Origin: a virus | Strand: one strand, 5' to 3' | DNA length: 52,139 bases | IMG/VR virus record: IMGVR_UViG_3300001598_000066 | Span: 1-52,139 of that record | In this document: positions 1 through 52,139 of the stretch, one piece after another | Layout of the letters: each line of letters starts with the position of its first letter | How positions within the stretch are numbered: position 1 is the stretch's first letter | The notes under the pieces: generated by a model | Told to the model about the DNA's origin: nothing | What the model saw: the letters and a program-made list of their open reading frames with translations, nothing else | Databases searched by the model: none | Program-made: the position numbers and the translations under genes

Positions 1-99
1 TAGGAAGATATAGATAGAAGGGTGGGTGCTTTGTTTGTTTGCCCCCCTGCCCTTCCTTTATAGAAAATCGTATAGTGGATATATGATTTTGGATATAGA
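1..99 (+). repeat. Terminal direct repeat, left copy
   Basis: 1-99 (taggaagatatagatagaagggtgggtgc...ggatataga) is identical to 52041-52139. Confidence 0.95.
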
Positions 100-196
100 G
101 CACAGCCTGTCAGGGGTGAGCCACCCACAGCCTACCGTATTCCCCTGCCACATAAACCCTGCACGCCTTGCAATTACTAGGCCTTCATCACTTCCT

Positions 197-270
197 GTGT
201 AGAAAGTTGGTTCATACGTAATAGAAGAAGTGTAGAAATCTTTCCAAAAAGTGGTTGCATTAGTGTAGAA
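197..270 (+). promoter_or_regulatory. Three phased GTGTAGAA direct repeats (operator-like)
   Basis: GTGTAGAA occurs at 197-204, 230-237 and 263-270, exactly 33 bp apart. The same core (GTGTAGAAATAATT) occurs in the immunity intergenic region at 14367-14380. Confidence 0.5.
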
Positions 271-283
271 GATAGTCTATGAT
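255..283 (+). promoter_or_regulatory. Candidate sigma-70-type promoter of the plus-strand island
   Basis: TTGCAT (255-260), 17-nt spacer, TATGAT (278-283). The third GTGTAGAA repeat lies in the spacer. The first gene starts at 352 behind GGGAGG. Confidence 0.35.
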
Positions 284-351
284 GTTGACAGATGGCCACG
301 TAAAAAGGTCTAGGGAATAACACAAATGTTATAGATAATAGGGAGGAAGTT

Positions 352-723
352 ATGAAGGAATTAAAAAAATTGGATGCAGGAGAACTGAGGAGCTTGTGCA
401 TTAGAGAGAACTGGTTTACCTGTGGCGACAATCGCCAGTACAGCAGAATGTTTGAGATGAATGATAGTGGAGCTTCCGTTGATGAGTTAGCACTTGTTAT
501 CAGCTTCTGCTCAAAGGACGTGAGTGTTGAGGAAGTAAAGGGAAAGCTGTTAGAGGAAATGGGACAGACCTATTACGAGGTTGAAGCGTTTATCACAGTA
601 AAGGCGAAGTATCAGATTAAGGCGAGTTCAGCAGAGCGTGCAGAGGAAATCGCACTTGAATGGTTGGCACAGGAAGATTTGAACGAGTTTGAAAGAGTTA
701 AAGATTGGTCGGTGACAATATGA
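352..723 (+). CDS. Hypothetical protein (123 aa), first gene of the plus-strand accessory island
   Basis: ORF with a GGGAGGAAG RBS. Its stop overlaps the next start (ATGA). Confidence 0.65.
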   Translation: MKELKKLDAGELRSLCIRENWFTCGDNRQYSRMFEMNDSGASVDELALVISFCSKDVSVEEVKGKLLEEMGQTYYEVEAFITVKAKYQIKASSAERAEEIALEWLAQEDLNEFERVKDWSVTI

Positions 724-839
724 AATTCAAGTTCTTTGGTAAGTGGTACAAGCTAAACGAGCGTGGGCAAAATATCCTGCTCGTCATAGCGTGGATAGTG
801 ATATTGCTTGGCACGGGATATGGTGCAGGAGGGTTATAG
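720..839 (+). CDS. Small membrane protein (39 aa)
   Basis: Hand-translated: MKFKFFGKWYKLNERGQNILLVIAWIVILLGTGYGAGGL. One hydrophobic helix. ATGA-coupled to the upstream ORF. Confidence 0.45.
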   Translation: MKFKFFGKWYKLNERGQNILLVIAWIVILLGTGYGAGGL

Positions 840-860
840 ATATGGAGCTTGAAATGTTTG

Positions 861-1022
861 ATGAAAAACAGCCTGATTTACTACTCATTCTATGGTGGCG
901 AGGGATTCTACAAGATTGAGCATAACTTCGCTACAAACGAGGAAAAACGCACTCCCTTGCGGTATTCCGTGCAGGACTTCCGCAAGGCACACGGAAACAA
1001 TTACAACTACTTCACAGGTTAG
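861..1022 (+). CDS. Hypothetical small protein (53 aa)
   Basis: Hand-translated: MKNSLIYYSFYGGEGFYKIEHNFATNEEKRTPLRYSVQDFRKAHGNNYNYFTG. Below the track cutoff. Confidence 0.4.
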   Translation: MKNSLIYYSFYGGEGFYKIEHNFATNEEKRTPLRYSVQDFRKAHGNNYNYFTG

Positions 1023-1034
1023 GAGGAAAACACA

Positions 1035-1196
1035 ATGAGTACAACCTACAAGGTAGTGACCGCAGACGGAACAGTTTGCGGTCAAAACTGCACAAGCGAA
1101 AAATCAGCTTGGTGGTTAATCGGTCAGTATGAGCAAGACGATAGAGAATGTGGCATTTTCCGCAGGGATTTTTACAAGGTAATCAAGGAGGCATAA
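1035..1196 (+). CDS. Hypothetical small protein (53 aa)
   Basis: Perfect AGGAGG RBS at 1021-1026. Translation: MSTTYKVVTADGTVCGQNCTSEKSAWWLIGQYEQDDRECGIFRRDFYKVIKEA. Confidence 0.55.
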   Translation: MSTTYKVVTADGTVCGQNCTSEKSAWWLIGQYEQDDRECGIFRRDFYKVIKEA

Positions 1197-1200
1197 GCAA

Positions 1201-1650
1201 ATGAATAGATACGATGAATTAAGAGCAAGACAACAGGAAACATTTAACAATCTGCCATTAGGCTACGCATACAGCCAAGAGCAATTAAACGAAGTTATGC
1301 GCAAGTGGGATTTATGCCACGGACTTGACGGCAAGCCAACCGAAAACGACTATAAGCAAATCATGCGCCTTACAACAGGAACGTTTCTTAAAAAGGTTGA
1401 CCGTGAACTGTTCCACGAAACAATGGCAAGACTTGATAAGGAAATGGAAGAAGCAATAGCAAGTGATACCACAGGCGATGGCTTTATCTACGAGATGTTC
1501 CTTTCAGAACTGAACAATCACGAGTTCGGGTATACGCGGGATACAGAGGACACATTAGATGCACTCGGATATACAGCAGAAGAAGTCGTTAATAATCCTG
1601 CACTCAATCACGGTATCGCAAAAGCAATGTTTACAAGAGCGGAGGTTTAG
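1201..1650 (+). CDS. Hypothetical protein (149 aa); resembles small proteins of Firmicutes conjugative elements
   Basis: RBS AAGGAGG. The recollected family pattern is ...F..LP..YAYS.EQ..E.M.K..L ... GDGFIYEMF..EL.NHE. Not verified by search. Confidence 0.6.
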   Translation: MNRYDELRARQQETFNNLPLGYAYSQEQLNEVMRKWDLCHGLDGKPTENDYKQIMRLTTGTFLKKVDRELFHETMARLDKEMEEAIASDTTGDGFIYEMFLSELNNHEFGYTRDTEDTLDALGYTAEEVVNNPALNHGIAKAMFTRAEV

Positions 1651-1653
1651 CAA

Positions 1654-1836
1654 ATGTATCAACGAAAAACGAAAGACGTATGGATACTGCAAGGATACTA
1701 CGCAGGATATTGGGAGGAGCTTTTCACCGAAGAATCCTACAAGGAAGCTAAAATCCAGCTCCGATGCTACAACGAAAACGAAGCTTACTACCCGCACCGG
1801 ATAATTAAAAAACGCATACCTCTTAACTCCATATAA
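1654..1836 (+). CDS. Hypothetical protein (60 aa)
   Basis: Tightly follows the previous gene (3-nt gap). A hairpin follows it. Confidence 0.55.
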   Translation: MYQRKTKDVWILQGYYAGYWEELFTEESYKEAKIQLRCYNENEAYYPHRIIKKRIPLNSI

Positions 1837-1849
1837 CCTTTCAGGATAT

Positions 1850-1876
1850 GGCAAGCAATAGCTTGCCTATTCCTTC
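1850..1876 (+). terminator. Hairpin, weak terminator-like
   Basis: GGCAAGC-AATA-GCTTGCC (1850-1867) followed by TATTCCTTC. Confidence 0.35.
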
Positions 1877-1984
1877 AAACTTTCAGGCGTTTCAAAACGT
1901 GTGAAAGCTTGAAGGAGTAATTTACCCAATTAGTTAAATATCTTTTGTTAAACAGGCGAAAAACAGCCACAGGAGGAAAGCAGA

Positions 1985-2313
1985 ATGAGGAAAATGAGTA
2001 AAAGAGAGCAAGCGCTACGGACAATGCAGTTGTGTACTGATGATAAAGGCGTAGAGTATTTGTTCTATCATAGTGCTTTTGGTGATGTTAGGGATTACTC
2101 ACCCAAGTCATTGATAAGAGTGCAAGCTCACCACAGCTTGCATACGACATTTTAACGCAAGTCTTTTGTCAAGATAGCGAACCAAACCACATAAGTAAAG
2201 TATGGGGTTGGGAATATAAGAAGTATGGCAATTTTGCCACTATATTTATGACCTACTATCCGTTAAAGGACGGAAGTGGATGGGTATATCATTGGAAAAG
2301 CATTGATTTATAA
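1985..2313 (+). pseudogene. Split or frameshifted small ORF
   Basis: An ATG ORF (1985-2155, 56 aa, RBS GGAGGAAAG) overlaps a 74-codon open frame that has no start codon and ends at 2313 (...VWGWEYKKYGNFATIFMTYYPLKDGSGWVYHWKSIDL). Confidence 0.3.
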
Positions 2314-2376
2314 GGAGCGAAAATGGATGAATACGCAAGCATTTATCCTAAATGGATGGAAATATAGGAGGTATAA

Positions 2377-2772
2377 ATGAAAGACGGAAGAACAGCAATT
2401 AGACTGACGGGCGAGGTATTGAATAGAGTAAAACGGCTTGCCGAATCAACAGGCAGAACGTACTGTGCCGAAATAGATGTACTATTAAGTGAAGCAACAG
2501 GCTTCATTCAGCCATATCCTGTCATAGTAAAATCCGGCAATGAATTTATATGGCTCTCCCCTGCCGGTTTTTACGGAAAGGTAAACAAGCAAGTTTACAG
2601 ACGATTTATGGGTGGCGGATTGCCAATATCGGGTGAACGTTGGGATGATACATTTGCCACGCTGAGCGAGGCGGTTTTAGGTCTCGGAACGGCAGTCTGC
2701 AAGCAAGCTACACTTGGCTTAATGGTTGAAGAACCTGACTTATTCACAGAGCTACATACACAATTCAAATAA
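2377..2772 (+). CDS. Ribbon-helix-helix-like DNA-binding protein (131 aa)
   Basis: RBS AGGAGG. The N-terminus TAIRLTGEVLNRVKRLAESTGRT fits a CopG/Arc-type RHH beta-strand plus helix pattern. Confidence 0.5.
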   Translation: MKDGRTAIRLTGEVLNRVKRLAESTGRTYCAEIDVLLSEATGFIQPYPVIVKSGNEFIWLSPAGFYGKVNKQVYRRFMGGGLPISGERWDDTFATLSEAVLGLGTAVCKQATLGLMVEEPDLFTELHTQFK

Positions 2773-2778
2773 AAAAGA

Positions 2779-2808
2779 CGGAGGCGTAAAAACCTCCGCT
2801 TTATTTTG
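2779..2808 (+). terminator. Rho-independent terminator
   Basis: CGGAGG-CGTAAAAA-CCTCCG followed by CTTTATTTTGT. Confidence 0.75.
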
Positions 2809-2810
2809 TA

Positions 2811-2845
2811 AAGAAAGGGCAAGCGCCAAGGTCACACGCTTGCTC
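2811..2845 (-). terminator. Rho-independent terminator for the convergent minus-strand early operon
   Basis: GCAAGCG/CGCTTGC stem (2819-2843) with a T-rich tract on the minus strand (CCCTTTCTT). Confidence 0.55.
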
Positions 2846-2919
2846 TTTCCATCTCATCTACTCACATAGAAAGGATTACGGGTTGACATATATTAGAACG
2901 ACATTCTAATTTTGTAAAG

Positions 2920-3366
2920 CTATTTTATTTGTTTATGAAGATAATAGAGTATCTGATTAAGGTATGTTGACTTGGCGTGATTAAAGGATGATGGTTTAAT
3001 CTGAGTATCTTTAAGCAATTTATATGCTTCATCACGTTTCCGATTTAGGCTCATATACAATGCTTGGATAAGCAAGTCTCCATCTTCTTCACGGAACATG
3101 TCACGGATATATTGCCCTGCCCATTCCACGGCTGCGATACATTCCATTTCTGCATCACGCTCTAGTTCTATTCGCTCCATTCGTATCGCCTTGCTAGATA
3201 CAGGGTCGGTTATTCCTGTTCCGTGTGGCATTCCGTCCACATCAGAGCTTGACCGGATTGACTCAGCTATCGCTTCAATACTTTCATTCAGGAGCTTTAC
3301 CTTGTCTTTCCTTGCTTCATTGGATAAAGCAATTCCAATGGCAATCATTTTAAGTCCGTTTACCAT
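2920..3366 (-). CDS. ArpU-family late transcriptional regulator (148 aa from the internal start)
   Basis: The motif ...SSSDVDGMPHGTGITDPVSSKAI..ERIELERDAE..IAAVEWA... matches the ArpU pattern. Start chosen at 3366, 6 nt after GGGAGG. Confidence 0.55.
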   Translation of the reverse strand: MVNGLKMIAIGIALSNEARKDKVKLLNESIEAIAESIRSSSDVDGMPHGTGITDPVSSKAIRMERIELERDAEMECIAAVEWAGQYIRDMFREEDGDLLIQALYMSLNRKRDEAYKLLKDTQIKPSSFNHAKSTYLNQILYYLHKQIK

Positions 3367-3532
3367 TCTCATCCTCCCACGCTCTCTTAGCATCATTCCA
3401 CATCCAGCGTTTGCCTGCTTTGTAAAATGGGCAAGCCTTCTTTGTATATGGCTCACCATCAAGCACTATACATTTCTGCCTTCTATTTCCGAAGCAGTCT
3501 GTTTTTTCGCAGAGCATACATCTTCCTCCCAT
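3350..3532 (-). CDS. Small Cys-rich protein (60 aa)
   Basis: CxxC...C motifs. It overlaps both neighbours, so it may be spurious. Confidence 0.3.
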   Translation of the reverse strand: MGGRCMLCEKTDCFGNRRQKCIVLDGEPYTKKACPFYKAGKRWMWNDAKRAWEDENGKRT

Positions 3533-3813
3533 TCAATATCAATTAAGAACGCACCATTACATACGCAATGCCACAAATGCGGAAGCCAACTTTCTTCATC
3601 TACTCCATATGGGTCAGCAAGATATTTGAGCAAGTGGCGATACATTGCATCTCTATATCGCTGAACTTCAACCCTTTTCCAAGAATCACTATCCCCATAC
3701 TTGGAAACACCAAACCCACGTATTCTTGCCACTGCTTCAATCAGCTTTAATGGAACAAGTGTTGGCCTAAACTTCCCCTTGTCAGCTTTGATTGAATAAT
3801 CCACTTCGTTCAT
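3466..3813 (-). CDS. dATP/dGTP diphosphohydrolase N-terminal-domain (DUF5664-like) protein
   Basis: DKGKFRPTLVPLKLIEAVARIRGFGVSKYGDSDSWKR...YRDAMYRHLLKYL...DEESWLPHLWHCVCNGAFL matches the family consensus D.GK....L.P...l..va.v..fG..KY...NW..G......l.Aa.RH......G...D.ESGl.Hl.H. Confidence 0.6.
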   Translation of the reverse strand: MNEVDYSIKADKGKFRPTLVPLKLIEAVARIRGFGVSKYGDSDSWKRVEVQRYRDAMYRHLLKYLADPYGVDEESWLPHLWHCVCNGAFLIDIEWEEDVCSAKKQTASEIEGRNV

Positions 3814-3829
3814 TTCAAACCTCCGTTAT

Positions 3830-4006
3830 CTACCCCATAAATGCAGGCAATGTCCTGACCGATTGAGAATTGTTTACCATCTGCTTTGCTATCTTCGCCA
3901 CATATTCAGCGTTTTCAAGTATCTTTTTCCTTTCGCTACCAGATACATTTGAATTAATCTGAGATAAGATATTCCCTAAAACATTCTGCATTTCAATCAT
4001 TGTCAT
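3830..4006 (-). CDS. Hypothetical protein
   Basis: ORF. Start moved to the ATG at 4006 to avoid a long overlap with the upstream ORF. Confidence 0.45.
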   Translation of the reverse strand: MTMIEMQNVLGNILSQINSNVSGSERKKILENAEYVAKIAKQMVNNSQSVRTLPAFMG

Positions 4007-4244
4007 TTTCAATTTCCTCCAAACATTTTTCGCTATGGTTGCATTTACCCAAACTGACACACTCGTTTTCACAACAGATTTTTGCTACCTCGCTCATTAC
4101 ATGAAAGTTTTTAGCCCCTGTTTGTTCGTATAAATCCATGCTAACCTCCTTTATTGCTTCTAAAACCTCTCGAACGTTTACATCTTTAGTTGTTTTTCCG
4201 AATCTCTGCATCAAATATGCGTCTGCTAATAAGTTTTTATCCAT
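3993..4244 (-). CDS. Hypothetical protein
   Basis: ORF. Start at 4244, 6 nt after AAAGGAA. Confidence 0.5.
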   Translation of the reverse strand: MDKNLLADAYLMQRFGKTTKDVNVREVLEAIKEVSMDLYEQTGAKNFHVMSEVAKICCENECVSLGKCNHSEKCLEEIENDND

Positions 4245-4371
4245 TTTCATTTCCTTTCTGGAGTTACCTCTCCAACAGTCATATGACATTTCATGGATAA
4301 TTTGAGCGGTAAAATCGAAAAGTTATTTATTCGATTACACTCCAGTCTTGGAGTTGCCCACAGCATAAGCA

Positions 4372-4608
4372 TTAGTCATCATCTTTTGAATACCATTCCT
4401 CGCAACAAATATCATTTGTACGCAAATCTTCATCAATTAATAAATTTCCAATTTTACACCCATTAAGATATGCACAGTTTTCACAACTTCTGTTTATTTT
4501 TTTAAGTGCTTCCAGAGCCTTCTCAAACGCTTTCCTTTGCGTTGTATTCTCTCCGCATTGTGTTGCAAGTCTGTGTTTGAAATATTGAATTGCATCTTCG
4601 TTAGTCAT
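4372..4608 (-). CDS. Hypothetical Cys-rich protein (78 aa)
   Basis: ORF containing CENCAYLNGC...CC motifs. Confidence 0.5.
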   Translation of the reverse strand: MTNEDAIQYFKHRLATQCGENTTQRKAFEKALEALKKINRSCENCAYLNGCKIGNLLIDEDLRTNDICCEEWYSKDDD

Positions 4609-4626
4609 ATCGTGCCTCCATTCGTT

Positions 4627-5103
4627 TCATTTTCTTGCTCCTTTCGTTGCTCTGAGCCTATTCTTTACGACTTCGAAGTCCTCCTCCTCGGCCCATTCAG
4701 GAACCGCATACCCAGCCGCCTCAAGTTCCTTTGCGCAATCCTCAAAAGAGAACTGCTCAAGACCGACATCATTGATGACATTCTGCATTGATTCGGAAAG
4801 TTCTGCCATGAATGAGCCTATTGCTCTTGCGCCAAGATGTTTTGATATTATTCGCATCGCGGCTACATAGAATCCAACGGATAGGCGAGGAATGACATAT
4901 TGGTTCCAAGTCGCTACCCATGTTTCCCAATTATCCACAAGTGCATCGTTCTTGGCCTCAATTTCTGCGGTAAGTTCAGCCGCCTGTTTTCTCATATCGC
5001 TTTGAATGAGTTCCAGCTCCTTGACGGTGTATTTCCGTTGCTTGGCATTCTCTTTAGCGTGCTTGCGAGCAAGTTTTTCTTTAGCGTGCTTGGTCACTAC
5101 CAT
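4627..5103 (-). CDS. Hypothetical protein (158 aa)
   Basis: ORF with a basic coiled-coil N-terminus. Confidence 0.6.
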   Translation of the reverse strand: MVVTKHAKEKLARKHAKENAKQRKYTVKELELIQSDMRKQAAELTAEIEAKNDALVDNWETWVATWNQYVIPRLSVGFYVAAMRIISKHLGARAIGSFMAELSESMQNVINDVGLEQFSFEDCAKELEAAGYAVPEWAEEEDFEVVKNRLRATKGARK

Positions 5104-5245
5104 ACTCCTTTGTTTCTAAAATATCTTTAAGCCTAATAATTACTAACTCCTCGGTAAAATAGTTCGCCTGTGGGTTATTTTTCCGCTTTTCAGCGCATTT
5201 CGCCAAGTCATTGATAAGAAGTTCAATTTTCTCTTTTGTGTTCAT
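5081..5245 (-). CDS. Hypothetical small protein (54 aa)
   Basis: Hand-translated: MNTKEKIELLINDLAKCAEKRKNNPQANYFTEELVIIRLKDILETKEYGSDQAR. ATGA-coupled to the upstream ORF. Confidence 0.4.
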   Translation of the reverse strand: MNTKEKIELLINDLAKCAEKRKNNPQANYFTEELVIIRLKDILETKEYGSDQAR

Positions 5246-5490
5246 AAATCAATGATTTCTCCCCATAAGAGTGCTTGACCGCAATCCTTGCAATATGGAA
5301 CTTCGTATCCAGCATCACTCTTTGAAATGAAACTCCCACAAACAGGACAATCTCCATCATTGACTTTCTGCGGTATCTGCTTTCCTAATGCTTTTATAAT
5401 TACAGGCACATCGCATATATCGCATAGGTGAGAATCTTTGCAATTAGCACAACGACCTTTGGCAATTTTTAATACTTCTGAATTAGTCAT
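5242..5490 (-). CDS. Zinc-ribbon protein (82 aa)
   Basis: CANC...CDIC and CPVC...CKDC pairs. Confidence 0.55.
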   Translation of the reverse strand: MTNSEVLKIAKGRCANCKDSHLCDICDVPVIIKALGKQIPQKVNDGDCPVCGSFISKSDAGYEVPYCKDCGQALLWGEIIDL

Positions 5491-5638
5491 TGTCTGCCTC
5501 CATATAAGACTGTGCGGAATCGTATATTAGCCTTATCAGTTCATATTCGCTTACAGCGTTAAATTCCAAGTCGCACTTGTTAACTATCCACGCTACAAGG
5601 AATTGCACATAACCTTTAATGGCTTCATTTTTTGTCAT
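5483..5638 (-). CDS. Hypothetical small protein (51 aa)
   Basis: Start at 5638 behind AAGGAGG. Confidence 0.45.
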   Translation of the reverse strand: MTKNEAIKGYVQFLVAWIVNKCDLEFNAVSEYELIRLIYDSAQSYMEADND

Positions 5639-5777
5639 TGTCTGCCTCCTTCTTAATACAGTTGGCATCCTCCTCTAAATAAAGAGCTCCCTTGTCTGTC
5701 ATAACCGGTATTAACTTGGCACCATTCAGGCTATAAAAGCTGTATTTCTTTCCGTTCTTATCTTTAAGTTGAAGCAT
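5625..5777 (-). CDS. Hypothetical small protein (50 aa)
   Basis: Hand-translated: MLQLKDKNGKKYSFYSLNGAKLIPVMTDKGALYLEEDANCIKKEADNDKK. It fills an otherwise non-coding gap. Confidence 0.4.
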   Translation of the reverse strand: MLQLKDKNGKKYSFYSLNGAKLIPVMTDKGALYLEEDANCIKKEADNDKK

Positions 5778-6027
5778 TTTTATCTCCCTTTAATATGCCA
5801 TCTAACGCCCTCATCACGATGCTTATAAAAGCATCAGCGATAGGCTGTGTATCAATATCAACCTCACCGAATGCCCAGTCAATCATCCCTGCCATTCCCT
5901 TACGAATGTCATCCTTGTAATCCTGTGGGTCTATTAGGCTTATAGCTTCTTTGATTTTAGAAAATGCAACAACTGATAGTTCTTTCTTCTGCTCCTTTGT
6001 GAGCAGGTCAAATAATTCATGGTACAT
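5764..6027 (-). CDS. Hypothetical protein (87 aa)
   Basis: ORF in the operon context. Confidence 0.55.
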   Translation of the reverse strand: MYHELFDLLTKEQKKELSVVAFSKIKEAISLIDPQDYKDDIRKGMAGMIDWAFGEVDIDTQPIADAFISIVMRALDGILKGDKNAST

Positions 6028-6032
6028 TTTCG

Positions 6033-6707
6033 TTACCCTCTCTTCTCTTTCAACATTTTGGCGTCATCTAATACACGTTTTGTTGATTCTCTTGTTGGAG
6101 CGTCAATTCTAAATTCCACAGCATTCTCCATCTTGAACACTCTGCATCCCTTGCCGACTATCAGTTCTGCGTGCGGTAATCCTTCTATCCAATCACAAAC
6201 AACCTTCCAGTCTGGGAGTCTATGCGACCTACGCTGATTGTAGATTGTTTTAAGCTGTTGGTAGTTAGTGACTATACCAGCTGTCATTTCTATTCCAGAT
6301 GGAATGTTATAAAGTAATCTCAGATAGTTCTCGGATGTAGGGTTGTCATTGTAGGCAAATCGTAGTATCTCAACAGTTGCTTTAATATCACTTGACACAT
6401 ATTTATTACAGCAATCCCATATATTCATCTGAGCTATTTTGTGCATTGTACTTTGAGAGCTGACTATATCAAGAAAGTGATAACGTTCAGCTTCAACCCA
6501 CGCTTTATTACTGAGTGTCCAATCTGCCATTACAACAATTCCTTTGAGCGCATTGTCGTGCCCTGAACCTGTTGGAGCTTGCAAGCAATCTTGTATTCCT
6601 GTTGTCAAATCATTGTTGAGCTTGTCAAGCGCAACTGATTTAGGGTATTTGGCTGTCTTAAATACTCGGTCAAGACCAAAGACCTGCGTATTACTTATCT
6701 TCGCCAT
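6033..6707 (-). CDS. ThyX-like (flavin-dependent thymidylate synthase-like) protein, divergent
   Basis: WVEAERYHFLDIVSSQS and TNYQQLKTIYNQRRSHRLPDW loosely parallel the ThyX segments W.RHR..S...S.R and N.R.L..F..LR....AQ.E. The canonical RHRxxSxxxxSxR motif is not intact. Confidence 0.3.
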   Translation of the reverse strand: MAKISNTQVFGLDRVFKTAKYPKSVALDKLNNDLTTGIQDCLQAPTGSGHDNALKGIVVMADWTLSNKAWVEAERYHFLDIVSSQSTMHKIAQMNIWDCCNKYVSSDIKATVEILRFAYNDNPTSENYLRLLYNIPSGIEMTAGIVTNYQQLKTIYNQRRSHRLPDWKVVCDWIEGLPHAELIVGKGCRVFKMENAVEFRIDAPTRESTKRVLDDAKMLKEKRG

Positions 6708-6954
6708 ATTTAACCTCTTCTTTTGCAGTCCACTTGGAGCAAAACTCATAACCGGCAAAGTCGTGCGAGTCACCATAACGCTTGCAAATCATTACATCGT
6801 AGTACGGCTTCCACCAACGACAGGTTGAGCAAGTTTTAGGCTTAGTTTCAAGAGCATTGATTGCGACATCTATTGCTTCGCACAACTTTGCCCTCCCAAA
6901 GAATGTAAGTTCCTTTGCGTCAGTTAAACGCTGTATAGCTTCATCAACTTTCAT
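6691..6954 (-). CDS. Hypothetical Cys-rich protein (87 aa)
   Basis: ORF containing CSTCRWW...C. Confidence 0.5.
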   Translation of the reverse strand: MKVDEAIQRLTDAKELTFFGRAKLCEAIDVAINALETKPKTCSTCRWWKPYYDVMICKRYGDSHDFAGYEFCSKWTAKEEVKYGEDK

Positions 6955-7118
6955 TCGTTATACTTCCCTTCCGTATCACTATTGCCACATTCAGGGCACT
7001 TCAACCAATCTTCTAAAAGAACTTTCCTCACATCATCAGCAGAGTACTCAAATCTGCATCCGCACTTCGGGCATCTTGCTATCCTATGGCACATTCCGTG
7101 CTGAATAACCTTAATCAT
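6951..7118 (-). CDS. Zinc-ribbon protein (55 aa from the internal start)
   Basis: CPKCGC...CPECG. Start at 7118, immediately after the upstream stop. Confidence 0.5.
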   Translation of the reverse strand: MIKVIQHGMCHRIARCPKCGCRFEYSADDVRKVLLEDWLKCPECGNSDTEGKYNE

Positions 7119-7119
7119 C

Positions 7120-7473
7120 TTACACCAACCAATCTGAGTCATCGCTCCAACGACAGCCATCGCAAGCTCCGTTATGAGCATCTAAATAGTTCTTGCACTT
7201 AACGCACAGCTCATTCCTCGCATCCACTAGATTATGTCGCAGCACATCAAGTTTCTGGCCATCTTTCTCCAACATTTCAAACAACGTATTTTTAACATTC
7301 ATTTGCTCTTGCAGGTTTCTGACCTGCTCCACCAATATTTCAATTCTGTCCATAAAACGCCTTCCACATTTCTTCGCACTTCTTACGATAGCGTTTGCGA
7401 TGGGAAGCGTTGTTTGCTTCCCTTCGCTTACGTGCCTTGTATTCCATGTACTTGGATTTATACCACTCATCAC
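7120..7473 (-). CDS. Hypothetical protein (117 aa)
   Basis: ORF with a coiled coil plus a CVKC...CDGC tail. Confidence 0.55.
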   Translation of the reverse strand: MMSGINPSTWNTRHVSEGKQTTLPIANAIVRSAKKCGRRFMDRIEILVEQVRNLQEQMNVKNTLFEMLEKDGQKLDVLRHNLVDARNELCVKCKNYLDAHNGACDGCRWSDDSDWLV

Positions 7474-7719
7474 TCATTTGAAATGCACCTCTGCACCTGT
7501 TTTCTCATTAAAAATACGAGCTACATCTTCCAATGATATTAAATGTTCGTCCACAGCTCCTGCCCATCTAGATAATCCCTGCCAAAACTCAATAATTCTA
7601 TCTTCAGAATAATTGAACTCCGGCTCCTCCATCAGGTAAGCCCCTGCCAATACATACAGTTTTTGTGTTGTTTCAATCGCAAGCTTGTTGACAAGCTTAT
7701 CTCTTTCATATCTTGTCAT
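7474..7719 (-). CDS. Hypothetical protein (81 aa)
   Basis: ORF. Start at the ATG at 7719 to avoid overlap with 7763-8038. Confidence 0.5.
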   Translation of the reverse strand: MTRYERDKLVNKLAIETTQKLYVLAGAYLMEEPEFNYSEDRIIEFWQGLSRWAGAVDEHLISLEDVARIFNEKTGAEVHFK

Positions 7720-7762
7720 TACAATCTTGCTGTACTTTCCAAGCTTCTTTTCTCTGCTCACA

Positions 7763-8038
7763 TTACACACCCTTGAAATAAGCTTTAATCCTTTCGATAA
7801 CTCCCTGCTTTGGCTCGCAATCCTCATACTCAACAGGAGCAACAAATCGTGCATAACCCCTTACGTTTTTCAGACAAGCCTTCCTATCTGAATCGTTACC
7901 AAACGATACAAACAATTTGTCATCATCTCTGCTAATGCTTGTGAATCTTCCCCATACCTTTTCTAGCAATTCCTTATGGTAAAATTCATCAGCACTGAAA
8001 AGTAAATCATACTTTTCACTTTCTTTTCTTTTTGTCAT
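7763..8038 (-). CDS. Hypothetical protein (91 aa)
   Basis: ORF in the operon. Confidence 0.5.
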   Translation of the reverse strand: MTKRKESEKYDLLFSADEFYHKELLEKVWGRFTSISRDDDKLFVSFGNDSDRKACLKNVRGYARFVAPVEYEDCEPKQGVIERIKAYFKGV

Positions 8039-8393
8039 TTAATTCTCCATTTCTTATTGCTTCCAAAGTCATTATGCTTTGATACTGTGCGTAGGTAATA
8101 CCCACCTGCTTGCAATACGCAAGCTTCTTGGAAAGAGAGTCCATTGGACCGGAGGTTCTTCTTTCTTCCTGAATGGCTATGTCTCTGCACTCCTTTGAAC
8201 AATGTGGCGAGCTTCCTATTGCGTAAAACACATTCCCGCATCGCTTACAAACTTGTCTAATAACATTTCCCTTTAGAGTAGTGTCGTTATAAACTGTGGC
8301 ACACGCTGTTGAGCAGACGATTTGGTTTTGCCTGCTCGTCTCAAACTCTTTACCACATATGATGCAATGCTTCTTAATTCCTGCCATCTTCAT
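8016..8393 (-). CDS. Double zinc-ribbon protein (125 aa)
   Basis: CIICG...CSTAC and CKRCG...CSKEC. Confidence 0.55.
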   Translation of the reverse strand: MKMAGIKKHCIICGKEFETSRQNQIVCSTACATVYNDTTLKGNVIRQVCKRCGNVFYAIGSSPHCSKECRDIAIQEERRTSGPMDSLSKKLAYCKQVGITYAQYQSIMTLEAIRNGELNDKKKRK

Positions 8394-8712
8394 ACTCCTT
8401 ATAGAGCTTTATCCAATCGTCAAATCGCATTGTCACCAACCAATCAGTCCTACTTTTTTTATGGAATACGACAGGAATATTTCCAGCCTTTGCACTATCC
8501 CTTACTGCTTGCGACATTGCTTCGTGGATATTAAGCTTTTCTACAAACTTGCATTCAGGGTGAATATAGGGAATGCCAGTAATATCACTCGCATCGCCTG
8601 TGAAGCCTGCATACTGTTGCGTACGCCTAGCTTCATCATACCCATATTCACGGAACTTCTCTGCGAGCATTCTCTCGCCACGGCTTCCCTTTTGTTTTGA
8701 GTTTATTGCCAT
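8374..8712 (-). CDS. Hjc-like / PD-(D/E)XK Holliday-junction resolvase
   Basis: KGSRGERMLAEKFREYGY...GDASDITG...PECKF fits the KG...E...L...G (D) (E.K) resolvase layout. Confidence 0.5.
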   Translation of the reverse strand: MAINSKQKGSRGERMLAEKFREYGYDEARRTQQYAGFTGDASDITGIPYIHPECKFVEKLNIHEAMSQAVRDSAKAGNIPVVFHKKSRTDWLVTMRFDDWIKLYKEYEDGRN

Positions 8713-8921
8713 CTCCTACGTTCCCTCATTATTATCTTGCACCTGTCGCACAAATCTCCTTTGAAGATTACCTCGCCACACATCCTGCAAAACCCTATAG
8801 TATTGCTCTCCCTGAACTCCTGCATACGCTCTTCATCACAGGAAGAACAATACTTTTGATAAATGTTTCTTGGTGTATAAAACTTGCCACAATGCAGGCA
8901 GACCTTAGTTATCCTTGACAC
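8703..8921 (-). CDS. Zinc-ribbon protein (72 aa)
   Basis: CLHCG...CSSC and CRMCG...CDRC. Confidence 0.55.
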   Translation of the reverse strand: MSRITKVCLHCGKFYTPRNIYQKYCSSCDEERMQEFRESNTIGFCRMCGEVIFKGDLCDRCKIIMRERRRWQ

Positions 8922-9189
8922 TTTCTATCTTCTCCGCATAAAGCTTTATATCGCTCCGTATTCCCTTTAATATCTTAATAAGAGAACGCATTGAACGTGC
9001 TTCGCTATCCCTGAGCTGTTTATCAACAATGGCATCCAGAACGTGCTCAAGTTTTGAATAATACCCTTCAACCGTATATCTATTGGTTGAATTACCTACC
9101 CTTCGTCTCAAACAATAGCAACGCTCTTCTGCAATCAACTGATACCTGTCTGACAGGTCTACAATCAATTTACTTTCCTGCTCGCCCAT
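8905..9189 (-). CDS. Hypothetical protein (94 aa)
   Basis: ORF in the operon. Confidence 0.5.
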   Translation of the reverse strand: MGEQESKLIVDLSDRYQLIAEERCYCLRRRVGNSTNRYTVEGYYSKLEHVLDAIVDKQLRDSEARSMRSLIKILKGIRSDIKLYAEKIESVKDN

Positions 9190-9436
9190 TTGGAGTCACC
9201 GTAAACAGTAGGGTCTTACGCTTAATACCTGCTACACCCCTTGTTTCGCTATCAATAGTCACAGTAGGGATAATGCCCTCGTCCTTCATAAAAATGCCAG
9301 ATACCAGTATTGCATTAACAGCCTGATAAACTGCGCCTGCTCCGATTGCTTCCAAGACAGCTTCCTGTCCGTTGCGAAGAAGTCCGGTAATTGCTCCTGC
9401 AACCTTTCCTGCGTTAGCCTCACTTGCTATTCTCAT
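9170..9436 (-). CDS. spoVS: SpoVS (stage V sporulation protein S) family protein
   Basis: MRIASEANAGKVAGAITGLLRNGQEAVLEAIGAGAVYQAVNAI... aligns along its length with the SpoVS pattern (...S.....VAGA.AG.LR.....E.QAIGAGA.NQAVKA...). The size (88 aa) also matches. Confidence 0.7.
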   Translation of the reverse strand: MRIASEANAGKVAGAITGLLRNGQEAVLEAIGAGAVYQAVNAILVSGIFMKDEGIIPTVTIDSETRGVAGIKRKTLLFTVTPNGRAGK

Positions 9437-9448
9437 TACATACCTCCA

Positions 9449-9835
9449 TTAGAACGGAATATCTGAATCATTGAGCTGAGAAAATCCCTCAACTGGACTT
9501 TCGGAAGTAGATTCTGCCTTATCTCCCTTGTCAAGGAACTCAACACGACTTGCAAGAACATCAGTTGTATAAACTTTCTTGCCATCCTTTTCATAAGAAC
9601 CTGTCTGAATTGAGCCTGTGATGCCGACCATCCTGCCTTTGCCCAAGTACTTTCCAACAAGCTCGGCAGTCTTTCCAAAAGCAACGATGTTCGGGAAATC
9701 TGCTCCCCTATCGTTTCCATCCTTGTCCTTACCTCTATCAATAGCTATTGAAAAGCGAGCTACCGATGTCTTACCTTCTGCCTGAAACATATCAGGGTCC
9801 TTAGTTAATCTTCCAATAAGTTCTACCTGATTCAT
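9449..9835 (-). CDS. ssb: Single-stranded DNA-binding protein
   Basis: MNQVELIGRLTKDP...ARFSIA OB-fold N-terminus and an acidic C-terminal tail ending in DIPF. Confidence 0.9.
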   Translation of the reverse strand: MNQVELIGRLTKDPDMFQAEGKTSVARFSIAIDRGKDKDGNDRGADFPNIVAFGKTAELVGKYLGKGRMVGITGSIQTGSYEKDGKKVYTTDVLASRVEFLDKGDKAESTSESPVEGFSQLNDSDIPF

Positions 9836-9846
9836 ACTATCCTCCT

Positions 9847-10134
9847 TTAATCACAGGAATTTCCGGAGCTAATTCCTAAAAACGGAATACCTTCGTGGTC
9901 TTTCCATATGTCTGCTCCGTAATATCCGTATCCATAACGAACCGCATCGCTAATAACGTTTTCTCGAACATACTCACGAAGTTCTTCCTTTGTCACAGCA
10001 GCATATTTTTCATATTCTTCTTCGGTAATCTGGTTATAATCCGTATCAATCCCACAACCACCAAGAGAAAATCCTATCTTCCCGCTTGCATATCTCGTTG
10101 GATGCAAGTATCTCGCCTGCTCAATCGCTGTCAT
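9847..10134 (-). CDS. Hypothetical protein (95 aa)
   Basis: Start at 10134, 5 nt after AAAGGAG. Confidence 0.5.
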   Translation of the reverse strand: MTAIEQARYLHPTRYASGKIGFSLGGCGIDTDYNQITEEEYEKYAAVTKEELREYVRENVISDAVRYGYGYYGADIWKDHEGIPFLGISSGNSCD

Positions 10135-10690
10135 TATTTCTCCTTTCATACTCCTTCCAAATCGCTTTACGCTTTTCCAGTTCAGCAGGAGTATCTGTTT
10201 CAATATCTAATTCTTGTGCCACTTGAATTGCACCGTCTATTAAGCGACACATTTCTGATGTATTCATTGTCCTAGTTTGCTTAAAAACTAAATAACAGTT
10301 GAATAACTTTCCATTTTCTTCACGCTGGTCAAAGCATTTCGTGTACGGATATATTTCATCCACGTTGACTGACGATGGAAGCTTGAATCCTATTGCCTGA
10401 CCACTTTCATCCCTAGCAAGCGTTCCGTAATCAACCACTAACTGGCGTTTGACTTCATCGTTTGATTCGTTGAATCCACGCCTTGCTTTTTCCTCGGCAA
10501 TCTTGGCAACTAATACGTGAAAGTAAGAGTTGGCTTGCAGGGTGCGTTGCTCTCTGTGTTTATCAAAGTTCACATCAAGTTCCGCACCCCTCAAGGCCTC
10601 AAATCTATCACTAAAGTCAAGGTCGACCTCAACTACCAAGCGTTGCTTGCCTGAGTATGAATATTGCAGGTCAATTAGCCTACCCCTCAT
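10121..10690 (-). CDS. NinB/Orf-like recombination mediator (tentative)
   Basis: KHREQRTLQANSYFHVLVAKIAE resembles the NinB segment ERNRSLDQNRKLWACLGDVS. The gene sits in a recombination-module context. Confidence 0.35.
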   Translation of the reverse strand: MRGRLIDLQYSYSGKQRLVVEVDLDFSDRFEALRGAELDVNFDKHREQRTLQANSYFHVLVAKIAEEKARRGFNESNDEVKRQLVVDYGTLARDESGQAIGFKLPSSVNVDEIYPYTKCFDQREENGKLFNCYLVFKQTRTMNTSEMCRLIDGAIQVAQELDIETDTPAELEKRKAIWKEYERRNNDSD

Positions 10691-10908
10691 TTCAAAACCT
10701 CAACAATATCAATGATGTATATGACTCCAAACCAACACGGCGACAAAATGATTGTTGGAATAATTAGGATTAGAAGCTCAGCAAATATTCCGTGTTCCCT
10801 ATCCCAACGTTTCGTGCTCTCATACCATTTGTCTGCACGTTCTTGATAATGTTCACGCTCGTATGCGATGGTAGCTTTTAGGTTAGGCCTTTTCATTTCG
10901 TCCCCCAA
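10687..10908 (-). CDS. Small membrane protein (73 aa)
   Basis: C-terminal hydrophobic stretch FAELLILIIPTIILSPCWFGVIYII. Confidence 0.5.
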   Translation of the reverse strand: MGDEMKRPNLKATIAYEREHYQERADKWYESTKRWDREHGIFAELLILIIPTIILSPCWFGVIYIIDIVEVLK

Positions 10909-11510
10909 TGTTCAGCGTATACATCAAAAAGATTCATAACTCTCAGCCAGCACAGGAAATCTGAAATAATCGGTATGATGCTAAGCGTTTCCTCACGCTT
11001 ATATGTTTCGTGCCATACATACTGACCATTACTCACTACGTAAACGAACTCATAAGCTTCCGGTATCAACTCCAAGTACATTGGATGCTGCGTGCTATCA
11101 AAAAAGTGTCCTGTATCATAAGAGCCTGAATATTTAATATCCATAACTTTACCTGCTTTCAAACAGTCAAGTCTGCCATACAGCAACAAGTCCACTCCAT
11201 CCACGGTCACGGGCTTAGAAGCTTTATACTGTAAAGCCCCGCCACTAACATCCTGTGCAACTTTCTTTGCGGATTCATACCAAGTGCTTTGTTCGTCAGC
11301 CTCGGTCTGCTGCTTCAAGGTAATGCGAGTAACCATATCTTCAAAGTCAATACCCTTCTGCATAGCCTCAGTAGTTTCCGTAGGTTCTCGTTTGAGAACT
11401 TTCATAAAGTCCTCTTGCCAGTCCTTCTCGTTAGTTGCATCTGAGAAAGTATTGTCTTTCATCAGATACAACCAACTTGAAAGAAGGCTATGTGTAAGTA
11501 GGTATCTCAT
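10893..11510 (-). CDS. PD-(D/E)XK (Cas4/RecB-like) nuclease
   Basis: LYGRLDCLKAGKVMDIKYS provides D...(D/E)xK. It lies adjacent to the Sak4-like ATPase. Confidence 0.55.
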   Translation of the reverse strand: MRYLLTHSLLSSWLYLMKDNTFSDATNEKDWQEDFMKVLKREPTETTEAMQKGIDFEDMVTRITLKQQTEADEQSTWYESAKKVAQDVSGGALQYKASKPVTVDGVDLLLYGRLDCLKAGKVMDIKYSGSYDTGHFFDSTQHPMYLELIPEAYEFVYVVSNGQYVWHETYKREETLSIIPIISDFLCWLRVMNLFDVYAEHWGTK

Positions 11511-12461
11511 TTACTTTCCCTCTTCCTTCGGGGTTTCTTCATAAACTCCCTTTTCTTTGGAATAGGTAAGATTGAGTTTGCTAACCGCTTCACTCAACTT
11601 TACTGACAGCTCTTTCTTAGAAGTAAGTGCGTGGTCAATATTCTTCAGAGTTTCAAGGGCCTTGTTTGCGCTCTTGGTGTCCTTAATCGCCTTAATTGCC
11701 TTTTCGCCTGCCTGCATCGCCACTTCGTACTTCTTCTGCATTTCATCATTCTGCTTGATTTCATACTCAGAAAGCTTGTTGTATTCATTAAACAACTCTG
11801 TCAGGAAGTCGTTTGCAGAGGTCTCGGTTAAAGCTGGAATCTTATATGTGCCACTAATTCCACGTGTGCCCTTTGCAAAGTATTTCTCGCAGTTACTAAA
11901 ACCAATAGTTCTATCCCTACCCTGCATTTCAACGAATCCACCTAAATCCATAGGCTCCCATACATTGTTCTTTGTCTGGCCTTCAACCTTGATACGAAGC
12001 CTTGTATTATCTCCATCCTTCTCTTCAGTAGCATGGAAGATGATTACGATATTCTTTTTCAGGGTATAGAAGCAATAATCCATAAGTCTTACAAACTCCT
12101 TGCCCACAAATCCATACCCCTTAAGGGAAAGGCTTCCGTCCTTCTGACCGTACTTCGGGTCTTTCTGAATAGCCCATAAGCTGATTAGGGATATAAGCTT
12201 TCCACCTGTATCGAATACAAGGGAATCAAAGTCACCAAGATTTTCAGGTACAAGGTCAGTCAAGATTTCATCGTAGCTTGCTGGCTGAATGTACGGTTTA
12301 CGGTATCTCGGCTCAATACGGTCAATACCAAAATCAACGTCAATATGAAGCGGGCGTGGAGCTGAAAGTCCAAGAGTCGACTTTCCAATTCCGGGATAAC
12401 CTGCAATTAAGATTCTTATTCTCTTTTCCTGTGTTTGAATTTCGTTAGGATTTCTAATCAT
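11511..12461 (-). CDS. AAA_24 / Sak4-like RecA-family ATPase
   Basis: Walker A ILIAGYPGIGKSTL, then HIDVDFG. Start at the ATG at 12461 behind AAAGGAAA. Confidence 0.65.
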   Translation of the reverse strand: MIRNPNEIQTQEKRIRILIAGYPGIGKSTLGLSAPRPLHIDVDFGIDRIEPRYRKPYIQPASYDEILTDLVPENLGDFDSLVFDTGGKLISLISLWAIQKDPKYGQKDGSLSLKGYGFVGKEFVRLMDYCFYTLKKNIVIIFHATEEKDGDNTRLRIKVEGQTKNNVWEPMDLGGFVEMQGRDRTIGFSNCEKYFAKGTRGISGTYKIPALTETSANDFLTELFNEYNKLSEYEIKQNDEMQKKYEVAMQAGEKAIKAIKDTKSANKALETLKNIDHALTSKKELSVKLSEAVSKLNLTYSKEKGVYEETPKEEGK

Positions 12462-12478
12462 TTTTATTTCCTTTCTGT

Positions 12479-12967
12479 TTACAATTTTTCTAAAATGTCT
12501 CCAACTGAGTAACAATTATTATCTTCAGGTCTTTGAGGGTATTGCTCCTTATACCAAGCTAAATCGTGTGGGTCTTTGGAAGCATCTGCCATCCTCATTC
12601 TTGCTCTCAGCATTTCCATTACAGCTCTGCTGTGTGGATTTGGAACAGCTACAACGTAGTGCTCATCCTTCCAAAACCACGTATTACCTTCATCATCCCT
12701 GTAATCGGGATGATAGCTTGTATCAATCTTTTCGGTAGGCTTTACCTTTACCTTATTGATTACATCGGCTAAGTATGGAGCTGTCCTCTGCTCTGTTAAT
12801 AATTCTTTATATGCTTCAATAATTTCCTCGTCAGGGTAATTTTTGAACGCCTTGAACATATCGTCCTTGTAGATGTCCACCCTTGCTTGCGGCATATCCG
12901 GTGGATAGCTCTTCGGAAAGTAGGTCATTAAGTGAAGCATAACTTGGTTGATTCCTGCTAAAGTCAT
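12479..12967 (-). CDS. G39P-like helicase loader (tentative)
   Basis: ...LMTYFPKSYPPDM...VDIY...FKNYPDEEI..AYKELL...APYLADVI resembles the 'loader and inhibitor of G40P' pattern. It lies downstream of the replisome organizer. Confidence 0.4.
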   Translation of the reverse strand: MTLAGINQVMLHLMTYFPKSYPPDMPQARVDIYKDDMFKAFKNYPDEEIIEAYKELLTEQRTAPYLADVINKVKVKPTEKIDTSYHPDYRDDEGNTWFWKDEHYVVAVPNPHSRAVMEMLRARMRMADASKDPHDLAWYKEQYPQRPEDNNCYSVGDILEKL

Positions 12968-13725
12968 TTACCCATTTCCTCCATCAGCTTTTCGTAAGCG
13001 GTCTTTTCTCGCTCAACTCCTATGGAATCTTCCCATCTTCTTCCGTTTAACCACGTTGATGGTAATGGGATATATTTACCATTAGCTTCTTTCCATTGTT
13101 CGGTTTGCTTAAATTTTTCTAGGGAATTAAGCATTTGTTTCAGTAAGGCTTCATCAGGCTTAAGTTTCAGAAATGACTTGTGTGCGTTTTTCTTATCCTG
13201 TTTTCTTGGGTAGTTCGTCCAGAATGAAGCGAAGAGTTCTTCAAGTGAAGAAGATTTATCTTCAGAAGGGGCTTCAAATGAAGTTTCATTTGAAGAAGAT
13301 ATATTACTTATACTTATCTTATCTATACTATACTTATCTGTGGCAACCATTTGGCAACCATCTGGCAACCAAACTTCTTCATTTGTAATGGTATAAGCAC
13401 CATTATCCTTAATTTTCAGTTGCTTTAACTCTTCTTGAAATGCTGTTGGAGTGTATCTATCCTTTCGCAAAGCATTTGCCATTCTCCAATGCTTGATTAC
13501 GAAAACGCCACTGTTAAACTGCAATACATACCTTCTTTGAAGTAATTGCATTAGGTCTCCTGCGCTTGCGTGAGCCTTAAACATAGCCACTTGAACTTGA
13601 TTATTAAACCCATCATCGTCAGCCCCTAAGTTAAGATGCATATATAGTGCTTGCGCTGAACTCGGTAATGAGATAAACTCATCTGAGTCGGTGACTTTCT
13701 TGGTTAGCATTCGCTTGTCAGCCAT
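12964..13725 (-). CDS. Phage replisome organizer / DnaD-like replication initiator
   Basis: N-terminus MLTKKVTDSDEFISLPSSAQALYMHLNLGADDDGF. The C-terminus FWTNYPRKQDKKNAHKSF...GKYIPLPSTWLNGRRWEDS is the typical phage DnaD-type tail. Start at the ATG at 13725. Confidence 0.65.
   Translation of the reverse strand: MADKRMLTKKVTDSDEFISLPSSAQALYMHLNLGADDDGFNNQVQVAMFKAHASAGDLMQLLQRRYVLQFNSGVFVIKHWRMANALRKDRYTPTAFQEELKQLKIKDNGAYTITNEEVWLPDGCQMVATDKYSIDKISISNISSSNETSFEAPSEDKSSSLEELFASFWTNYPRKQDKKNAHKSFLKLKPDEALLKQMLNSLEKFKQTEQWKEANGKYIPLPSTWLNGRRWEDSIGVEREKTAYEKLMEEMGK
13272..13373. repeat. Origin-like repeat block inside the initiator gene
   Basis: Perfect 11-bp inverted repeat CTTCAAATGAA-gt-TTCATTTGAAG (13272-13295). 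TATACTTATCT twice (13309-13319, 13329-13339). TGGCAACCA three times with 11-bp period (13341, 13352, 13363). Confidence 0.5.
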
Positions 13726-14020
13726 CAATACCCGCCTGACCTTCAACGAAGTTGTCCATAGCAGCTTTTCGCTTGTAAATGGTATTGGCATTTTTAACAT
13801 ACCTGCTAATCCATTCTGAATACTCTGCATCGTTAGCGTACCAATAACCCTTATTGCTGTGTGCTATGCGATACCCATAATCACGAAGCCTTCCAATGAT
13901 TTCCCTATTATCACTGTCATTGAGTTTCGTGATTATTTTTAGTTCAAGCCTTGTGATTGGGCGATTTTTTGAAGCACCTTTACAAGCTTCAAGCACAAGC
14001 TCTTCATTCTTACTCAACAT
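13718..14020 (-). CDS. Hypothetical protein, possible wHTH (100 aa)
   Basis: ORF in the operon, coupled to the initiator gene. Confidence 0.5.
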   Translation of the reverse strand: MLSKNEELVLEACKGASKNRPITRLELKIITKLNDSDNREIIGRLRDYGYRIAHSNKGYWYANDAEYSEWISRYVKNANTIYKRKAAMDNFVEGQAGIDG

Positions 14021-14098
14021 TTACTTCCACCATTTCCTTCCCTACGATTATTACGTTTCCGGAAGAGTCGAAGAGAAATGTCATTTTTACTGGTAGTT

Positions 14099-14308
14099 TC
14101 ATTTCAGTCCCTGCTCTTCCTTAATAATAGTGGCCATACTGACATTTAATGCTCTCGCTACCTTGCGAACGCTATCAGCTGAAGGCTTGGCGTTTTCTTT
14201 GCCTTTCCATTTCGCAACAACACCATTAGTCACTCCGGCTCTACGCTCAAGTTCCCTAATACTCCATCCCTTTTCGTCTGCTAGCTTTTTTACATTGTCG
14301 AAAACCAT
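14099..14308 (-). CDS. Cro-like XRE-family HTH regulator
   Basis: KKLADEKGWSIRELERRAGVTNGVVAKW is an XRE HTH. It diverges from the CI-like gene. Confidence 0.75.
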   Translation of the reverse strand: MVFDNVKKLADEKGWSIRELERRAGVTNGVVAKWKGKENAKPSADSVRKVARALNVSMATIIKEEQGLK

Positions 14309-14537
14309 TCTTCCACCTCCTTTCTTATTTTTCTAAACGGAATCGGATGCCTTTGACCTTGACGTAGTGTAGAAATAATTCTATAATTGAGATACCACAT
14401 ACAATTAGAAATTATTACATACAATACGGAGGCATCCGTATCCGTATTTCTATACTCTATTGTAACCTTTATTCTACAATAGTCAAGCATATTGTGTGTA
14501 ATTATTTCTATGTTTTCAAAAAAATAAGAGGTTTAAG
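14309..14537. promoter_or_regulatory. Divergent immunity promoter/operator region
   Basis: Operator-like sites GTGTAGAAATAATT (14367-14380), TTAGAAATTATTACA (14405-14419) and the inverted copy TGTAATTATTTCTA (14497-14510). Also the inverted repeat CGGATGCC/GGCATCCG (14344-14351 / 14431-14438). Confidence 0.6.
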
Positions 14538-14924
14538 ATGGAAACGGAAAAGAAAGAAATTACAAGCTCTGAGCAAAAAGTGAATCATCAAAAAGAAAAG
14601 ATTATTGAACTATGCAAGCAAAACAAAATATCTATTAGAAAGCTCGAATCCGACCTCGGTATTTCAAATGGATATATTGGGAAAGTAAAAAATGGATATC
14701 CATACGACAAGGTTGTTATGATAGCAGAATACTTTGGAGTTAACCCAAGCGATATAGCCGGAGCAGAACTTGGAAGCTCCAAAGCTTTTCAAAAGGCCAA
14801 ATCTATTCAGCAGGCATTTGATGAACGACCGGAAATGAGAACTCTATTCCAACTAGCAAAAGATGCTCCTGTAGAAGATATAGAATATGTAATCAAAAAG
14901 CTCAAAAGCCTAAAGGAGAAATAA
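14538..14924 (+). CDS. CI-like XRE-family repressor
   Basis: IIELCKQNKISIRKLESDLGISNGYIGKV is an HTH. It is followed by an ImmA-like peptidase and the integrase. Confidence 0.75.
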   Translation: METEKKEITSSEQKVNHQKEKIIELCKQNKISIRKLESDLGISNGYIGKVKNGYPYDKVVMIAEYFGVNPSDIAGAELGSSKAFQKAKSIQQAFDERPEMRTLFQLAKDAPVEDIEYVIKKLKSLKEK

Positions 14925-14926
14925 GT

Positions 14927-15142
14927 ATGAATGAAATCATAGTTCGCTATATGGATATGCCAACAACCGTTAAGGGCGTAGCGGTAAAGGATGCTGATGG
15001 AGATTATAACGTTTATATCAATCCCAGATTGGGAGATGTCGCACAAGTCCTCGCCTACGAACACGAACTACGCCATATCAATCGTGGAGATTTTGAAAGC
15101 GAAAAAGAGACTGTTTCAGAGAAGGAAGTTGCTAATTGGTAG
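14927..15142 (+). CDS. Minimal ImmA/IrrE-like zinc metallopeptidase (71 aa)
   Basis: GDYNVYINPRL....AYEHELRHI contains HExxH. It lies directly after the XRE repressor, the same arrangement as ImmR/ImmA. Confidence 0.55.
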   Translation: MNEIIVRYMDMPTTVKGVAVKDADGDYNVYINPRLGDVAQVLAYEHELRHINRGDFESEKETVSEKEVANW

Positions 15143-15208
15143 AACTATCCACACACACTATTTGTGTTCGTCAAACATGACAGAAACAGTCTTATTTAAG
15201 GAGATAGA

Positions 15209-16702
15209 ATGAAGAGTGCTGTAATATATGCTCGCTTTTCTTCTGATAGACAGTCCGAACTATCCATAGAAGCACAAGTGAGAGCTTGCAGAGAATATGC
15301 ACAAGGTAAAGGATATACTATTGAAGAGATTTACAAAGACGAAGCTATAAGTGGCAAGACTACAAATCGAGCTGCATATCAGCGAATGTTAAGGGATGCG
15401 AAAAAGGGAAAGTTCCAAACAATCCTTATCCACAAATACGATAGAATATCACGTAATCTTGGTGACCAAGTAAACCTTAATGCAAAGTTGAAGTCGCTTG
15501 ACATAGAACTAATTGCAACAGCTCAGGATTATGGTTCAAGTAAGGAAGGAAAGTTAATGACCGGGATTCAATGGATACTTGGAGAGTATTACATTGATAA
15601 CCTATCAGAAGAAGTAAAAAAGGGTCACAAGGAAATTGCTTATAAGGGATTACATAACGGAGGTTGTGCTCCGTTTGGATATGACATTGTAGACCAAAAG
15701 TATGTTGTTAATCCGGTTGAAGCTAGCTACGTTCAAAAGATATACTACTGTGCAATAAATTGTACAGGGTATAAAGAACTGTTAAAGGAAATGAATGAAG
15801 CAGGAATAGTTGGTAAACGTGGCAAGCCTTTACGCTATTCTTCTATATATGAAATACTGCGTAATGAAAAATACACTGGGACATACGTGTATTCAAGTGA
15901 TGAAGAGAAAGACCGGAAATTGCGTAGAGAAAAGCCCAACGCCATTAGAGTTGACGGAGCATTGCCAACAATAATTCCACGTGATGTATGGGAAAGAGTA
16001 CAAGAGATTATGGATGAAAAGAAGAGAACTAAAAGAGAATCAGATTATCTATGCTCAGGTTTAGTTTATTGTGAGTGTGGGGCCAAAATGCACGCACAAG
16101 TTTCCGCAAATAAAGGGCATACATATCATTACTACGTATGCTCAAATCATTGTGGGGCAAAAGCGGTTAAGGTGGAAACGGTTGATAAAATGGTACAAAT
16201 GTATCTTGATGAATTAACTAAACCTGAAATAAGAGAAACAATAACAAATGCTTTGAAAGATTCTGCAAGAGATAAACAAAAGTATCTTGATGATTTTATG
16301 GCTATGAAGCAGGAAAAGATAAATGCAAAGCAGGCCGAGATAAATAACTTGACATCGAACTTAGCAACAGCTTCTCTTCCTGAAACAGTTGTTAAAATTG
16401 TTGCAGAGAAAATCAAAGCTTGTCAGGAAGAATTAGACCATATTATGAAAGTAAAGCCAGTTATGGATTATACAATTGATACTGTTGGTGGTTGGCTAGA
16501 TGCAATGCTTTCAAAAGAGCCGGATGAATTACCACGATTCATCATTGATAGAATAGAAATAAAAAACAACTCAGCAACGATTATTTCTTCGTTATCTGAG
16601 TTGTTGGATGAACTTGGTTGCGGGGGTTCGCAATGTAGCGACCCAACAACATTGCTCCAGAAGATACCAATACAATATTTATACAAAGTCTACTATATAT
16701 AA
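15209..16702 (+). CDS. Large serine recombinase (integrase)
   Basis: N-terminal resolvase motif AVIYARFSSDRQ (catalytic Ser), a recombinase domain and a zinc ribbon (CSGLVYCECGAKMH...YYVCSNHCG), followed by a coiled coil. Confidence 0.9.
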   Translation: MKSAVIYARFSSDRQSELSIEAQVRACREYAQGKGYTIEEIYKDEAISGKTTNRAAYQRMLRDAKKGKFQTILIHKYDRISRNLGDQVNLNAKLKSLDIELIATAQDYGSSKEGKLMTGIQWILGEYYIDNLSEEVKKGHKEIAYKGLHNGGCAPFGYDIVDQKYVVNPVEASYVQKIYYCAINCTGYKELLKEMNEAGIVGKRGKPLRYSSIYEILRNEKYTGTYVYSSDEEKDRKLRREKPNAIRVDGALPTIIPRDVWERVQEIMDEKKRTKRESDYLCSGLVYCECGAKMHAQVSANKGHTYHYYVCSNHCGAKAVKVETVDKMVQMYLDELTKPEIRETITNALKDSARDKQKYLDDFMAMKQEKINAKQAEINNLTSNLATASLPETVVKIVAEKIKACQEELDHIMKVKPVMDYTIDTVGGWLDAMLSKEPDELPRFIIDRIEIKNNSATIISSLSELLDELGCGGSQCSDPTTLLQKIPIQYLYKVYYI

Positions 16703-16705
16703 AAA

Positions 16706-16731
16706 GAGGGCTGGGTTTTACCCCAGCCCTT
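16706..16731. terminator. Bidirectional hairpin between the convergent integrase and giant ORF
   Basis: Perfect 9-bp stem AGGGCTGGG-TTTTAC-CCCAGCCCT (16707-16730). On the minus strand it is followed by CTCTTTTTATATA. Confidence 0.7.
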
Positions 16732-16735
16732 CTCT

Positions 16736-19700
16736 CTACCTGTAATAGTACCACGGATTATTGTTACGTTCGTTCTTTACCCAACCACTATTGGCTGCAC
16801 GGAACAGCAGGTAGCAAGAGTGCCCATCAAGCCCCTGAGCTTCCATATTTCTGATTGCAGATGCAACTTCGTCCTGATTGTAGGACTGGTTATCATCTGA
16901 ATCAAAGTTGTCAATAATCGCCTGATAGGTAATTACATCCTTTGCATCAAGTCCATTGTACTTATCGTGCGTGGTTATTAAACCGTTTACCGCACTATTC
17001 TTTGCTTCAACGCTCGCATACGCCTTTGCCTTTTTCTTGTACTCCTCTTTATCTTCCTTGCTTAAGTCATAAGAAGGAAGCTTGTTTGTGTATTCATAGT
17101 ATTTAGCTTCGTATGTGTTCATCATCTTAGTATACTGGTTGTAACTAAGCTGATGTTCTCCACCATCACTATCCTTTACAAGAGTATCAAGTAAATCAAG
17201 ACTTTCGTATTTCTTCTCCGTTCCACGAACACCGTCCTGATAGTCGTTATAAACTTCAACCATCTCTTGCGTTATTGCGTTAATCTCATCGTGATAACCC
17301 TTTATAAGCTCTTCTCTACTGAGTGTAGGCTTATTGTTAGTTTCACGAATTGATTTCCACAGTTCCGACAGTCTCTTGTTCGGAGATATACCATAAGTAA
17401 CTTTTCCAGTCTCAGGACTTACATCCTTGTAACCTGCAAGCTCGTCAAGCTTTCCACCACTTGGTATCTTTACACCAGCATCCTTCAAGTGCTGAACTGC
17501 TGAATCGGAAGTATCATTGAACAATTTATATATGTTTTCATCATACTTACTCTTCCTGCCAGATTCGTAGTTGTCTTTGTCTCCTGCAGAACGTGCCTTA
17601 AGAGTGTAATATTCGTTGGTATATCTGTTGCTGTATGTAGTATCAGCAGATACCCTATCAGCAATACCAGATAAAGCACCGTACAGTCCTTTTGAAGGTG
17701 TTGTGGCAGGCAATGCGAACTGACCAATGACACCTGTGTATTGTTTGAGAACGTACTCTATACCCTTCGGAGTATTTAATGCTCCTAGTGAAGGAATATC
17801 CGGTAGTGCTTTTGCAAGCAATACGGCAAGTCTGCTCGTTGTATCATCGTAAACGTTGTTGTAGTAGCCACCAAACGGAGTTTCCTCTCCGGCTTCCATA
17901 GCATCATCAAATACCGAGCTTACAATCTTATTGCCAGACCAAGTTCTATTTGAACGTGCATCAAGGATTGGAGCAATGATTGTGCTGTATGATGGGACTA
18001 CGTCATCAAAGAACGAGTTCATCAAAGCCCATCCACCATCCTCTTCATCGTTCCACACCTTACGGAGTACAGTGTCAAAGGTCGTACTGAAAAGCCAACC
18101 AATTTCCTGCGGTTTAGGAATACGATAAAATTCTCCCTTATTACCACCGAACCACTCTTTATTAAGTATCCAGTAACCATTCTTGTAATAGTCGGGAAGC
18201 TTATCATATTCATCATCATCACGATGAGCAAATGCAAGTATAATTGTTGGGATAGTTAGAGCGATAATTGATTTTATCCAAGTCTGCTTAACAACTTTCT
18301 GCTTTTCAGTTTCGCTCATACCCTCATACTTTGCGCCCTTACCCTTGTATGCGTTATACACATCGGTAAGACCGTTAATTCCAGCTCTAAAGTACGGAAT
18401 AATCGCTGACATATCCTTTACAGTCTTTCCACTACCTTTACGTGAGAAGTCTGTTGTGACCTCTTGCGCCCTTCTGGAAGCAACAATTACAGCACTTTCT
18501 TTATCCATCCCCTTTTCGGTTAATTGATTCATACTGCGTGTATATTCAGCAAGTCGTGGAGCTGTTTCCATCAGGTTATTTAGGTTTTCAATTTCTCTAA
18601 TAAGGAACTTCCAACCATACTTTATACCTTCCTTGAAGCTCTTGCCCTTAAACCCATTCAGCTTAGCAATGGAATCAAGCATATAAGACATATCTTCAGA
18701 AAGCACCGATTCATAACCGATACCAGCAGCTTTATACGCCTGATAGCGTTCAGAGTCCTTAATAACATCTGCAATAGCCACAGCCCAATCTCTTACAGCT
18801 TTAACCGGATTAGCTTCGCTTCCCTTGATATATGCCAATGGAGCATCACGCCACGGATTGGAGAACAGCGCAAACAATGGGTTAGAGCCTGTTGTCAAGG
18901 TTGTCATTGTCCTCTTCAGTTTTGACATAGCACGCATCCAAGCTTTCATTTCGCTTGTATCACGCATAGCTTCCAACATATTGATAAGGGTTGGGTCAAC
19001 TGCAACAAACATCTCAACTTTATCGCCAGACTTTACTCTAAATACATCCTTTCGGTCAGTAGTGTAATCTGCTGTATAAAAATCAATGTAGTCATCAACA
19101 AGATTTTCAATGGCATCAGTTACATCTGAGACTCCATATTTTTCATCAAGCTGTTTCTTAATTTTGGGGTCAGCTTTATCAGCGTAATACTGTTTAGCTT
19201 CATCAACCGTCATTTTGGAATGAAGAACAGTTGCAAGCTCGCCTTCAAGCTTAGACTTTAATGCTTGTGCATCATAAGTGTTCTTTGTCGCACCAGCCTC
19301 ATACTCAGCTATGAACATTGACATAGCTTCGGATGTTTCTGGGTCATAGAACATATCTCTCATTGCCTTAAATACTTCACGATTCTTTTCTGATTTCACA
19401 ATACGGTTAATATCGTAAATCATAGTTTCAATCGGGTCGTACGTATCGTAGTCACTTCCCTTAGCAAACATGAACTGATTGCTGTCACCGAATCGGTCTC
19501 TTCTGAGTTTACCATCCTTACCTTCAATGACACGTGCATTGGAAACATACTTGGGGTTTAATGCTCGCAACTTGTCAAACAGGTCCTCTTCAACCATTCC
19601 AGTATCTACAAGCCACATTCTTTGGAACTTTTCGTACCAGTCATAGATTGATTGAGCTGTTTCGATGAACTCAGGATGTTCCTGTTCCCACGTTGCCTTC

Positions 19701-22700
19701 ATTTTCAACATTGTGTCAATGTTGTTTAAGCTACGTTCATACACTTGCTTCCCCTGATTCCACCATTCAATAGCGTGTTCGTTTTTCAAATACGCCTTAA
19801 ATGCTGTCAAATTGTCCTTTACTGGAACGAGCAGGCTGATAAATGACTTATCAACAAAAGTATCATCATTGGGGGCAACCATACCACTTTCAATAATGGC
19901 AGAAGCTTTAGCATCGGAAGTTCTCGCATTTTGAGCTTTCAAGAAAGGATTATCTTTTGGCTTGATATATTTTCCGGATAGTCTTCCGATTTCCTTATTC
20001 ATTTCATCAAGAGCTTTAAATTCTTCGACAACATTCGCTGTCAAATCAATTACCTTCTGACCAAATGTACGATAATCTTCAGGCTTATCTTTTCTGCTCT
20101 TAATGGAAGCTTCAGCTTTCTTTGTTGGGTCTGCATTAAGATATGTTTGTGCAAGGTCAGCAACCTTTTTAATCTTTTCCATATCTTCTTTAGAAAAAGC
20201 GGCTTCCATCTTTGGAATAAATCCTACGCCTTTATCAAACTCTTCAGCTCCTGCTGGGTTTGTACAATACAATCTGAACAGTTCTGCAAATGCTTCTCTG
20301 CGTATTTTTTCAGGGTCATTTTGGTATCTGTTCTGAACTCGCTGTTCAAAACGCTTTCCAATCTTCTGAAGGTCGTCTTCGTATACTTCGCTGAACTTAT
20401 ACTGACGGTCAAATTTATGACCAGCTTCGTGGAATGTAACAATCAGGTCATTATATTCCTTGAGTCGAATCTGTCCTCTATCAGGAATAAAGTAACCTAA
20501 TACCCTACGCTTCTTAAAATTGCCCGCACGTATAATTGGAACCTTAAACTCTTTGGAAACAATCTTGATTAAGTCGTTAGCGTTCTTGACAATTTCCTTT
20601 GTAGATGTTTCAGGCGTTGCCTTTGGTGCATAAAGCTGGCCTGTTGATACCTGCTTGGGTCCCTTGACAGCTTTCTTTTCCTTCTGTTTTGCCTTGCCCT
20701 TTTCCATTGCATTCTTAACTTTGTCAGATGTGGAAACATCAGCCATGAGTTCAATTCCCGAAGGTGAAGATGTAGATGTCTTATTAAATTGCTTCGGTTG
20801 AGCCGATTCTCTTCTCTGATGTTCTTCTTCGATTATGGTTTCCATATCAAGACCTTGTACGAACGGATTAATCGCCTTGCCTGAGCCGGATTCACCGAGT
20901 TCCTTTATAAGCGAATCTCTTTCCGCTTTATCCTTTGCAAGCAGTTCGCCCTTCTTAAACCCGGCATTCTCTACATTCGCTATGGCTTCATCATATCGTT
21001 TCTGCTGATACTGTAATGCTTTCTGGGAATTTCTTAAATGGTCTTCAATTCCAGAATAAGACTTTGTTCCGTTTAATGAGTTATTCAGTCTTAAAAATAC
21101 TGAGCTGAGAGGATAATGCAAATTAGTATCATCAGCATCGTACCTTCCACCATTTTCTTTGGTGAGCTGAATTACCTTTGGCTCAAATTCAGTCGGTCTG
21201 AGTCCATCAATGCTGAGTGTATATCTGCCCTTTTCGTACTTTGAATCATTATAAAGAACAATGTCGAATCCGTGGAACTTACCAACAACCTTGCTTTCGC
21301 CCACTTTTAATGTCTGAGCTATCGGAAGAAGTGCGTTGCTTGCCGCCGGGAATGTATCGTACACTTCTCCATCAATGGTAACATCGTTACTCGGATTATC
21401 TTTTAACACGGATACAGCAGATTCATAAATCGCAATGCGCTGTTCAAGGTTGAGCTTTGTTGAATCGAATTCACGGATAACACGCTGATACTGAATAGAC
21501 TCATTCTCGGCATTACGCTGTTCGGTTTCAAGTTTCTTGATTTCAGCTTTTACTTCGGCGAGCCTTTGCATTTTGGGATTGTTTGCGGCTTCAACTGACA
21601 TATTCGCAAAATCATCTGTGCCTAAATCCTCAAATTCTCGTTCGGTTGGGTCACCGTGAAGTACGCTTGAGATAAACTTGTTCTTCGTATCAAGGATATT
21701 CCACATCGCAGCATCGTATGAATTTTCAGTCGAATACATATATATCCGAACCGAATCATTCTCGTTGCCTTGTCTTATGGCTCTTCCGTTACGCTGTTCT
21801 ACATCTGACGGTCTAAATGGTGCATCAACATGGTGTACTGCCACAACCTTATCCTGAACATTCATCCCCTCCCCCATCATTGATGTGGAGCCTAGAAGAA
21901 TGCGCACATTTCCGCTTCTTACTTTCTCGAAAAGAGCTTCTTTCTTTTTGTCGCTATTACTTCCCTGAGTATCCTGAATAAATGCTATTTCATGCTCAGG
22001 AATACCCATTGCAACAAGTTTACGCTTTATATCCTCATACAGATTAAAATCATATCTTGCTCCGTACTGTTCCTCCAGAAGTTTATCCAATTTTTTCTTG
22101 TCGTTAGCGGAAAGTTCTTCTCCATTGGCTTCGCACTCTTCCTGTTTGACTAACAACTCTTCGAGCTGAGCAGTCTTTTGCGGTGTAAATGCAGACTTGT
22201 TGGGCGTACCTCTATCAAGGAATATTAACTGTGTACCACTTCTATCGGAACTATTTTTATATTCCTCGAATACATTATCGACTACCTTGTTAATCTTGCT
22301 CCCCTTAAAGTCGAGTGCGGACGGAGATAATGTTGATGGCAGGTAGCCCTTGTTCTGAAGTATCTTCATCACAAGTCTAAGGTCAAGTGCCGCCGCCTTT
22401 GCATCACCATATAAGAGTAATGAGTTTATACCTTCCGCTTTAAGGTCCTCAGGTCTCATTCCCTTAATCCTCTGTTTCTCGGATTCGATATATTCATTGA
22501 ACATATCAAGAAGTTCTGAGCTTTCAGATGTAATATGGCGCAATTCCGCTTTCGGTATCTTAAAGGTCGGGTCATTTGCAACAATATCATCAATGGTAAG
22601 CGTGTCTGTAAATTCCGCAAAGCCTTTTACAAGCTCAGGGATATTAACAAACTTCGAGAAACGCTGTTTCGCAACAATGCCTGTGCCTGTTGTGTTAGGC

Positions 22701-25700
22701 TCAAACCTTGTCACTATGTTTCCGAAATTTCCGGCAAATGCATCAAATGACTTCATATAGTATTTTTCGAGCAAGTCAGGTCTTAAATACCTGAACATAT
22801 TATACATTTCGCCCATTGTATTGGAAATGGGTGTAGCAGTCGCAAATACAACCTTGCCATTCATCTGATGGATTCGCTTCGTTGCCATTAACATTCGTGT
22901 GGTTTTCTGTGCATCACCTGTGCTTACACCGGCTATTCTGTCCATTGCAGTAAAGTTTTCAAGGTTCTTGTAGTTGTGGGCTTCGTCAACTAATATTGCA
23001 TCAATACCTGAATTGTCAAATGCCACAACATCATCTGTACGCTTGTTGCTCTTGCTCCTAAGTTCATCGAGCTTTGCCACATACTTCTGAACACGCTTTT
23101 TAAGTCCTGATAATTTTCTTTCAGATACTCCGTTGGATATTGCTGTTTCTAATGCCAAGTTCGCTTCGTCAATCCTCTCCTGATAGAACGCTTCTTCAAA
23201 CTCTGGTGTAAACGGCATTTTCTCAAAACTCGAATGACGCATTATGATACAGTCATAATCGTTTGTCGCAATGCTTTCAAGAAGCTTCTTCCTTACGCTT
23301 TCCGTCCAAGTACTACTATCAATAGCAAGGATATTTGCAGTCGGGTACATTCTATACCAATCTGATACAAAGTCAGGAAGCTTGTGATTCGGAACCACCA
23401 TTAATGGCTTATTTGCCATTCCGAGACGCTTCATTTCATGTGCTGCACCTATCATCGCAAATGTCTTGCCTGCGCCTACCCCGTGATTAAGTAATGTAGA
23501 TGGTGTTGTGAGCATCCTATATACTGCGTTCACCTGATGCTTTCTGAGATTGATTGCGCTTCCCGGCATCTTAAGGAATGACTGTTCCTTGCCCATAAAT
23601 GTATCAAACTTCCTAAGAACGGTTCTGTTCATTCGCTCGTTGTAGAGTTTAACAAGCTCATACATTCTGTCTACGTCTTTCTTCGCCCAGCTGTCAAAGT
23701 ATTCACTCATTTCATCCATCTTAGCCTGAACATTCTCCATTCCCTTAGTATCAGGAATAGGTTTCCCTCCAGGATTACTAATAGAAAGTTCAATACGTCT
23801 ATGGTTAAGTACAGCGTTGAGAATATCAACTCCGTCTACATCCTTAGAAGTTCCTTTAGCCGACCACTTCGCTGCCGATTTTCTGGTAGTATTTACATTC
23901 CATATTGAGAATGTCGGGTCATATGTGACCTTGATACTTCCGTCCGGCTCAATTCCGCATATATCATAAGCAAAATCAGCAATGGTATCTTCATCTATCC
24001 AAGCGGCACCAAGCTGAACCTTAATATCACCTGCACCAATATCCTTTGGGATTACGGATTCAAGAGCCTTAATCTGATTGTCATACTTATTCTCAATTCC
24101 GTACTTTTCCTCGTAGGCTTCATTCATGGCCTTAGCTTCTTCGAGCTTTGATTTAACATCACCACTCAGGTATTCTTCAGCCATTATGTAAGTTCCGTTT
24201 TCGTCTAAACTCGGTACTTCAAAGATTGTGTCGGACAGTTCAAGAAGTATATCCTCTTTACTCTTTCCATAAAGTTCTGACATATACTCCAAGTCTATGT
24301 TGCCATTAATGTTTATGCTCGCAAATAATGCGTCTAATGCAGTCTCAGCACTTGTGATATTACGGATAGCGTTTACAGTTCTCTTTGTAAATACATCAGA
24401 CTTTGTATAAACTTTTTTACCGTTAACCTCTTTGACTTGTTCCAACGCACAAATCATATCGTAACGAGGGTCGCCATCAAATATCTCTTTGGACGCACCA
24501 TCGCGTATGCGCCCTAACTCATTCTTTGAATTCTTGAAATTCTTTGTGTAGTCGTCATAGAGTTTAGTTAACTTATCTCTGTATTCCTGAAGGTCCGCAT
24601 CTTCTTCAAAGGTTTCCTGAGCGCGTGCGAGTTCAAGATACGCGTTTGCAATTTCTGTTAAGGCAATTGCACGCTTATAATCCTTGCTTCCCTTTTGGAT
24701 GTAGCTCTTTTTACGCTCTTTAACAATTTTTCCATCTTCAAAGGTCTGATTGCCATGTTCGTCTAATACATCCACTTTGGCTTGCAACCTCTTGAATGGT
24801 TTGGATAATTCCCCACCATCAACTGTATAAAGCTCGCCGTCCTTTACAATGTATGTGCCTGTGGGTTTACCAAACGCTTCATCATTTGTTAATGCCTTAG
24901 TTGTATCAGCGTCTTGCTGTGCAGCTTCGTACTGTTTCGCATTGGATATAATGTTTTTGGGAACCATATCAACGATTTCATCAATAGTTCTTCCGTCATC
25001 CTCAACAATTAAGTCTTTGCGCGATTCACCAAAACTCTTTATTGCAAAGTTGCCGATTACATTATTCGGATTATCAATCCAGAACTTAGATACAGTTTTG
25101 TTTGTTCCGTCCACTTCAAGCTTTGCGGTTGATGGGAACTCTGTACCTACGCTATATCCTGACTTTGACTTCTTCTGAAAGATGATTAAGTCGCATACAG
25201 TTTCAGTATTACCGAATGTTCCAGCAGGAAGTCTGAACGCGGTTATAAGGTTAGCCTTTTCCTTAATAAGACCTCCGACTGTTGTTCCGCTTCCCTCGTC
25301 CATAATGCTTGTTGGTGCGAGAACTGCCATTACACCATTCGGCTTTAACAGGTCTAACCCTTTAAGCACAAAGAAGTCATGGATATCTTGCGCTTTCTTT
25401 CCATATTGGAAGTTTTCATCGTAAACAGGGAAATTCTTTGAGAACGGGATATTGCCAACGATAAGGTCTAATGACTCTCTCGGTGCATTAAGTTTCTCAA
25501 ATCCTGATACAGTTACATCAGCATTGGGATATAGGAGTTTTGCGATGCTTCCCGAAATGCTATCAAGCTCTACCGCTGTTATTCCGTTATCACGCATACT
25601 CTCAGGCATTGTCCCAAGAAAAATACCCGTACCACAAGAGGGTTCGAGTATCTTACCATTAGCAAAGCCCATACGCTTTACTACGCTATATACAGTTTTC

Positions 25701-28700
25701 GCTACTTCAACAGGCGTATAGAAGGCAGTCATTGTGCCGTTCTGCATTGCTGTATTGTATGCCTCTTTGCCTATCAAGTCTTTAAGTTTATCGGAACGTT
25801 CAATATCAGCTTGAGTCTTTGAATTGAAGATGTTTTTCAGTCCGCCCCAACCAGTAAAGTTCGCAAGCATCTCCATTTCTTCAGGCGTTGCGGATGTCCT
25901 TCCTTCGTCCTGAATTTGCTTCAATGTTTCAATAGCTTTAATATTTGCATCAAAACGTGCAGTCTTGCTCTTCTTTAGTATTGGGAGATTTTCGATTACA
26001 AAGCCTTTATTATCTCTTCCGCCTCTGCCCTCACCATTTCCTCTGCCATCAGAGGAAGCTGCATTGTCATTCTCGTTAATGCTAGGAAGTCTGTCTGCTG
26101 TGCTTTCTTGTATTCCTCCGTCTGCTCCAACTGTTCCCTCAGCTTGTCCCTGATGTCTATCTCCCTGCTTGACATTCTGCTCTGCAACTGCTTCACTTTG
26201 AATTCCAGAGTTCCTGCCTGTTTCAGTCTGTTGTACGCTTCCGGATTCAGATATTGGATGTAGTCCCGAATTTGACTGTTGTTCATTGTTCCCTTTCTCC
26301 TTTTGACTTGTATTTGATAATTTACTCTCAGATGTCAAGTTTTTTGTAGGCTTATCTGATTCAGACTTATTTACAGATTGAGGCTTATATCCCTCGTCCG
26401 TGTTATTCGATTCTGATTCATTCTTGCGTTTCGCAAACTCTTGTTTGAATTTGTCGGAAAAAGATTTGAGCTTACTTGGCTTTTGGTTGACTAATTCTTT
26501 TGCTTTAATCGGGAGTGCCACACCACTAATTTCCCCATCTGCGTTTTTACTATAAAGATAATGACACCCTCCAAATGTATCATCGCTTATGAAGAATTGA
26601 CTATCGCTTAAAAGGTCTACATATTTCTTGGTAAATACTGACGATAAATCTTTGGCAAACGAATAAACCTTTGTCCCATTGGCAAGCTCAGCTTCTGTTG
26701 GAGCATTTTCTACAATCGACATTTTCTGACCAAGAATTTCATCAAACCTCTCAACTGAACCATCAAATCTAATGTTTGTCTTTTTATACTTATCCTTATT
26801 ATCAATTATAGCATCAGCTTCTTCTTTGGTAGATAGAATTGCGCAATAATTATCGCTGAGATAGTATTTACCGTTTGAAACAATTACTGAAAATTTATCG
26901 CTTTTACTTATCCATTTGTTCACACTATCTCTTATTGTAGGCTCTTGCTTGTATTTCGCCTTTAATTTATCTAACACAGACGAAATAGCGTTTGGGTTGT
27001 TATTAATTTCAAAACTTCCATCATATGGGATATCAGTTTTAATAACACCATCTTTTGAATTTGAACCTTCTATAATGGCTTTGATTAACGATAGCTGTTG
27101 TTCCTTGCTAAATCCTTCAACGTTTCCCTTGATATCAAAATCTTCAAATTTTAATTCTCCATTCAGAAGAGCATCCTTTATTGCAGTGATGTTATCTGTT
27201 GAAACTGAACGTTGCTTTATTTTAAGCTTTGCATCATCGGTTTCGTCTTCATCAGGGATTGTATCACCAGTGTTGTCAACCTCTTTAATTTGGTTACCAT
27301 CATTGTTTGTCAAATCATCCTGTGTAGTTGTTTGAGTTTCCGATGATTCACTCTTGAGCGCATTGACCTTGAGCTTGTACTTTAATTCAGTTGCATCAAG
27401 TTCACCGTCAGCTACAACACCAATATCCTCAAGAGCTTTCCAATCAGCATTGTTAATATTGAGATTCTTCTGAGTGAGAGCAATATCAATCTCATCAAGA
27501 GCATCAACTCTGTCGAGTATCTCTGTTCCTAGTCTATCAAGCAAATCGCCCTGAGCCTCGGAAGATACTTCACCGTTATCACTGCTTTCAGTTTTATAGT
27601 CGGAAAGCTTAACAACCTGTGCTTCTCCAGTTGTGTTTGCTACGCCCTGAGCTTTTTTGAGACCATTGAATAATCCGGTTACATCAATCTCTGTTGGTCC
27701 TTTAGGCGTTTCTGTTTGAGATTCATTCGATTCCTTTAATCTTCTTGCTCTTTCGTCAAATATATACTCTTTATTTATATATTCGAATGTACTACCATCT
27801 TGAGATGTTTCCGTTTCCATCAGACCAGCATTTCTGAGTGCATTTGCCTGTTCCTCGGTTATTCCGTCCATAGAATATGGTCTATCGTACTGCGATTCTG
27901 CCATTGTAATAAGCGTATCACTTGATAGTTTAGATAAAGCGTCAATCTGAGATTGTGTATAATTAATTCCGCTTTGCCCGGTATAAACAATCTTATTTGT
28001 ACTTACATCTTTTGATGTTCCAGTATTAGAAGCATTATCTACGTACTTCTTATAATACGCTTTAACTCCATCTGCAAAGTGTTCTCCAAGAGCATTTTTG
28101 CCAACCTTTGCATTTACGGATTCGATAATGTCCTGTGCTGTGTAGTCTTTATAATCAGAGACTTTAGCATAAAACTCTCTGCCTGAATATTTGGCTGGCA
28201 TATCACGGAACCTGAAGTACAAATCATTGTTCTTATCAACAATGTCAATAAGTTCATACGGAGACATACCGCTCTCTCCATAGGTTTCGCTTTTACCCTC
28301 ACTATTCAGATTACGGTAAAATACATTAGGCTCTATTACACGCTCTAATATTGAACGACTATCACCATAATGTATAGGAGCATCATCGTGCTTTGCTTCA
28401 ACCTCAAGAACTCCCCGGTCTCTTAGACCAGCATCGTATGCAAGTTTTGCGGCTCTCTCAGATAAAGGAATATCAAGCTCGTGGAACGCATACTGTTTTC
28501 CATATCTGCTATCCTTGTCGATATCATAATTGAAGTCATCTCCAAATAACCCTAAGCGGTAATAGCCTTGCATTGCTTTTACATACGGTATTGCATTGTC
28601 TAAATAGTCATTGTATATTGAGCTATTTGTTACGGCCTTATACCAATATGTATCTTCCGAACGCCCCTTTGAAAGGGTTTTTGCATACTTTTCAATCTCT

Positions 28701-31486
28701 TTGATGGTTTTGTCTTTATTGATTGGAGAAGTTTCAATGCTATCTTTTTCATAATTGGATGTAGCTTCTGGAACATCTGTTTCAGGATTCTCCCAATTTT
28801 TCATTGTATCGCTCAACCAATTCTCAGCATCGCTTTGCGATGTAAATTCAGCTCCATCAATGTGTCTATTGTTAGAATCTTTTATAGATACAATGTAGCT
28901 ATTTCCAAATTGACCCATATCGACTTCTATAATTTTGCCATTATACTTATCCCCATCAACTGACTTAACGGTTGTACGTTTTACATCGTAATTGCCATTC
29001 TGAGTATTTACTGAAACGTTACTAGGCGTTTTAGTATCGTCCTTATCGGATTCATCGTATTCTCCTGCACGTTGTTTTTCTTCTTCGGTAGCTTCGACAA
29101 GTTTCTGTTTTGATGTTAAATTGAATAAGAACTTACGGAAATGTTCCTCATTGTCATAATCATCTATTGTGTAACCACCAAGATATTGCTTAGCAAGTTC
29201 TCGCCAGTTTTCAATTCCCTGAGCTTTAGCATAAGCATCAGCATTAAAATGTTTAGGCTTCTTTTCTTCAACCTTTGGGGCAAAATGAGTAGCATCAATG
29301 GTCTCTCCACCAATGATATTGACAATATCGTTGTATGTTTTTGCAAGAGCTTCTTTATCTACAGGAATGTTTTCTTCGCCAGTCAAAACAGCTTTGAAGA
29401 GTTTGGAATTAACATCAAGCTTCATTCTATCAGCTTTTGTGATGTTATCACCCTTATTGAGAATATTAGCAACATCTTTTGCACGTGCTTCAATCTTGGT
29501 TGCAAGTCTCTTCTCAGCATTTTCGCTTCCACGCTGAATACCTGTTAATGTGTAAATATCGTATGTTCTCGTTTTAGCATTTGAGGTCTTAGGTGTTTTA
29601 TCAGATTCTTTATTAACTTCGTCAACGTTCTTCTTTATTTCGTATGGAGTTTCTATAACATTATTTATATCAACTCCACTTTCAGCTAATGCATTTGCCA
29701 ATCTACCAACTTCGTATCCTGATACAGTAGAGCCTGCATTGAGTCTTGCATTGATTTCATTTGCATACTCAAATGCTTCAGAATCCTTTGTTGTTTTAAG
29801 TCCCTCATTGACAAGTATCTGAATATTATCCTTTAGATTACCTCCACGACCGGTTGTCTGAGCTGTTGAATATAATGTGCTTGTTCCGCCCATCATAAGA
29901 CCAGACAATCCTCCAACAAGATAACTGTTCAAGGTATCTGCTGCAGCCTGTTGCCAATAATCAGATGTAAGCAAATCTTTCCATTCCGTATCGTTTACAT
30001 TAAACATAGGGTTGATTACAAATGAATCGATTATTGAACCTACAAGCTCTTCGAAAGCCTCACCCCTGAATGATGAAATGGCACTTGCAACATAATCTTT
30101 AATAGCTTCGCTTCCACCTTTGCGGAACATTTTATTAACAAGCTTTTCTGTAGTTCCCTCAAAGAAATCATCAAGAGTTGTACCCTTGCGACCAGATGCT
30201 ACATCAAGGAACGATGCTTGCGTTAATAGTTCTGTTGCGACTTCTTTTACAGCAACAGCAGTTCCGTATGATGCAATTGTCATAAGATTTGCATCATCTT
30301 TATTTCTTGCCTGTGTAGTCGCATTACCATAGGCCCTGAGATAAAAAGGAGTAAAATACGCTGCACTCTGAGATAGGCTCTCAGCGATATTAGTTACAAT
30401 CTGTTTAACCTTTTCTGGATTGCCTAAAGTCTTTCGTGCTTGCTTTGCAACTTCTTTTGTTGGCATAGCCCCTATGACTTCTTCAGCTTTAGAAAATTCG
30501 GGAGTTCCAAAAATGACTCTAGAGAATACTGCATCAAGTCCGTTTTCTATTACAGAGGATTCTGCTTGAATTAACTTCTGACCAACAACACCTTTGCCTG
30601 ACTGCGCATCCTCTAAATTCTTTTGTGCGGACTTTTCAAGGTTAGTATTTAATTCCTGCGTAGCTTTCAGAATTTTACTTTCTCCTGTTTTATCTTCAGA
30701 TTCTTTGTACGCAGAATTTACATTGTTATTAGTACCGTCAATGTTTTCTGCCGTATTAAAAGCATTGTACTTAATCTGCGCCTGAGAGAGCATTTGCTTA
30801 TCATATTCAAGTGTTTTTTCATCAGCTCCGTTGGCAACATCTTCATCACAAGTGTTCTTCCAGAAATCAACATCTCTTTTTGCACTTTCAGAAGTGCCAT
30901 TATAGATATTTTGTCTTGTTTCAGTTCCAGCCTGATAGTTTGTGGCGAATTTTCCAGACAACCCAGCCGCCCAATTCTTTATTGCAGATTTTGCAACATT
31001 GCTTTGAGTTTCTTTAAATTCGCTTGTATCAATGGAATTGCTTATAGGTACAGCACCGACAATAGCAGGATTAGACTTTGCTAATATAGTCTGTTTTGCA
31101 GTAGTATCCATATTCTGCGTATCAAGAGCATTGATGTTTATATTAGAAAAAGAGCCAACGGAGTTTTGTCCGTTGGCTTCATTTCTCTTGATATAAAAAT
31201 CATCAAGCTTTGAATCTCCATTACGAGTAGTTGCTGGAGATTCTGCATATTCATCTCTTGCATCTTCCGTAAATGCGTTTGTGCTATGTTCAGGTTCTTC
31301 TATAGTAACCTTTTTAGGGTTAGCTGTTATAGTCTGATTCTGTAATGTATTTACAAATACAGTTCCAGATTTAGTAGGGGTCTCGTTCTGTTTACTCTCA
31401 TTCTCAACAGGCTTTTGTACTGGTTTCTGAGTATCGGTGCTTGTAACCGATTTGCCTGTATTCTTGTTCACAAATGTTACAGACAT
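16736..31486 (-). CDS. Giant polyvalent protein (4,916 aa): N6-adenine DNA methyltransferase + SNF2/DEAH helicase + HExxH zincin + C-terminal TM-containing region
   Basis: Single uninterrupted ORF with RBS GGAGGAATAAAATG. Domain motifs are listed as separate features. Confidence 0.9.
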   Translation of the reverse strand: MSVTFVNKNTGKSVTSTDTQKPVQKPVENESKQNETPTKSGTVFVNTLQNQTITANPKKVTIEEPEHSTNAFTEDARDEYAESPATTRNGDSKLDDFYIKRNEANGQNSVGSFSNININALDTQNMDTTAKQTILAKSNPAIVGAVPISNSIDTSEFKETQSNVAKSAIKNWAAGLSGKFATNYQAGTETRQNIYNGTSESAKRDVDFWKNTCDEDVANGADEKTLEYDKQMLSQAQIKYNAFNTAENIDGTNNNVNSAYKESEDKTGESKILKATQELNTNLEKSAQKNLEDAQSGKGVVGQKLIQAESSVIENGLDAVFSRVIFGTPEFSKAEEVIGAMPTKEVAKQARKTLGNPEKVKQIVTNIAESLSQSAAYFTPFYLRAYGNATTQARNKDDANLMTIASYGTAVAVKEVATELLTQASFLDVASGRKGTTLDDFFEGTTEKLVNKMFRKGGSEAIKDYVASAISSFRGEAFEELVGSIIDSFVINPMFNVNDTEWKDLLTSDYWQQAAADTLNSYLVGGLSGLMMGGTSTLYSTAQTTGRGGNLKDNIQILVNEGLKTTKDSEAFEYANEINARLNAGSTVSGYEVGRLANALAESGVDINNVIETPYEIKKNVDEVNKESDKTPKTSNAKTRTYDIYTLTGIQRGSENAEKRLATKIEARAKDVANILNKGDNITKADRMKLDVNSKLFKAVLTGEENIPVDKEALAKTYNDIVNIIGGETIDATHFAPKVEEKKPKHFNADAYAKAQGIENWRELAKQYLGGYTIDDYDNEEHFRKFLFNLTSKQKLVEATEEEKQRAGEYDESDKDDTKTPSNVSVNTQNGNYDVKRTTVKSVDGDKYNGKIIEVDMGQFGNSYIVSIKDSNNRHIDGAEFTSQSDAENWLSDTMKNWENPETDVPEATSNYEKDSIETSPINKDKTIKEIEKYAKTLSKGRSEDTYWYKAVTNSSIYNDYLDNAIPYVKAMQGYYRLGLFGDDFNYDIDKDSRYGKQYAFHELDIPLSERAAKLAYDAGLRDRGVLEVEAKHDDAPIHYGDSRSILERVIEPNVFYRNLNSEGKSETYGESGMSPYELIDIVDKNNDLYFRFRDMPAKYSGREFYAKVSDYKDYTAQDIIESVNAKVGKNALGEHFADGVKAYYKKYVDNASNTGTSKDVSTNKIVYTGQSGINYTQSQIDALSKLSSDTLITMAESQYDRPYSMDGITEEQANALRNAGLMETETSQDGSTFEYINKEYIFDERARRLKESNESQTETPKGPTEIDVTGLFNGLKKAQGVANTTGEAQVVKLSDYKTESSDNGEVSSEAQGDLLDRLGTEILDRVDALDEIDIALTQKNLNINNADWKALEDIGVVADGELDATELKYKLKVNALKSESSETQTTTQDDLTNNDGNQIKEVDNTGDTIPDEDETDDAKLKIKQRSVSTDNITAIKDALLNGELKFEDFDIKGNVEGFSKEQQLSLIKAIIEGSNSKDGVIKTDIPYDGSFEINNNPNAISSVLDKLKAKYKQEPTIRDSVNKWISKSDKFSVIVSNGKYYLSDNYCAILSTKEEADAIIDNKDKYKKTNIRFDGSVERFDEILGQKMSIVENAPTEAELANGTKVYSFAKDLSSVFTKKYVDLLSDSQFFISDDTFGGCHYLYSKNADGEISGVALPIKAKELVNQKPSKLKSFSDKFKQEFAKRKNESESNNTDEGYKPQSVNKSESDKPTKNLTSESKLSNTSQKEKGNNEQQSNSGLHPISESGSVQQTETGRNSGIQSEAVAEQNVKQGDRHQGQAEGTVGADGGIQESTADRLPSINENDNAASSDGRGNGEGRGGRDNKGFVIENLPILKKSKTARFDANIKAIETLKQIQDEGRTSATPEEMEMLANFTGWGGLKNIFNSKTQADIERSDKLKDLIGKEAYNTAMQNGTMTAFYTPVEVAKTVYSVVKRMGFANGKILEPSCGTGIFLGTMPESMRDNGITAVELDSISGSIAKLLYPNADVTVSGFEKLNAPRESLDLIVGNIPFSKNFPVYDENFQYGKKAQDIHDFFVLKGLDLLKPNGVMAVLAPTSIMDEGSGTTVGGLIKEKANLITAFRLPAGTFGNTETVCDLIIFQKKSKSGYSVGTEFPSTAKLEVDGTNKTVSKFWIDNPNNVIGNFAIKSFGESRKDLIVEDDGRTIDEIVDMVPKNIISNAKQYEAAQQDADTTKALTNDEAFGKPTGTYIVKDGELYTVDGGELSKPFKRLQAKVDVLDEHGNQTFEDGKIVKERKKSYIQKGSKDYKRAIALTEIANAYLELARAQETFEEDADLQEYRDKLTKLYDDYTKNFKNSKNELGRIRDGASKEIFDGDPRYDMICALEQVKEVNGKKVYTKSDVFTKRTVNAIRNITSAETALDALFASININGNIDLEYMSELYGKSKEDILLELSDTIFEVPSLDENGTYIMAEEYLSGDVKSKLEEAKAMNEAYEEKYGIENKYDNQIKALESVIPKDIGAGDIKVQLGAAWIDEDTIADFAYDICGIEPDGSIKVTYDPTFSIWNVNTTRKSAAKWSAKGTSKDVDGVDILNAVLNHRRIELSISNPGGKPIPDTKGMENVQAKMDEMSEYFDSWAKKDVDRMYELVKLYNERMNRTVLRKFDTFMGKEQSFLKMPGSAINLRKHQVNAVYRMLTTPSTLLNHGVGAGKTFAMIGAAHEMKRLGMANKPLMVVPNHKLPDFVSDWYRMYPTANILAIDSSTWTESVRKKLLESIATNDYDCIIMRHSSFEKMPFTPEFEEAFYQERIDEANLALETAISNGVSERKLSGLKKRVQKYVAKLDELRSKSNKRTDDVVAFDNSGIDAILVDEAHNYKNLENFTAMDRIAGVSTGDAQKTTRMLMATKRIHQMNGKVVFATATPISNTMGEMYNMFRYLRPDLLEKYYMKSFDAFAGNFGNIVTRFEPNTTGTGIVAKQRFSKFVNIPELVKGFAEFTDTLTIDDIVANDPTFKIPKAELRHITSESSELLDMFNEYIESEKQRIKGMRPEDLKAEGINSLLLYGDAKAAALDLRLVMKILQNKGYLPSTLSPSALDFKGSKINKVVDNVFEEYKNSSDRSGTQLIFLDRGTPNKSAFTPQKTAQLEELLVKQEECEANGEELSANDKKKLDKLLEEQYGARYDFNLYEDIKRKLVAMGIPEHEIAFIQDTQGSNSDKKKEALFEKVRSGNVRILLGSTSMMGEGMNVQDKVVAVHHVDAPFRPSDVEQRNGRAIRQGNENDSVRIYMYSTENSYDAAMWNILDTKNKFISSVLHGDPTEREFEDLGTDDFANMSVEAANNPKMQRLAEVKAEIKKLETEQRNAENESIQYQRVIREFDSTKLNLEQRIAIYESAVSVLKDNPSNDVTIDGEVYDTFPAASNALLPIAQTLKVGESKVVGKFHGFDIVLYNDSKYEKGRYTLSIDGLRPTEFEPKVIQLTKENGGRYDADDTNLHYPLSSVFLRLNNSLNGTKSYSGIEDHLRNSQKALQYQQKRYDEAIANVENAGFKKGELLAKDKAERDSLIKELGESGSGKAINPFVQGLDMETIIEEEHQRRESAQPKQFNKTSTSSPSGIELMADVSTSDKVKNAMEKGKAKQKEKKAVKGPKQVSTGQLYAPKATPETSTKEIVKNANDLIKIVSKEFKVPIIRAGNFKKRRVLGYFIPDRGQIRLKEYNDLIVTFHEAGHKFDRQYKFSEVYEDDLQKIGKRFEQRVQNRYQNDPEKIRREAFAELFRLYCTNPAGAEEFDKGVGFIPKMEAAFSKEDMEKIKKVADLAQTYLNADPTKKAEASIKSRKDKPEDYRTFGQKVIDLTANVVEEFKALDEMNKEIGRLSGKYIKPKDNPFLKAQNARTSDAKASAIIESGMVAPNDDTFVDKSFISLLVPVKDNLTAFKAYLKNEHAIEWWNQGKQVYERSLNNIDTMLKMKATWEQEHPEFIETAQSIYDWYEKFQRMWLVDTGMVEEDLFDKLRALNPKYVSNARVIEGKDGKLRRDRFGDSNQFMFAKGSDYDTYDPIETMIYDINRIVKSEKNREVFKAMRDMFYDPETSEAMSMFIAEYEAGATKNTYDAQALKSKLEGELATVLHSKMTVDEAKQYYADKADPKIKKQLDEKYGVSDVTDAIENLVDDYIDFYTADYTTDRKDVFRVKSGDKVEMFVAVDPTLINMLEAMRDTSEMKAWMRAMSKLKRTMTTLTTGSNPLFALFSNPWRDAPLAYIKGSEANPVKAVRDWAVAIADVIKDSERYQAYKAAGIGYESVLSEDMSYMLDSIAKLNGFKGKSFKEGIKYGWKFLIREIENLNNLMETAPRLAEYTRSMNQLTEKGMDKESAVIVASRRAQEVTTDFSRKGSGKTVKDMSAIIPYFRAGINGLTDVYNAYKGKGAKYEGMSETEKQKVVKQTWIKSIIALTIPTIILAFAHRDDDEYDKLPDYYKNGYWILNKEWFGGNKGEFYRIPKPQEIGWLFSTTFDTVLRKVWNDEEDGGWALMNSFFDDVVPSYSTIIAPILDARSNRTWSGNKIVSSVFDDAMEAGEETPFGGYYNNVYDDTTSRLAVLLAKALPDIPSLGALNTPKGIEYVLKQYTGVIGQFALPATTPSKGLYGALSGIADRVSADTTYSNRYTNEYYTLKARSAGDKDNYESGRKSKYDENIYKLFNDTSDSAVQHLKDAGVKIPSGGKLDELAGYKDVSPETGKVTYGISPNKRLSELWKSIRETNNKPTLSREELIKGYHDEINAITQEMVEVYNDYQDGVRGTEKKYESLDLLDTLVKDSDGGEHQLSYNQYTKMMNTYEAKYYEYTNKLPSYDLSKEDKEEYKKKAKAYASVEAKNSAVNGLITTHDKYNGLDAKDVITYQAIIDNFDSDDNQSYNQDEVASAIRNMEAQGLDGHSCYLLFRAANSGWVKNERNNNPWYYYR
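18232..18285 (-). other. Predicted transmembrane helix in the giant ORF (about aa 4400)
   Basis: WIKSIIALTIPTIILAFA flanked by charged residues. Confidence 0.45.
20300..20560 (-). other. HExxH zincin-like metallopeptidase motif region of the giant ORF (about aa 3645-3730)
   Basis: LIVTFHEAGHKF (HEAGH at 20417-20431) with a downstream EAFAELF as a possible third ligand. Confidence 0.5.
21700..23570 (-). other. SNF2/DEAH-box helicase domain of the giant ORF (about aa 2640-3260)
   Basis: Walker A GVGAGKTF (23459-23482). ILVDEAHNYKN (22964-22987). Motif VI QRNGRAIRQGN (21764-21796). Confidence 0.8.
25130..25850 (-). other. N6-adenine DNA methyltransferase domain of the giant ORF (about aa 1880-2120)
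   Basis: Motif I ILEPSCGTGIFLG (25618-25644). Motif IV LIVGNIPF (GNIPF at 25442-25456). The motif order I then IV is gamma-class-like. Confidence 0.8.
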
Positions 31487-31500
31487 TTTATTCCTCCATT

Positions 31501-33429
31501 TTATTCAGAAATTGTATATCCAAGCTCCGCCAACTGAGCCAAAATTGCGTTCTTCTCAGCGAATGTTGTTGCCTCAGCGTAAGCATTTGCTAATTCTTGA
31601 GCCTTCATAACATCAGACATTGACTCATCGTTAAGAGCGTATTTCTCATTTACGATTGAGTCACCGACAACAGATGGTATTAAGCTCTGCTTACGAATAG
31701 TTGTTTGTGATACATACTTCTTATAAGCATCTTCCGCACTCAGGTTTCCAGCAGCCTTCTTTGTTGCAGGACCGTAAGAACCATCAATGTCACCTGTATA
31801 TGCACCACTAGCCTTTAATGCTTTCTGAAGTGCTACAACCTGAGATACAGAAGCAGATGTAGCTCCGTATGCAACGGTATTGATTGTAACGTTGTAATTA
31901 CCAGCATTTAATGTCTTAACTAACTCTCTCTGCTGTGAGGCTGAAAGCGTTGGATAAATACTGTTTACATCTTTCTGAGCTGTATCGTTAGATAACGATT
32001 TATTCTTTAATCCTGATAATACAGTATTGTATGTTGCTACGCTTTCAGAAGAATCTTCTTTAGAAGTCGTATCTTTCTTCTGTGTGCTATCATCAGTTGT
32101 TACAATCTGCTGTGCAACTTCATCGTCAGTATTATCTTCTTCATCCTTTGCAAGATAGCTTTCAGCTAATCCGAGAATTGCAATCAGCTTGTCAAGGTCA
32201 AATTCCTCAGCTTCCATCTTAGCCTGCATAATCTGAATAGCATCTTCCTTGCTGTTGTTCATAATATCGTATGCAAGTTCGTTTACATACTGATTCATTT
32301 CGCCTTCAAGGTTTGTTCTTGCTTCATATCTTGCGGCTTCTGTTACAGGCTGACCCATCCATCCACCACTTAAGGCGTTATTTACGATTGCATTATCAGC
32401 GTTCTTAAATGCTGTTTCATACTGAGGAGTATACATTTCCTTTGCATACGCATAAGATTCAGCCCAAGTAAGGAAGTCCTGAATTTCGGTAGTGTCTGTA
32501 AAGTTGTTGATAATTGTGTCGTACAACTGTTCAACAATTTCCTGATTAGACATCTCGGTAAGTGGAGTTTCCGTCTGCTGTTGTGTCTGCTGTTGCTGAG
32601 TAGGCTGCTGAGTAGGTGTAGTTGGAGTTGTAGTATCAACGGTTACTGTTGTCTGCTTATTAAGAGCGTTCTGAATAGAAGTTCTTGTTTCAGGACCAGT
32701 CTTTCCATCTACAGTAAGTCCATTAGCTTTCTGATACTGTTTAACAGCATTGGCTGTTTCAGTACCGTAATTTCCGTCAACAGCAATCTTATAGCCAAGA
32801 GAATTAAGTGCCTGCTGTAACTGTTTTACATCAGAGCTATTGTATATTCCCTGATACAGATTCTTTGACCAGGTGTATGTAGTTCCCTGATTACCTGAAG
32901 TAGTTCCACTTGCTGAAGTACCACCTGTAGTTGTACCTGCTGATGTTGTACCTCCTTTAGAGGTAACATAAGCATCACGAAGCCTATCGACTTCTGCAGC
33001 CATTGTGATATTTCCGTTTTTGGCATAATTGTCTCTTACTGTTGAAAAATCATTTGTTCCAGCCTTGTATGTTCCCCAAAGCTTTTCGTCCCATCCAGTA
33101 GGAGATGTAGTTGTTGCAACTGTTCCACCTGTTGTAGTTCCTCCTGTTGATGTTCCATTAGAACCACTACTTGATTCCTTAGACGAACCACCAGAACTAG
33201 AACCACCACTAGAGCTTGCTTTAGTTGCATTGTCATATGTAGTCTTATCAGTTACTGTGACCTTATCTCCTGTTGAACCACCAGAATATCCATAATTACT
33301 ACGAATATTGTTAGCTTCTTTATTTGCATCTGCCCAAGAGATTATTCCGGCCTTTGCTTCGTTTCTTAATGACTCAATTTTTTGCTGGTCACTTGTGCTT
33401 AATACAGAATCGCTTCCTATTACAGACAT
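31501..33429 (-). CDS. Protein with two peptidoglycan-binding (PG_binding_1-like) repeats and low-complexity linkers (642 aa)
   Basis: VKQLQQALNSLGYKIAVDGNYGTETANAVKQYQKANGLTVDGKTGPETR and VVALQKALKASGAYTGDIDGSYGPATKKA. Also contains S/G/T-rich and Q-rich tracts. Confidence 0.7.
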   Translation of the reverse strand: MSVIGSDSVLSTSDQQKIESLRNEAKAGIISWADANKEANNIRSNYGYSGGSTGDKVTVTDKTTYDNATKASSSGGSSSGGSSKESSSGSNGTSTGGTTTGGTVATTTSPTGWDEKLWGTYKAGTNDFSTVRDNYAKNGNITMAAEVDRLRDAYVTSKGGTTSAGTTTGGTSASGTTSGNQGTTYTWSKNLYQGIYNSSDVKQLQQALNSLGYKIAVDGNYGTETANAVKQYQKANGLTVDGKTGPETRTSIQNALNKQTTVTVDTTTPTTPTQQPTQQQQTQQQTETPLTEMSNQEIVEQLYDTIINNFTDTTEIQDFLTWAESYAYAKEMYTPQYETAFKNADNAIVNNALSGGWMGQPVTEAARYEARTNLEGEMNQYVNELAYDIMNNSKEDAIQIMQAKMEAEEFDLDKLIAILGLAESYLAKDEEDNTDDEVAQQIVTTDDSTQKKDTTSKEDSSESVATYNTVLSGLKNKSLSNDTAQKDVNSIYPTLSASQQRELVKTLNAGNYNVTINTVAYGATSASVSQVVALQKALKASGAYTGDIDGSYGPATKKAAGNLSAEDAYKKYVSQTTIRKQSLIPSVVGDSIVNEKYALNDESMSDVMKAQELANAYAEATTFAEKNAILAQLAELGYTISE

Positions 33430-33431
33430 AT

Positions 33432-33905
33432 CTAACCTCTCTTTCTGCTTAATGCTGGAGTAATAATGTCATACAGTTTCCCAAGAGTAGCTTTATCCAA
33501 ACTCAATGCTTGATTACCATTCTTCTTAAGCTGAACAAGGCTGTTTTTAAGCTGTTCTAGGCTTGTTAATGAACCGTCTGGAACATTGTTAATTGCGTTA
33601 GAAACGGCACTAGATTCAGCGTTTATTTCTTCTGCTCTTGTTAAGTCATCATAGAGCTTGCTGTCAGCACCCTGCATACCATTAGGTGTTAATGCTTTCT
33701 GCTGTGCCTGAATCTCTCTTGCTTCTCCTGATACCTGTTCATTTTTATATTCCTGAACAAGATTGTTGAAATCGGCAGTAGTATTGCCTAATGCTCCAGC
33801 ACCAACATCATTAACTAAACGCTGATAAGCATTCTGCATTACTCCACCGTTTGGAAGGTTTACATTTTCTTTGTCCTTCCTCTGTGGATAATCGTTATAA
33901 GTCAT
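33432..33905 (-). CDS. Hypothetical protein (157 aa), first gene of the giant-ORF module
   Basis: ORF. Its stop lies 2 nt from the next start. Confidence 0.6.
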   Translation of the reverse strand: MTYNDYPQRKDKENVNLPNGGVMQNAYQRLVNDVGAGALGNTTADFNNLVQEYKNEQVSGEAREIQAQQKALTPNGMQGADSKLYDDLTRAEEINAESSAVSNAINNVPDGSLTSLEQLKNSLVQLKKNGNQALSLDKATLGKLYDIITPALSRKRG

Positions 33906-33931
33906 TTTCTTTTCCCCTTTGCAAAGTGAAA

Positions 33932-33960
33932 TAAAAAAAGGGGCTTAATGAACAAGCCCC
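33932..33960 (-). terminator. Rho-independent terminator after the lysis cassette
   Basis: GGGGCTT-(7-nt loop)-AAGCCCC at 33940-33960, followed on the minus strand by TTTTTTT. Confidence 0.75.
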
Positions 33961-34016
33961 ATTTAGTACATTTTAATACACACAATACTGAATATTTAGT
34001 TGTTAATTAACATATA

Positions 34017-34529
34017 TTACCTTTTATCCCTGACAACGAATTTGGTATTGCCGAAATAATCTTCGTGAGCATCTAAATGCAGGTATGTACCATATATATT
34101 CATACCACCAACACAATTATCTGCTTCACAGATTGCTTTCCATATACTTTCGATTTCGTATGCGAATTTATCGGTAATCTTAGGATGTTTAGAAAAGCTT
34201 GCATCAATAGCTTCATTTAATAAATGTAAACTATTTGATGAACCGTTTACTTTTGCATTGAATGTTTTTGTTCTATATCCGGAGTTAATATGAATAGGAT
34301 TGCCATATTCATTCCTTAGTAACTGATATCTTCTAACATCTTCTGCAAACGTGTCATTTAATAACATCTTAATTGATTCAGTTGCCTGATTATTTGCAAA
34401 CTCCCAAAGCTTGAAATTTGCTGATAAAGGATAATTAGCATCAATCGTCTTAACGTTGCATAAACTTATTTTCTTTCCAGACGGAAGAATTATATTATGG
34501 CTTATTTCAGTCTTTATCGTTGCCATCAT
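34017..34529 (-). CDS. Peptidase M15-type endolysin
   Basis: SGYRTKTFNAKVNGSSNSLHLLNEAIDA matches the M15A pattern SGYR...N..VGG...S.H..G.A.D. Confidence 0.75.
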   Translation of the reverse strand: MMATIKTEISHNIILPSGKKISLCNVKTIDANYPLSANFKLWEFANNQATESIKMLLNDTFAEDVRRYQLLRNEYGNPIHINSGYRTKTFNAKVNGSSNSLHLLNEAIDASFSKHPKITDKFAYEIESIWKAICEADNCVGGMNIYGTYLHLDAHEDYFGNTKFVVRDKR

Positions 34530-34749
34530 CCTTGCCTTTCTTTATCTTGTAGATTGCTATTGCCGCAGTCAGGAATCCTTCAGCACCGCATATCGTCTTG
34601 ACGTAATCAAGTAGTGATGAAGGTTCTGTGCCTTTTAGGGCGAATACGACCATAGCGTATATGAGGGTTATTGAAATTAAAAAGGCGCAGAAGATAAGAC
34701 ACTTATCAAGCGTCCCCTTACTGCGCCATTTGGTGCGTGGGAGTTTCAT
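34507..34749 (-). CDS. Holin (two TM helices, basic/acidic tail)
   Basis: Helices CLIFCAFLISITLIYAMVVFAL and GFLTAAIAIYKI, then KKGKDDGNDKD. It lies immediately upstream of the endolysin. Confidence 0.65.
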   Translation of the reverse strand: MKLPRTKWRSKGTLDKCLIFCAFLISITLIYAMVVFALKGTEPSSLLDYVKTICGAEGFLTAAIAIYKIKKGKDDGNDKD

Positions 34750-34994
34750 TTGTTTTTCAGATACTCAATATCTTTTTGAAGTGATGTCATAGCAACAGCG
34801 ACTTCACCGAACTTGATGGCATACCCGTTATGAACATCCAGCTTCTTTTCTATTGAATCAAGACGCTGATTCTGCAAGGCGTTCTGTGTCTGAAGCTCCT
34901 GTGATACCTTGTCACGTGTTGACTTGCTACTGATTAACACTACTGCTATTGATGCTAATGCCCCGATGACGGAGCAGATGATACTTGCTTCCAA
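34746..34994 (-). CDS. Membrane-anchored coiled-coil protein (holin-associated / XhlA-like?)
   Basis: N-terminal TM IICSVIGALASIAVVLI plus a coiled coil. The start codon is TTG. Confidence 0.5.
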   Translation of the reverse strand: MEASIICSVIGALASIAVVLISSKSTRDKVSQELQTQNALQNQRLDSIEKKLDVHNGYAIKFGEVAVAMTSLQKDIEYLKNK

Positions 34995-35020
34995 TTACTG
35001 TAACCTTCTTTCTTGTAAAA

Positions 35021-35100
35021 ATACTACTGGGACAGGTAGGGAGTCGAACCCTATTTCCCTCTTGCGAGGCTGACTGTGCCATTAGCCGCCCCAGTAGTAT
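35021..35100 (-). ncRNA. tRNA-like structured RNA (not a canonical tRNA)
   Basis: Minus-strand sequence ATACTACTGGGGCGG...CCTGTCCCAGTAGTAT forms a 15-bp closing helix. It encloses a canonical T arm TAGGG-TTCGACT-CCCTA, a CCTC-GCAA-GAGG tetraloop hairpin and a GGC-ACAGTCA-GCC hairpin. TTTTT follows. Confidence 0.45.
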
Positions 35101-35297
35101 TAGATAGAGAAGCGTAGGGAGGTCACTTCCTTTACGGCTACGCAACCCCCCTATGGTACGCTATAAACGGACAAGCCTCCAATTCCGTTCAGGTTGTACT
35201 TCCCATTCTCCATCCTAAGTAGGATTTCTTTATGTTCTAAAGGAACATCAAGGCATATGGGTGTAATTTATTTACACTTGGTTACGGTGCTATCGCA

Positions 35298-35540
35298 CTA
35301 CATATACTTCGCAATCTCTGCTCTTAATGTGGCTCTACCCTCTCGGTATTCTGCCATTTCTTCTTCAGTATATGCGCCTGTGTCTAACTGTTTAAGATTC
35401 TTCCAATCTCCATACGGCGAAACGCTTGATGATAACCAAGAGCGCAAAGCGTTGATTCGTGCTTGGCACATTTCTTCATGAGATACCGCCTCATTTTCTT
35501 CAATCATGTTAACTTCTGCGATGATTTCTTCTATTGTCAT
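35298..35540 (-). CDS. Small conserved tail-region protein (80 aa)
   Basis: ...SPYGDWKNLKQLD...YTEEEMAEYREGRATLRAEI. ATGA-coupled to the RT gene. Confidence 0.55.
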   Translation of the reverse strand: MTIEEIIAEVNMIEENEAVSHEEMCQARINALRSWLSSSVSPYGDWKNLKQLDTGAYTEEEMAEYREGRATLRAEIAKYM

Positions 35541-36679
35541 TTTAGACCTCCAAATAACTCTTGATATAAGCGGTCTAATTCCTTGACCGACCTATAAGCA
35601 TCAAACTGTAAGATATTGCCCCTCCAACTCCTATAAGCGTTGGCGATTTGTGACATTGATAGTTCCCCTCGTTCCAACAACCCTTTGTAGGCTTTTAGCC
35701 GTCTGCGCTCCCTTGTAAAAGACTTTGCGCTCGGTCTTTTGATGATATGCCCTGTCGGAGTTATGGAATACTTAATCTGCAAATAACTAAACCCTTTTGA
35801 GAGTTTTGTAATGCGAGTTTTATCATCGCTGATAAACAATCCCATTTCCCTCGCGGTTTCCTTAATCCCATCAAGAACCGATTTTAGAAACTCTTTGTCT
35901 TGATGAATGATGTAAATATCATCCATGTAGCGACCATAATACTTGCACCCACGAACACACTTGCAATAAGTGTCTATCTTCGTAGGATAGTAAATCCCGA
36001 CTATCTGCGATATTTGACTACCTATCCCCACCGAGCGATTCAAGAACTTCTGTTTTTCGTAGCAAGGCTCATATTTAAGCATATTGAACGGAACGCTCTG
36101 CGCATCCAAGTATTCTTCATCGGTCATATAGGAAACATCAATTTTGAATGTGCCGATTAAATACTCAAACAGTTCATAATCTTTAATGTGAGGCTTGACT
36201 ACTTCGCAAAGTTTTTCATGCGGAATATTGTCAAAGAACTTCGCAAAATCAATTTGCAGAATATATCCGTCTTGATGTTCCCTCAAGAACTTTGACAGAT
36301 GAGCGATTAGCCTTGACCGAGTAAACGATATGCCTTTCCCCTCTTGAGATGCTCCATTGTCATAGATTAGATACTTGCTCAATGACGGAGTTAAAACCCC
36401 ATCGCAGTATGCTCGTTGAATTACCCTGTCGCTGATATGTAAGGATTTAATTCGCCTAATCTTTCCACGCTCCCGAAGTGTGAACTCATAAAATGGCATT
36501 TGCCTATATGTTCCGTCTTTGAGAGATTTCTCTGCTTTGTAGATATTCCGCAGAAGATGCGCCTCATACTTTTGAACGGAGCATTTCCAATTAGAACATT
36601 GTTGAGCCTTATAAAATGATTCTATTAAGTTGTTTGCATTTATCTCGTTTATAGCCATACCTGACTTATCAAATGGCAT
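35537..36679 (-). CDS. DGR reverse transcriptase
   Basis: The DGR-specific motif IGSQISQ ([LIV]GxxxSQ) and the catalytic YMDD (YGRYMDDIYIIH). Located directly downstream of avd-TR. Confidence 0.9.
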   Translation of the reverse strand: MPFDKSGMAINEINANNLIESFYKAQQCSNWKCSVQKYEAHLLRNIYKAEKSLKDGTYRQMPFYEFTLRERGKIRRIKSLHISDRVIQRAYCDGVLTPSLSKYLIYDNGASQEGKGISFTRSRLIAHLSKFLREHQDGYILQIDFAKFFDNIPHEKLCEVVKPHIKDYELFEYLIGTFKIDVSYMTDEEYLDAQSVPFNMLKYEPCYEKQKFLNRSVGIGSQISQIVGIYYPTKIDTYCKCVRGCKYYGRYMDDIYIIHQDKEFLKSVLDGIKETAREMGLFISDDKTRITKLSKGFSYLQIKYSITPTGHIIKRPSAKSFTRERRRLKAYKGLLERGELSMSQIANAYRSWRGNILQFDAYRSVKELDRLYQELFGGLK

Positions 36680-36770
36680 CGGGATTAGATTTGTGCTTTC
36701 GCAAAGGGTTGCCTCTCCTTCCCAAGTTCCTCATTTCGTTTCATACTACTTTGATTGAGAAAATAGCAAT

Positions 36771-36886
36771 CAGGGGCGAACTCCATTAGAATTGGAGGCG
36801 TTGTTGTTGTTGGCATTGCCGTTGTTGTTGACATTAGCGAAGTTAGTGGAACTAGCTACTGCTCGCAACCACCAGTTAGCACGATT
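36771..36886 (-). repeat. DGR template repeat (TR)
   Basis: Starts at the avd stop codon. In coding sense it is rich in AAC/AAT and encodes RANWWLRAVASSTNFANVNNNGNANNNNASNSNGVRP. Homologous to 37374-37489 and 38217-38332. Confidence 0.9.
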
Positions 36887-37328
36887 AAACAGAATTGCGC
36901 CCTTGTATAACTTTAAGTATTTTATTATCTGACTTCTTCCAGTCTCTTAGTAACTGAGTTTCATGCGTAATCATATCCACATAGCGAACATATTTATTTA
37001 CGTCAACTGGTAAATTCGTCATGGCTCTCTGCATTATCTGCAGAAGGTATTCACAATCGCCGATGGCGTTCCATTGATACTGACGTCTAAAATAGAACTC
37101 TTGCTCGCTTGAAGCACATATTGTATTCGCATGAGTAATGTTAGAGAGTATACTCGCAAGTGTTTTCAAGACTTCATTCTTATAATAGTCAAGAAGCCAC
37201 TCAGGATATTCTTCGTCCTTTACTCCGAAGTTACGCTTTAATAACCCAGTTATTTCTTTGTCTAGGATGTAGAACCTGTGGAAGAATTCCAAGTTCGACA
37301 TTCCTCTTTCGCTCTTTGGTTTACTCAT
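36885..37328 (-). CDS. avd: Accessory variability determinant (Avd)-like protein
   Basis: 147-aa basic helical protein placed exactly between the target genes and the TR. Confidence 0.7.
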   Translation of the reverse strand: MSKPKSERGMSNLEFFHRFYILDKEITGLLKRNFGVKDEEYPEWLLDYYKNEVLKTLASILSNITHANTICASSEQEFYFRRQYQWNAIGDCEYLLQIMQRAMTNLPVDVNKYVRYVDMITHETQLLRDWKKSDNKILKVIQGRNSV

Positions 37329-37338
37329 CGTTTATTTC

Positions 37339-37353
37339 GCCGCACAAGGCGGC
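37339..37353 (-). promoter_or_regulatory. DGR target-site hairpin downstream of VR1
   Basis: GCCGC-ACAAG-GCGGC, 5 nt beyond the stop codon. Confidence 0.55.
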
Positions 37354-37357
37354 TCAA

Positions 37358-38146
37358 TTAGCCTATACAGATAAGCGGGCGAACGCCAAGACTGTTGGAG
37401 GCGGCGTAGTAGTCGGCAAGGCCGTTGCCGCCGACAAGAGCGAAGCGAGTGGAACTAGCTACTACTCGCAACCACCAGTCAGCACGAATTGACGGACTCA
37501 GGAAATTGAATATCGGTAGCTTCTCACACCCTTCTCCTACGTCATAAAAGGATGAACTGAACACAGTAGAGCCGTAAACCTGCACTTCTGTAAGCAGAGT
37601 AGCCTTAGCATCATACCAAGCCCATCCACTTGAAGCCCCAGTCCAACCCGCTCCAGCCATTGAGGCGCTAGAGTTTGTGGCGTTGGATAACAGAACTCTC
37701 CTATTACGCAGTCTGCTTCCAAGAGCGTTATTGAGAGCTGATACTACAGATGGTATTGTCGTAGTATTCATTGCTGAGCCGTAATATCCACCAGTTGTAA
37801 CATTGCTTGAGTTCATCTGAGCATTTAAGAGTGTTCCTTCGGGAATCAAAGATATATGATGGGTAGTCATAGCTGTGTCTCCCTTATTCCATTCGGTATC
37901 AAAACCAGCAATGAGCCACACTTTGTTATAGGTACCATCTTGAATTGTGATTTTATCTCCGAGATAGAGGTCTGTAAATTTTCCACTGGTTACGCCATGA
38001 GTCGTTAGGAATGTTCCGATGTTACTCGAATTTACGGTTCCTAAATCTTTACCTCTGTATATCCCATTATGATATGCGCCGTATTCTTCTGCGATAGGAT
38101 TAGCAACATCATAAGGAACTCCGTTAACATTTAATTTTGAGAACAT
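37358..38146 (-). CDS. DGR target protein 1 (CLec-fold variable C-terminus; receptor-binding candidate)
   Basis: C-terminus ...ADWWLRVVASSTRFALVGGNGLADYYAASNSLGVRPLICIG. Paralogue of 38201-38998. Confidence 0.85.
   Translation of the reverse strand: MFSKLNVNGVPYDVANPIAEEYGAYHNGIYRGKDLGTVNSSNIGTFLTTHGVTSGKFTDLYLGDKITIQDGTYNKVWLIAGFDTEWNKGDTAMTTHHISLIPEGTLLNAQMNSSNVTTGGYYGSAMNTTTIPSVVSALNNALGSRLRNRRVLLSNATNSSASMAGAGWTGASSGWAWYDAKATLLTEVQVYGSTVFSSSFYDVGEGCEKLPIFNFLSPSIRADWWLRVVASSTRFALVGGNGLADYYAASNSLGVRPLICIG
37374..37489 (-). repeat. DGR variable repeat VR1
   Basis: In the mutagenic stretch (TR 36801-36877) it differs from the TR at 18 positions. Seventeen are at TR adenines (coding sense) and one is a non-A change at 37464. 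Confidence 0.9.
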
Positions 38147-38178
38147 TATTTCTCCTTTCTTATAATTTGCTATATACT

Positions 38179-38197
38179 CGCCCGCACAAGGCGGGCG
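38179..38197 (-). promoter_or_regulatory. DGR target-site hairpin downstream of VR2
   Basis: CGCCCGC-ACAAG-GCGGGCG, 4 nt beyond the stop codon. The loop matches that of the VR1 hairpin. Confidence 0.55.
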
Positions 38198-38200
38198 GAA

Positions 38201-38998
38201 TTAGCCTATACAGATAAGCGGGCGAACGCCCAAACTGTCGGAGGCGTTGTCGTAGTCGGCACTGCCGCTGCCGTTGACAATAGCGAAGTAAGTGGAACTA
38301 GCTACCGCTCGCAACCACCAGGCAGCACGAATGCTTGGCGAGATAAAATTAAATACTGGCAGTTTTTCGCAGCCTTCACCAACATCGTAGAACGAGGAGC
38401 TACATACTGTACTTCCATATACTTGCACTTCTGTAAGCAATGTAGCTTTTGCATCATTCCAAGCCCATCCGCTTGCGTACCCTGTTAATCCAGCTCCAGC
38501 CATTGATGTTCCTGTAGTAGATGCCGCATTTGATAACAGTACTCTCCTATTTAGAAGATGAGTTGATAACGCATTGTTGAGTTTAGAAACAACAGTTGGA
38601 ATCGTTGTTGTATTCATAGCTGAGCCAGCATAACCTCCGCTAGTTGTGTTACTAGAGTTCATCTGAGCATTTAAGAGTGTTCCTTTAGGAATCAAAGATA
38701 CGTGATGGGTAGTCATCGCAGTATCACCCTTGTTCCATTCAGTATCAAAACCAGCAACAATCCAAGTCGCATTATATGTGCCATCTTGAATTACCACTTC
38801 GTCACCAAGATAAAGGTCTGTGAATTTACCACTTGCGACGTTATGGTCTGATAGGAAAGTTCCGATTGTAGCAGAGGATATAGTTCCTAAGCTCTTTCCT
38901 CTGAATATTCCATTGTGAGATAAACCGTAATTCTCTACAATTTCTTGGCTTATTTCGTGCGTAACTCCGTTAAGCCGAACGCTGTCTATTGCTGACAT
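38201..38998 (-). CDS. DGR target protein 2 (CLec-fold variable C-terminus; receptor-binding candidate)
   Basis: C-terminus ...AAWWLRAVASSTYFAIVNGSGSADYDNASDSLGVRPLICIG. Confidence 0.85.
   Translation of the reverse strand: MSAIDSVRLNGVTHEISQEIVENYGLSHNGIFRGKSLGTISSATIGTFLSDHNVASGKFTDLYLGDEVVIQDGTYNATWIVAGFDTEWNKGDTAMTTHHVSLIPKGTLLNAQMNSSNTTSGGYAGSAMNTTTIPTVVSKLNNALSTHLLNRRVLLSNAASTTGTSMAGAGLTGYASGWAWNDAKATLLTEVQVYGSTVCSSSFYDVGEGCEKLPVFNFISPSIRAAWWLRAVASSTYFAIVNGSGSADYDNASDSLGVRPLICIG
38217..38332 (-). repeat. DGR variable repeat VR2
   Basis: Twelve differences from the TR in the mutagenic stretch, all at TR adenine positions. Confidence 0.9.
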
Positions 38999-39007
38999 AG
39001 TACCTCC

Positions 39008-40483
39008 TTAACTAATTATTAAAGTGGTTCCTGATACTTGGAATATCTCTCCCACTAAATATAAAGTGTCATTTTGTACGAAGCATTCAATGTGCTCAAT
39101 TTTCGTATCGAGGCTGTCTTTGACGAGCTTCTCGCTTGGATAATGGGCATCATCGGGAACAGACTGAAACGCCGTAACTTTATTCGATGTATTTTCTTTT
39201 ACGCTAATTTCTTGACCCACAAAAGATGAGATTCCTCCAGCGGATTCTACTGTTCCTGTCGGGTCGAATACGGACTTCTTCATGTCGCCAGTAGCTAGAA
39301 TACTCGCTTGTTCGGCCCAGTACTTAGCGTTGTTGGTGTCTTCTCCTGTTCGTGTTCCCGTTCCTCCTACTGCCCATGACTCAGAGAGGGTGGCTTTCTG
39401 CTGACAGGTAACTAAAGCCGAAGCCGTTTGCTCTTTATAGTATTTAGCGTTATCTATATCTTCGCCAGTTCTTGCTCCTGTGCCACCTTTAGCATAGGAC
39501 TCTGAAAGAGTTGCCTTCTGCTGGGATGTAGTAGCGTAGCCACTGGACTGATTGGCTGAGTTAGATGCGTTGGTAGCATAGCCAGATGCAGATGTTGCTG
39601 AGTTACTTGCGGCTGTTGCAGAGTTTCCAGCATTAGTAGCGTATGTGCTTGCATTGGTTTCGCTTGCTTCTGCATTTGTTGCGGCAGTTTCTGCTCTTAC
39701 TGCAAGTGCTTCAAGAGCAGAAGTAACACTAGAAGAAAGCATTGCCATTGTTATACTGGCATTTCTAATATCAGCTTTTAATGTCTTTGAGCCATTGGGG
39801 TTAGTAGTGAGAGTTAAGTCAATAGTGTTTGTATCTTCTACGTTTATCGGGTTGAATAATGTGCTTACTGGGCATCTGCTTAATTCAACTGGTGGTACGC
39901 TTCTATCGTACAAAACAAGATAGTAACTACCACTTCCAACAGGGTCTTCAACTAATGCCATTGAACCGGGCACTTTTTCAATGTCTGTATCAATTGTATA
40001 AACTGTGCCACCCTGTGTTGTGAATGTAAATGTACCAGTACCAGATGCAAATGTTACTGTCTTAATCAGTAAGTTTGCATCTGCGATAGATTCCTTTAAT
40101 GCTACATTCTCAATGGTTTCTTTAGTGTCAATTACACTTTTAAGACCTTCCATTGTAGATTGAACATTAGTACCTACAACACCAGCAATAGTAGTGTTGT
40201 CTATCTGCCCAGCCTTTGTTGCGTGTGGATTAGCATTAGTTGTTCCAGCGTGTGTATATGCTGTTGCAACTTTTGCCTTCTCCGTATTGTCATAGTCGTT
40301 TGTGATTGTAAAATTAAGATTTCCTTTTGAAATACCACCTTGCTCACCTCCGGTATGTGTTACGTTTGGGTTGAACATTTTGTTAATTTCATCAAGGTCT
40401 CTTTCAATCATATCGGGGCCGCCTGTATCAACAGACGGTTCACCCGGTACGCCATTAAATTGTCTTTGTGGAAATACACTCAT
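39008..40483 (-). CDS. Tail fibre protein
   Basis: Ala/Ser/Asn-rich repeat ATNAEASETNASTYATNAGNSATAASNSATSASGYATNASNSANQSSGYA. Duplicated unit QQKATLSES[YW]A.GGTG.RTGED..NAKY. Confidence 0.75.
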   Translation of the reverse strand: MSVFPQRQFNGVPGEPSVDTGGPDMIERDLDEINKMFNPNVTHTGGEQGGISKGNLNFTITNDYDNTEKAKVATAYTHAGTTNANPHATKAGQIDNTTIAGVVGTNVQSTMEGLKSVIDTKETIENVALKESIADANLLIKTVTFASGTGTFTFTTQGGTVYTIDTDIEKVPGSMALVEDPVGSGSYYLVLYDRSVPPVELSRCPVSTLFNPINVEDTNTIDLTLTTNPNGSKTLKADIRNASITMAMLSSSVTSALEALAVRAETAATNAEASETNASTYATNAGNSATAASNSATSASGYATNASNSANQSSGYATTSQQKATLSESYAKGGTGARTGEDIDNAKYYKEQTASALVTCQQKATLSESWAVGGTGTRTGEDTNNAKYWAEQASILATGDMKKSVFDPTGTVESAGGISSFVGQEISVKENTSNKVTAFQSVPDDAHYPSEKLVKDSLDTKIEHIECFVQNDTLYLVGEIFQVSGTTLIIS

Positions 40484-42522
40484 ATTAGTAAGTCCTCATC
40501 TTTCAATAATGTAGGTGTTACAAAATCAGTTTCCTTTTCATAAACAAAACCTATGGCAACAAGTGTCATAGGTGCGTTTAATGTGCTATTGCGAATCTCT
40601 AACTGGAATGTATTTGATTGCTCTATAATCTCAACCATCTTTGTTATTGCTTCTCTGAAGCCCCATAACATACCCCAGTTTCTACCCCAAACAAGAGATT
40701 CATTTATATTTATAGTATTTATTTCAAATGAGTTGTAACCCATTAAAACCTTTATATTTGCTGTGATACTTGATTGATTATCTTCGTACTGTTTGAAGAT
40801 AAAACCTATCAATCTTACAACCTTATTAACAAACGGATTACCAAAATGATATTCTTTTGTCTTTATATAAAGGTCTATTGCTTTATCTTGTCCTGTAGTT
40901 ACATCAATATCAGAATATGTATCATTTGCTTTTAACAAATAATTTGTTGAAGCGAAATACAAATCTATTCCGTCACTAGCCCAAGCATTTACCTTCCAAC
41001 CTGTTGCTGTAGTGAATGATGATGTATCCCATTCATATTTCAGAACTTGATTATTGTTTATTCCGTCCGTATTGTATGCGAGGTAGTAAACATTATTATG
41101 GAATACAGCTTCGCATTTAGACATATCGTTTATAGAAGATATTGCATTATCAACCTTGCTCTGCGTAATCTTCTTAATTACTGAGCTCCCTTGTAGTAAC
41201 ACAACGCTCGAATTAAGAATTGATACTGATACGTTATATATACCATCTCTTGCAAGGAACATAAATGAATATGGTGTTAATACGAATGTTCTATTTGATA
41301 CGCAACCATACGGAATATTTAACGGTTTCCAACTTGCATCTTCTAATGGTGTAACGCCTTCCCATCTATACCATCCGTTTTCATAAGATACTAAAACAGA
41401 TTCAGATAGCTCTTTAATTGCTGTTGGTTTACCATAACTATTTGCAGCATATACTTTATTTATATCTTTTTTGAAATACGCTATGTTTCCGATTTCTGAA
41501 TAGAATAAAGCGTTATCATCAGGATTGCCGCAAGCAAATAACCTGTAAGAAGCTGAATGAACAAGGAACATCGTACATTTCTTGATTGGCGATAAATCAT
41601 TATCATTAGCTTTACCCTCCTGTAATGTAACATAAGTTAAAATACATCCAGTTTTTGCTGGGTCAACATATCCGTTTTCAGTTAAATTATTTGTAAGCTT
41701 TGTAAATATAACAGAATTAGATTCAACTGTACTTGCCCATCCTGAAATACTCATTCCGTGTATTGCATTTACAAGCTGAGATATTGTCATATCTGCTGTT
41801 ACAGATAATGTGTTTGCAACACCACCAAGATAAATTGTAATTGTTCCTGCTGTTGTTGTTCCCTGAACTACTGTAACTCTTGCAATTTCTGGCTGTGATG
41901 GGTCATAAGCATCTAATACTCTTACAACATTTGAAGCAAAATAGGCAGCTTCTGTAACATCAGACCAATTACTTGTATTGTTATAATTCTCTGTTTGTAG
42001 ATTTATTGAACCTCTATTGTTTAATGCCTTATAAAAATGACCGAGTACACCGGTTGTATTATTATGAAGATTCTTTACTATCTTGTTTGTAGTAACTGAA
42101 ACTGTTCCAGAATCAGTTGTGAAATCAAAATCTCCCCAAGAATATAATTCAGAACCATCGCCAAAATACAATTTATTGTAAATGCTAAATGGATATATCT
42201 TTGTTGCTCCTGTTGAAAGAGTTATCTTTTCTGTTTTTGTCTGAGTATCTTCATCAAAATCATAAAGCTTTCCACCAGACACAAAACATTTTTTATACTT
42301 TGAACCAATAGACCAAGTATAAATATCAGTAACCTCAGCACCAAAAGATGTATTATTTACTTTTGAACAACCTTTTCTTGTTTTGAAAGATTGTATTTCT
42401 GCTGAATAATCAGCGTTTTCAGATACACAGACTTCGGTATCTTTAATTGAAATAGCTGCAATACTATCATTAAATCCACCACTAAAGTCTGCATATATTT
42501 TCTGCAAGAGATTTCCAGCCAT
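40480..42522 (-). CDS. Large virion structural protein (680 aa; tail or nozzle candidate)
   Basis: Lies between the head-completion genes and the tail fibre. Beta-rich sequence. No specific motif recognised. Confidence 0.5.
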   Translation of the reverse strand: MAGNLLQKIYADFSGGFNDSIAAISIKDTEVCVSENADYSAEIQSFKTRKGCSKVNNTSFGAEVTDIYTWSIGSKYKKCFVSGGKLYDFDEDTQTKTEKITLSTGATKIYPFSIYNKLYFGDGSELYSWGDFDFTTDSGTVSVTTNKIVKNLHNNTTGVLGHFYKALNNRGSINLQTENYNNTSNWSDVTEAAYFASNVVRVLDAYDPSQPEIARVTVVQGTTTAGTITIYLGGVANTLSVTADMTISQLVNAIHGMSISGWASTVESNSVIFTKLTNNLTENGYVDPAKTGCILTYVTLQEGKANDNDLSPIKKCTMFLVHSASYRLFACGNPDDNALFYSEIGNIAYFKKDINKVYAANSYGKPTAIKELSESVLVSYENGWYRWEGVTPLEDASWKPLNIPYGCVSNRTFVLTPYSFMFLARDGIYNVSVSILNSSVVLLQGSSVIKKITQSKVDNAISSINDMSKCEAVFHNNVYYLAYNTDGINNNQVLKYEWDTSSFTTATGWKVNAWASDGIDLYFASTNYLLKANDTYSDIDVTTGQDKAIDLYIKTKEYHFGNPFVNKVVRLIGFIFKQYEDNQSSITANIKVLMGYNSFEINTININESLVWGRNWGMLWGFREAITKMVEIIEQSNTFQLEIRNSTLNAPMTLVAIGFVYEKETDFVTPTLLKDEDLLI

Positions 42523-42524
42523 AA

Positions 42525-43067
42525 CTAGAACCTCGCTGGCATACGCCTATATCTTTTATTTACTCTAGCCATTGAAATGTCTGCATCTGCAATATACTGC
42601 TGGAACAGTCCGTTAAATTGCTGTGCCTCTCCATCATCGTGACCTGCGGTTCTACCTCTTATCTGAGAAGCTAAATAATACTTAATAGGTTCTGCATATT
42701 TGTCAGGAAGTGAAATTGCAATATCTGCTGAGTTTGGCATTTCAGCAACGTATCTGTACGTAATCTCATAAATCCCTTTATGATAGAATGTAAAATTGCC
42801 AAGTTCATCACACGTATATACATTTGGCTGAACGTTAGCTCTGCTTCCTTTTAATCTAACTATTTCAATTCTTACTATTTCGTCAGTAGCAGAATATGTT
42901 TGTCCTTCGCTATTAACTTCTATTTCAACCGTCTTTCTTGGAGCAGAAAGCGGATGTTCTCTCATTATATATCTAGCAGCATCTTTTACCCATAAAAAGG
43001 CTGTTGCCGAGTTAATTGTGAAGCCTGATATTAACTGAGCATCAACACGAATTTCATTACTCGTCAT
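42525..43067 (-). CDS. Structural protein (180 aa; head-tail adaptor candidate)
   Basis: Assigned by position only. Confidence 0.4.
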   Translation of the reverse strand: MTSNEIRVDAQLISGFTINSATAFLWVKDAARYIMREHPLSAPRKTVEIEVNSEGQTYSATDEIVRIEIVRLKGSRANVQPNVYTCDELGNFTFYHKGIYEITYRYVAEMPNSADIAISLPDKYAEPIKYYLASQIRGRTAGHDDGEAQQFNGLFQQYIADADISMARVNKRYRRMPARF

Positions 43068-43456
43068 ATTGCCCTCCTTAAATCTGTTGCTAATTCAGTT
43101 GTAATCGCTTCAATTTCGTTGTATCTACGACTAGCAACTTCTGTATCAATCTTTTCGTTATTCTTCTCTATTTCTGCAATTAGTTTTTCAGTATTTTCTC
43201 GTCTAGTTTCTTTGCAGTATTCAAGAGTTCGTGAATCAAGTTCATTATATGGAACAGTAAATTCATACGTTGATGGACATAATGTATCAACGTTGTGTAC
43301 TTCATATTTTTTTCTGACAACATTCCATACAATAAAATATCCTGAATCAATATGTCTTATTCTTTCAGCTATTCCATATAAATCGTTTTTAATATGGATT
43401 AACCACGGTTTATGTAATGTTATGCTGTCTATATCATTTTGAATTTTACGCATCAT
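43064..43456 (-). CDS. Hypothetical structural-module protein (130 aa)
   Basis: ORF following the terminator that ends the capsid gene. Confidence 0.45.
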   Translation of the reverse strand: MMRKIQNDIDSITLHKPWLIHIKNDLYGIAERIRHIDSGYFIVWNVVRKKYEVHNVDTLCPSTYEFTVPYNELDSRTLEYCKETRRENTEKLIAEIEKNNEKIDTEVASRRYNEIEAITTELATDLRRAI

Positions 43457-43463
43457 TTACTCC

Positions 43464-43497
43464 ATAAAAATTAGGGAGTGGCTGTTAAACCACTCCC
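43464..43497 (-). terminator. Rho-independent terminator after the major capsid gene
   Basis: GGGAGTGG-(8-nt loop)-CCACTCCC (43474-43497), then TAATTTTTAT on the minus strand. Confidence 0.7.
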
Positions 43498-43512
43498 TTA
43501 TTAAATAGGGTA

Positions 43513-44700
43513 TTAAACTTCAGCAATACCCTTGAGTCTGCCAAGTGCTGCAGGCTTCATGCAAATAAGTTCAGAATACTGAACAAGTGTAGCTTCATAA
43601 GCAGCTTTGTCTGTTACTCTGTGGAGAATAGCACCATCTTCATCCATCCAGTTCCACGGTTCAAGTCTGGACAGCTTCATCTGCTTTGTGTTGAGGATAT
43701 CCATCATACCGTCCTGCATATACTTTTCAACGGAGATGGGAATACCATTGTAGGAAACGAGCTTATAACCACCGTCAACCTTCATCATTTCAAGGTTTCT
43801 CTTATATGTGTTCTGCTCGTCAATATAAGCTCTGTGAACACCATCGTTGCAAGCGAGGAAGTCTGGCTGTTCGCCAGTTCTCTTATAGATTGTGTCGATA
43901 ACCTTCTGGAGCTTGAGAGAGTCAAAGTCCTGAGCTTCTCCACCAGAAGTAAGGTCAACGATTGTCGGCTTAAACCACTTCTTGGAGCTTCTGTCAATTC
44001 CGTAAAGTGTTGTAGCTGTCATAACATCTTCAAGACCTGTCATTTCGTTGCCGTAGTTGCCATAACGAACAATGATTGTGTTTGCAGATGTTGTATGAGA
44101 AGTGGAAGTGTAAATCTTCTTGTTATCATAATCAACGTCTGCAATATAGTCGCTGAAAGTTGCTGTATATGTAGTTCCAGAAACTGTACCGAAAGAAACA
44201 TACATTCCGGGATAAAATGCTTCTACAGAATAGTCGCAAGTAAATTCTGTTGCTGCTGTTCCAACTGCAGAAGTAATCTTTCCAAGTTCGCCAGTGCTCT
44301 TACCTGTAACATTGTGTCTAACCATATCGTTAGCATCAACGAGCAGGTTGTTCATCTGCTGTGTGAACTGGTTTACGAAAGCAGCCTTGCTGTCTCTGGA
44401 AGTCTTAAGGAGCTTGTCAGAGAGAGAGATACGAGCTACGAGGTTCTTAACCTGAGATTCAGCCTGCTCATACTTTCTGGGAGAAGGTGTAGGAAGGTCG
44501 CCATCTTCAGCTCTTGCACCTACGCCACCAGAACGACCATATTCGAGAGAGAACTTAACCTTAGAACCAACGATTTCATTAGCATCCTTTTCGAGGGCTG
44601 CCATGATAGGGCCAGAACCGTTATCCATCTGAACTACGATGGGGTCCTTGAAATAAACTTTGAGAGCGTTTTCAACAACGCTTAATGTAGAAATAGCCAT
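43513..44700 (-). CDS. Major capsid protein
   Basis: 395 aa, directly after the acidic scaffold gene and followed by a strong terminator. Typical MCP size and placement. Confidence 0.7.
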   Translation of the reverse strand: MAISTLSVVENALKVYFKDPIVVQMDNGSGPIMAALEKDANEIVGSKVKFSLEYGRSGGVGARAEDGDLPTPSPRKYEQAESQVKNLVARISLSDKLLKTSRDSKAAFVNQFTQQMNNLLVDANDMVRHNVTGKSTGELGKITSAVGTAATEFTCDYSVEAFYPGMYVSFGTVSGTTYTATFSDYIADVDYDNKKIYTSTSHTTSANTIIVRYGNYGNEMTGLEDVMTATTLYGIDRSSKKWFKPTIVDLTSGGEAQDFDSLKLQKVIDTIYKRTGEQPDFLACNDGVHRAYIDEQNTYKRNLEMMKVDGGYKLVSYNGIPISVEKYMQDGMMDILNTKQMKLSRLEPWNWMDEDGAILHRVTDKAAYEATLVQYSELICMKPAALGRLKGIAEV

Positions 44701-44711
44701 TATAATTCTCC

Positions 44712-45563
44712 TTATTTAGTTAAATCAGAACGAAGCAAAGCTGCAGCATCCTTTAATGTCTGCGGTCTATCTGCTCCCTGTGCGGAAAACTGATTCGTGC
44801 TACCATTTCCTATTGTTGCCGGTTTTCCACCTTTCTGAATATCTTTGAGATAATTTTCAATTACTCGCTTTGCAACAGCATCATTGCTAACAATTTTGTC
44901 CATACTGTCATTATCGGATAAATAAAAATCAAGGTTCTTACCTTGATTTGCTCTTAATTCTTCATTCTCTTTTCCGAGTCTGCCAATCTTTACTTCACGC
45001 ATTGCATCTACATATGAACGCTTATCCTTTGGATTAAGACCATTCATTTTGATATAACCTGCAATGTCAGGGAACATATCCTTAGCATCAGAGTTTTCGT
45101 TTACAAAGTCCTGAATAATATCCTTAACCTCAGCCTTTACCTGAGCAGCTTCTGACTGGCTTAATAACGGTTTAAGTCTAGCTTCAATACCTGCAACTAC
45201 TTCCTTGACTTTCTTTTCTGCTATTACATTAGCGGCTTTTTCGACAGCTCCAGCAGGGTTATCATAGAACTCGTCCATAAACTCTTCTGAATTAAACATC
45301 GGCAAAGCCTCTTCAACATCGCTGGAAGGCTGTTCCTGCTCTGTTGGAACGTTGTTTGCAAGCTCATTAAGTATTTCTTCCTTTGACGGAATACCGTTCT
45401 TAATAGGCTCATTTTCAACCACAGACTTTTCGACTTCTGTCTCATTATTTGGAACATCATTCATAACATCATTAGTCACGTCTGACTGTTCTTCTGCATC
45501 TAAATCATTTAGAAGCATCTGAGATGGTGTTAAGCTTTCAGTTTCAATCTTTTCATTTTCCAT
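44712..45563 (-). CDS. Scaffolding protein
   Basis: Very acidic helical 283-aa protein between the portal and the MCP. Confidence 0.6.
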   Translation of the reverse strand: MENEKIETESLTPSQMLLNDLDAEEQSDVTNDVMNDVPNNETEVEKSVVENEPIKNGIPSKEEILNELANNVPTEQEQPSSDVEEALPMFNSEEFMDEFYDNPAGAVEKAANVIAEKKVKEVVAGIEARLKPLLSQSEAAQVKAEVKDIIQDFVNENSDAKDMFPDIAGYIKMNGLNPKDKRSYVDAMREVKIGRLGKENEELRANQGKNLDFYLSDNDSMDKIVSNDAVAKRVIENYLKDIQKGGKPATIGNGSTNQFSAQGADRPQTLKDAAALLRSDLTK

Positions 45564-45584
45564 TGTATGTAATCCTCCATTTTA

Positions 45585-47711
45585 CTATGCAAATGTTTCT
45601 GCATTTGCTGATGCTCGCTGAATATATGGCGCATTCTGTTGCATCATCATTTCAGCTTGCTGTTTTGTTTGTAATGATTTTAAATGCTCATTTACGTGAT
45701 TTTCAAACAAAGCATCAATATCAGGATTCTTTGCAAGTTCTTCTTCATACTCAGCTTTCAATCTAAAGTTGTTATGAACAGAAATGTGAATCATATCATC
45801 ATCAAACTGTCTAAGAACTGCATTCTCTCCTACAACCATTGCATTATTTTCACGCTGTGCCCTCTTCTTTTGGTCATCTTCAGATTCAATGAAGTTTTCC
45901 CAATCTCCAAGTTCAAGCATTTCAAATACTTTCATACGGCCTTCATTTGTAATATTTCCAGTCTGCGGGTCATTGAACAATCCACTATTAAGAAGTTCAA
46001 TAACTTTCTGTCTGCGCTGAGCAAGTGTGTCAGAGCTTTCAGGTTCGCTTTCTACAAATACATCAAAAGATGTAAGGTCAGAACCAATGAACTGACTTAT
46101 TTCAAATTCATTGTTCTTACCAATATCTTTAACCTGTCTTGCATAAGAAACATTATTGTGATACAGAACAAGCCATTTCTTACTAACGCTAATTAAACAA
46201 TGCTTTATGTTCTCTGCTTCAAGACCTATTCTTGTATCGTCTTGTTCTGCAAGACCAGATATTGCTACTCCGGATGTTACCTGACTTGGAACTGTGGATT
46301 GTTTTGTAAGGTCAGATACTCCACTAAGTCTATTAAACATAGATAGCATATATTGCTCTTCTCTTGCTATGTCATCAGGAAGGCTATCTACTGTTAAAAA
46401 TCTTGGTGGTGTAGCACCACGTTTATATAAAAGCAATTCGCCCGGAGCAATGCCATTATCGAGTAAATAGTCTTCATCAACTAATGAATTTTCCTCAGCT
46501 TCAAGAACTCCAATAGTAACTCTATTTATATAATCCTGAGTTCTATTTTTTACAGAGTTATATCTAATCTGAAGAGGTATCATACGCTCTATTGTTGATG
46601 TTCCAAAGAAACCATCTGTTCTAATAGCTTGCTGAACATCAAATGGAAGAATATATTCTCCATCTTCTCCCATAGCATCAGGAAGAATCCCATAATACAA
46701 AAGAACTGAATCGGTACAAATAATCAATCTTCCGTCAGGATACGAAGGAGAAGGAAGTTCCCATTCTTCCATAACCTCTACTGTGTTATGAACAATAGTG
46801 TTGGCGAACATATTTCCTTGCATACGACCCATAATTCCTGAGCCATAATTTCTTTCTCCAGATGTTGCAATTTTATATGTTTCGTGGTCGGTTCCTTTTA
46901 CTACCTTGCCCCATTTTTCAAATACTTCATCAGGAGACATTAGAATTACGTGCATAACTCGTCTCTGCTTACGTAAAGGAAGTGATGGATTTTCTGGATA
47001 AATTTCAAATGGAGAATGAACAGTAGTAACAACATCTCCCCAATGAATTTTTTTTACGACTACATCTTTTTCATATCCAAGAAGCTCATTTTCGTATTCC
47101 TTTAATGTAAGCTTGCAGGCTTCTTCATCATCAAGCTTTCTATATTCAACACCAACAACTCTTCCGGCATTAGGGTCCCAAACTGTTTTGAATATTGCAG
47201 TACCAACAATGCCTGAAATTAAATTAGCTTCCTGCTGAACTTCGCTCATTCTGAGCCTTGCTCTTGTAGAAGCTAATACTTTATTACCTATCTTCGCAGA
47301 TGTTCTATCTTCACTTGAAGCTGAAGCAGGTCTGTTTTTAAGATTGTTTTTTCTTTTAGAAAGAAATGCAAATCTTGTTTCAACACATGGAGCGATTTCA
47401 TTGAATACGTTACGCTCTTCAAAATCGTTTAGAGGTAATACTTCTTCAATATCGTTCTTAATAGAATCTATTGTTGTATATTGTTCTCCATTATAGAAAT
47501 TGATATTAAGTCTATTCTGCAAATCAATTTTTCTCTTTAACCTTTTTCGTTCTGCGTATCTATCCTTAATATCATTAACAACATTCAATTCAAACTGTTT
47601 TGCTACAGTATTAGTTGTATCTACATCTTCTAGAATTACAGCAACAGGTTCTTCAACTTCTCCTGAGAATAACTTACTTGTAAACTCTTTTGCTTTTTCA
47701 AGCCCCCACAT
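45585..47711 (-). CDS. Portal protein
   Basis: 708 aa, located between the TerL block and the scaffold. Confidence 0.7.
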   Translation of the reverse strand: MWGLEKAKEFTSKLFSGEVEEPVAVILEDVDTTNTVAKQFELNVVNDIKDRYAERKRLKRKIDLQNRLNINFYNGEQYTTIDSIKNDIEEVLPLNDFEERNVFNEIAPCVETRFAFLSKRKNNLKNRPASASSEDRTSAKIGNKVLASTRARLRMSEVQQEANLISGIVGTAIFKTVWDPNAGRVVGVEYRKLDDEEACKLTLKEYENELLGYEKDVVVKKIHWGDVVTTVHSPFEIYPENPSLPLRKQRRVMHVILMSPDEVFEKWGKVVKGTDHETYKIATSGERNYGSGIMGRMQGNMFANTIVHNTVEVMEEWELPSPSYPDGRLIICTDSVLLYYGILPDAMGEDGEYILPFDVQQAIRTDGFFGTSTIERMIPLQIRYNSVKNRTQDYINRVTIGVLEAEENSLVDEDYLLDNGIAPGELLLYKRGATPPRFLTVDSLPDDIAREEQYMLSMFNRLSGVSDLTKQSTVPSQVTSGVAISGLAEQDDTRIGLEAENIKHCLISVSKKWLVLYHNNVSYARQVKDIGKNNEFEISQFIGSDLTSFDVFVESEPESSDTLAQRRQKVIELLNSGLFNDPQTGNITNEGRMKVFEMLELGDWENFIESEDDQKKRAQRENNAMVVGENAVLRQFDDDMIHISVHNNFRLKAEYEEELAKNPDIDALFENHVNEHLKSLQTKQQAEMMMQQNAPYIQRASANAETFA

Positions 47712-47717
47712 AAGCTA

Positions 47718-47954
47718 TCACCCCTGTTCATTAATATTTCTTTTAGCTATATCTTTTTCTCGTCTTATGAGCATATTTTTATGCTCGTGCCTAACTGTTT
47801 TGTCATTTTCAAAATTCTTGAAGTCTGAATAATCTTTTGCAGATAAAAGCTCTATCAGCATTTTCCGTTCCTTTACAGTACTTAAATAAAGTAAATAAAT
47901 AAAGATTACCAAACTAATAATTGATAGACAGGCAATAATTACCACGTAAATCAT
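47718..47954 (-). CDS. Small membrane protein (78 aa)
   Basis: N-terminal TM IYVVIIACLSIISLVIFIYLLYL. Confidence 0.5.
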   Translation of the reverse strand: MIYVVIIACLSIISLVIFIYLLYLSTVKERKMLIELLSAKDYSDFKNFENDKTVRHEHKNMLIRREKDIAKRNINEQG

Positions 47955-48298
47955 TCCTCAGTCTCGTGTTCTTTCTTACATTTTCTGCAATGAGCCATAA
48001 ACTGACCAGATGTATATTCGTTCTTGCTAAACTTTTCTCCGCAATACTTACATACATAAAACTCTTCTTCCGGAGTTTCCTTAACAGGTTCAACTTTTAC
48101 AACCTTTTCAACAATTTCTGGATTTACAAGCTTGATACCATCATCTGCAAGAACATCTAAACCATCCTTTACAAGAGAAATAAAATGGTCTTTACATAAA
48201 GGATAATCATTTCCTTTTGTTCCAAGTCCAACGTATGCAACTTTATGACAGCCCTGAATTTCACATCTCATTCTTCTATTAAGCTTTTTAACAATCAT
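47951..48298 (-). CDS. Zinc-finger protein (115 aa)
   Basis: CEIQGCH...CKDH and CKYCG...CRKC. Coupled to TerL. Confidence 0.5.
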   Translation of the reverse strand: MIVKKLNRRMRCEIQGCHKVAYVGLGTKGNDYPLCKDHFISLVKDGLDVLADDGIKLVNPEIVEKVVKVEPVKETPEEEFYVCKYCGEKFSKNEYTSGQFMAHCRKCKKEHETEE

Positions 48299-49938
48299 AT
48301 ATATCTTCTCCTTTTAGTATCTCTAAGCAATTTCTGTTTGTGTCTTTGTATAATTGGAAGTTGCTCTTCAACCTTTTTATGGCTTTCAAGAGGATGTCTT
48401 GAAATAAGTAAATATCCAAGACTATCGTATGGGTTATCTAAATCTGATAAATCTGCGACTTTTTCAGGGTCACGTTCATCAGTTACCAACTGAGGCAAAA
48501 CAGATATAAGATATTCACAAGTTCTGAATATTTGTATTCGTGAATAAACTGTTGTATGCCCTTCATTATCTTGTCTTACAATAGGCTTAAGATATTCATG
48601 TACAGTTGCCATTCTTAATTTTCTATCTGTAACAGCCTGAATAAATGTCTCTCTTGTAAGTCCACCAGCTTCATAATAATCAATTAGATTTTTATTCGTT
48701 TTATCACTTCGTCCAGCACCTGATGTATGCCAAGCATCAAGACCTGCAACTATATAATCTAATTTTTCTTTATGTATTGCGCCCCCAGCATCAGAATAAA
48801 ATAGAGAGTTATAAAACTCTCTTGCTTGGTCATCATATAAAACTTGTGGTTCATCACGCCATCTAGACATTTCATAATAGATATAAATAATTCCATCGTC
48901 TGATATTGCGGCTTTATACCATGCATATGGGTCATTATATCCATTATCTACAGAAGCAATTCTTTTCCAATGCTCCGGTATAGTGAATGGGTCGCAAGTA
49001 TGAATCTCATAAGAAAACTCCGGAAATGCAACATTATCTCCTGCAAGTAATGCTTCTTCCTCAGTTCGAGGATATTCCTGCTGCACTTTTGAACCTAAGT
49101 TTCTACAAGTAGCTTCATACCACTCCTGTGTTCTTCTTGGGTCAGCAAAACAATTAAGAAAGATTTTGTTAAAACCCTTTTCTCTTGCGTGTTTCCAAAC
49201 AGATTCAAAGAATGAACCTCTGAAATTTGTTGATAATCCTATAAACTTACCACTTGTAGGACGATTGATTGTAGGATAAGCTGCATCGAAAATCTGAGAC
49301 GCATAAGGATGAAAAGCCCACTCATCAAAGAATACAAGGTCACCAGTAAGAGAGCGACCTGCACCTTCTGTGCAAGCCTGAGCTTTTATTGAAGCTACTT
49401 CTTTACTTTCATCACCATAATGTATTTCTATTGATAAAGTTGTCTTTATCCAGTACAAACCACCATAAGCAGCACCAGCTTTTTTAAGTTCCTTAAATCT
49501 CTTTTCATCAATTATTAGAAATTCAGGTAAATGTCTTAGAACGAAATCTGCTCTATTTATAAGCTCTTTTGATTTAGCTTCTGTTTCAGACAAAATAAGA
49601 GCTGTAAAACCACCAAATCTAATACATTGATGAACGATATAGCATATAACAAGCCAAGTAAAACCTAACTGTCTTGCTTTTAATACTATATTCAATTTAT
49701 TATCCTGCATACTTTGCAAAGCTTCTTTTTGAGCTTCCCACAAGGTAAAAGGAATTGCAGATTCTCCAAGACTGTCTTTGCTTTCAATCTTGCACCAAGT
49801 CTCAATAAAATACTCAGGTTCACTTTCATTTATAACAAATTCACGTTCTGCCTGAGCTGCTTCGTAAAAAGCTCTCTCTTGGTCTGCTAAATACAGTTCT
49901 TCATCTTTCGTATTGCTAACTCTTTGGTTTGATTTCAC
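48295..49938 (-). CDS. terL: Terminase large subunit
   Basis: Walker-A-like LKARQLGFTW, Walker B LVFFDEWAF, and a C-terminal nuclease-size region. Confidence 0.8.
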   Translation of the reverse strand: MKSNQRVSNTKDEELYLADQERAFYEAAQAEREFVINESEPEYFIETWCKIESKDSLGESAIPFTLWEAQKEALQSMQDNKLNIVLKARQLGFTWLVICYIVHQCIRFGGFTALILSETEAKSKELINRADFVLRHLPEFLIIDEKRFKELKKAGAAYGGLYWIKTTLSIEIHYGDESKEVASIKAQACTEGAGRSLTGDLVFFDEWAFHPYASQIFDAAYPTINRPTSGKFIGLSTNFRGSFFESVWKHAREKGFNKIFLNCFADPRRTQEWYEATCRNLGSKVQQEYPRTEEEALLAGDNVAFPEFSYEIHTCDPFTIPEHWKRIASVDNGYNDPYAWYKAAISDDGIIYIYYEMSRWRDEPQVLYDDQAREFYNSLFYSDAGGAIHKEKLDYIVAGLDAWHTSGAGRSDKTNKNLIDYYEAGGLTRETFIQAVTDRKLRMATVHEYLKPIVRQDNEGHTTVYSRIQIFRTCEYLISVLPQLVTDERDPEKVADLSDLDNPYDSLGYLLISRHPLESHKKVEEQLPIIQRHKQKLLRDTKRRRYI

Positions 49939-50455
49939 GACCCTTATTAAGTTCCTCCCATGTTTTGTTTCCCTTACTTCTTATTTTGTAATTCTTAAAC
50001 ATTTCAAATAATGTTTCGTTTACAAGTGAGCCTTTTGAGATTACCCACGGATTCATATAATATTGTACGTTATGTCCGTTTTTGCCTTTATAAATAATGT
50101 TCTTTTTTATTAAAAGGTCTAAAGCTTCTTTTGTTGTGTTTCTTGACCATTTAGAAATATCAACAATGTCTGAAAATGAAATATCTTTTCCATTAGGATA
50201 TTTAATCAGACAGCTTTCGTATGAAACGTATAATTGTAATATGAATAAAAGAGAACGCTCATTAGGACTTAATTCTTCTAATAGAAGTCTGCTTTCGTTA
50301 ACATCTATTTTTGTGAAGTTTCTTCCTTTTGAACGTTCCTTAAATTCTTTATATGAATCTTTTGAACTTTTGCGAATAATCCTAACCGAATCTCCATCGT
50401 GTATTTCTTGTTTGATTTCTCCGGTATCTAGGTCTATTATTCCACGTTCATTCAT
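49916..50455 (-). CDS. wHTH DNA-binding protein, small-terminase candidate
   Basis: Overlaps the TerL start by 23 nt. Winged-helix-like segment ISFSDIVDISKWSRNTTKEALDLLIKKNIIYKGKNG. Confidence 0.4.
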   Translation of the reverse strand: MNERGIIDLDTGEIKQEIHDGDSVRIIRKSSKDSYKEFKERSKGRNFTKIDVNESRLLLEELSPNERSLLFILQLYVSYESCLIKYPNGKDISFSDIVDISKWSRNTTKEALDLLIKKNIIYKGKNGHNVQYYMNPWVISKGSLVNETLFEMFKNYKIRSKGNKTWEELNKGREIKPKS

Positions 50456-50832
50456 TATTCACTCCAATGTGCTGTGAGTGTTGTATTAGCTCTTATCTTT
50501 GTAGCAAAGTCAAATGCTTCTTCATCTTTGAACCAACCAACGAATTCTGAGCCTTCCTTTGTCGGGTCATCTGGCTCTGTAGCAGTTGTATCAAACGAAA
50601 TAATCTGACTTGCAACAGAAGAACCACCATCAGAATCGAATGTAACAGTTACGCTAATAAGAGGTTTCATTGCGTTAACGTCTGCTTCAAGAATAGCAAC
50701 TCTACCAGTTAATGCTTCAACATCTTCTGTAATTTCTGAAATTGCAGCATCAAGATGTTTCTTTAACTGATATTCATTAGTCTCGCAATAGCGAAGCTTA
50801 TTCTTTCTATAATTATCTCTTAGGTTTCTCAT
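50455..50832 (-). CDS. Coiled-coil protein with a Listeria/Bacteroides (Flg_new) repeat
   Basis: VTFDSDGGSSVASQ...EPDDPTKEGSEFVGWFKD...FDFATKI..NTTLTAHW matches the Flg_new consensus. Start at 50832 behind AAGGAG. Confidence 0.6.
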   Translation of the reverse strand: MRNLRDNYRKNKLRYCETNEYQLKKHLDAAISEITEDVEALTGRVAILEADVNAMKPLISVTVTFDSDGGSSVASQIISFDTTATEPDDPTKEGSEFVGWFKDEEAFDFATKIRANTTLTAHWSE

Positions 50833-50984
50833 AATAAATCTCCTTACGTGCTTTATGGGAGAATTGCTCCCCCCATTAGGCACTTTCAGGAGGAGATTAC
50901 ATACAACTCTCTATGATAAACTATAATTTAGTTTTCTCTTAAAAGATTAAAGTCAATTAACATTTAATGGTAAAAGCATTCTTT

Positions 50985-51272
50985 TTATAAATAAATTTTT
51001 TTGAAAATTTCAATAAACTTATCGTGACCATAGATTTTCTCAAAAGCCTGCTGACCTTTTCTTTTAAGCTCGTAATTAAACTCACGATTAAAGTGTGCAC
51101 CATATGGTGGCTCATTATGATGTAAATGACATAATGGAACAATCAATCCATATTTATCACTCAATTTCCTATCAGGATTACCAAAGAATATATGGTGAAT
51201 CTCAACATAAGGACTTCCACAAATTATGCAATATTGCATATTGTCGCATACTATTGATTTAATCTTCGACAT
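50985..51272 (-). CDS. HNH-like zinc-finger nuclease (tentative)
   Basis: CIICGS...EIHHIF...LCHLHH. Located in the packaging module. Confidence 0.45.
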   Translation of the reverse strand: MSKIKSIVCDNMQYCIICGSPYVEIHHIFFGNPDRKLSDKYGLIVPLCHLHHNEPPYGAHFNREFNYELKRKGQQAFEKIYGHDKFIEIFKKIYL

Positions 51273-51612
51273 CTACAGCATCCTCACTCTTAATTCGGTG
51301 CATTACCTTACCCATTAGCTCTGCCATTTCTTTAGGGTCCATCTTCTCTTTGCCGAAATACATATTGAATGTATTGTTACCTTCAGACCTTTGTGCAAGT
51401 AATCCAGTCATTTTGTCTGATAAGATTCCATAAATGGTTGCAGCCTGAACAGCGTTCGCTTGGTCTATCTTTTCTGCAACAATCTTTAACGCCCTATCTT
51501 GTAAAGCCGTATTCTGGCTTATTAAATCAGGTAGCGCTTCCTTGTAAGCTATCATAAAGTTCTTAGCGTTAGGCTTACTCTCTTTAATCTTTATTTCTGT
51601 ACTTTCTTCCAT
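51259..51612 (-). CDS. First late-operon protein (117 aa; helical, possible DNA-binding or TerS-like)
   Basis: Start at the ATG at 51612 behind AAAGGTGG. The upstream 20 codons of the track ORF overlap a regulatory inverted repeat. Confidence 0.5.
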   Translation of the reverse strand: MEESTEIKIKESKPNAKNFMIAYKEALPDLISQNTALQDRALKIVAEKIDQANAVQAATIYGILSDKMTGLLAQRSEGNNTFNMYFGKEKMDPKEMAELMGKVMHRIKSEDAVDVED

Positions 51613-51636
51613 ATAACCCACCTTTCCTATTAAAAC

Positions 51637-51670
51637 GCCTATAAGCATTGATATTTCAACGCTTATAGGC
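51637..51670. promoter_or_regulatory. 10-bp perfect inverted repeat in the late-operon leader
   Basis: GCCTATAAGC-(14 nt)-GCTTATAGGC, 25 nt upstream of the late-operon start codon. Confidence 0.55.
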
Positions 51671-51711
51671 AACTAACACTAATGTATAATAAATTATTCC
51701 CAGAAATTAAC

Positions 51712-51752
51712 AGTACAAATATTGTACTCTTGAGTACAAATATTGTACTCTT
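51712..51752. repeat. Tandem 21-bp repeat, each unit a palindrome
   Basis: AGTACAAATATTGTACTCTT occurs twice (51712 and 51733). Each unit contains AGTACA-aatat-TGTACT. An A7 tract follows. Confidence 0.7.
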
Positions 51753-52040
51753 AAAAAAATCCCGAAACCGTTGCAATTACTATCTTTAACCAACTTTTTT
51801 ACCCAATCTGTCCCTCTATATACTCTAATTCATATCGAGAATACCACTTTTGGACATTGGTTTCTGTTCACCAACTACCTTTTTTTACCATAAATTTTTA
51901 TAAAAATATGAGCTTTAGAAAAGTTATACAGGCTGGTTGGGTTGACCACCATAGTGTGTATGGGGTCCCCTTCCGGATTTTTGGGTGTACCCCCATTGTG
52001 TTTCAAGCGAGCTGGTGGTGGTCGGCGGAACGGTGGAAGA

Positions 52041-52139
52041 TAGGAAGATATAGATAGAAGGGTGGGTGCTTTGTTTGTTTGCCCCCCTGCCCTTCCTTTA
52101 TAGAAAATCGTATAGTGGATATATGATTTTGGATATAGA
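52041..52139 (+). repeat. Terminal direct repeat, right copy
   Basis: Identical to 1-99. Consistent with the assembly overlap of a circular molecule or with a short direct terminal repeat. Confidence 0.95.

Follow-up and report, generated by a model that had tools for sequence, protein, structure and literature searches.

Phage polyvalent proteins form a described class, in which an MTase–SF2 dyad and an MPTase hub are found and LPD38 is reported in the phage type only (PMC5512222). The DarB protein of phage P1 is present in the head at about 40 copies, carries an N-terminal targeting signal (a capsid-targeting sequence of about 30 aa), acts against EcoK and EcoB and needs the partners DarA, Hdf, DdrA, DdrB and Ulx (PMC9024508). 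That DarB-type proteins methylate DNA and that proteins of this size are ejected is assumed rather than proven, even for P1 (PMC9024508). In the case of phage JC1, 51 unique peptides of the protein gp69 (4515 aa) were obtained from CsCl-purified virions (PMC9144972), and the Microbacterium EK2 phages contain a 13,464-bp gene that makes up 25% of the genome (PMC8281081). The virion RNA polymerase of phage N4 is also a giant packaged and ejected protein and includes a zincin-like MPTase domain (PMC5512222). N4 delivers an enzyme with its genome, as is proposed below for another giant protein, but its cargo is an RNA polymerase and the likeness would be one of functional analogy only.

The window analyzed here is a 52,139-nt stretch of viral DNA (IMG/VR record IMGVR_UViG_3300001598_000066, positions 1 to 52,139). 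Its two ends have an exact 99-bp direct repeat in common, so the contig closes into a circle of about 52,040 bp, and a single giant ORF occupies 28.3% of this circle. According to the ORF listing of the window, the reading frame is unbroken throughout and is preceded by a GGAGG sequence, in agreement with a sequence-only reading of this DNA, which had claimed an uninterrupted ORF with a ribosome-binding site. The coordinates of all features are given in Table 1. The giant ORF shares its orientation with the lysis genes and those for terminase, portal, capsid and tail fibre. It is the last gene ahead of a terminator-like hairpin, which lies in the 33-bp gap between it and a convergent integrase gene. 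Together with the genes of a 157-aa and a 642-aa protein, it constitutes a three-gene block bracketed by two such hairpins. As the upstream hairpin stands between the lysis genes and this block, the block could be expressed at another time than the structural genes. The phage is temperate and of the Clostridia type, and also carries a DGR. Neither tRNA genes nor Rfam families were found in the window. A megablast comparison of the giant ORF and the structural module with 50,697 phage records gave no matches. The phage has no close cultured relative.

Table 1. Features of the giant ORF and of the adjacent genes (positions in the window, bp; aa numbers refer to the giant protein)
Feature	Position	Strand	Characteristics and evidence
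Giant ORF, polyvalent DarB-like protein	16,736–31,486	minus	4916 aa, 550.7 kDa, pI 5.2, ATG start; PHROG 10089, E = 0
Shine–Dalgarno sequence GGAGG	31,493–31,497	minus	6-nt spacer to the ATG of the giant ORF; direct reading
Intrinsic-terminator-like hairpin	16,707–16,730	minus	9 bp, 7 G-C, plus T-run; 6 nt past the giant-ORF stop
Upstream partner gene, 642-aa protein	31,501–33,429	minus	Two PG_binding_1 domains, S/T/G-rich linkers, without a catalytic domain
Upstream partner gene, 157-aa protein, function not assigned	33,432–33,905	minus	182-aa gene at the equivalent position of L007
Terminator-like hairpin	33,940–33,960	minus	Between the endolysin gene and the 157-aa gene
N-proximal conserved segment, aa 57–166 (DDFY...GSFSN...DTTAKQTIL)	30,989–31,318	minus	In giants P0011 (BLASTP, E = 1.5e-9) and P0010
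'Anchor' segment, aa 437–644 (GEAFEEL...VGGLSGLMMGG...NEGL...AxEIxAxLNAG)	29,555–30,178	minus	phrog_22978, E = 3e-7; alignment
Segment aa 675–802	29,081–29,464	minus	39% identity to ortholog P0010
Domain aa 931–1153, no family assignment	28,028–28,696	minus	36% identity, E = 3e-37 to 4670-aa giant P0011
Short helical segment, aa 1168–1244	27,755–27,985	minus	49% identity to P0018
Domain X, conserved alpha/beta, aa 1415–1700	26,387–27,244	minus	AlphaFold 2 mean pLDDT 82.4
Polar low-complexity linker (Q/S/G/N/E-rich), aa 1701–1840	25,967–26,386	minus	Composition 81% polar/charged, 12% hydrophobic
Helical cap and gamma-type N6-adenine DNA methyltransferase, aa 1841–2110	25,157–25,966	minus	Profile matches; BLASTP to P1 DarB
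Inter-domain stretch of the DarB-like core, aa 2111–2644	23,555–25,156	minus	PHROG 10089/11801; tblastn
SF2/SNF2-type helicase, aa 2645–3340	21,467–23,554	minus	Profile matches; collinear with the P1 DarB helicase
Post-helicase coiled/helical core part and linker, aa 3341–3639	20,570–21,466	minus	PHROG 10089 reaches aa 3617
Zincin-like metallopeptidase, aa 3640–3795	20,102–20,569	minus	HEAGH at aa 3686–3690; third ligand in EAFAE at aa 3731–3735
All-helical conserved part, aa 3796–4401	18,284–20,101	minus	phrog_14770, E = 1.5e-12; homolog alignment, model
Single predicted TM helix, aa 4402–4421 (TWIKSIIALTIPTIILAFA)	18,224–18,283	minus	Hydropathy scan; position conserved in homologs
Pfam LPD38 (PF18857), aa 4424–4596	17,699–18,217	minus	E = 2.2e-23, 83.8 bits against a cut-off of 27
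C-terminal tail, aa 4597–4916, ending in ...NNNPWYYYR	16,739–17,698	minus	Similar NNPW/NNPY ends in P0010, P0011, P0016, P0017 and P0019

A search of the whole giant protein against PDB sequences returned nothing. The PHROG 10089 profile ('DarB-like antirestriction') matched aa 1692–3617 with E = 0, and BLASTP revealed collinear matches of the methylase (36% identity, E = 3e-31) and the helicase (E = 9e-22) to those of P1 DarB. The MTase profile matches span aa ~1915–2104 and include motif I (EPSCGTGIF, aa 1948) and motif IV (GNIPF, aa 2011), the catalytic N-x-P-F of the latter being identical in the giant protein and P1 DarB. The helicase, also recognized by profiles, contains the motifs GVGAGKTF (aa 2669), VDEAH (aa 2833) and QRNGRAIRQGN (aa 3231), and the inter-domain region is covered by 68 phage records in a tblastn search with the DarB-like core. 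The gamma-type N6-adenine methyltransferase, the SNF2/DEAH helicase and the DarB architecture that the sequence-only reading had named were all recovered in this way.

The C-terminal lobe of the helicase also matches the DrmD, DpdE and DrmA models, and the gene abuts the integrase gene; both features would fit a prophage-expressed defence module similar to DISARM, BREX or Dpd, located like a moron beside the integrase and protecting the lysogen. We consider this very unlikely, since these matches cover only about 100–190 aa of the helicase C-lobe with scores far under the curated cut-offs (47.6 vs. 610 bits for DISARM DrmD, 30.6 vs. 500 bits for DpdE), partner defence genes are absent from the window annotation, the gene runs in the direction of the late genes and converges on the integrase gene, and over its full length the protein is best matched by DarB-like proteins of phages.

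The protein corresponds to the phage type of polyvalent proteins, as had been proposed earlier. On one chain of more than 2000 aa, the adenine methylase lies N-terminal to the SF2/SNF2 helicase, forming the polyvalent dyad, and is accompanied by a zincin, LPD38 and at least four further conserved segments; the gene is located among the late and packaging genes of a portal–terminase phage and has their orientation. P1 DarB, too, is a late protein of very large size from a temperate phage, and its methylase–helicase core is homologous to and collinear with that of the giant protein. However, DarB consists of 2255 aa, in which no counterpart of domain X, the zincin, the TM helix or LPD38 could be detected by alignment to the giant protein, and the latter contains about 1840 additional aa before the core and about 1300 after it. 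In addition, P1 is a myovirus with five partner Dar proteins, whereas a PHROG scan of 31 of the ORFs in the window revealed no families of DarA, Hdf, DdrA, DdrB or Ulx.

A comparison with other phages showed that neither the relative size nor the position of the gene is unusual, contrary to the sequence-only reading. The gp01 gene of Vibrio phage VvAW1 (3640 aa) takes 10,923 nt of 38,682 bp, or 28.2%, and the shares of JC1 gp69 and Bcep22 gp75 (4602 aa) are 22.1% and 21.6%, beside the 25% of the EK2 gene. The Bcep22 and JC1 giants, which have the core in common with the giant protein, are encoded next to the lysis module. VvAW1 gp01, which ends the structural module and follows a gene annotated as 'DNA ejection', includes both the core (33% identity over 89%) and the C-terminal module (24% identity). 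The 2793-aa 'LPD5 domain-containing protein' gp48 of PA2, a 933W-like Stx phage of the Sepvirinae, is encoded by the last late gene, adjoining attR; it showed a weak and partial similarity to the C-terminal module (24% identity over 55% of aa 4050–4616) and no match to the methylase–helicase core or the N-terminus. In the Clostridia-type relatives L003/L004, L007 and L008, the giant gene is flanked by the lysis genes on one side and the integrase gene on the other, as in the window. The giant ORF is real and belongs to a kind of gene already recognized, with several precedents of similar relative size and position. The podophage giants (VvAW1, Bcep22/JC1, PEp14, Parlo, SopranoGao) differ from it in coming from phages of Gram-negative hosts and in their N-termini, some of which are annotated as lytic transglycosylase; the protein described here belongs to a temperate phage of the Clostridia type and is about 5% longer than the largest relative seen in the comparison.

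The gene follows the lysis cassette, from which a terminator-like hairpin separates it, and such a location could also be expected of an unpackaged late enzyme, in which an orphan methylase and a translocase would methylate the progeny genomes inside the cell before packaging and the remaining parts would have other intracellular roles. The Padloc label 'orphan MTase' for the methylase agrees with this, and the virion evidence comes from other lineages. Nevertheless, the explanation appears unlikely: homologs of the protein, namely JC1 gp69 and P1 DarB, are virion proteins, LPD38 and a zincin hub are hallmarks of delivered proteins (PMC5512222), and a simple maintenance methylase would not readily account for a fusion of 551 kDa that includes a TM helix.

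The GC3 content of the giant ORF is 0.27–0.29 before about codon 1500 and 0.37–0.41 past codon 2000, and such a step could mark genes joined by mis-assembly or by the loss of a stop codon. An assembly chimera, which the sequence-only reading had also taken into account, is extremely improbable, because the protein P0010 (4427 aa; Logan SRR32334799), which originates from an independent sample and assembly, is collinear with aa 1375–4916 at 42% identity, carries domain X immediately ahead of the core and thus has this architecture across the junction as well. It also carries the aa 675–802 segment in the same order, and its gene has the same neighbours: an M15 endolysin, a small protein, a PG-binding protein, the giant and then a serine recombinase. 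The order of domain X, core and C-terminal module was found in eight other relatives of at least 3000 aa. Moreover, the contig closes into a circle, and the GC content varies elsewhere in the genome as well, from 0.33 to 0.44. The GC3 seam also agrees with a modular build of the protein. In a genome scan, a five-sequence alignment proved too divergent, and a two-sequence version gave one locus.

The C-terminal third is a widespread conserved module rather than free space for effectors. About 1000 aa long, this module consists of the zincin, a helical region, the TM helix and LPD38. A tblastn search with this module gave matches in 323 phage records, and it was found free-standing in P0001–P0003 (1363–1475 aa), joined to other N-terminal regions in P0004 and P0007–P0009, and fused to other cores in P0011, P0016 and P0017. 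The latter three match the giant protein only outside the central core, and inspection of their sequences by eye suggests that another methylase/helicase takes the place of this core. Together with P0019 and the Eubacteriales MAG locus L008, they have domain X and the C-terminal module in common with the giant protein. The sequence-only reading had seen no domain in the last ~1200 aa, which is at odds with the LPD38 match above the gathering score. Otherwise, tile-wise Pfam and PHROG searches of the N- and C-terminal parts, which that reading had suggested, gave sub-threshold noise, except for two giant families without an assigned function. The HEAGH zincin and late transmembrane helix noted previously were confirmed. 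The H, E and H residues and the E/A/E of the zincin site are invariant in an eight-sequence alignment, and this stretch was modeled with pLDDT 70–83, while no Pfam model and no fold matched it. Klebsiella phage relatives bear the label 'PLxRFG', for which no functional literature was found, and the PLxRFG motif as such is absent from the giant protein. Since the module could not be modeled (AlphaFold mean pLDDT 44.9, with meaningless Foldseek matches), any role given to it is a guess.

One such role is in ejection. The C-terminal module and the 157-aa and 642-aa proteins could be an internal core forming a DNA conduit across the thick Gram-positive wall and the membrane, with the methylase–helicase and the N-terminal domains as cargo on this scaffold. 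This possibility, which we hold to be less than even, overlaps with the preferred explanation given below and differs from it in that the gene would be structurally indispensable. The phage looks short-tailed from its genes: the window encodes an SU10-type adaptor, tape-measure, tube and sheath families are missing among its annotated genes, and the nearest capsid relatives (Shocker) are without a tape measure and have a 1743-aa gene ahead of the endolysin gene. A comparison of the portal, capsid and 680-aa proteins with PDB sequences, made with regard to tail morphology, gave no matches. At the equivalent locus of L003/L004 and L005, the C-terminal module occurs without the methylase or helicase, and it is widespread in short-tailed phages, including 933W-like Stx phages, Pelagibacter and Vibrio podophages and phiARM81mr, whose protein is annotated as 'putative virion structural protein'. 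The position of the gene, the helical prediction with one TM helix and the PG-binding neighbour, which has a 660-aa counterpart upstream of the ortholog in L007, would fit the traits of podovirus ejection clusters of the T7 gp14–16 or P22 gp7/20/16 type, as would the place of the VvAW1 giant after the 'DNA ejection' gene and the bracketing of the three genes by terminators. On the other hand, podovirus morphology is deduced from genes rather than observed, the module and the two upstream genes showed no sequence or fold likeness to characterized ejection proteins in PHROG, Pfam and PDB, the 157-aa and 642-aa proteins lack an ejection-protein annotation, and the virion-proven Bcep22 and JC1 giants are absent from the tblastn matches of the module.

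The N-terminal ~1370 aa had no Pfam or PDB match and are largely unrelated even to those of the 42%-identical ortholog P0010. No matches were obtained for aa 1–1800 in a tblastn search against phages, for aa 1–1700 in a word-indexed search of 5.8 billion proteins, or in a scan of IMG/VR with both termini of the giant protein and with the capsid protein. An exhaustive HMMER search did reveal 17 relatives of this otherwise orphan-looking N-terminus, and at least four of its segments are common to other giants of 3000–4700 aa. The first ~130 aa of the giant protein are conserved in P0010 and P0011, and aa 57–166 are possibly a packaging or targeting region, judging by this conservation. The 'anchor' segment also occurs in small free-standing proteins and in other giants (P0022, P0023, P0025, P0026). 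The aa 931–1153 domain has no Pfam or PHROG match. Domain X is located upstream of a methylase core in ten relatives, eight of which are at least 3000 aa long, and is free-standing in P0021. Its AlphaFold 2 model, a confident one of a domain of about 270 aa (aa ~1420–1690), had no neighbour among solved PDB structures, its profile found nothing in PDB, and its alignment found nothing in the database of 5.8 billion proteins, within the limits of a word index. As to the two thirds that were thought to be unassigned and to hold new effectors, the N-terminal ~1700 aa do contain conserved domains without an assigned function, while the C-terminal third proved to be the conserved module. The 1755-aa protein of the 'split' phage L003 was tried as a counterpart of the giant N-terminus and rejected (BLASTP not significant; hhalign probability 5%). 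The resemblance of the two is at the level of motifs only.

In our opinion, the giant ORF probably encodes a phage-type polyvalent protein that would be made late, packaged into the capsid and released into the next host with the DNA. Packaging and delivery are suggested by analogy with JC1 gp69 and P1 DarB, the virion-proven relatives sharing the core alone at ~29–33% identity; we infer them, together with the activities that follow. Several activities on one 551-kDa polypeptide would be delivered alongside the phage DNA. Its central unit, the gamma N6-adenine methylase and SNF2-like translocase, would act in cis on the entering genome and, while tracking along the DNA, modify it or shield it against cleavage by host restriction, which in the P1 paradigm is of type I. 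The zincin at the start of the C-terminal module probably divides the polyprotein into its functional parts, either ahead of delivery or once it has taken place. The helical region, TM helix and LPD38 would be the constant part, most likely serving virion incorporation and/or passage through the envelope, and the N-terminal ~1370 aa may be fast-evolving, exchangeable accessory domains with no activity assigned.

In a bolder and rather doubtful proposal, the C-terminal module with the 157-aa and 642-aa proteins would be an unrecognized ejection apparatus of many short-tailed phages (Clostridia gut, Stx, Vibrio and Pelagibacter phages), the giant an essential scaffold for interchangeable effectors, and domain X a previously unseen fold with a novel activity, directed against the host or concerned with DNA handling.

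With regard to counter-defence, the locus adds little to Iyer et al. 2017 (PMC5512222) and the Bcep22, JC1 and VvAW1 precedents. It represents a clean and complete example of the polyvalent-protein build in a Gram-positive (Clostridia-type) gut phage, in which the C-terminal module is constant, the DarB-type core exchangeable and the set of N-terminal domains hypervariable. Domain X and the aa 931–1153 domain, being conserved, foldable and unannotated, are bounded targets for discovery. Hundreds of phages, Stx phages among them, carry the zincin–TM–LPD38 module, and, if it is an ejection device, many giant genes annotated as 'hypothetical' would be explained.

The giant ORF (14,751 nt) encodes a protein with a predicted mass of 550.7 kDa and a pI of 5.2, and all motifs quoted in the sequence-only reading were found in it (see the table). 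The exact direct repeat at both ends of the window indicates that the assembly is circularly closed, with ~52,040 bp of unique sequence, 28.3% of which is occupied by the giant ORF. It is unlikely that this uninterrupted ORF is an assembly artefact.

PHROG 10089 (DarB-like antirestriction) covered aa 1692-3617 of the protein with E = 0, and both an N6-adenine methylase (type II/orphan-like) and an SF2/SNF2 helicase were recognized by Pfam, NCBIfam and PADLOC. Direct comparison with P1 darB revealed 36% identity between the methylase domains (E 3e-31), which have the unusual motif IV N-[IV]-P-F in common, and collinear helicase regions (E 9e-22). A tblastn search found the core in 144 phage records, 68 of which span at least 80% of it at ~29-33% identity. 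The core-bearing records include VvAW1, Atu_ph08, SopranoGao/LASTA, PEp14/Pavtok/Stean, Bcep22/BcepMigl and PBC5, and most are annotated as "DarB-like antirestriction". The earlier identification of a DarB-like polyvalent protein was correct and the feature is real; it belongs to a known class of protein and stands at the top of the known size range. Membership of the helicase among the DrmD/DpdE defence helicases was rejected, since the C-lobe alone aligned, with scores far under the curated cut-offs. The precomputed Pfam list of P0010, a 4,427-aa metagenomic relative (gene 5972-19255 of locus L007), contains the recent families PF28553 (WH_1), PF28554 (DUF8437) and PF28555 (Helicase_dom), so parts of the DarB-like core have been newly modelled in Pfam.

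Coordinates of the features of the window and of the giant protein
Feature	Window (nt)	Giant protein (aa)	Strand	Remark
Terminal direct repeat	1-99; 52041-52139			exact, 99 bp
ORF block	1-3700		plus	genes 352-723, 1201-1650, 2377-2772, 3098-3664
Terminator-like hairpin	16707-16730		minus	directly after giant ORF stop codon
Giant ORF	16736-31486	1-4916	minus	single uninterrupted frame, 4,916 codons, ATG start
GGAGG			minus	six bases upstream of giant ORF ATG
GC3 seam	25500-27000			approximate
642-aa protein gene	31501-33429		minus	immediately upstream of giant gene
Terminator-like hairpin	33940-33960		minus	between endolysin and 157-aa genes
Retroelement	35537-38998		minus	complete, diversity-generating
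Reverse transcriptase	35537-36679
Template repeat TR	36748-36886			one copy
Avd-like gene	36885-37328
Variable repeat VR1	37351-37489
Variable repeat VR2	38194-38332
Shared segment		57-166		with P0011
Shared segment		437-644		with small free-standing proteins, P0023
Shared segment		675-802		with P0010
Shared segment		931-1153		with P0011
Shared segment		1168-1244		with P0018
Domain X	26387-27244 (aa 1415-1700)	~1375-1700	minus	in ten relatives
PHROG 10089		1692-3617
N6-adenine methylase		~1915-2104
EPSCGTGIF		1948
GNIPF		2011
SF2/SNF2 helicase		~2645-3340
GVGAGKTF		2669
VDEAH		2833
QRNGRAIRQGN		3231
C-terminal module		~3640-4600
HEAGH		3686
Hydrophobic helix		4402-4421		sole strong one
LPD38		4424-4596		Pfam, E 2e-23

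The ~1,300-aa C-terminal part matched nine proteins in a large protein database, three of them free-standing (1,363-1,475 aa) and covering 85-90% of it. The module comprising the zincin, a helical part, the TM helix (detected by hydropathy) and LPD38 matched the C-termini of giants of Vibrio, Shewanella and Pelagibacter podophages at 22-24% identity. In the alignment, the zincin site is invariant (H3686, E3687, H3690 and E3731/A3734/E3735), and ~30 more invariant positions extend across the TM helix and LPD38. A 567-aa piece of the module matched 323 phage records, ~170 of which are 933W-like Stx phages; in the Stx phage PA2 it is part of a 2,793-aa "LPD5 domain-containing protein" encoded by the last gene before attR. 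When the module was modelled using AlphaFold, the zincin (pLDDT 70-83) and a single helical stretch were the only parts resolved; the remainder was predicted to be helical at low confidence (mean pLDDT 44.9), and a fold search with the model gave no result. The homologs, the invariant sites and the wide spread show the C-terminal third to be a conserved and widespread module rather than open room for new effectors, which had been suggested for all the unassigned parts.

A "split" version was observed at the same locus of a 44.7-kb temperate phage (L003/L004, a Clostridia-type relative; 4664-14092), where a 1,755-aa protein is followed by a 1,363-aa zincin-LPD38 protein, flanked by lysis genes and a tyrosine integrase. 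Neither a methylase nor a helicase is present in it. The 1,755-aa protein had no Pfam match, and its homology to the N-terminus of the giant protein could not be demonstrated.

The genome is that of a temperate phage. The late genes are located on the minus strand in the order large terminase, portal, major capsid protein, SU10-type adaptor, 680-aa protein, tail-fibre-like protein, diversity-generating retroelement, two small membrane proteins, M15-peptidase endolysin, 157-aa protein, 642-aa protein and giant ORF. On the plus strand, the gene of a large serine recombinase and a repressor-like gene run towards the giant ORF, and replication/recombination genes (DnaD-like loader, Sak4-like and NinB-like) lie further along. 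No tape-measure, tube or sheath families were detected among the window genes and the phages closest to this one by capsid lack a tape-measure gene as well, which suggests that the phage is likely short-tailed. The sole related locus among species-representative genomes belongs to a Eubacteriales MAG, many of the core-region matches are human faecal phage contigs, and the endolysin and loader types are compatible with a Clostridia-type Gram-positive bacterium, so the host is probably of this type. The plus-strand ORFs at the beginning of the window had no PHROG match, and the GC skew there is positive, opposed to the rest of the genome. In the retroelement, VR1 and VR2 each lie at the 3' end of a target gene, the two targets being paralogs (262 and 265 aa, with weak DUF6273-like C-termini), and the TR/VR mismatches sit at template adenines; one template serving two targets is less common than a single target.

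Two hairpins flank the genes of the 157-aa, 642-aa and giant proteins, and this three-gene block may be transcribed as a unit of its own, apart from the lysis cassette. The 642-aa protein contains two PG_binding_1 domains (aa ~198-250 and ~525-569) and long S/T/G/Q-rich linkers, with no recognisable catalytic domain; a 660-aa counterpart holds its position in L007. Possibly it acts as a partner of the giant protein in wall anchoring.

P1 DarB is located inside the head in ~40 copies, with the 30 residues of its N-terminus serving as targeting signal, and confers protection from EcoK/EcoB restriction, while its entry into the cell is "believed" (PMC9024508). JC1 gp69 is rank two in the proteome of purified virions (PMC9144972). 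Iyer et al. proposed that the SNF2 motor carries the methylase along the entering DNA and that the zincin cleaves polyvalent proteins into working parts (PMC5512222). By analogy with these relatives, the best explanation, which we consider quite probable, is that the giant protein would travel in the virion, its SNF2 motor would move its methylase along the entering DNA and the zincin would cut the polyprotein into working parts. It is unlikely that the giant protein is an intracellular methylase or a prophage defence module. In the main alternative, which overlaps with the DarB/polyvalent explanation, the constant C-terminal module would join the products of the two conserved upstream genes in the ejection machinery of a short-tailed phage, so that the giant gene would be structurally essential. 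In favor of this are the phages in which the module stands alone at this locus, its spread across podophages, the TM helix and the peptidoglycan-binding neighbour, but PHROG, Pfam and PDB searches gave no homology to known ejection proteins, and such a role seems less likely.

Word-indexed, tblastn and IMG/VR searches with the N-terminal ~1,840 aa were all empty, and tile-wise Pfam and PHROG scans of this region gave zero families above threshold. Exhaustive HMMER searching revealed 17 relatives of aa 471-1670, mainly other giants (3,000-4,700 aa), and BLASTP against these metagenomic relatives was used to map the shared segments. P0010 is a true ortholog, being 42% identical to the giant protein and collinear with it from aa 1375 through the C-terminus, and its gene has the same genes around it (in order, M15 endolysin, small protein, 660-aa PG-binding protein, the giant itself and serine recombinase), whereas most of its first ~950 aa is unrelated. 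Within the giant ORF, GC3 rises from 0.27-0.29 in codons 1-1500 to 0.37-0.41 beyond codon 2000, and the seam coincides with the point where the hypervariable N-terminus meets the conserved part. This coincidence suggests that the N-terminal part was exchanged as a cassette by recombination.

The AlphaFold model of domain X (10-sequence alignment) had a mean pLDDT of 82.4. Comparison with PDB structures gave nothing significant (best E-value 0.11), and a viral predicted-structure library contained only three matches, all uncharacterised free-standing proteins of uncultured Caudovirales (A0A8S5V917, A0A8S5SE67 and A0A8S5VDX2; 186-228 aa). Only for the N-terminal part is the idea that new effectors may be present retained. 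A short motif ...(K/N)NNPW/Y... is shared by the last ~10-25 residues of the giant protein (window 16739-16800), the L007 protein, P0011 (a 4,670-aa giant), P0016, P0017 and P0019, and the first ~130 residues of the giants have a common DDFY...GSFS...DTTAKQTIL motif. Such ends, conserved although the interiors diverge, could act as signals for packaging or targeting.

The size of the gene relative to the genome and its placement after the lysis cassette had been considered unusual, and both already have several precedents. VvAW1 gp01 (10,923 nt, 3,640 aa) occupies 28.2% of 38,682 bp, and other phages reach 21.6-25%: Microbacterium EK2 podophages (gene of 13,464 bp, genome of ~54 kb, 25%; PMC8281081), JC1 gp69 (4,515 aa, 61,182 bp, 22.1%; PMC9144972), Vibrio phage 1.211.A (8,148 nt, 37,169 bp, 21.9%) and Bcep22 gp75 (13,809 nt, 4,602 aa, 63,882 bp, 21.6%). 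At 4,916 aa, the protein is the longest among the giants compared here by about 5%, followed by those of 4,670, 4,602, 4,515 and 4,427 aa. In Bcep22 and JC1 the giant gene adjoins the lysis module, in PA2 it adjoins attR, and in L003/L004, L007 and L008 (the Eubacteriales MAG locus) it has the lysis genes on one side and the integrase on the other. The remaining value of the locus lies in its clear modular anatomy, in a few unannotated domains with defined limits, of which domain X comes first, and in the very widespread zincin-TM-LPD38 module.

Follow-up and report, generated by a model that had tools for sequence, protein, structure and literature searches.

The closest described system is the diversity-generating retroelement (DGR) of Bordetella phage BPP-1 (mtd-avd-TR-brt), in which one target gene, encoding Mtd, is followed by an accessory gene, a template repeat (TR) and a reverse transcriptase (RT) gene. 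The BPP-1 DGR RNA contains, in order, a stem-loop, a tetraloop hairpin with adenosines, and a long 3′ hairpin; it also forms an avd:Sp duplex of 11 bp with a bulge, and breaking this duplex abolishes cDNA synthesis (10.1101/2023.10.23.563531). In the BPP-1 target, a GC-rich segment and then a GC hairpin come after the variable repeat (VR), which lies at the 3′ end. A hairpin of this kind is needed for homing, and shortening the 8-bp stem of BPP-1 by 2, 4 or 6 bp leaves homing markedly lower (Guo et al. 2011, PMC3240598). A second precedent comes from gut phages nd4 and nd12, where Baykov et al. 2023 (PMC10743442) described DUF6273 DGR targets (“target2”). Finally, multi-target DGRs, with tandem arrays of up to eight, were reported by Wu et al. 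2018 (PMC5758913).

The window, meaning the whole 52,139-nucleotide stretch of viral DNA analysed here, very probably carries a canonical DGR of the BPP-1 type, located among the tail and lysis genes of a temperate phage whose 52-kb genome is complete. The type of system is already known and this is a clear example of it, the sole unusual trait being a tandem duplication of the target. A reading made earlier from the sequence only (hereafter the sequence-only reading) had proposed the order target 2, target 1, avd, TR, spacer and RT, and had recognized in it the logic of BPP-1. Both proposals hold. All components lie on the minus strand, and the cassette is complete: a single TR with its two VRs, plus genes for a DGR-type RT and an Avd-like accessory protein. 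The features are as follows.

38201–38998, minus strand: target gene 2 (ORF, 265 aa), a predicted DUF6273-type tail-associated protein
38236–38332, minus strand: VR2 variable part, register TR +1446, within the last ~32 codons of target 2
38199–38237, minus strand: putative IMH-like 3′ segment of VR2, stop codon included, differing from the TR at non-adenine sites
38179–38197, minus strand: GC-rich hairpin after VR2, CGCCCGC-CTTGT-GCGGGCG, 7-bp stem, DNA fold z = -3.3
37358–38146, minus strand: target gene 1 (ORF, 262 aa), paralogue of target 2 with 75% aa identity
37395–37489, minus strand: VR1 variable part, register TR +603
37356–37394, minus strand: putative IMH-like 3′ segment of VR1, stop codon included, differing from the TR at non-adenine sites
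37339–37353, minus strand: GC-rich hairpin after VR1, GCCGC-CTTGT-GCGGC, 5-bp stem, DNA fold z = -2.2
36885–37328, minus strand: Avd-like accessory gene (147 aa), between the targets and the TR
36891–36906, minus strand: segment upstream of the TR, expected partner of the spacer (counterpart of the BPP-1 avd:Sp “cPRT Stop” duplex)
36774–36886 (3′ end approximate), minus strand: TR, with an adenine-mutagenised core at ~36886–36792
36791–36774, minus strand: IMH*-like part of the TR, including GGAGTTCGCCCC
36644–36773, minus strand: structured spacer RNA 3′ of the TR, from an alignment of 40 loci
~36768–36727, minus strand: first stem-loop of the spacer
36718–36702, minus strand: spacer strand of the long-range duplex
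36703–36688, minus strand: 3-bp UGC/GCA stem with a GAAA tetraloop, then adenosines
36680–36644, minus strand: long 3′ hairpin of the spacer, overlapping the RT start codon
35537–36679, minus strand: DGR-type RT (380 aa), starting at M1 (36679) or M8 (36658)

By its sequence, the RT is of the DGR type. It matches RVT_1 (7e-17) and PHROG 1423 (1e-66), and its best PDB match and closest solved structure is the RT of BPP-1, bRT (8ub7, E 3.6e-18). The IGSQISQ and YMDD signatures pointed out earlier are both present in the 380-aa ORF and align with IGSLTSQ (shared pattern IGxxxSQ) and YMDD of bRT, while R75 and I219 align with bRT R74 and I181. Three lines suggest that the accessory protein is an Avd: its fold, the place of its gene in the cassette, and a single weak PHROG match (PHROG 3206, “Avd protein of DGR”, E 9e-4). 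An AF2 model of the protein is a helical bundle (pLDDT 92.7) whose top fold matches, 2rld, 2gsc and 4dwl (Avd, TM 0.61/0.80), belong to the Avd/23S-IVS family, all of them weak with Foldseek E > 0.04. No Pfam or PDB sequence match was obtained for any of the 57 members of its family; the accessory protein thereby escapes Pfam’s Avd family, unlike BPP-1 Avd.

Both targets end in WWLR...GVRPLICIG, as had been noted, and adjoin an upstream ORF (39008–40483) that matches tail-fibre PHROGs, which bears out their proposed location next to a tail fibre gene. The “CLec-type scaffold” read from these C-termini fared less well, as any resemblance to C-type lectins and the C-terminal domain of Lcl is slight and confined to 30–70 C-terminal residues; predicted structure instead places the targets among DUF6273-type phage tail and receptor-binding proteins. 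The AF2 model of target 2 (pLDDT 93) retrieved DUF6273 and receptor-binding proteins from BFVD (E 1e-25 to 1e-4, TM <=0.82), and the best PDB fold match was an IgA peptidase, 9qa6, which has a DUF6273 N-terminal domain. Direct Pfam matches to DUF6273 (PF19789) scored 18.6 and 21.3 bits against a gathering threshold of 23.5 and involved the C-terminal part only; several of the 2266 target homologues carry PF19789. Moreover, target 2 is 34% identical to the tail fibre/structural protein ORF23 of Lactobacillus phage JCL1032. Neither sequence nor fold searches revealed homology to Mtd, and the targets were assigned to the DUF6273 type and not to Mtd; in this they differ from the BPP-1 target. They resemble the small nd4/nd12 targets, which are single-domain DUF6273 proteins of 234–294 aa with a C-terminal VR, encoded in the phage tail module where one TR serves two target genes (PMC10743442). 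The two targets of nd4/nd12 differ in architecture, however, a tentaclin with an N-terminal VR being paired with the small C-terminal-VR protein, whereas those of the window are tandem paralogues of one architecture. The paralogues are probably receptor-binding proteins and may be part of the virion.

Homology between the TR and the VRs starts at 36886, at the avd stop codon (TAA, 36887–36885), where the sequence-only reading had the TR begin. Its 27 adenines in 36801–36877 were recovered on recounting that 77-nt stretch, and the claimed richness in Asn codons is real, at 14 in-frame AAY codons (the first overlapping the avd stop) where 13 had been counted. With this codon design, stop codons cannot arise by adenine change, and about 10^16 to 10^16.5 protein variants are possible per VR. 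The TR core (36792–36886) comprises 95 nt, 31 of them A. VR1 departs from it at 18 positions, 17 of which are TR adenines and one a C>T change (TR 36861, VR1 37464), exactly as first described. VR2 departs from it at adenines only, again as described, and at 14 positions (14/14) in place of the 12 reported, 36885 and 36793 having been overlooked. Fisher’s exact test upholds this adenine bias against an even spread over the TR bases (VR1, p = 1.5e-9; VR2, p = 1.3e-8). Non-adenine core comparisons of the TR with both VRs gave one mismatch, in VR1, among 128. An AAY-rich TR and adenine-specific TR-to-VR differences are likewise features of BPP-1. Searching with the TR skeleton (N at adenine sites) returned three copies in the window, namely the TR, VR1 and VR2, with none expected by chance.

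The repeat behaves differently over its final ~20 nt (36791–36771), where the two VRs have non-adenine mismatches to the TR in common; for example, 36791–36789 is TTC in the TR and CAG in both VRs. This indicates that adenine-specific transfer stops near 36792 and that the remainder is IMH/IMH*-like. The final 32 nt of the IMH-like segment (38230–38199 in VR2) are the same in VR1 and unlike the TR. Each is followed by its GC-rich hairpin, an arrangement shared with BPP-1, although the loop is a 5-nt CTTGT in the window and a 4-nt GRNA in BPP-1. Candidate target-recognition elements, an IMH-type segment and a GC hairpin, thus occur at the 3′ ends of both VRs and are lacking at the TR, after which DNA folding found no GC hairpin. 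By analogy with BPP-1, these elements would serve in homing.

Comparison of the two targets clearly demonstrates that rewriting of both VRs from the TR postdates the divergence of the paralogues. Outside the VR, the same codon is used for 48% of identical residues, third-position identity is 46%, and nucleotide identity is ~70% overall and 54% at the 5′ end, with codon indels; the intergenic sequences differ as well. Within the last 46 codons, same-codon use reaches 89%, and in the TR-matching stretch all shared residues but one (Leu, CTT vs TTG) have the same codon. Such heavy silent divergence outside the VR, together with near-identity off the TR adenines inside it, means that the two genes had already parted when the TR sequence was copied over each of them. 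Between VR1 and VR2 there are 15 differences, all but one at TR adenines (14 sites), and these, along with the concerted evolution, support the earlier proposal of independent diversification. A further step, that both paralogues are virion receptor-binding tips diversified independently by one TR in spite of an interrupted RNA duplex, is put forward tentatively. The main reading of the cassette takes its mechanism from BPP-1 by analogy: the RT and its Avd-like partner would bind an RNA that runs from the 3′ end of the Avd-like gene through the TR and across the structured spacer. The bound RNA would be reverse-transcribed with misincorporation opposite template adenines, and the cDNA would then replace the ~95-nt C-terminal coding stretch of either tandem target. 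What marks each target for homing would be its 32-nt IMH-like 3′ segment, the same in both, and its CTTGT-looped GC-rich hairpin.

The spacer RNA has no match among Rfam families. Its elements follow the order of those in the BPP-1 DGR RNA, and the long 3′ hairpin shows compensatory changes at 13/13 pairs in the 40-locus alignment. At about 91–130 nt, the spacer is shorter than that of BPP-1, and its 3′ hairpin overlaps the RT start. A duplex between the upstream segment and the spacer covaries among 39 relatives, where a median of 12/12 positions pair, compared with 8/12 for non-cognate pairs. Unlike that of BPP-1, the duplex of the window is interrupted, at 7/12 pairs without gaps; allowing gaps yields 11 bp in three short helices (-11.7 kcal/mol), no better than shuffles. 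No other partner for the upstream segment was found within 800 nt. These observations raise the possibility, which we consider unlikely, of a relic cassette, inactivated recently, whose VRs were rewritten formerly and which ceased mutagenic homing when its DGR RNA lost the contiguous long-range duplex. The necessity of the duplex for cDNA synthesis in BPP-1 (10.1101/2023.10.23.563531) would favour such a loss, as would the one non-adenine mismatch and the 5-bp hairpin stem of VR1. Nevertheless, the RT ORF is intact and keeps all catalytic motifs, and the interrupted 11-bp duplex could still form, the BPP-1 duplex being itself 11 bp with a bulge. The TR core is also free of non-adenine damage relative to the VRs save at the single VR1 site in 128, and this near-absence implies that inactivation, if it occurred, was very recent. 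In the main reading, the element may still be active.

Related loci provide a broader view. The relatives comprise 162 loci found through RT similarity, of which 81 (80 from IMG/VR plus L081) were fetched first. Among these 81, adenine-biased TR/VR pairs in the same layout number one in 64 loci and two in 2, and a hairpin lies 3′ of the VR in 76/81 and 3′ of the TR in 0/81; the stems vary and the CTTGT loop is recurrent, the loop of both window hairpins also occurring in 23 related loci. An Avd-like homologue sits between target and RT in 145/162 loci, and the target family is present in about 125/162. The whole cassette, with its hairpins and spacer RNA, is thus conserved over more than 100 related loci.

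In contrast to the multi-target DGRs (PMC5758913), the RT clade of the window has 118 related loci in which a target homologue occurs, and a second tandem target copy in 0/118 of them; dual targeting is accordingly not typical of the clade. Even in two relatives with a second VR 4–5 kb away, tblastn found no second target-family copy there. It is on this account, and because the hairpin stems are unequal (5 bp vs 7 bp), that one might envisage a single live VR, the other belonging to a duplicate that keeps its pre-duplication signature or undergoes occasional gene conversion. This is quite improbable, since the genes, with ~50% silent-site divergence, parted long ago and a pre-duplication signature would have decayed like the flanking sequence, yet both VRs match the TR off its adenines (bar the C>T of VR1). 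Furthermore, VR1 and VR2 differ at 14 adenine sites, their IMH-like segments are identical and the hairpin loop is common to both.

An artefact of assembly, in which two strain variants of one hypervariable gene were placed adjacent, is an extremely improbable origin for the tandem pair: DGR VRs and repeats do often break or confuse metagenome assemblies, and a Logan contig of the same RT stops inside the TR, but the targets differ over their full length (5′ ends, codon indels and all) where DGR-made strain variants would differ in the VR alone, their intergenic sequences and hairpin stems are unlike, and a terminal repeat of 99 bp closes the contig.

Should both paralogues indeed be receptor-binding tips diversified from one TR, the phage population would explore two receptor specificities simultaneously, and it is conceivable that combinatorial host-range variation could follow. 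This capacity would have originated in a target duplication that is absent from all 118 relatives in which a target homologue occurs. Moreover, the RNA requirement would be looser than the BPP-1 model suggests, the duplex being essential in BPP-1 and interrupted in the window.

Searches of IMG/VR, metagenome contigs and GTDB genomes turned up no second copy of the phage carrying other VRs. The only other assembly found, the independent one from Logan, is identical, including the 3′ half of the TR. No GenBank phage showed a close nucleotide match to the window. No tail type could be assigned to the phage, and “podovirus-like”, as the sequence-only reading put it, is at most a candidate label. 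Finally, its capsid protein is 26% identical to counterparts in Arthrobacter and Microbacterium phages.

The diversity-generating retroelement (DGR) lies entirely on the minus strand, and its components, as defined by ORF listing and, for the repeat, by repeat finding and alignment, are the following:

38998-38201, minus strand: target2, 265 aa
38146-37358, minus strand: target1, 262 aa
37328-36885, minus strand: Avd-like ORF, 147 aa
36771-36886, then at +603 and +1446, minus strand: repeat, three copies of ~115 nt, in register
36679-35537, minus strand: reverse transcriptase (RT) ORF, 380 aa, with IGSQISQ and YMDD

The three copies are the template repeat (TR) and the variable repeats VR1 and VR2 at the 3' ends of target1 and target2. 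Within the TR core, to which the exact mismatch count was restricted (36792-36886; 95 nt, 31 adenines), TR adenines account for 17 of the 18 VR1 mismatches, the other being a C>T at 37464 (Fisher exact p = 1.5e-9), and for all 14 VR2 mismatches (p = 1.3e-8). Compared directly, the two VRs disagree at 15 sites, of which 14 are TR adenines. When the TR adenines are replaced by N, the resulting skeleton is found in the window three times, at the TR, VR1 and VR2, where zero matches are expected. The TR carries 14 in-frame AAY codons, none of its codons is able to mutate to a stop, and its codon make-up permits ~10^16.5 protein variants per VR. The sequence-only reading had thus correctly recognized a complete DGR from its RT, TR and two adenine-biased VRs; its VR1 numbers and its count of 27 adenines in 36801-36877 were exact, and its adenine-only pattern for VR2 holds, but its count of 12 VR2 mismatches was slightly too low.

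The history of the two VRs can be read against their flanks. When target1 and target2 are aligned by codon outside the VR, third positions are 46% identical, the same codon is used at 48% of identical residues, and nucleotide identity per 15-codon window lies between 0.53 and 0.82. Over the last 46 codons the same codon is used at 89% of identical residues, and the exceptions all lie upstream of the TR homology, save for one Leu codon. Moreover, of 128 comparisons between the TR and the two VRs at non-adenine sites, 127 agree. A VR dating from before the duplication and left unchanged would have decayed like its flanks. The combination of diverged flanks, TR-identical non-adenine sites and VR differences at adenines therefore points to past, independent rewriting of both VRs from the TR, and it is the strongest single-sequence evidence for this, with no bearing on present activity. 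In our judgment, the element is very probably a DGR that has rewritten both of its VRs.

The adenine-specific pattern does not extend to the end of the repeat. In the final ~20 nt, non-adenine differences from the TR are common to both VRs. At 36791-36789, the TR has AAT-TCT and the VRs have AAC/GAC-AGT, serine being encoded by TCT in the former and by AGT in the latter; the codon that follows is AAT in the TR and a Leu codon in each VR, CTT in one and TTG in the other. VR1 and VR2 are then identical over 32 nt, from GGCGTTCGCCCGC to the stop codon inclusive, and the TR is unlike both. These shared differences place the end of adenine-specific transfer near 36792. By analogy, the remainder of the repeat looks like the IMH (VR) and IMH* (TR) pair of BPP-1, the Bordetella phage with the mtd-avd-TR-brt DGR.

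The RT matches RVT_1 in Pfam (E 7e-17) and PHROG 1423 (E 1e-66), and its closest solved relative is 8ub7, the 328-aa bRT of BPP-1 (E 3.6e-18). The alignment pairs IGSQISQ with IGSLTSQ, YMDD with YMDD, R75 with R74 and I219 with I181; R74 and I181 of bRT contact the incoming nucleotide (10.1101/2023.10.23.563531). An 80-aa ORF on the minus strand (35298-35540) overlaps the RT stop codon (ATGA) and was also called in the identical contig of another assembly, Logan SRR1221442. No homologue of it was found in any other related locus, and it was excluded as a component of the element because of this lack of conservation.

The 147-aa ORF is considered Avd-like on the basis of its fold, its position and one weak match to PHROG 3206 ('Avd protein of DGR', E 9e-4). 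AF2 models it as a helical bundle (pLDDT 92.7), for which the best Foldseek matches, all with weak E-values, are 2rld, 2gsc and 4dwl (BPP-1 Avd; TM 0.61/0.80). Weak Foldseek E-values are usual for helical bundles, and 2rld and 2gsc represent the 23S-IVS/S23 family, which includes Avd. An Avd-like homologue lies between target and RT at 145 of the 162 related loci found via RT similarity, and clustering of the family at 50% identity gives 534 clusters. Comparison of the protein and 57 family members with Pfam and PDB sequences gave no meaningful match. The window's copy is ~35 residues shorter N-terminally than most relatives (P0126-P0274).

The region between TR and RT, described in the sequence-only reading as a 91-nt spacer, is in fact part of a ~130-nt structured element. 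An Rfam scan of the whole window found no match, the minimum-energy fold of the whole 231-nt DGR RNA was no better than shuffles (z = +0.76), and the structure was revealed by comparative analysis only. Forty loci were aligned over the stretch that begins at the 3' end of the TR and runs into the RT gene. They show a conserved layout that opens with the TR end (GTYCGYCCC-GATTT) and a first stem-loop whose stems covary; next come a strand GGAGAG-N5-TCC and a hairpin of 2-3 bp, in many cases with a GNRA loop, then UAAAU and a linker; a long hairpin, GAYGC...GAUAMGUC...GCUAUAAACG, closes the series. From the MAFFT alignment, RNAalifold retrieved the 3' hairpin alone, with compensatory changes in 13 of 13 pairs; the first stem-loop was detected by per-sequence folding and by eye. 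In the window the long hairpin occupies 36680-36644 and thus spans both candidate RT start codons, the annotated one at 36679 and the in-frame ATG that follows at 36658, so that the RT may start at either. The element order matches that of the BPP-1 DGR RNA solved by cryo-EM, which runs from an Avd-binding stem-loop through a primer strand, the avd:Sp 'cPRT Stop' duplex, a small tetraloop hairpin with A-minor adenosines and a thumb ring to a bRT-binding stem-loop (10.1101/2023.10.23.563531).

A long-range duplex formed by a 12-nt spacer strand in related loci was tested directly. In 39 relatives, the partner segment lies 11-22 nt upstream of the cognate TR, and the median pairing is 12/12 positions, compared with 8/12 for non-cognate combinations, which constitutes covariation across 33 distinct strand sequences. 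In the window (36891-36906 with 36702-36718), pairing in the relatives' register without gaps is 7/12; with bulges allowed, 11 bp form in three short helices at -11.7 kcal/mol, a value matched by 18% of shuffles, and no better partner for the spacer strand occurs within 800 nt. The middle of the window's upstream strand, CGCAA, resembles the spacer strand's GGCAA and not its complement. In BPP-1, disruption of the duplex abolishes cDNA synthesis (10.1101/2023.10.23.563531). The interrupted duplex is the sole feature arguing for attenuation or recent loss of activity, and a relic, in the sense of a recently inactivated element, is an unlikely reading of the cassette as a whole.

A second group of features follows the VRs:

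37353-37339, minus strand: VR1 hairpin, GCCGC-CTTGT-GCGGC, 5-bp stem, DNA-fold z -2.2
38197-38179, minus strand: VR2 hairpin, CGCCCGC-CTTGT-GCGGGCG, 7-bp stem, DNA-fold z -3.3

Each is GC-rich and sits shortly past the stop codon, and DNA folding of the TR 3' flank found no comparable hairpin. The two do not look like intrinsic terminators, since neither is followed by a T-run. Of the related loci, 81 distinct ones have a detectable TR/VR pair, and in these a perfect GC-rich hairpin occurs within 70 nt past the VR in 76 cases and past the TR in none. Stems vary, and CTTGT is the commonest loop (23/76); one sub-clade has GATA, GTAA or GCAA, and two loci have ACAAG, the reverse complement of CTTGT. 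Homing in BPP-1 requires such a hairpin/cruciform, in which the structure of the stem matters rather than its sequence and the loop is sequence-dependent (Guo et al. 2011, PMC3240598). The 5-nt CTTGT, most frequent in the window's clade, differs from the 4-nt GRNA loops of BPP-1-like phage DGRs, and the 5-bp VR1 stem falls below the reported 7-10-bp range (PMC3240598). That just one of the two VRs is a live target is rather improbable, and rewriting of both remains the preferred account.

Both targets match Pfam DUF6273 below threshold in their last ~40 residues, and some members of their family (2266 matches) carry PF19789. Several 90%-identity clusters of the family hold tens to hundreds of sequences each. 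The target2 AF2 model (pLDDT 93.3) has no PDB match at E 1e-3; the top match (E 6e-3) is the Thomasclavelia ramosa IgA peptidase 9qa6, whose N-terminal domain is DUF6273 (PMC12402451). Fold similarity to several C-type lectins and to the C-terminal domain of Legionella Lcl is confined to 30-74 C-terminal columns, and the family profile found no match among PDB sequences. In BFVD, gut-phage proteins labelled DUF6273, 'Receptor Binding Protein' or 'Tail-collar fiber protein' match the fold strongly (E 1e-25 to 1e-4, TM up to 0.82). By tblastn, ORF23 of Lactobacillus phage JCL1032, a tail fibre/structural protein, is 34% identical to target2, and the 491-aa ORF upstream of the targets matches tail-fibre PHROGs.

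The tandem pair is almost certainly no assembly artefact, because the codon alignment shows the paralogues differing along their entire length. Among the first 81 RT relatives fetched, 64 have one VR and two have a second VR 4-5 kb away; of 118 loci where a target homologue occurs, none shows a second tandem target copy within the DNA examined there. Gut phages with two DUF6273-containing targets of unlike architecture have been described (Baykov et al. 2023, PMC10743442), and tandem arrays of up to eight targets are on record for DGRs at large (Wu et al. 2018, PMC5758913). Tandem target duplication is thus rare in the clade, yet not new in kind. An Acholeplasmatales MAG, L163 (1526-2275, 8408-11610), holds four tandem target-family paralogues and one nearby, all five with hypervariable-looking, VR-like C-termini, followed in four of the five by CCGGAAACCC...GGGTTTCCGG hairpins whose 11-nt loop is present both as AGTATTCATGC and, in the opposite orientation, as GCATGAATACT. 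As there is no RT within 10 kb, the paralogues may be remote DGR targets.

Among the known ways in which phages hypervary chosen proteins, DGRs are the main one, and gut and rumen viromes commonly contain cassettes of the present clade, with a DUF6273 target, Avd-like gene, TR and RT. The present case adds little conceptually; its value is that a single TR supplies two diverged paralogues in a genome that is clean and complete, and in which diverged flanks beside TR-homogenised VRs make the rewriting of both readable from one sequence. It could provide a compact model for how a DGR chooses between targets with hairpins of unequal strength, whether it needs the upstream:spacer RNA duplex as strictly as BPP-1 does, and whether two diversified tips on one virion widen host range. 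DGR annotation could also gain from the CTTGT loop, a covarying spacer RNA without an Rfam family and an Avd-like family missed by Pfam.

Searched by nucleotide sequence, GenBank phages gave no match to the cassette, and skeleton searches for sister genomes with other VR states gave 0 matches each in IMG/VR, metagenome contigs and GTDB genomes. The sole other assembly with the same RT, Logan SRR1221442, is identical and terminates within the TR. Relatives are mostly metagenome and virome contigs, with one target homologue from Anaerovibrio sp. RM50 and several from an Acholeplasmatales MAG. An exact 99-bp terminal direct repeat (1-99 and 52041-52139) indicates that the genome (39% GC) is probably complete, and either circular or terminally redundant. 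It encodes a large terminase subunit, a portal, a major capsid protein, only 26% identical to Arthrobacter and Microbacterium phage capsids, and an M15 endolysin (34017-34529); no tail type, podovirus or other, could be assigned from PHROG and Pfam matches, which leaves the sequence-only reading's 'podovirus-like' a tentative label. Two further features stand out:

15209-16702, plus strand: large serine integrase
16736-31486, minus strand: 4916-aa polyvalent protein ORF, 28% of the 52-kb genome

The integrase suggests a temperate lifestyle. A 642-aa Ser/Thr/Gly-rich protein (31501-33429, minus strand), separate from the M15 endolysin, matches several endolysin PHROG families and may be a virion-associated lysin. 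Finally, the 4916-aa ORF, directly downstream of the lysis genes and adjoining the integrase, combines LPD38, ResIII/SNF2 helicase and Eco57I-like methylase domains in a 'polyvalent protein' architecture.
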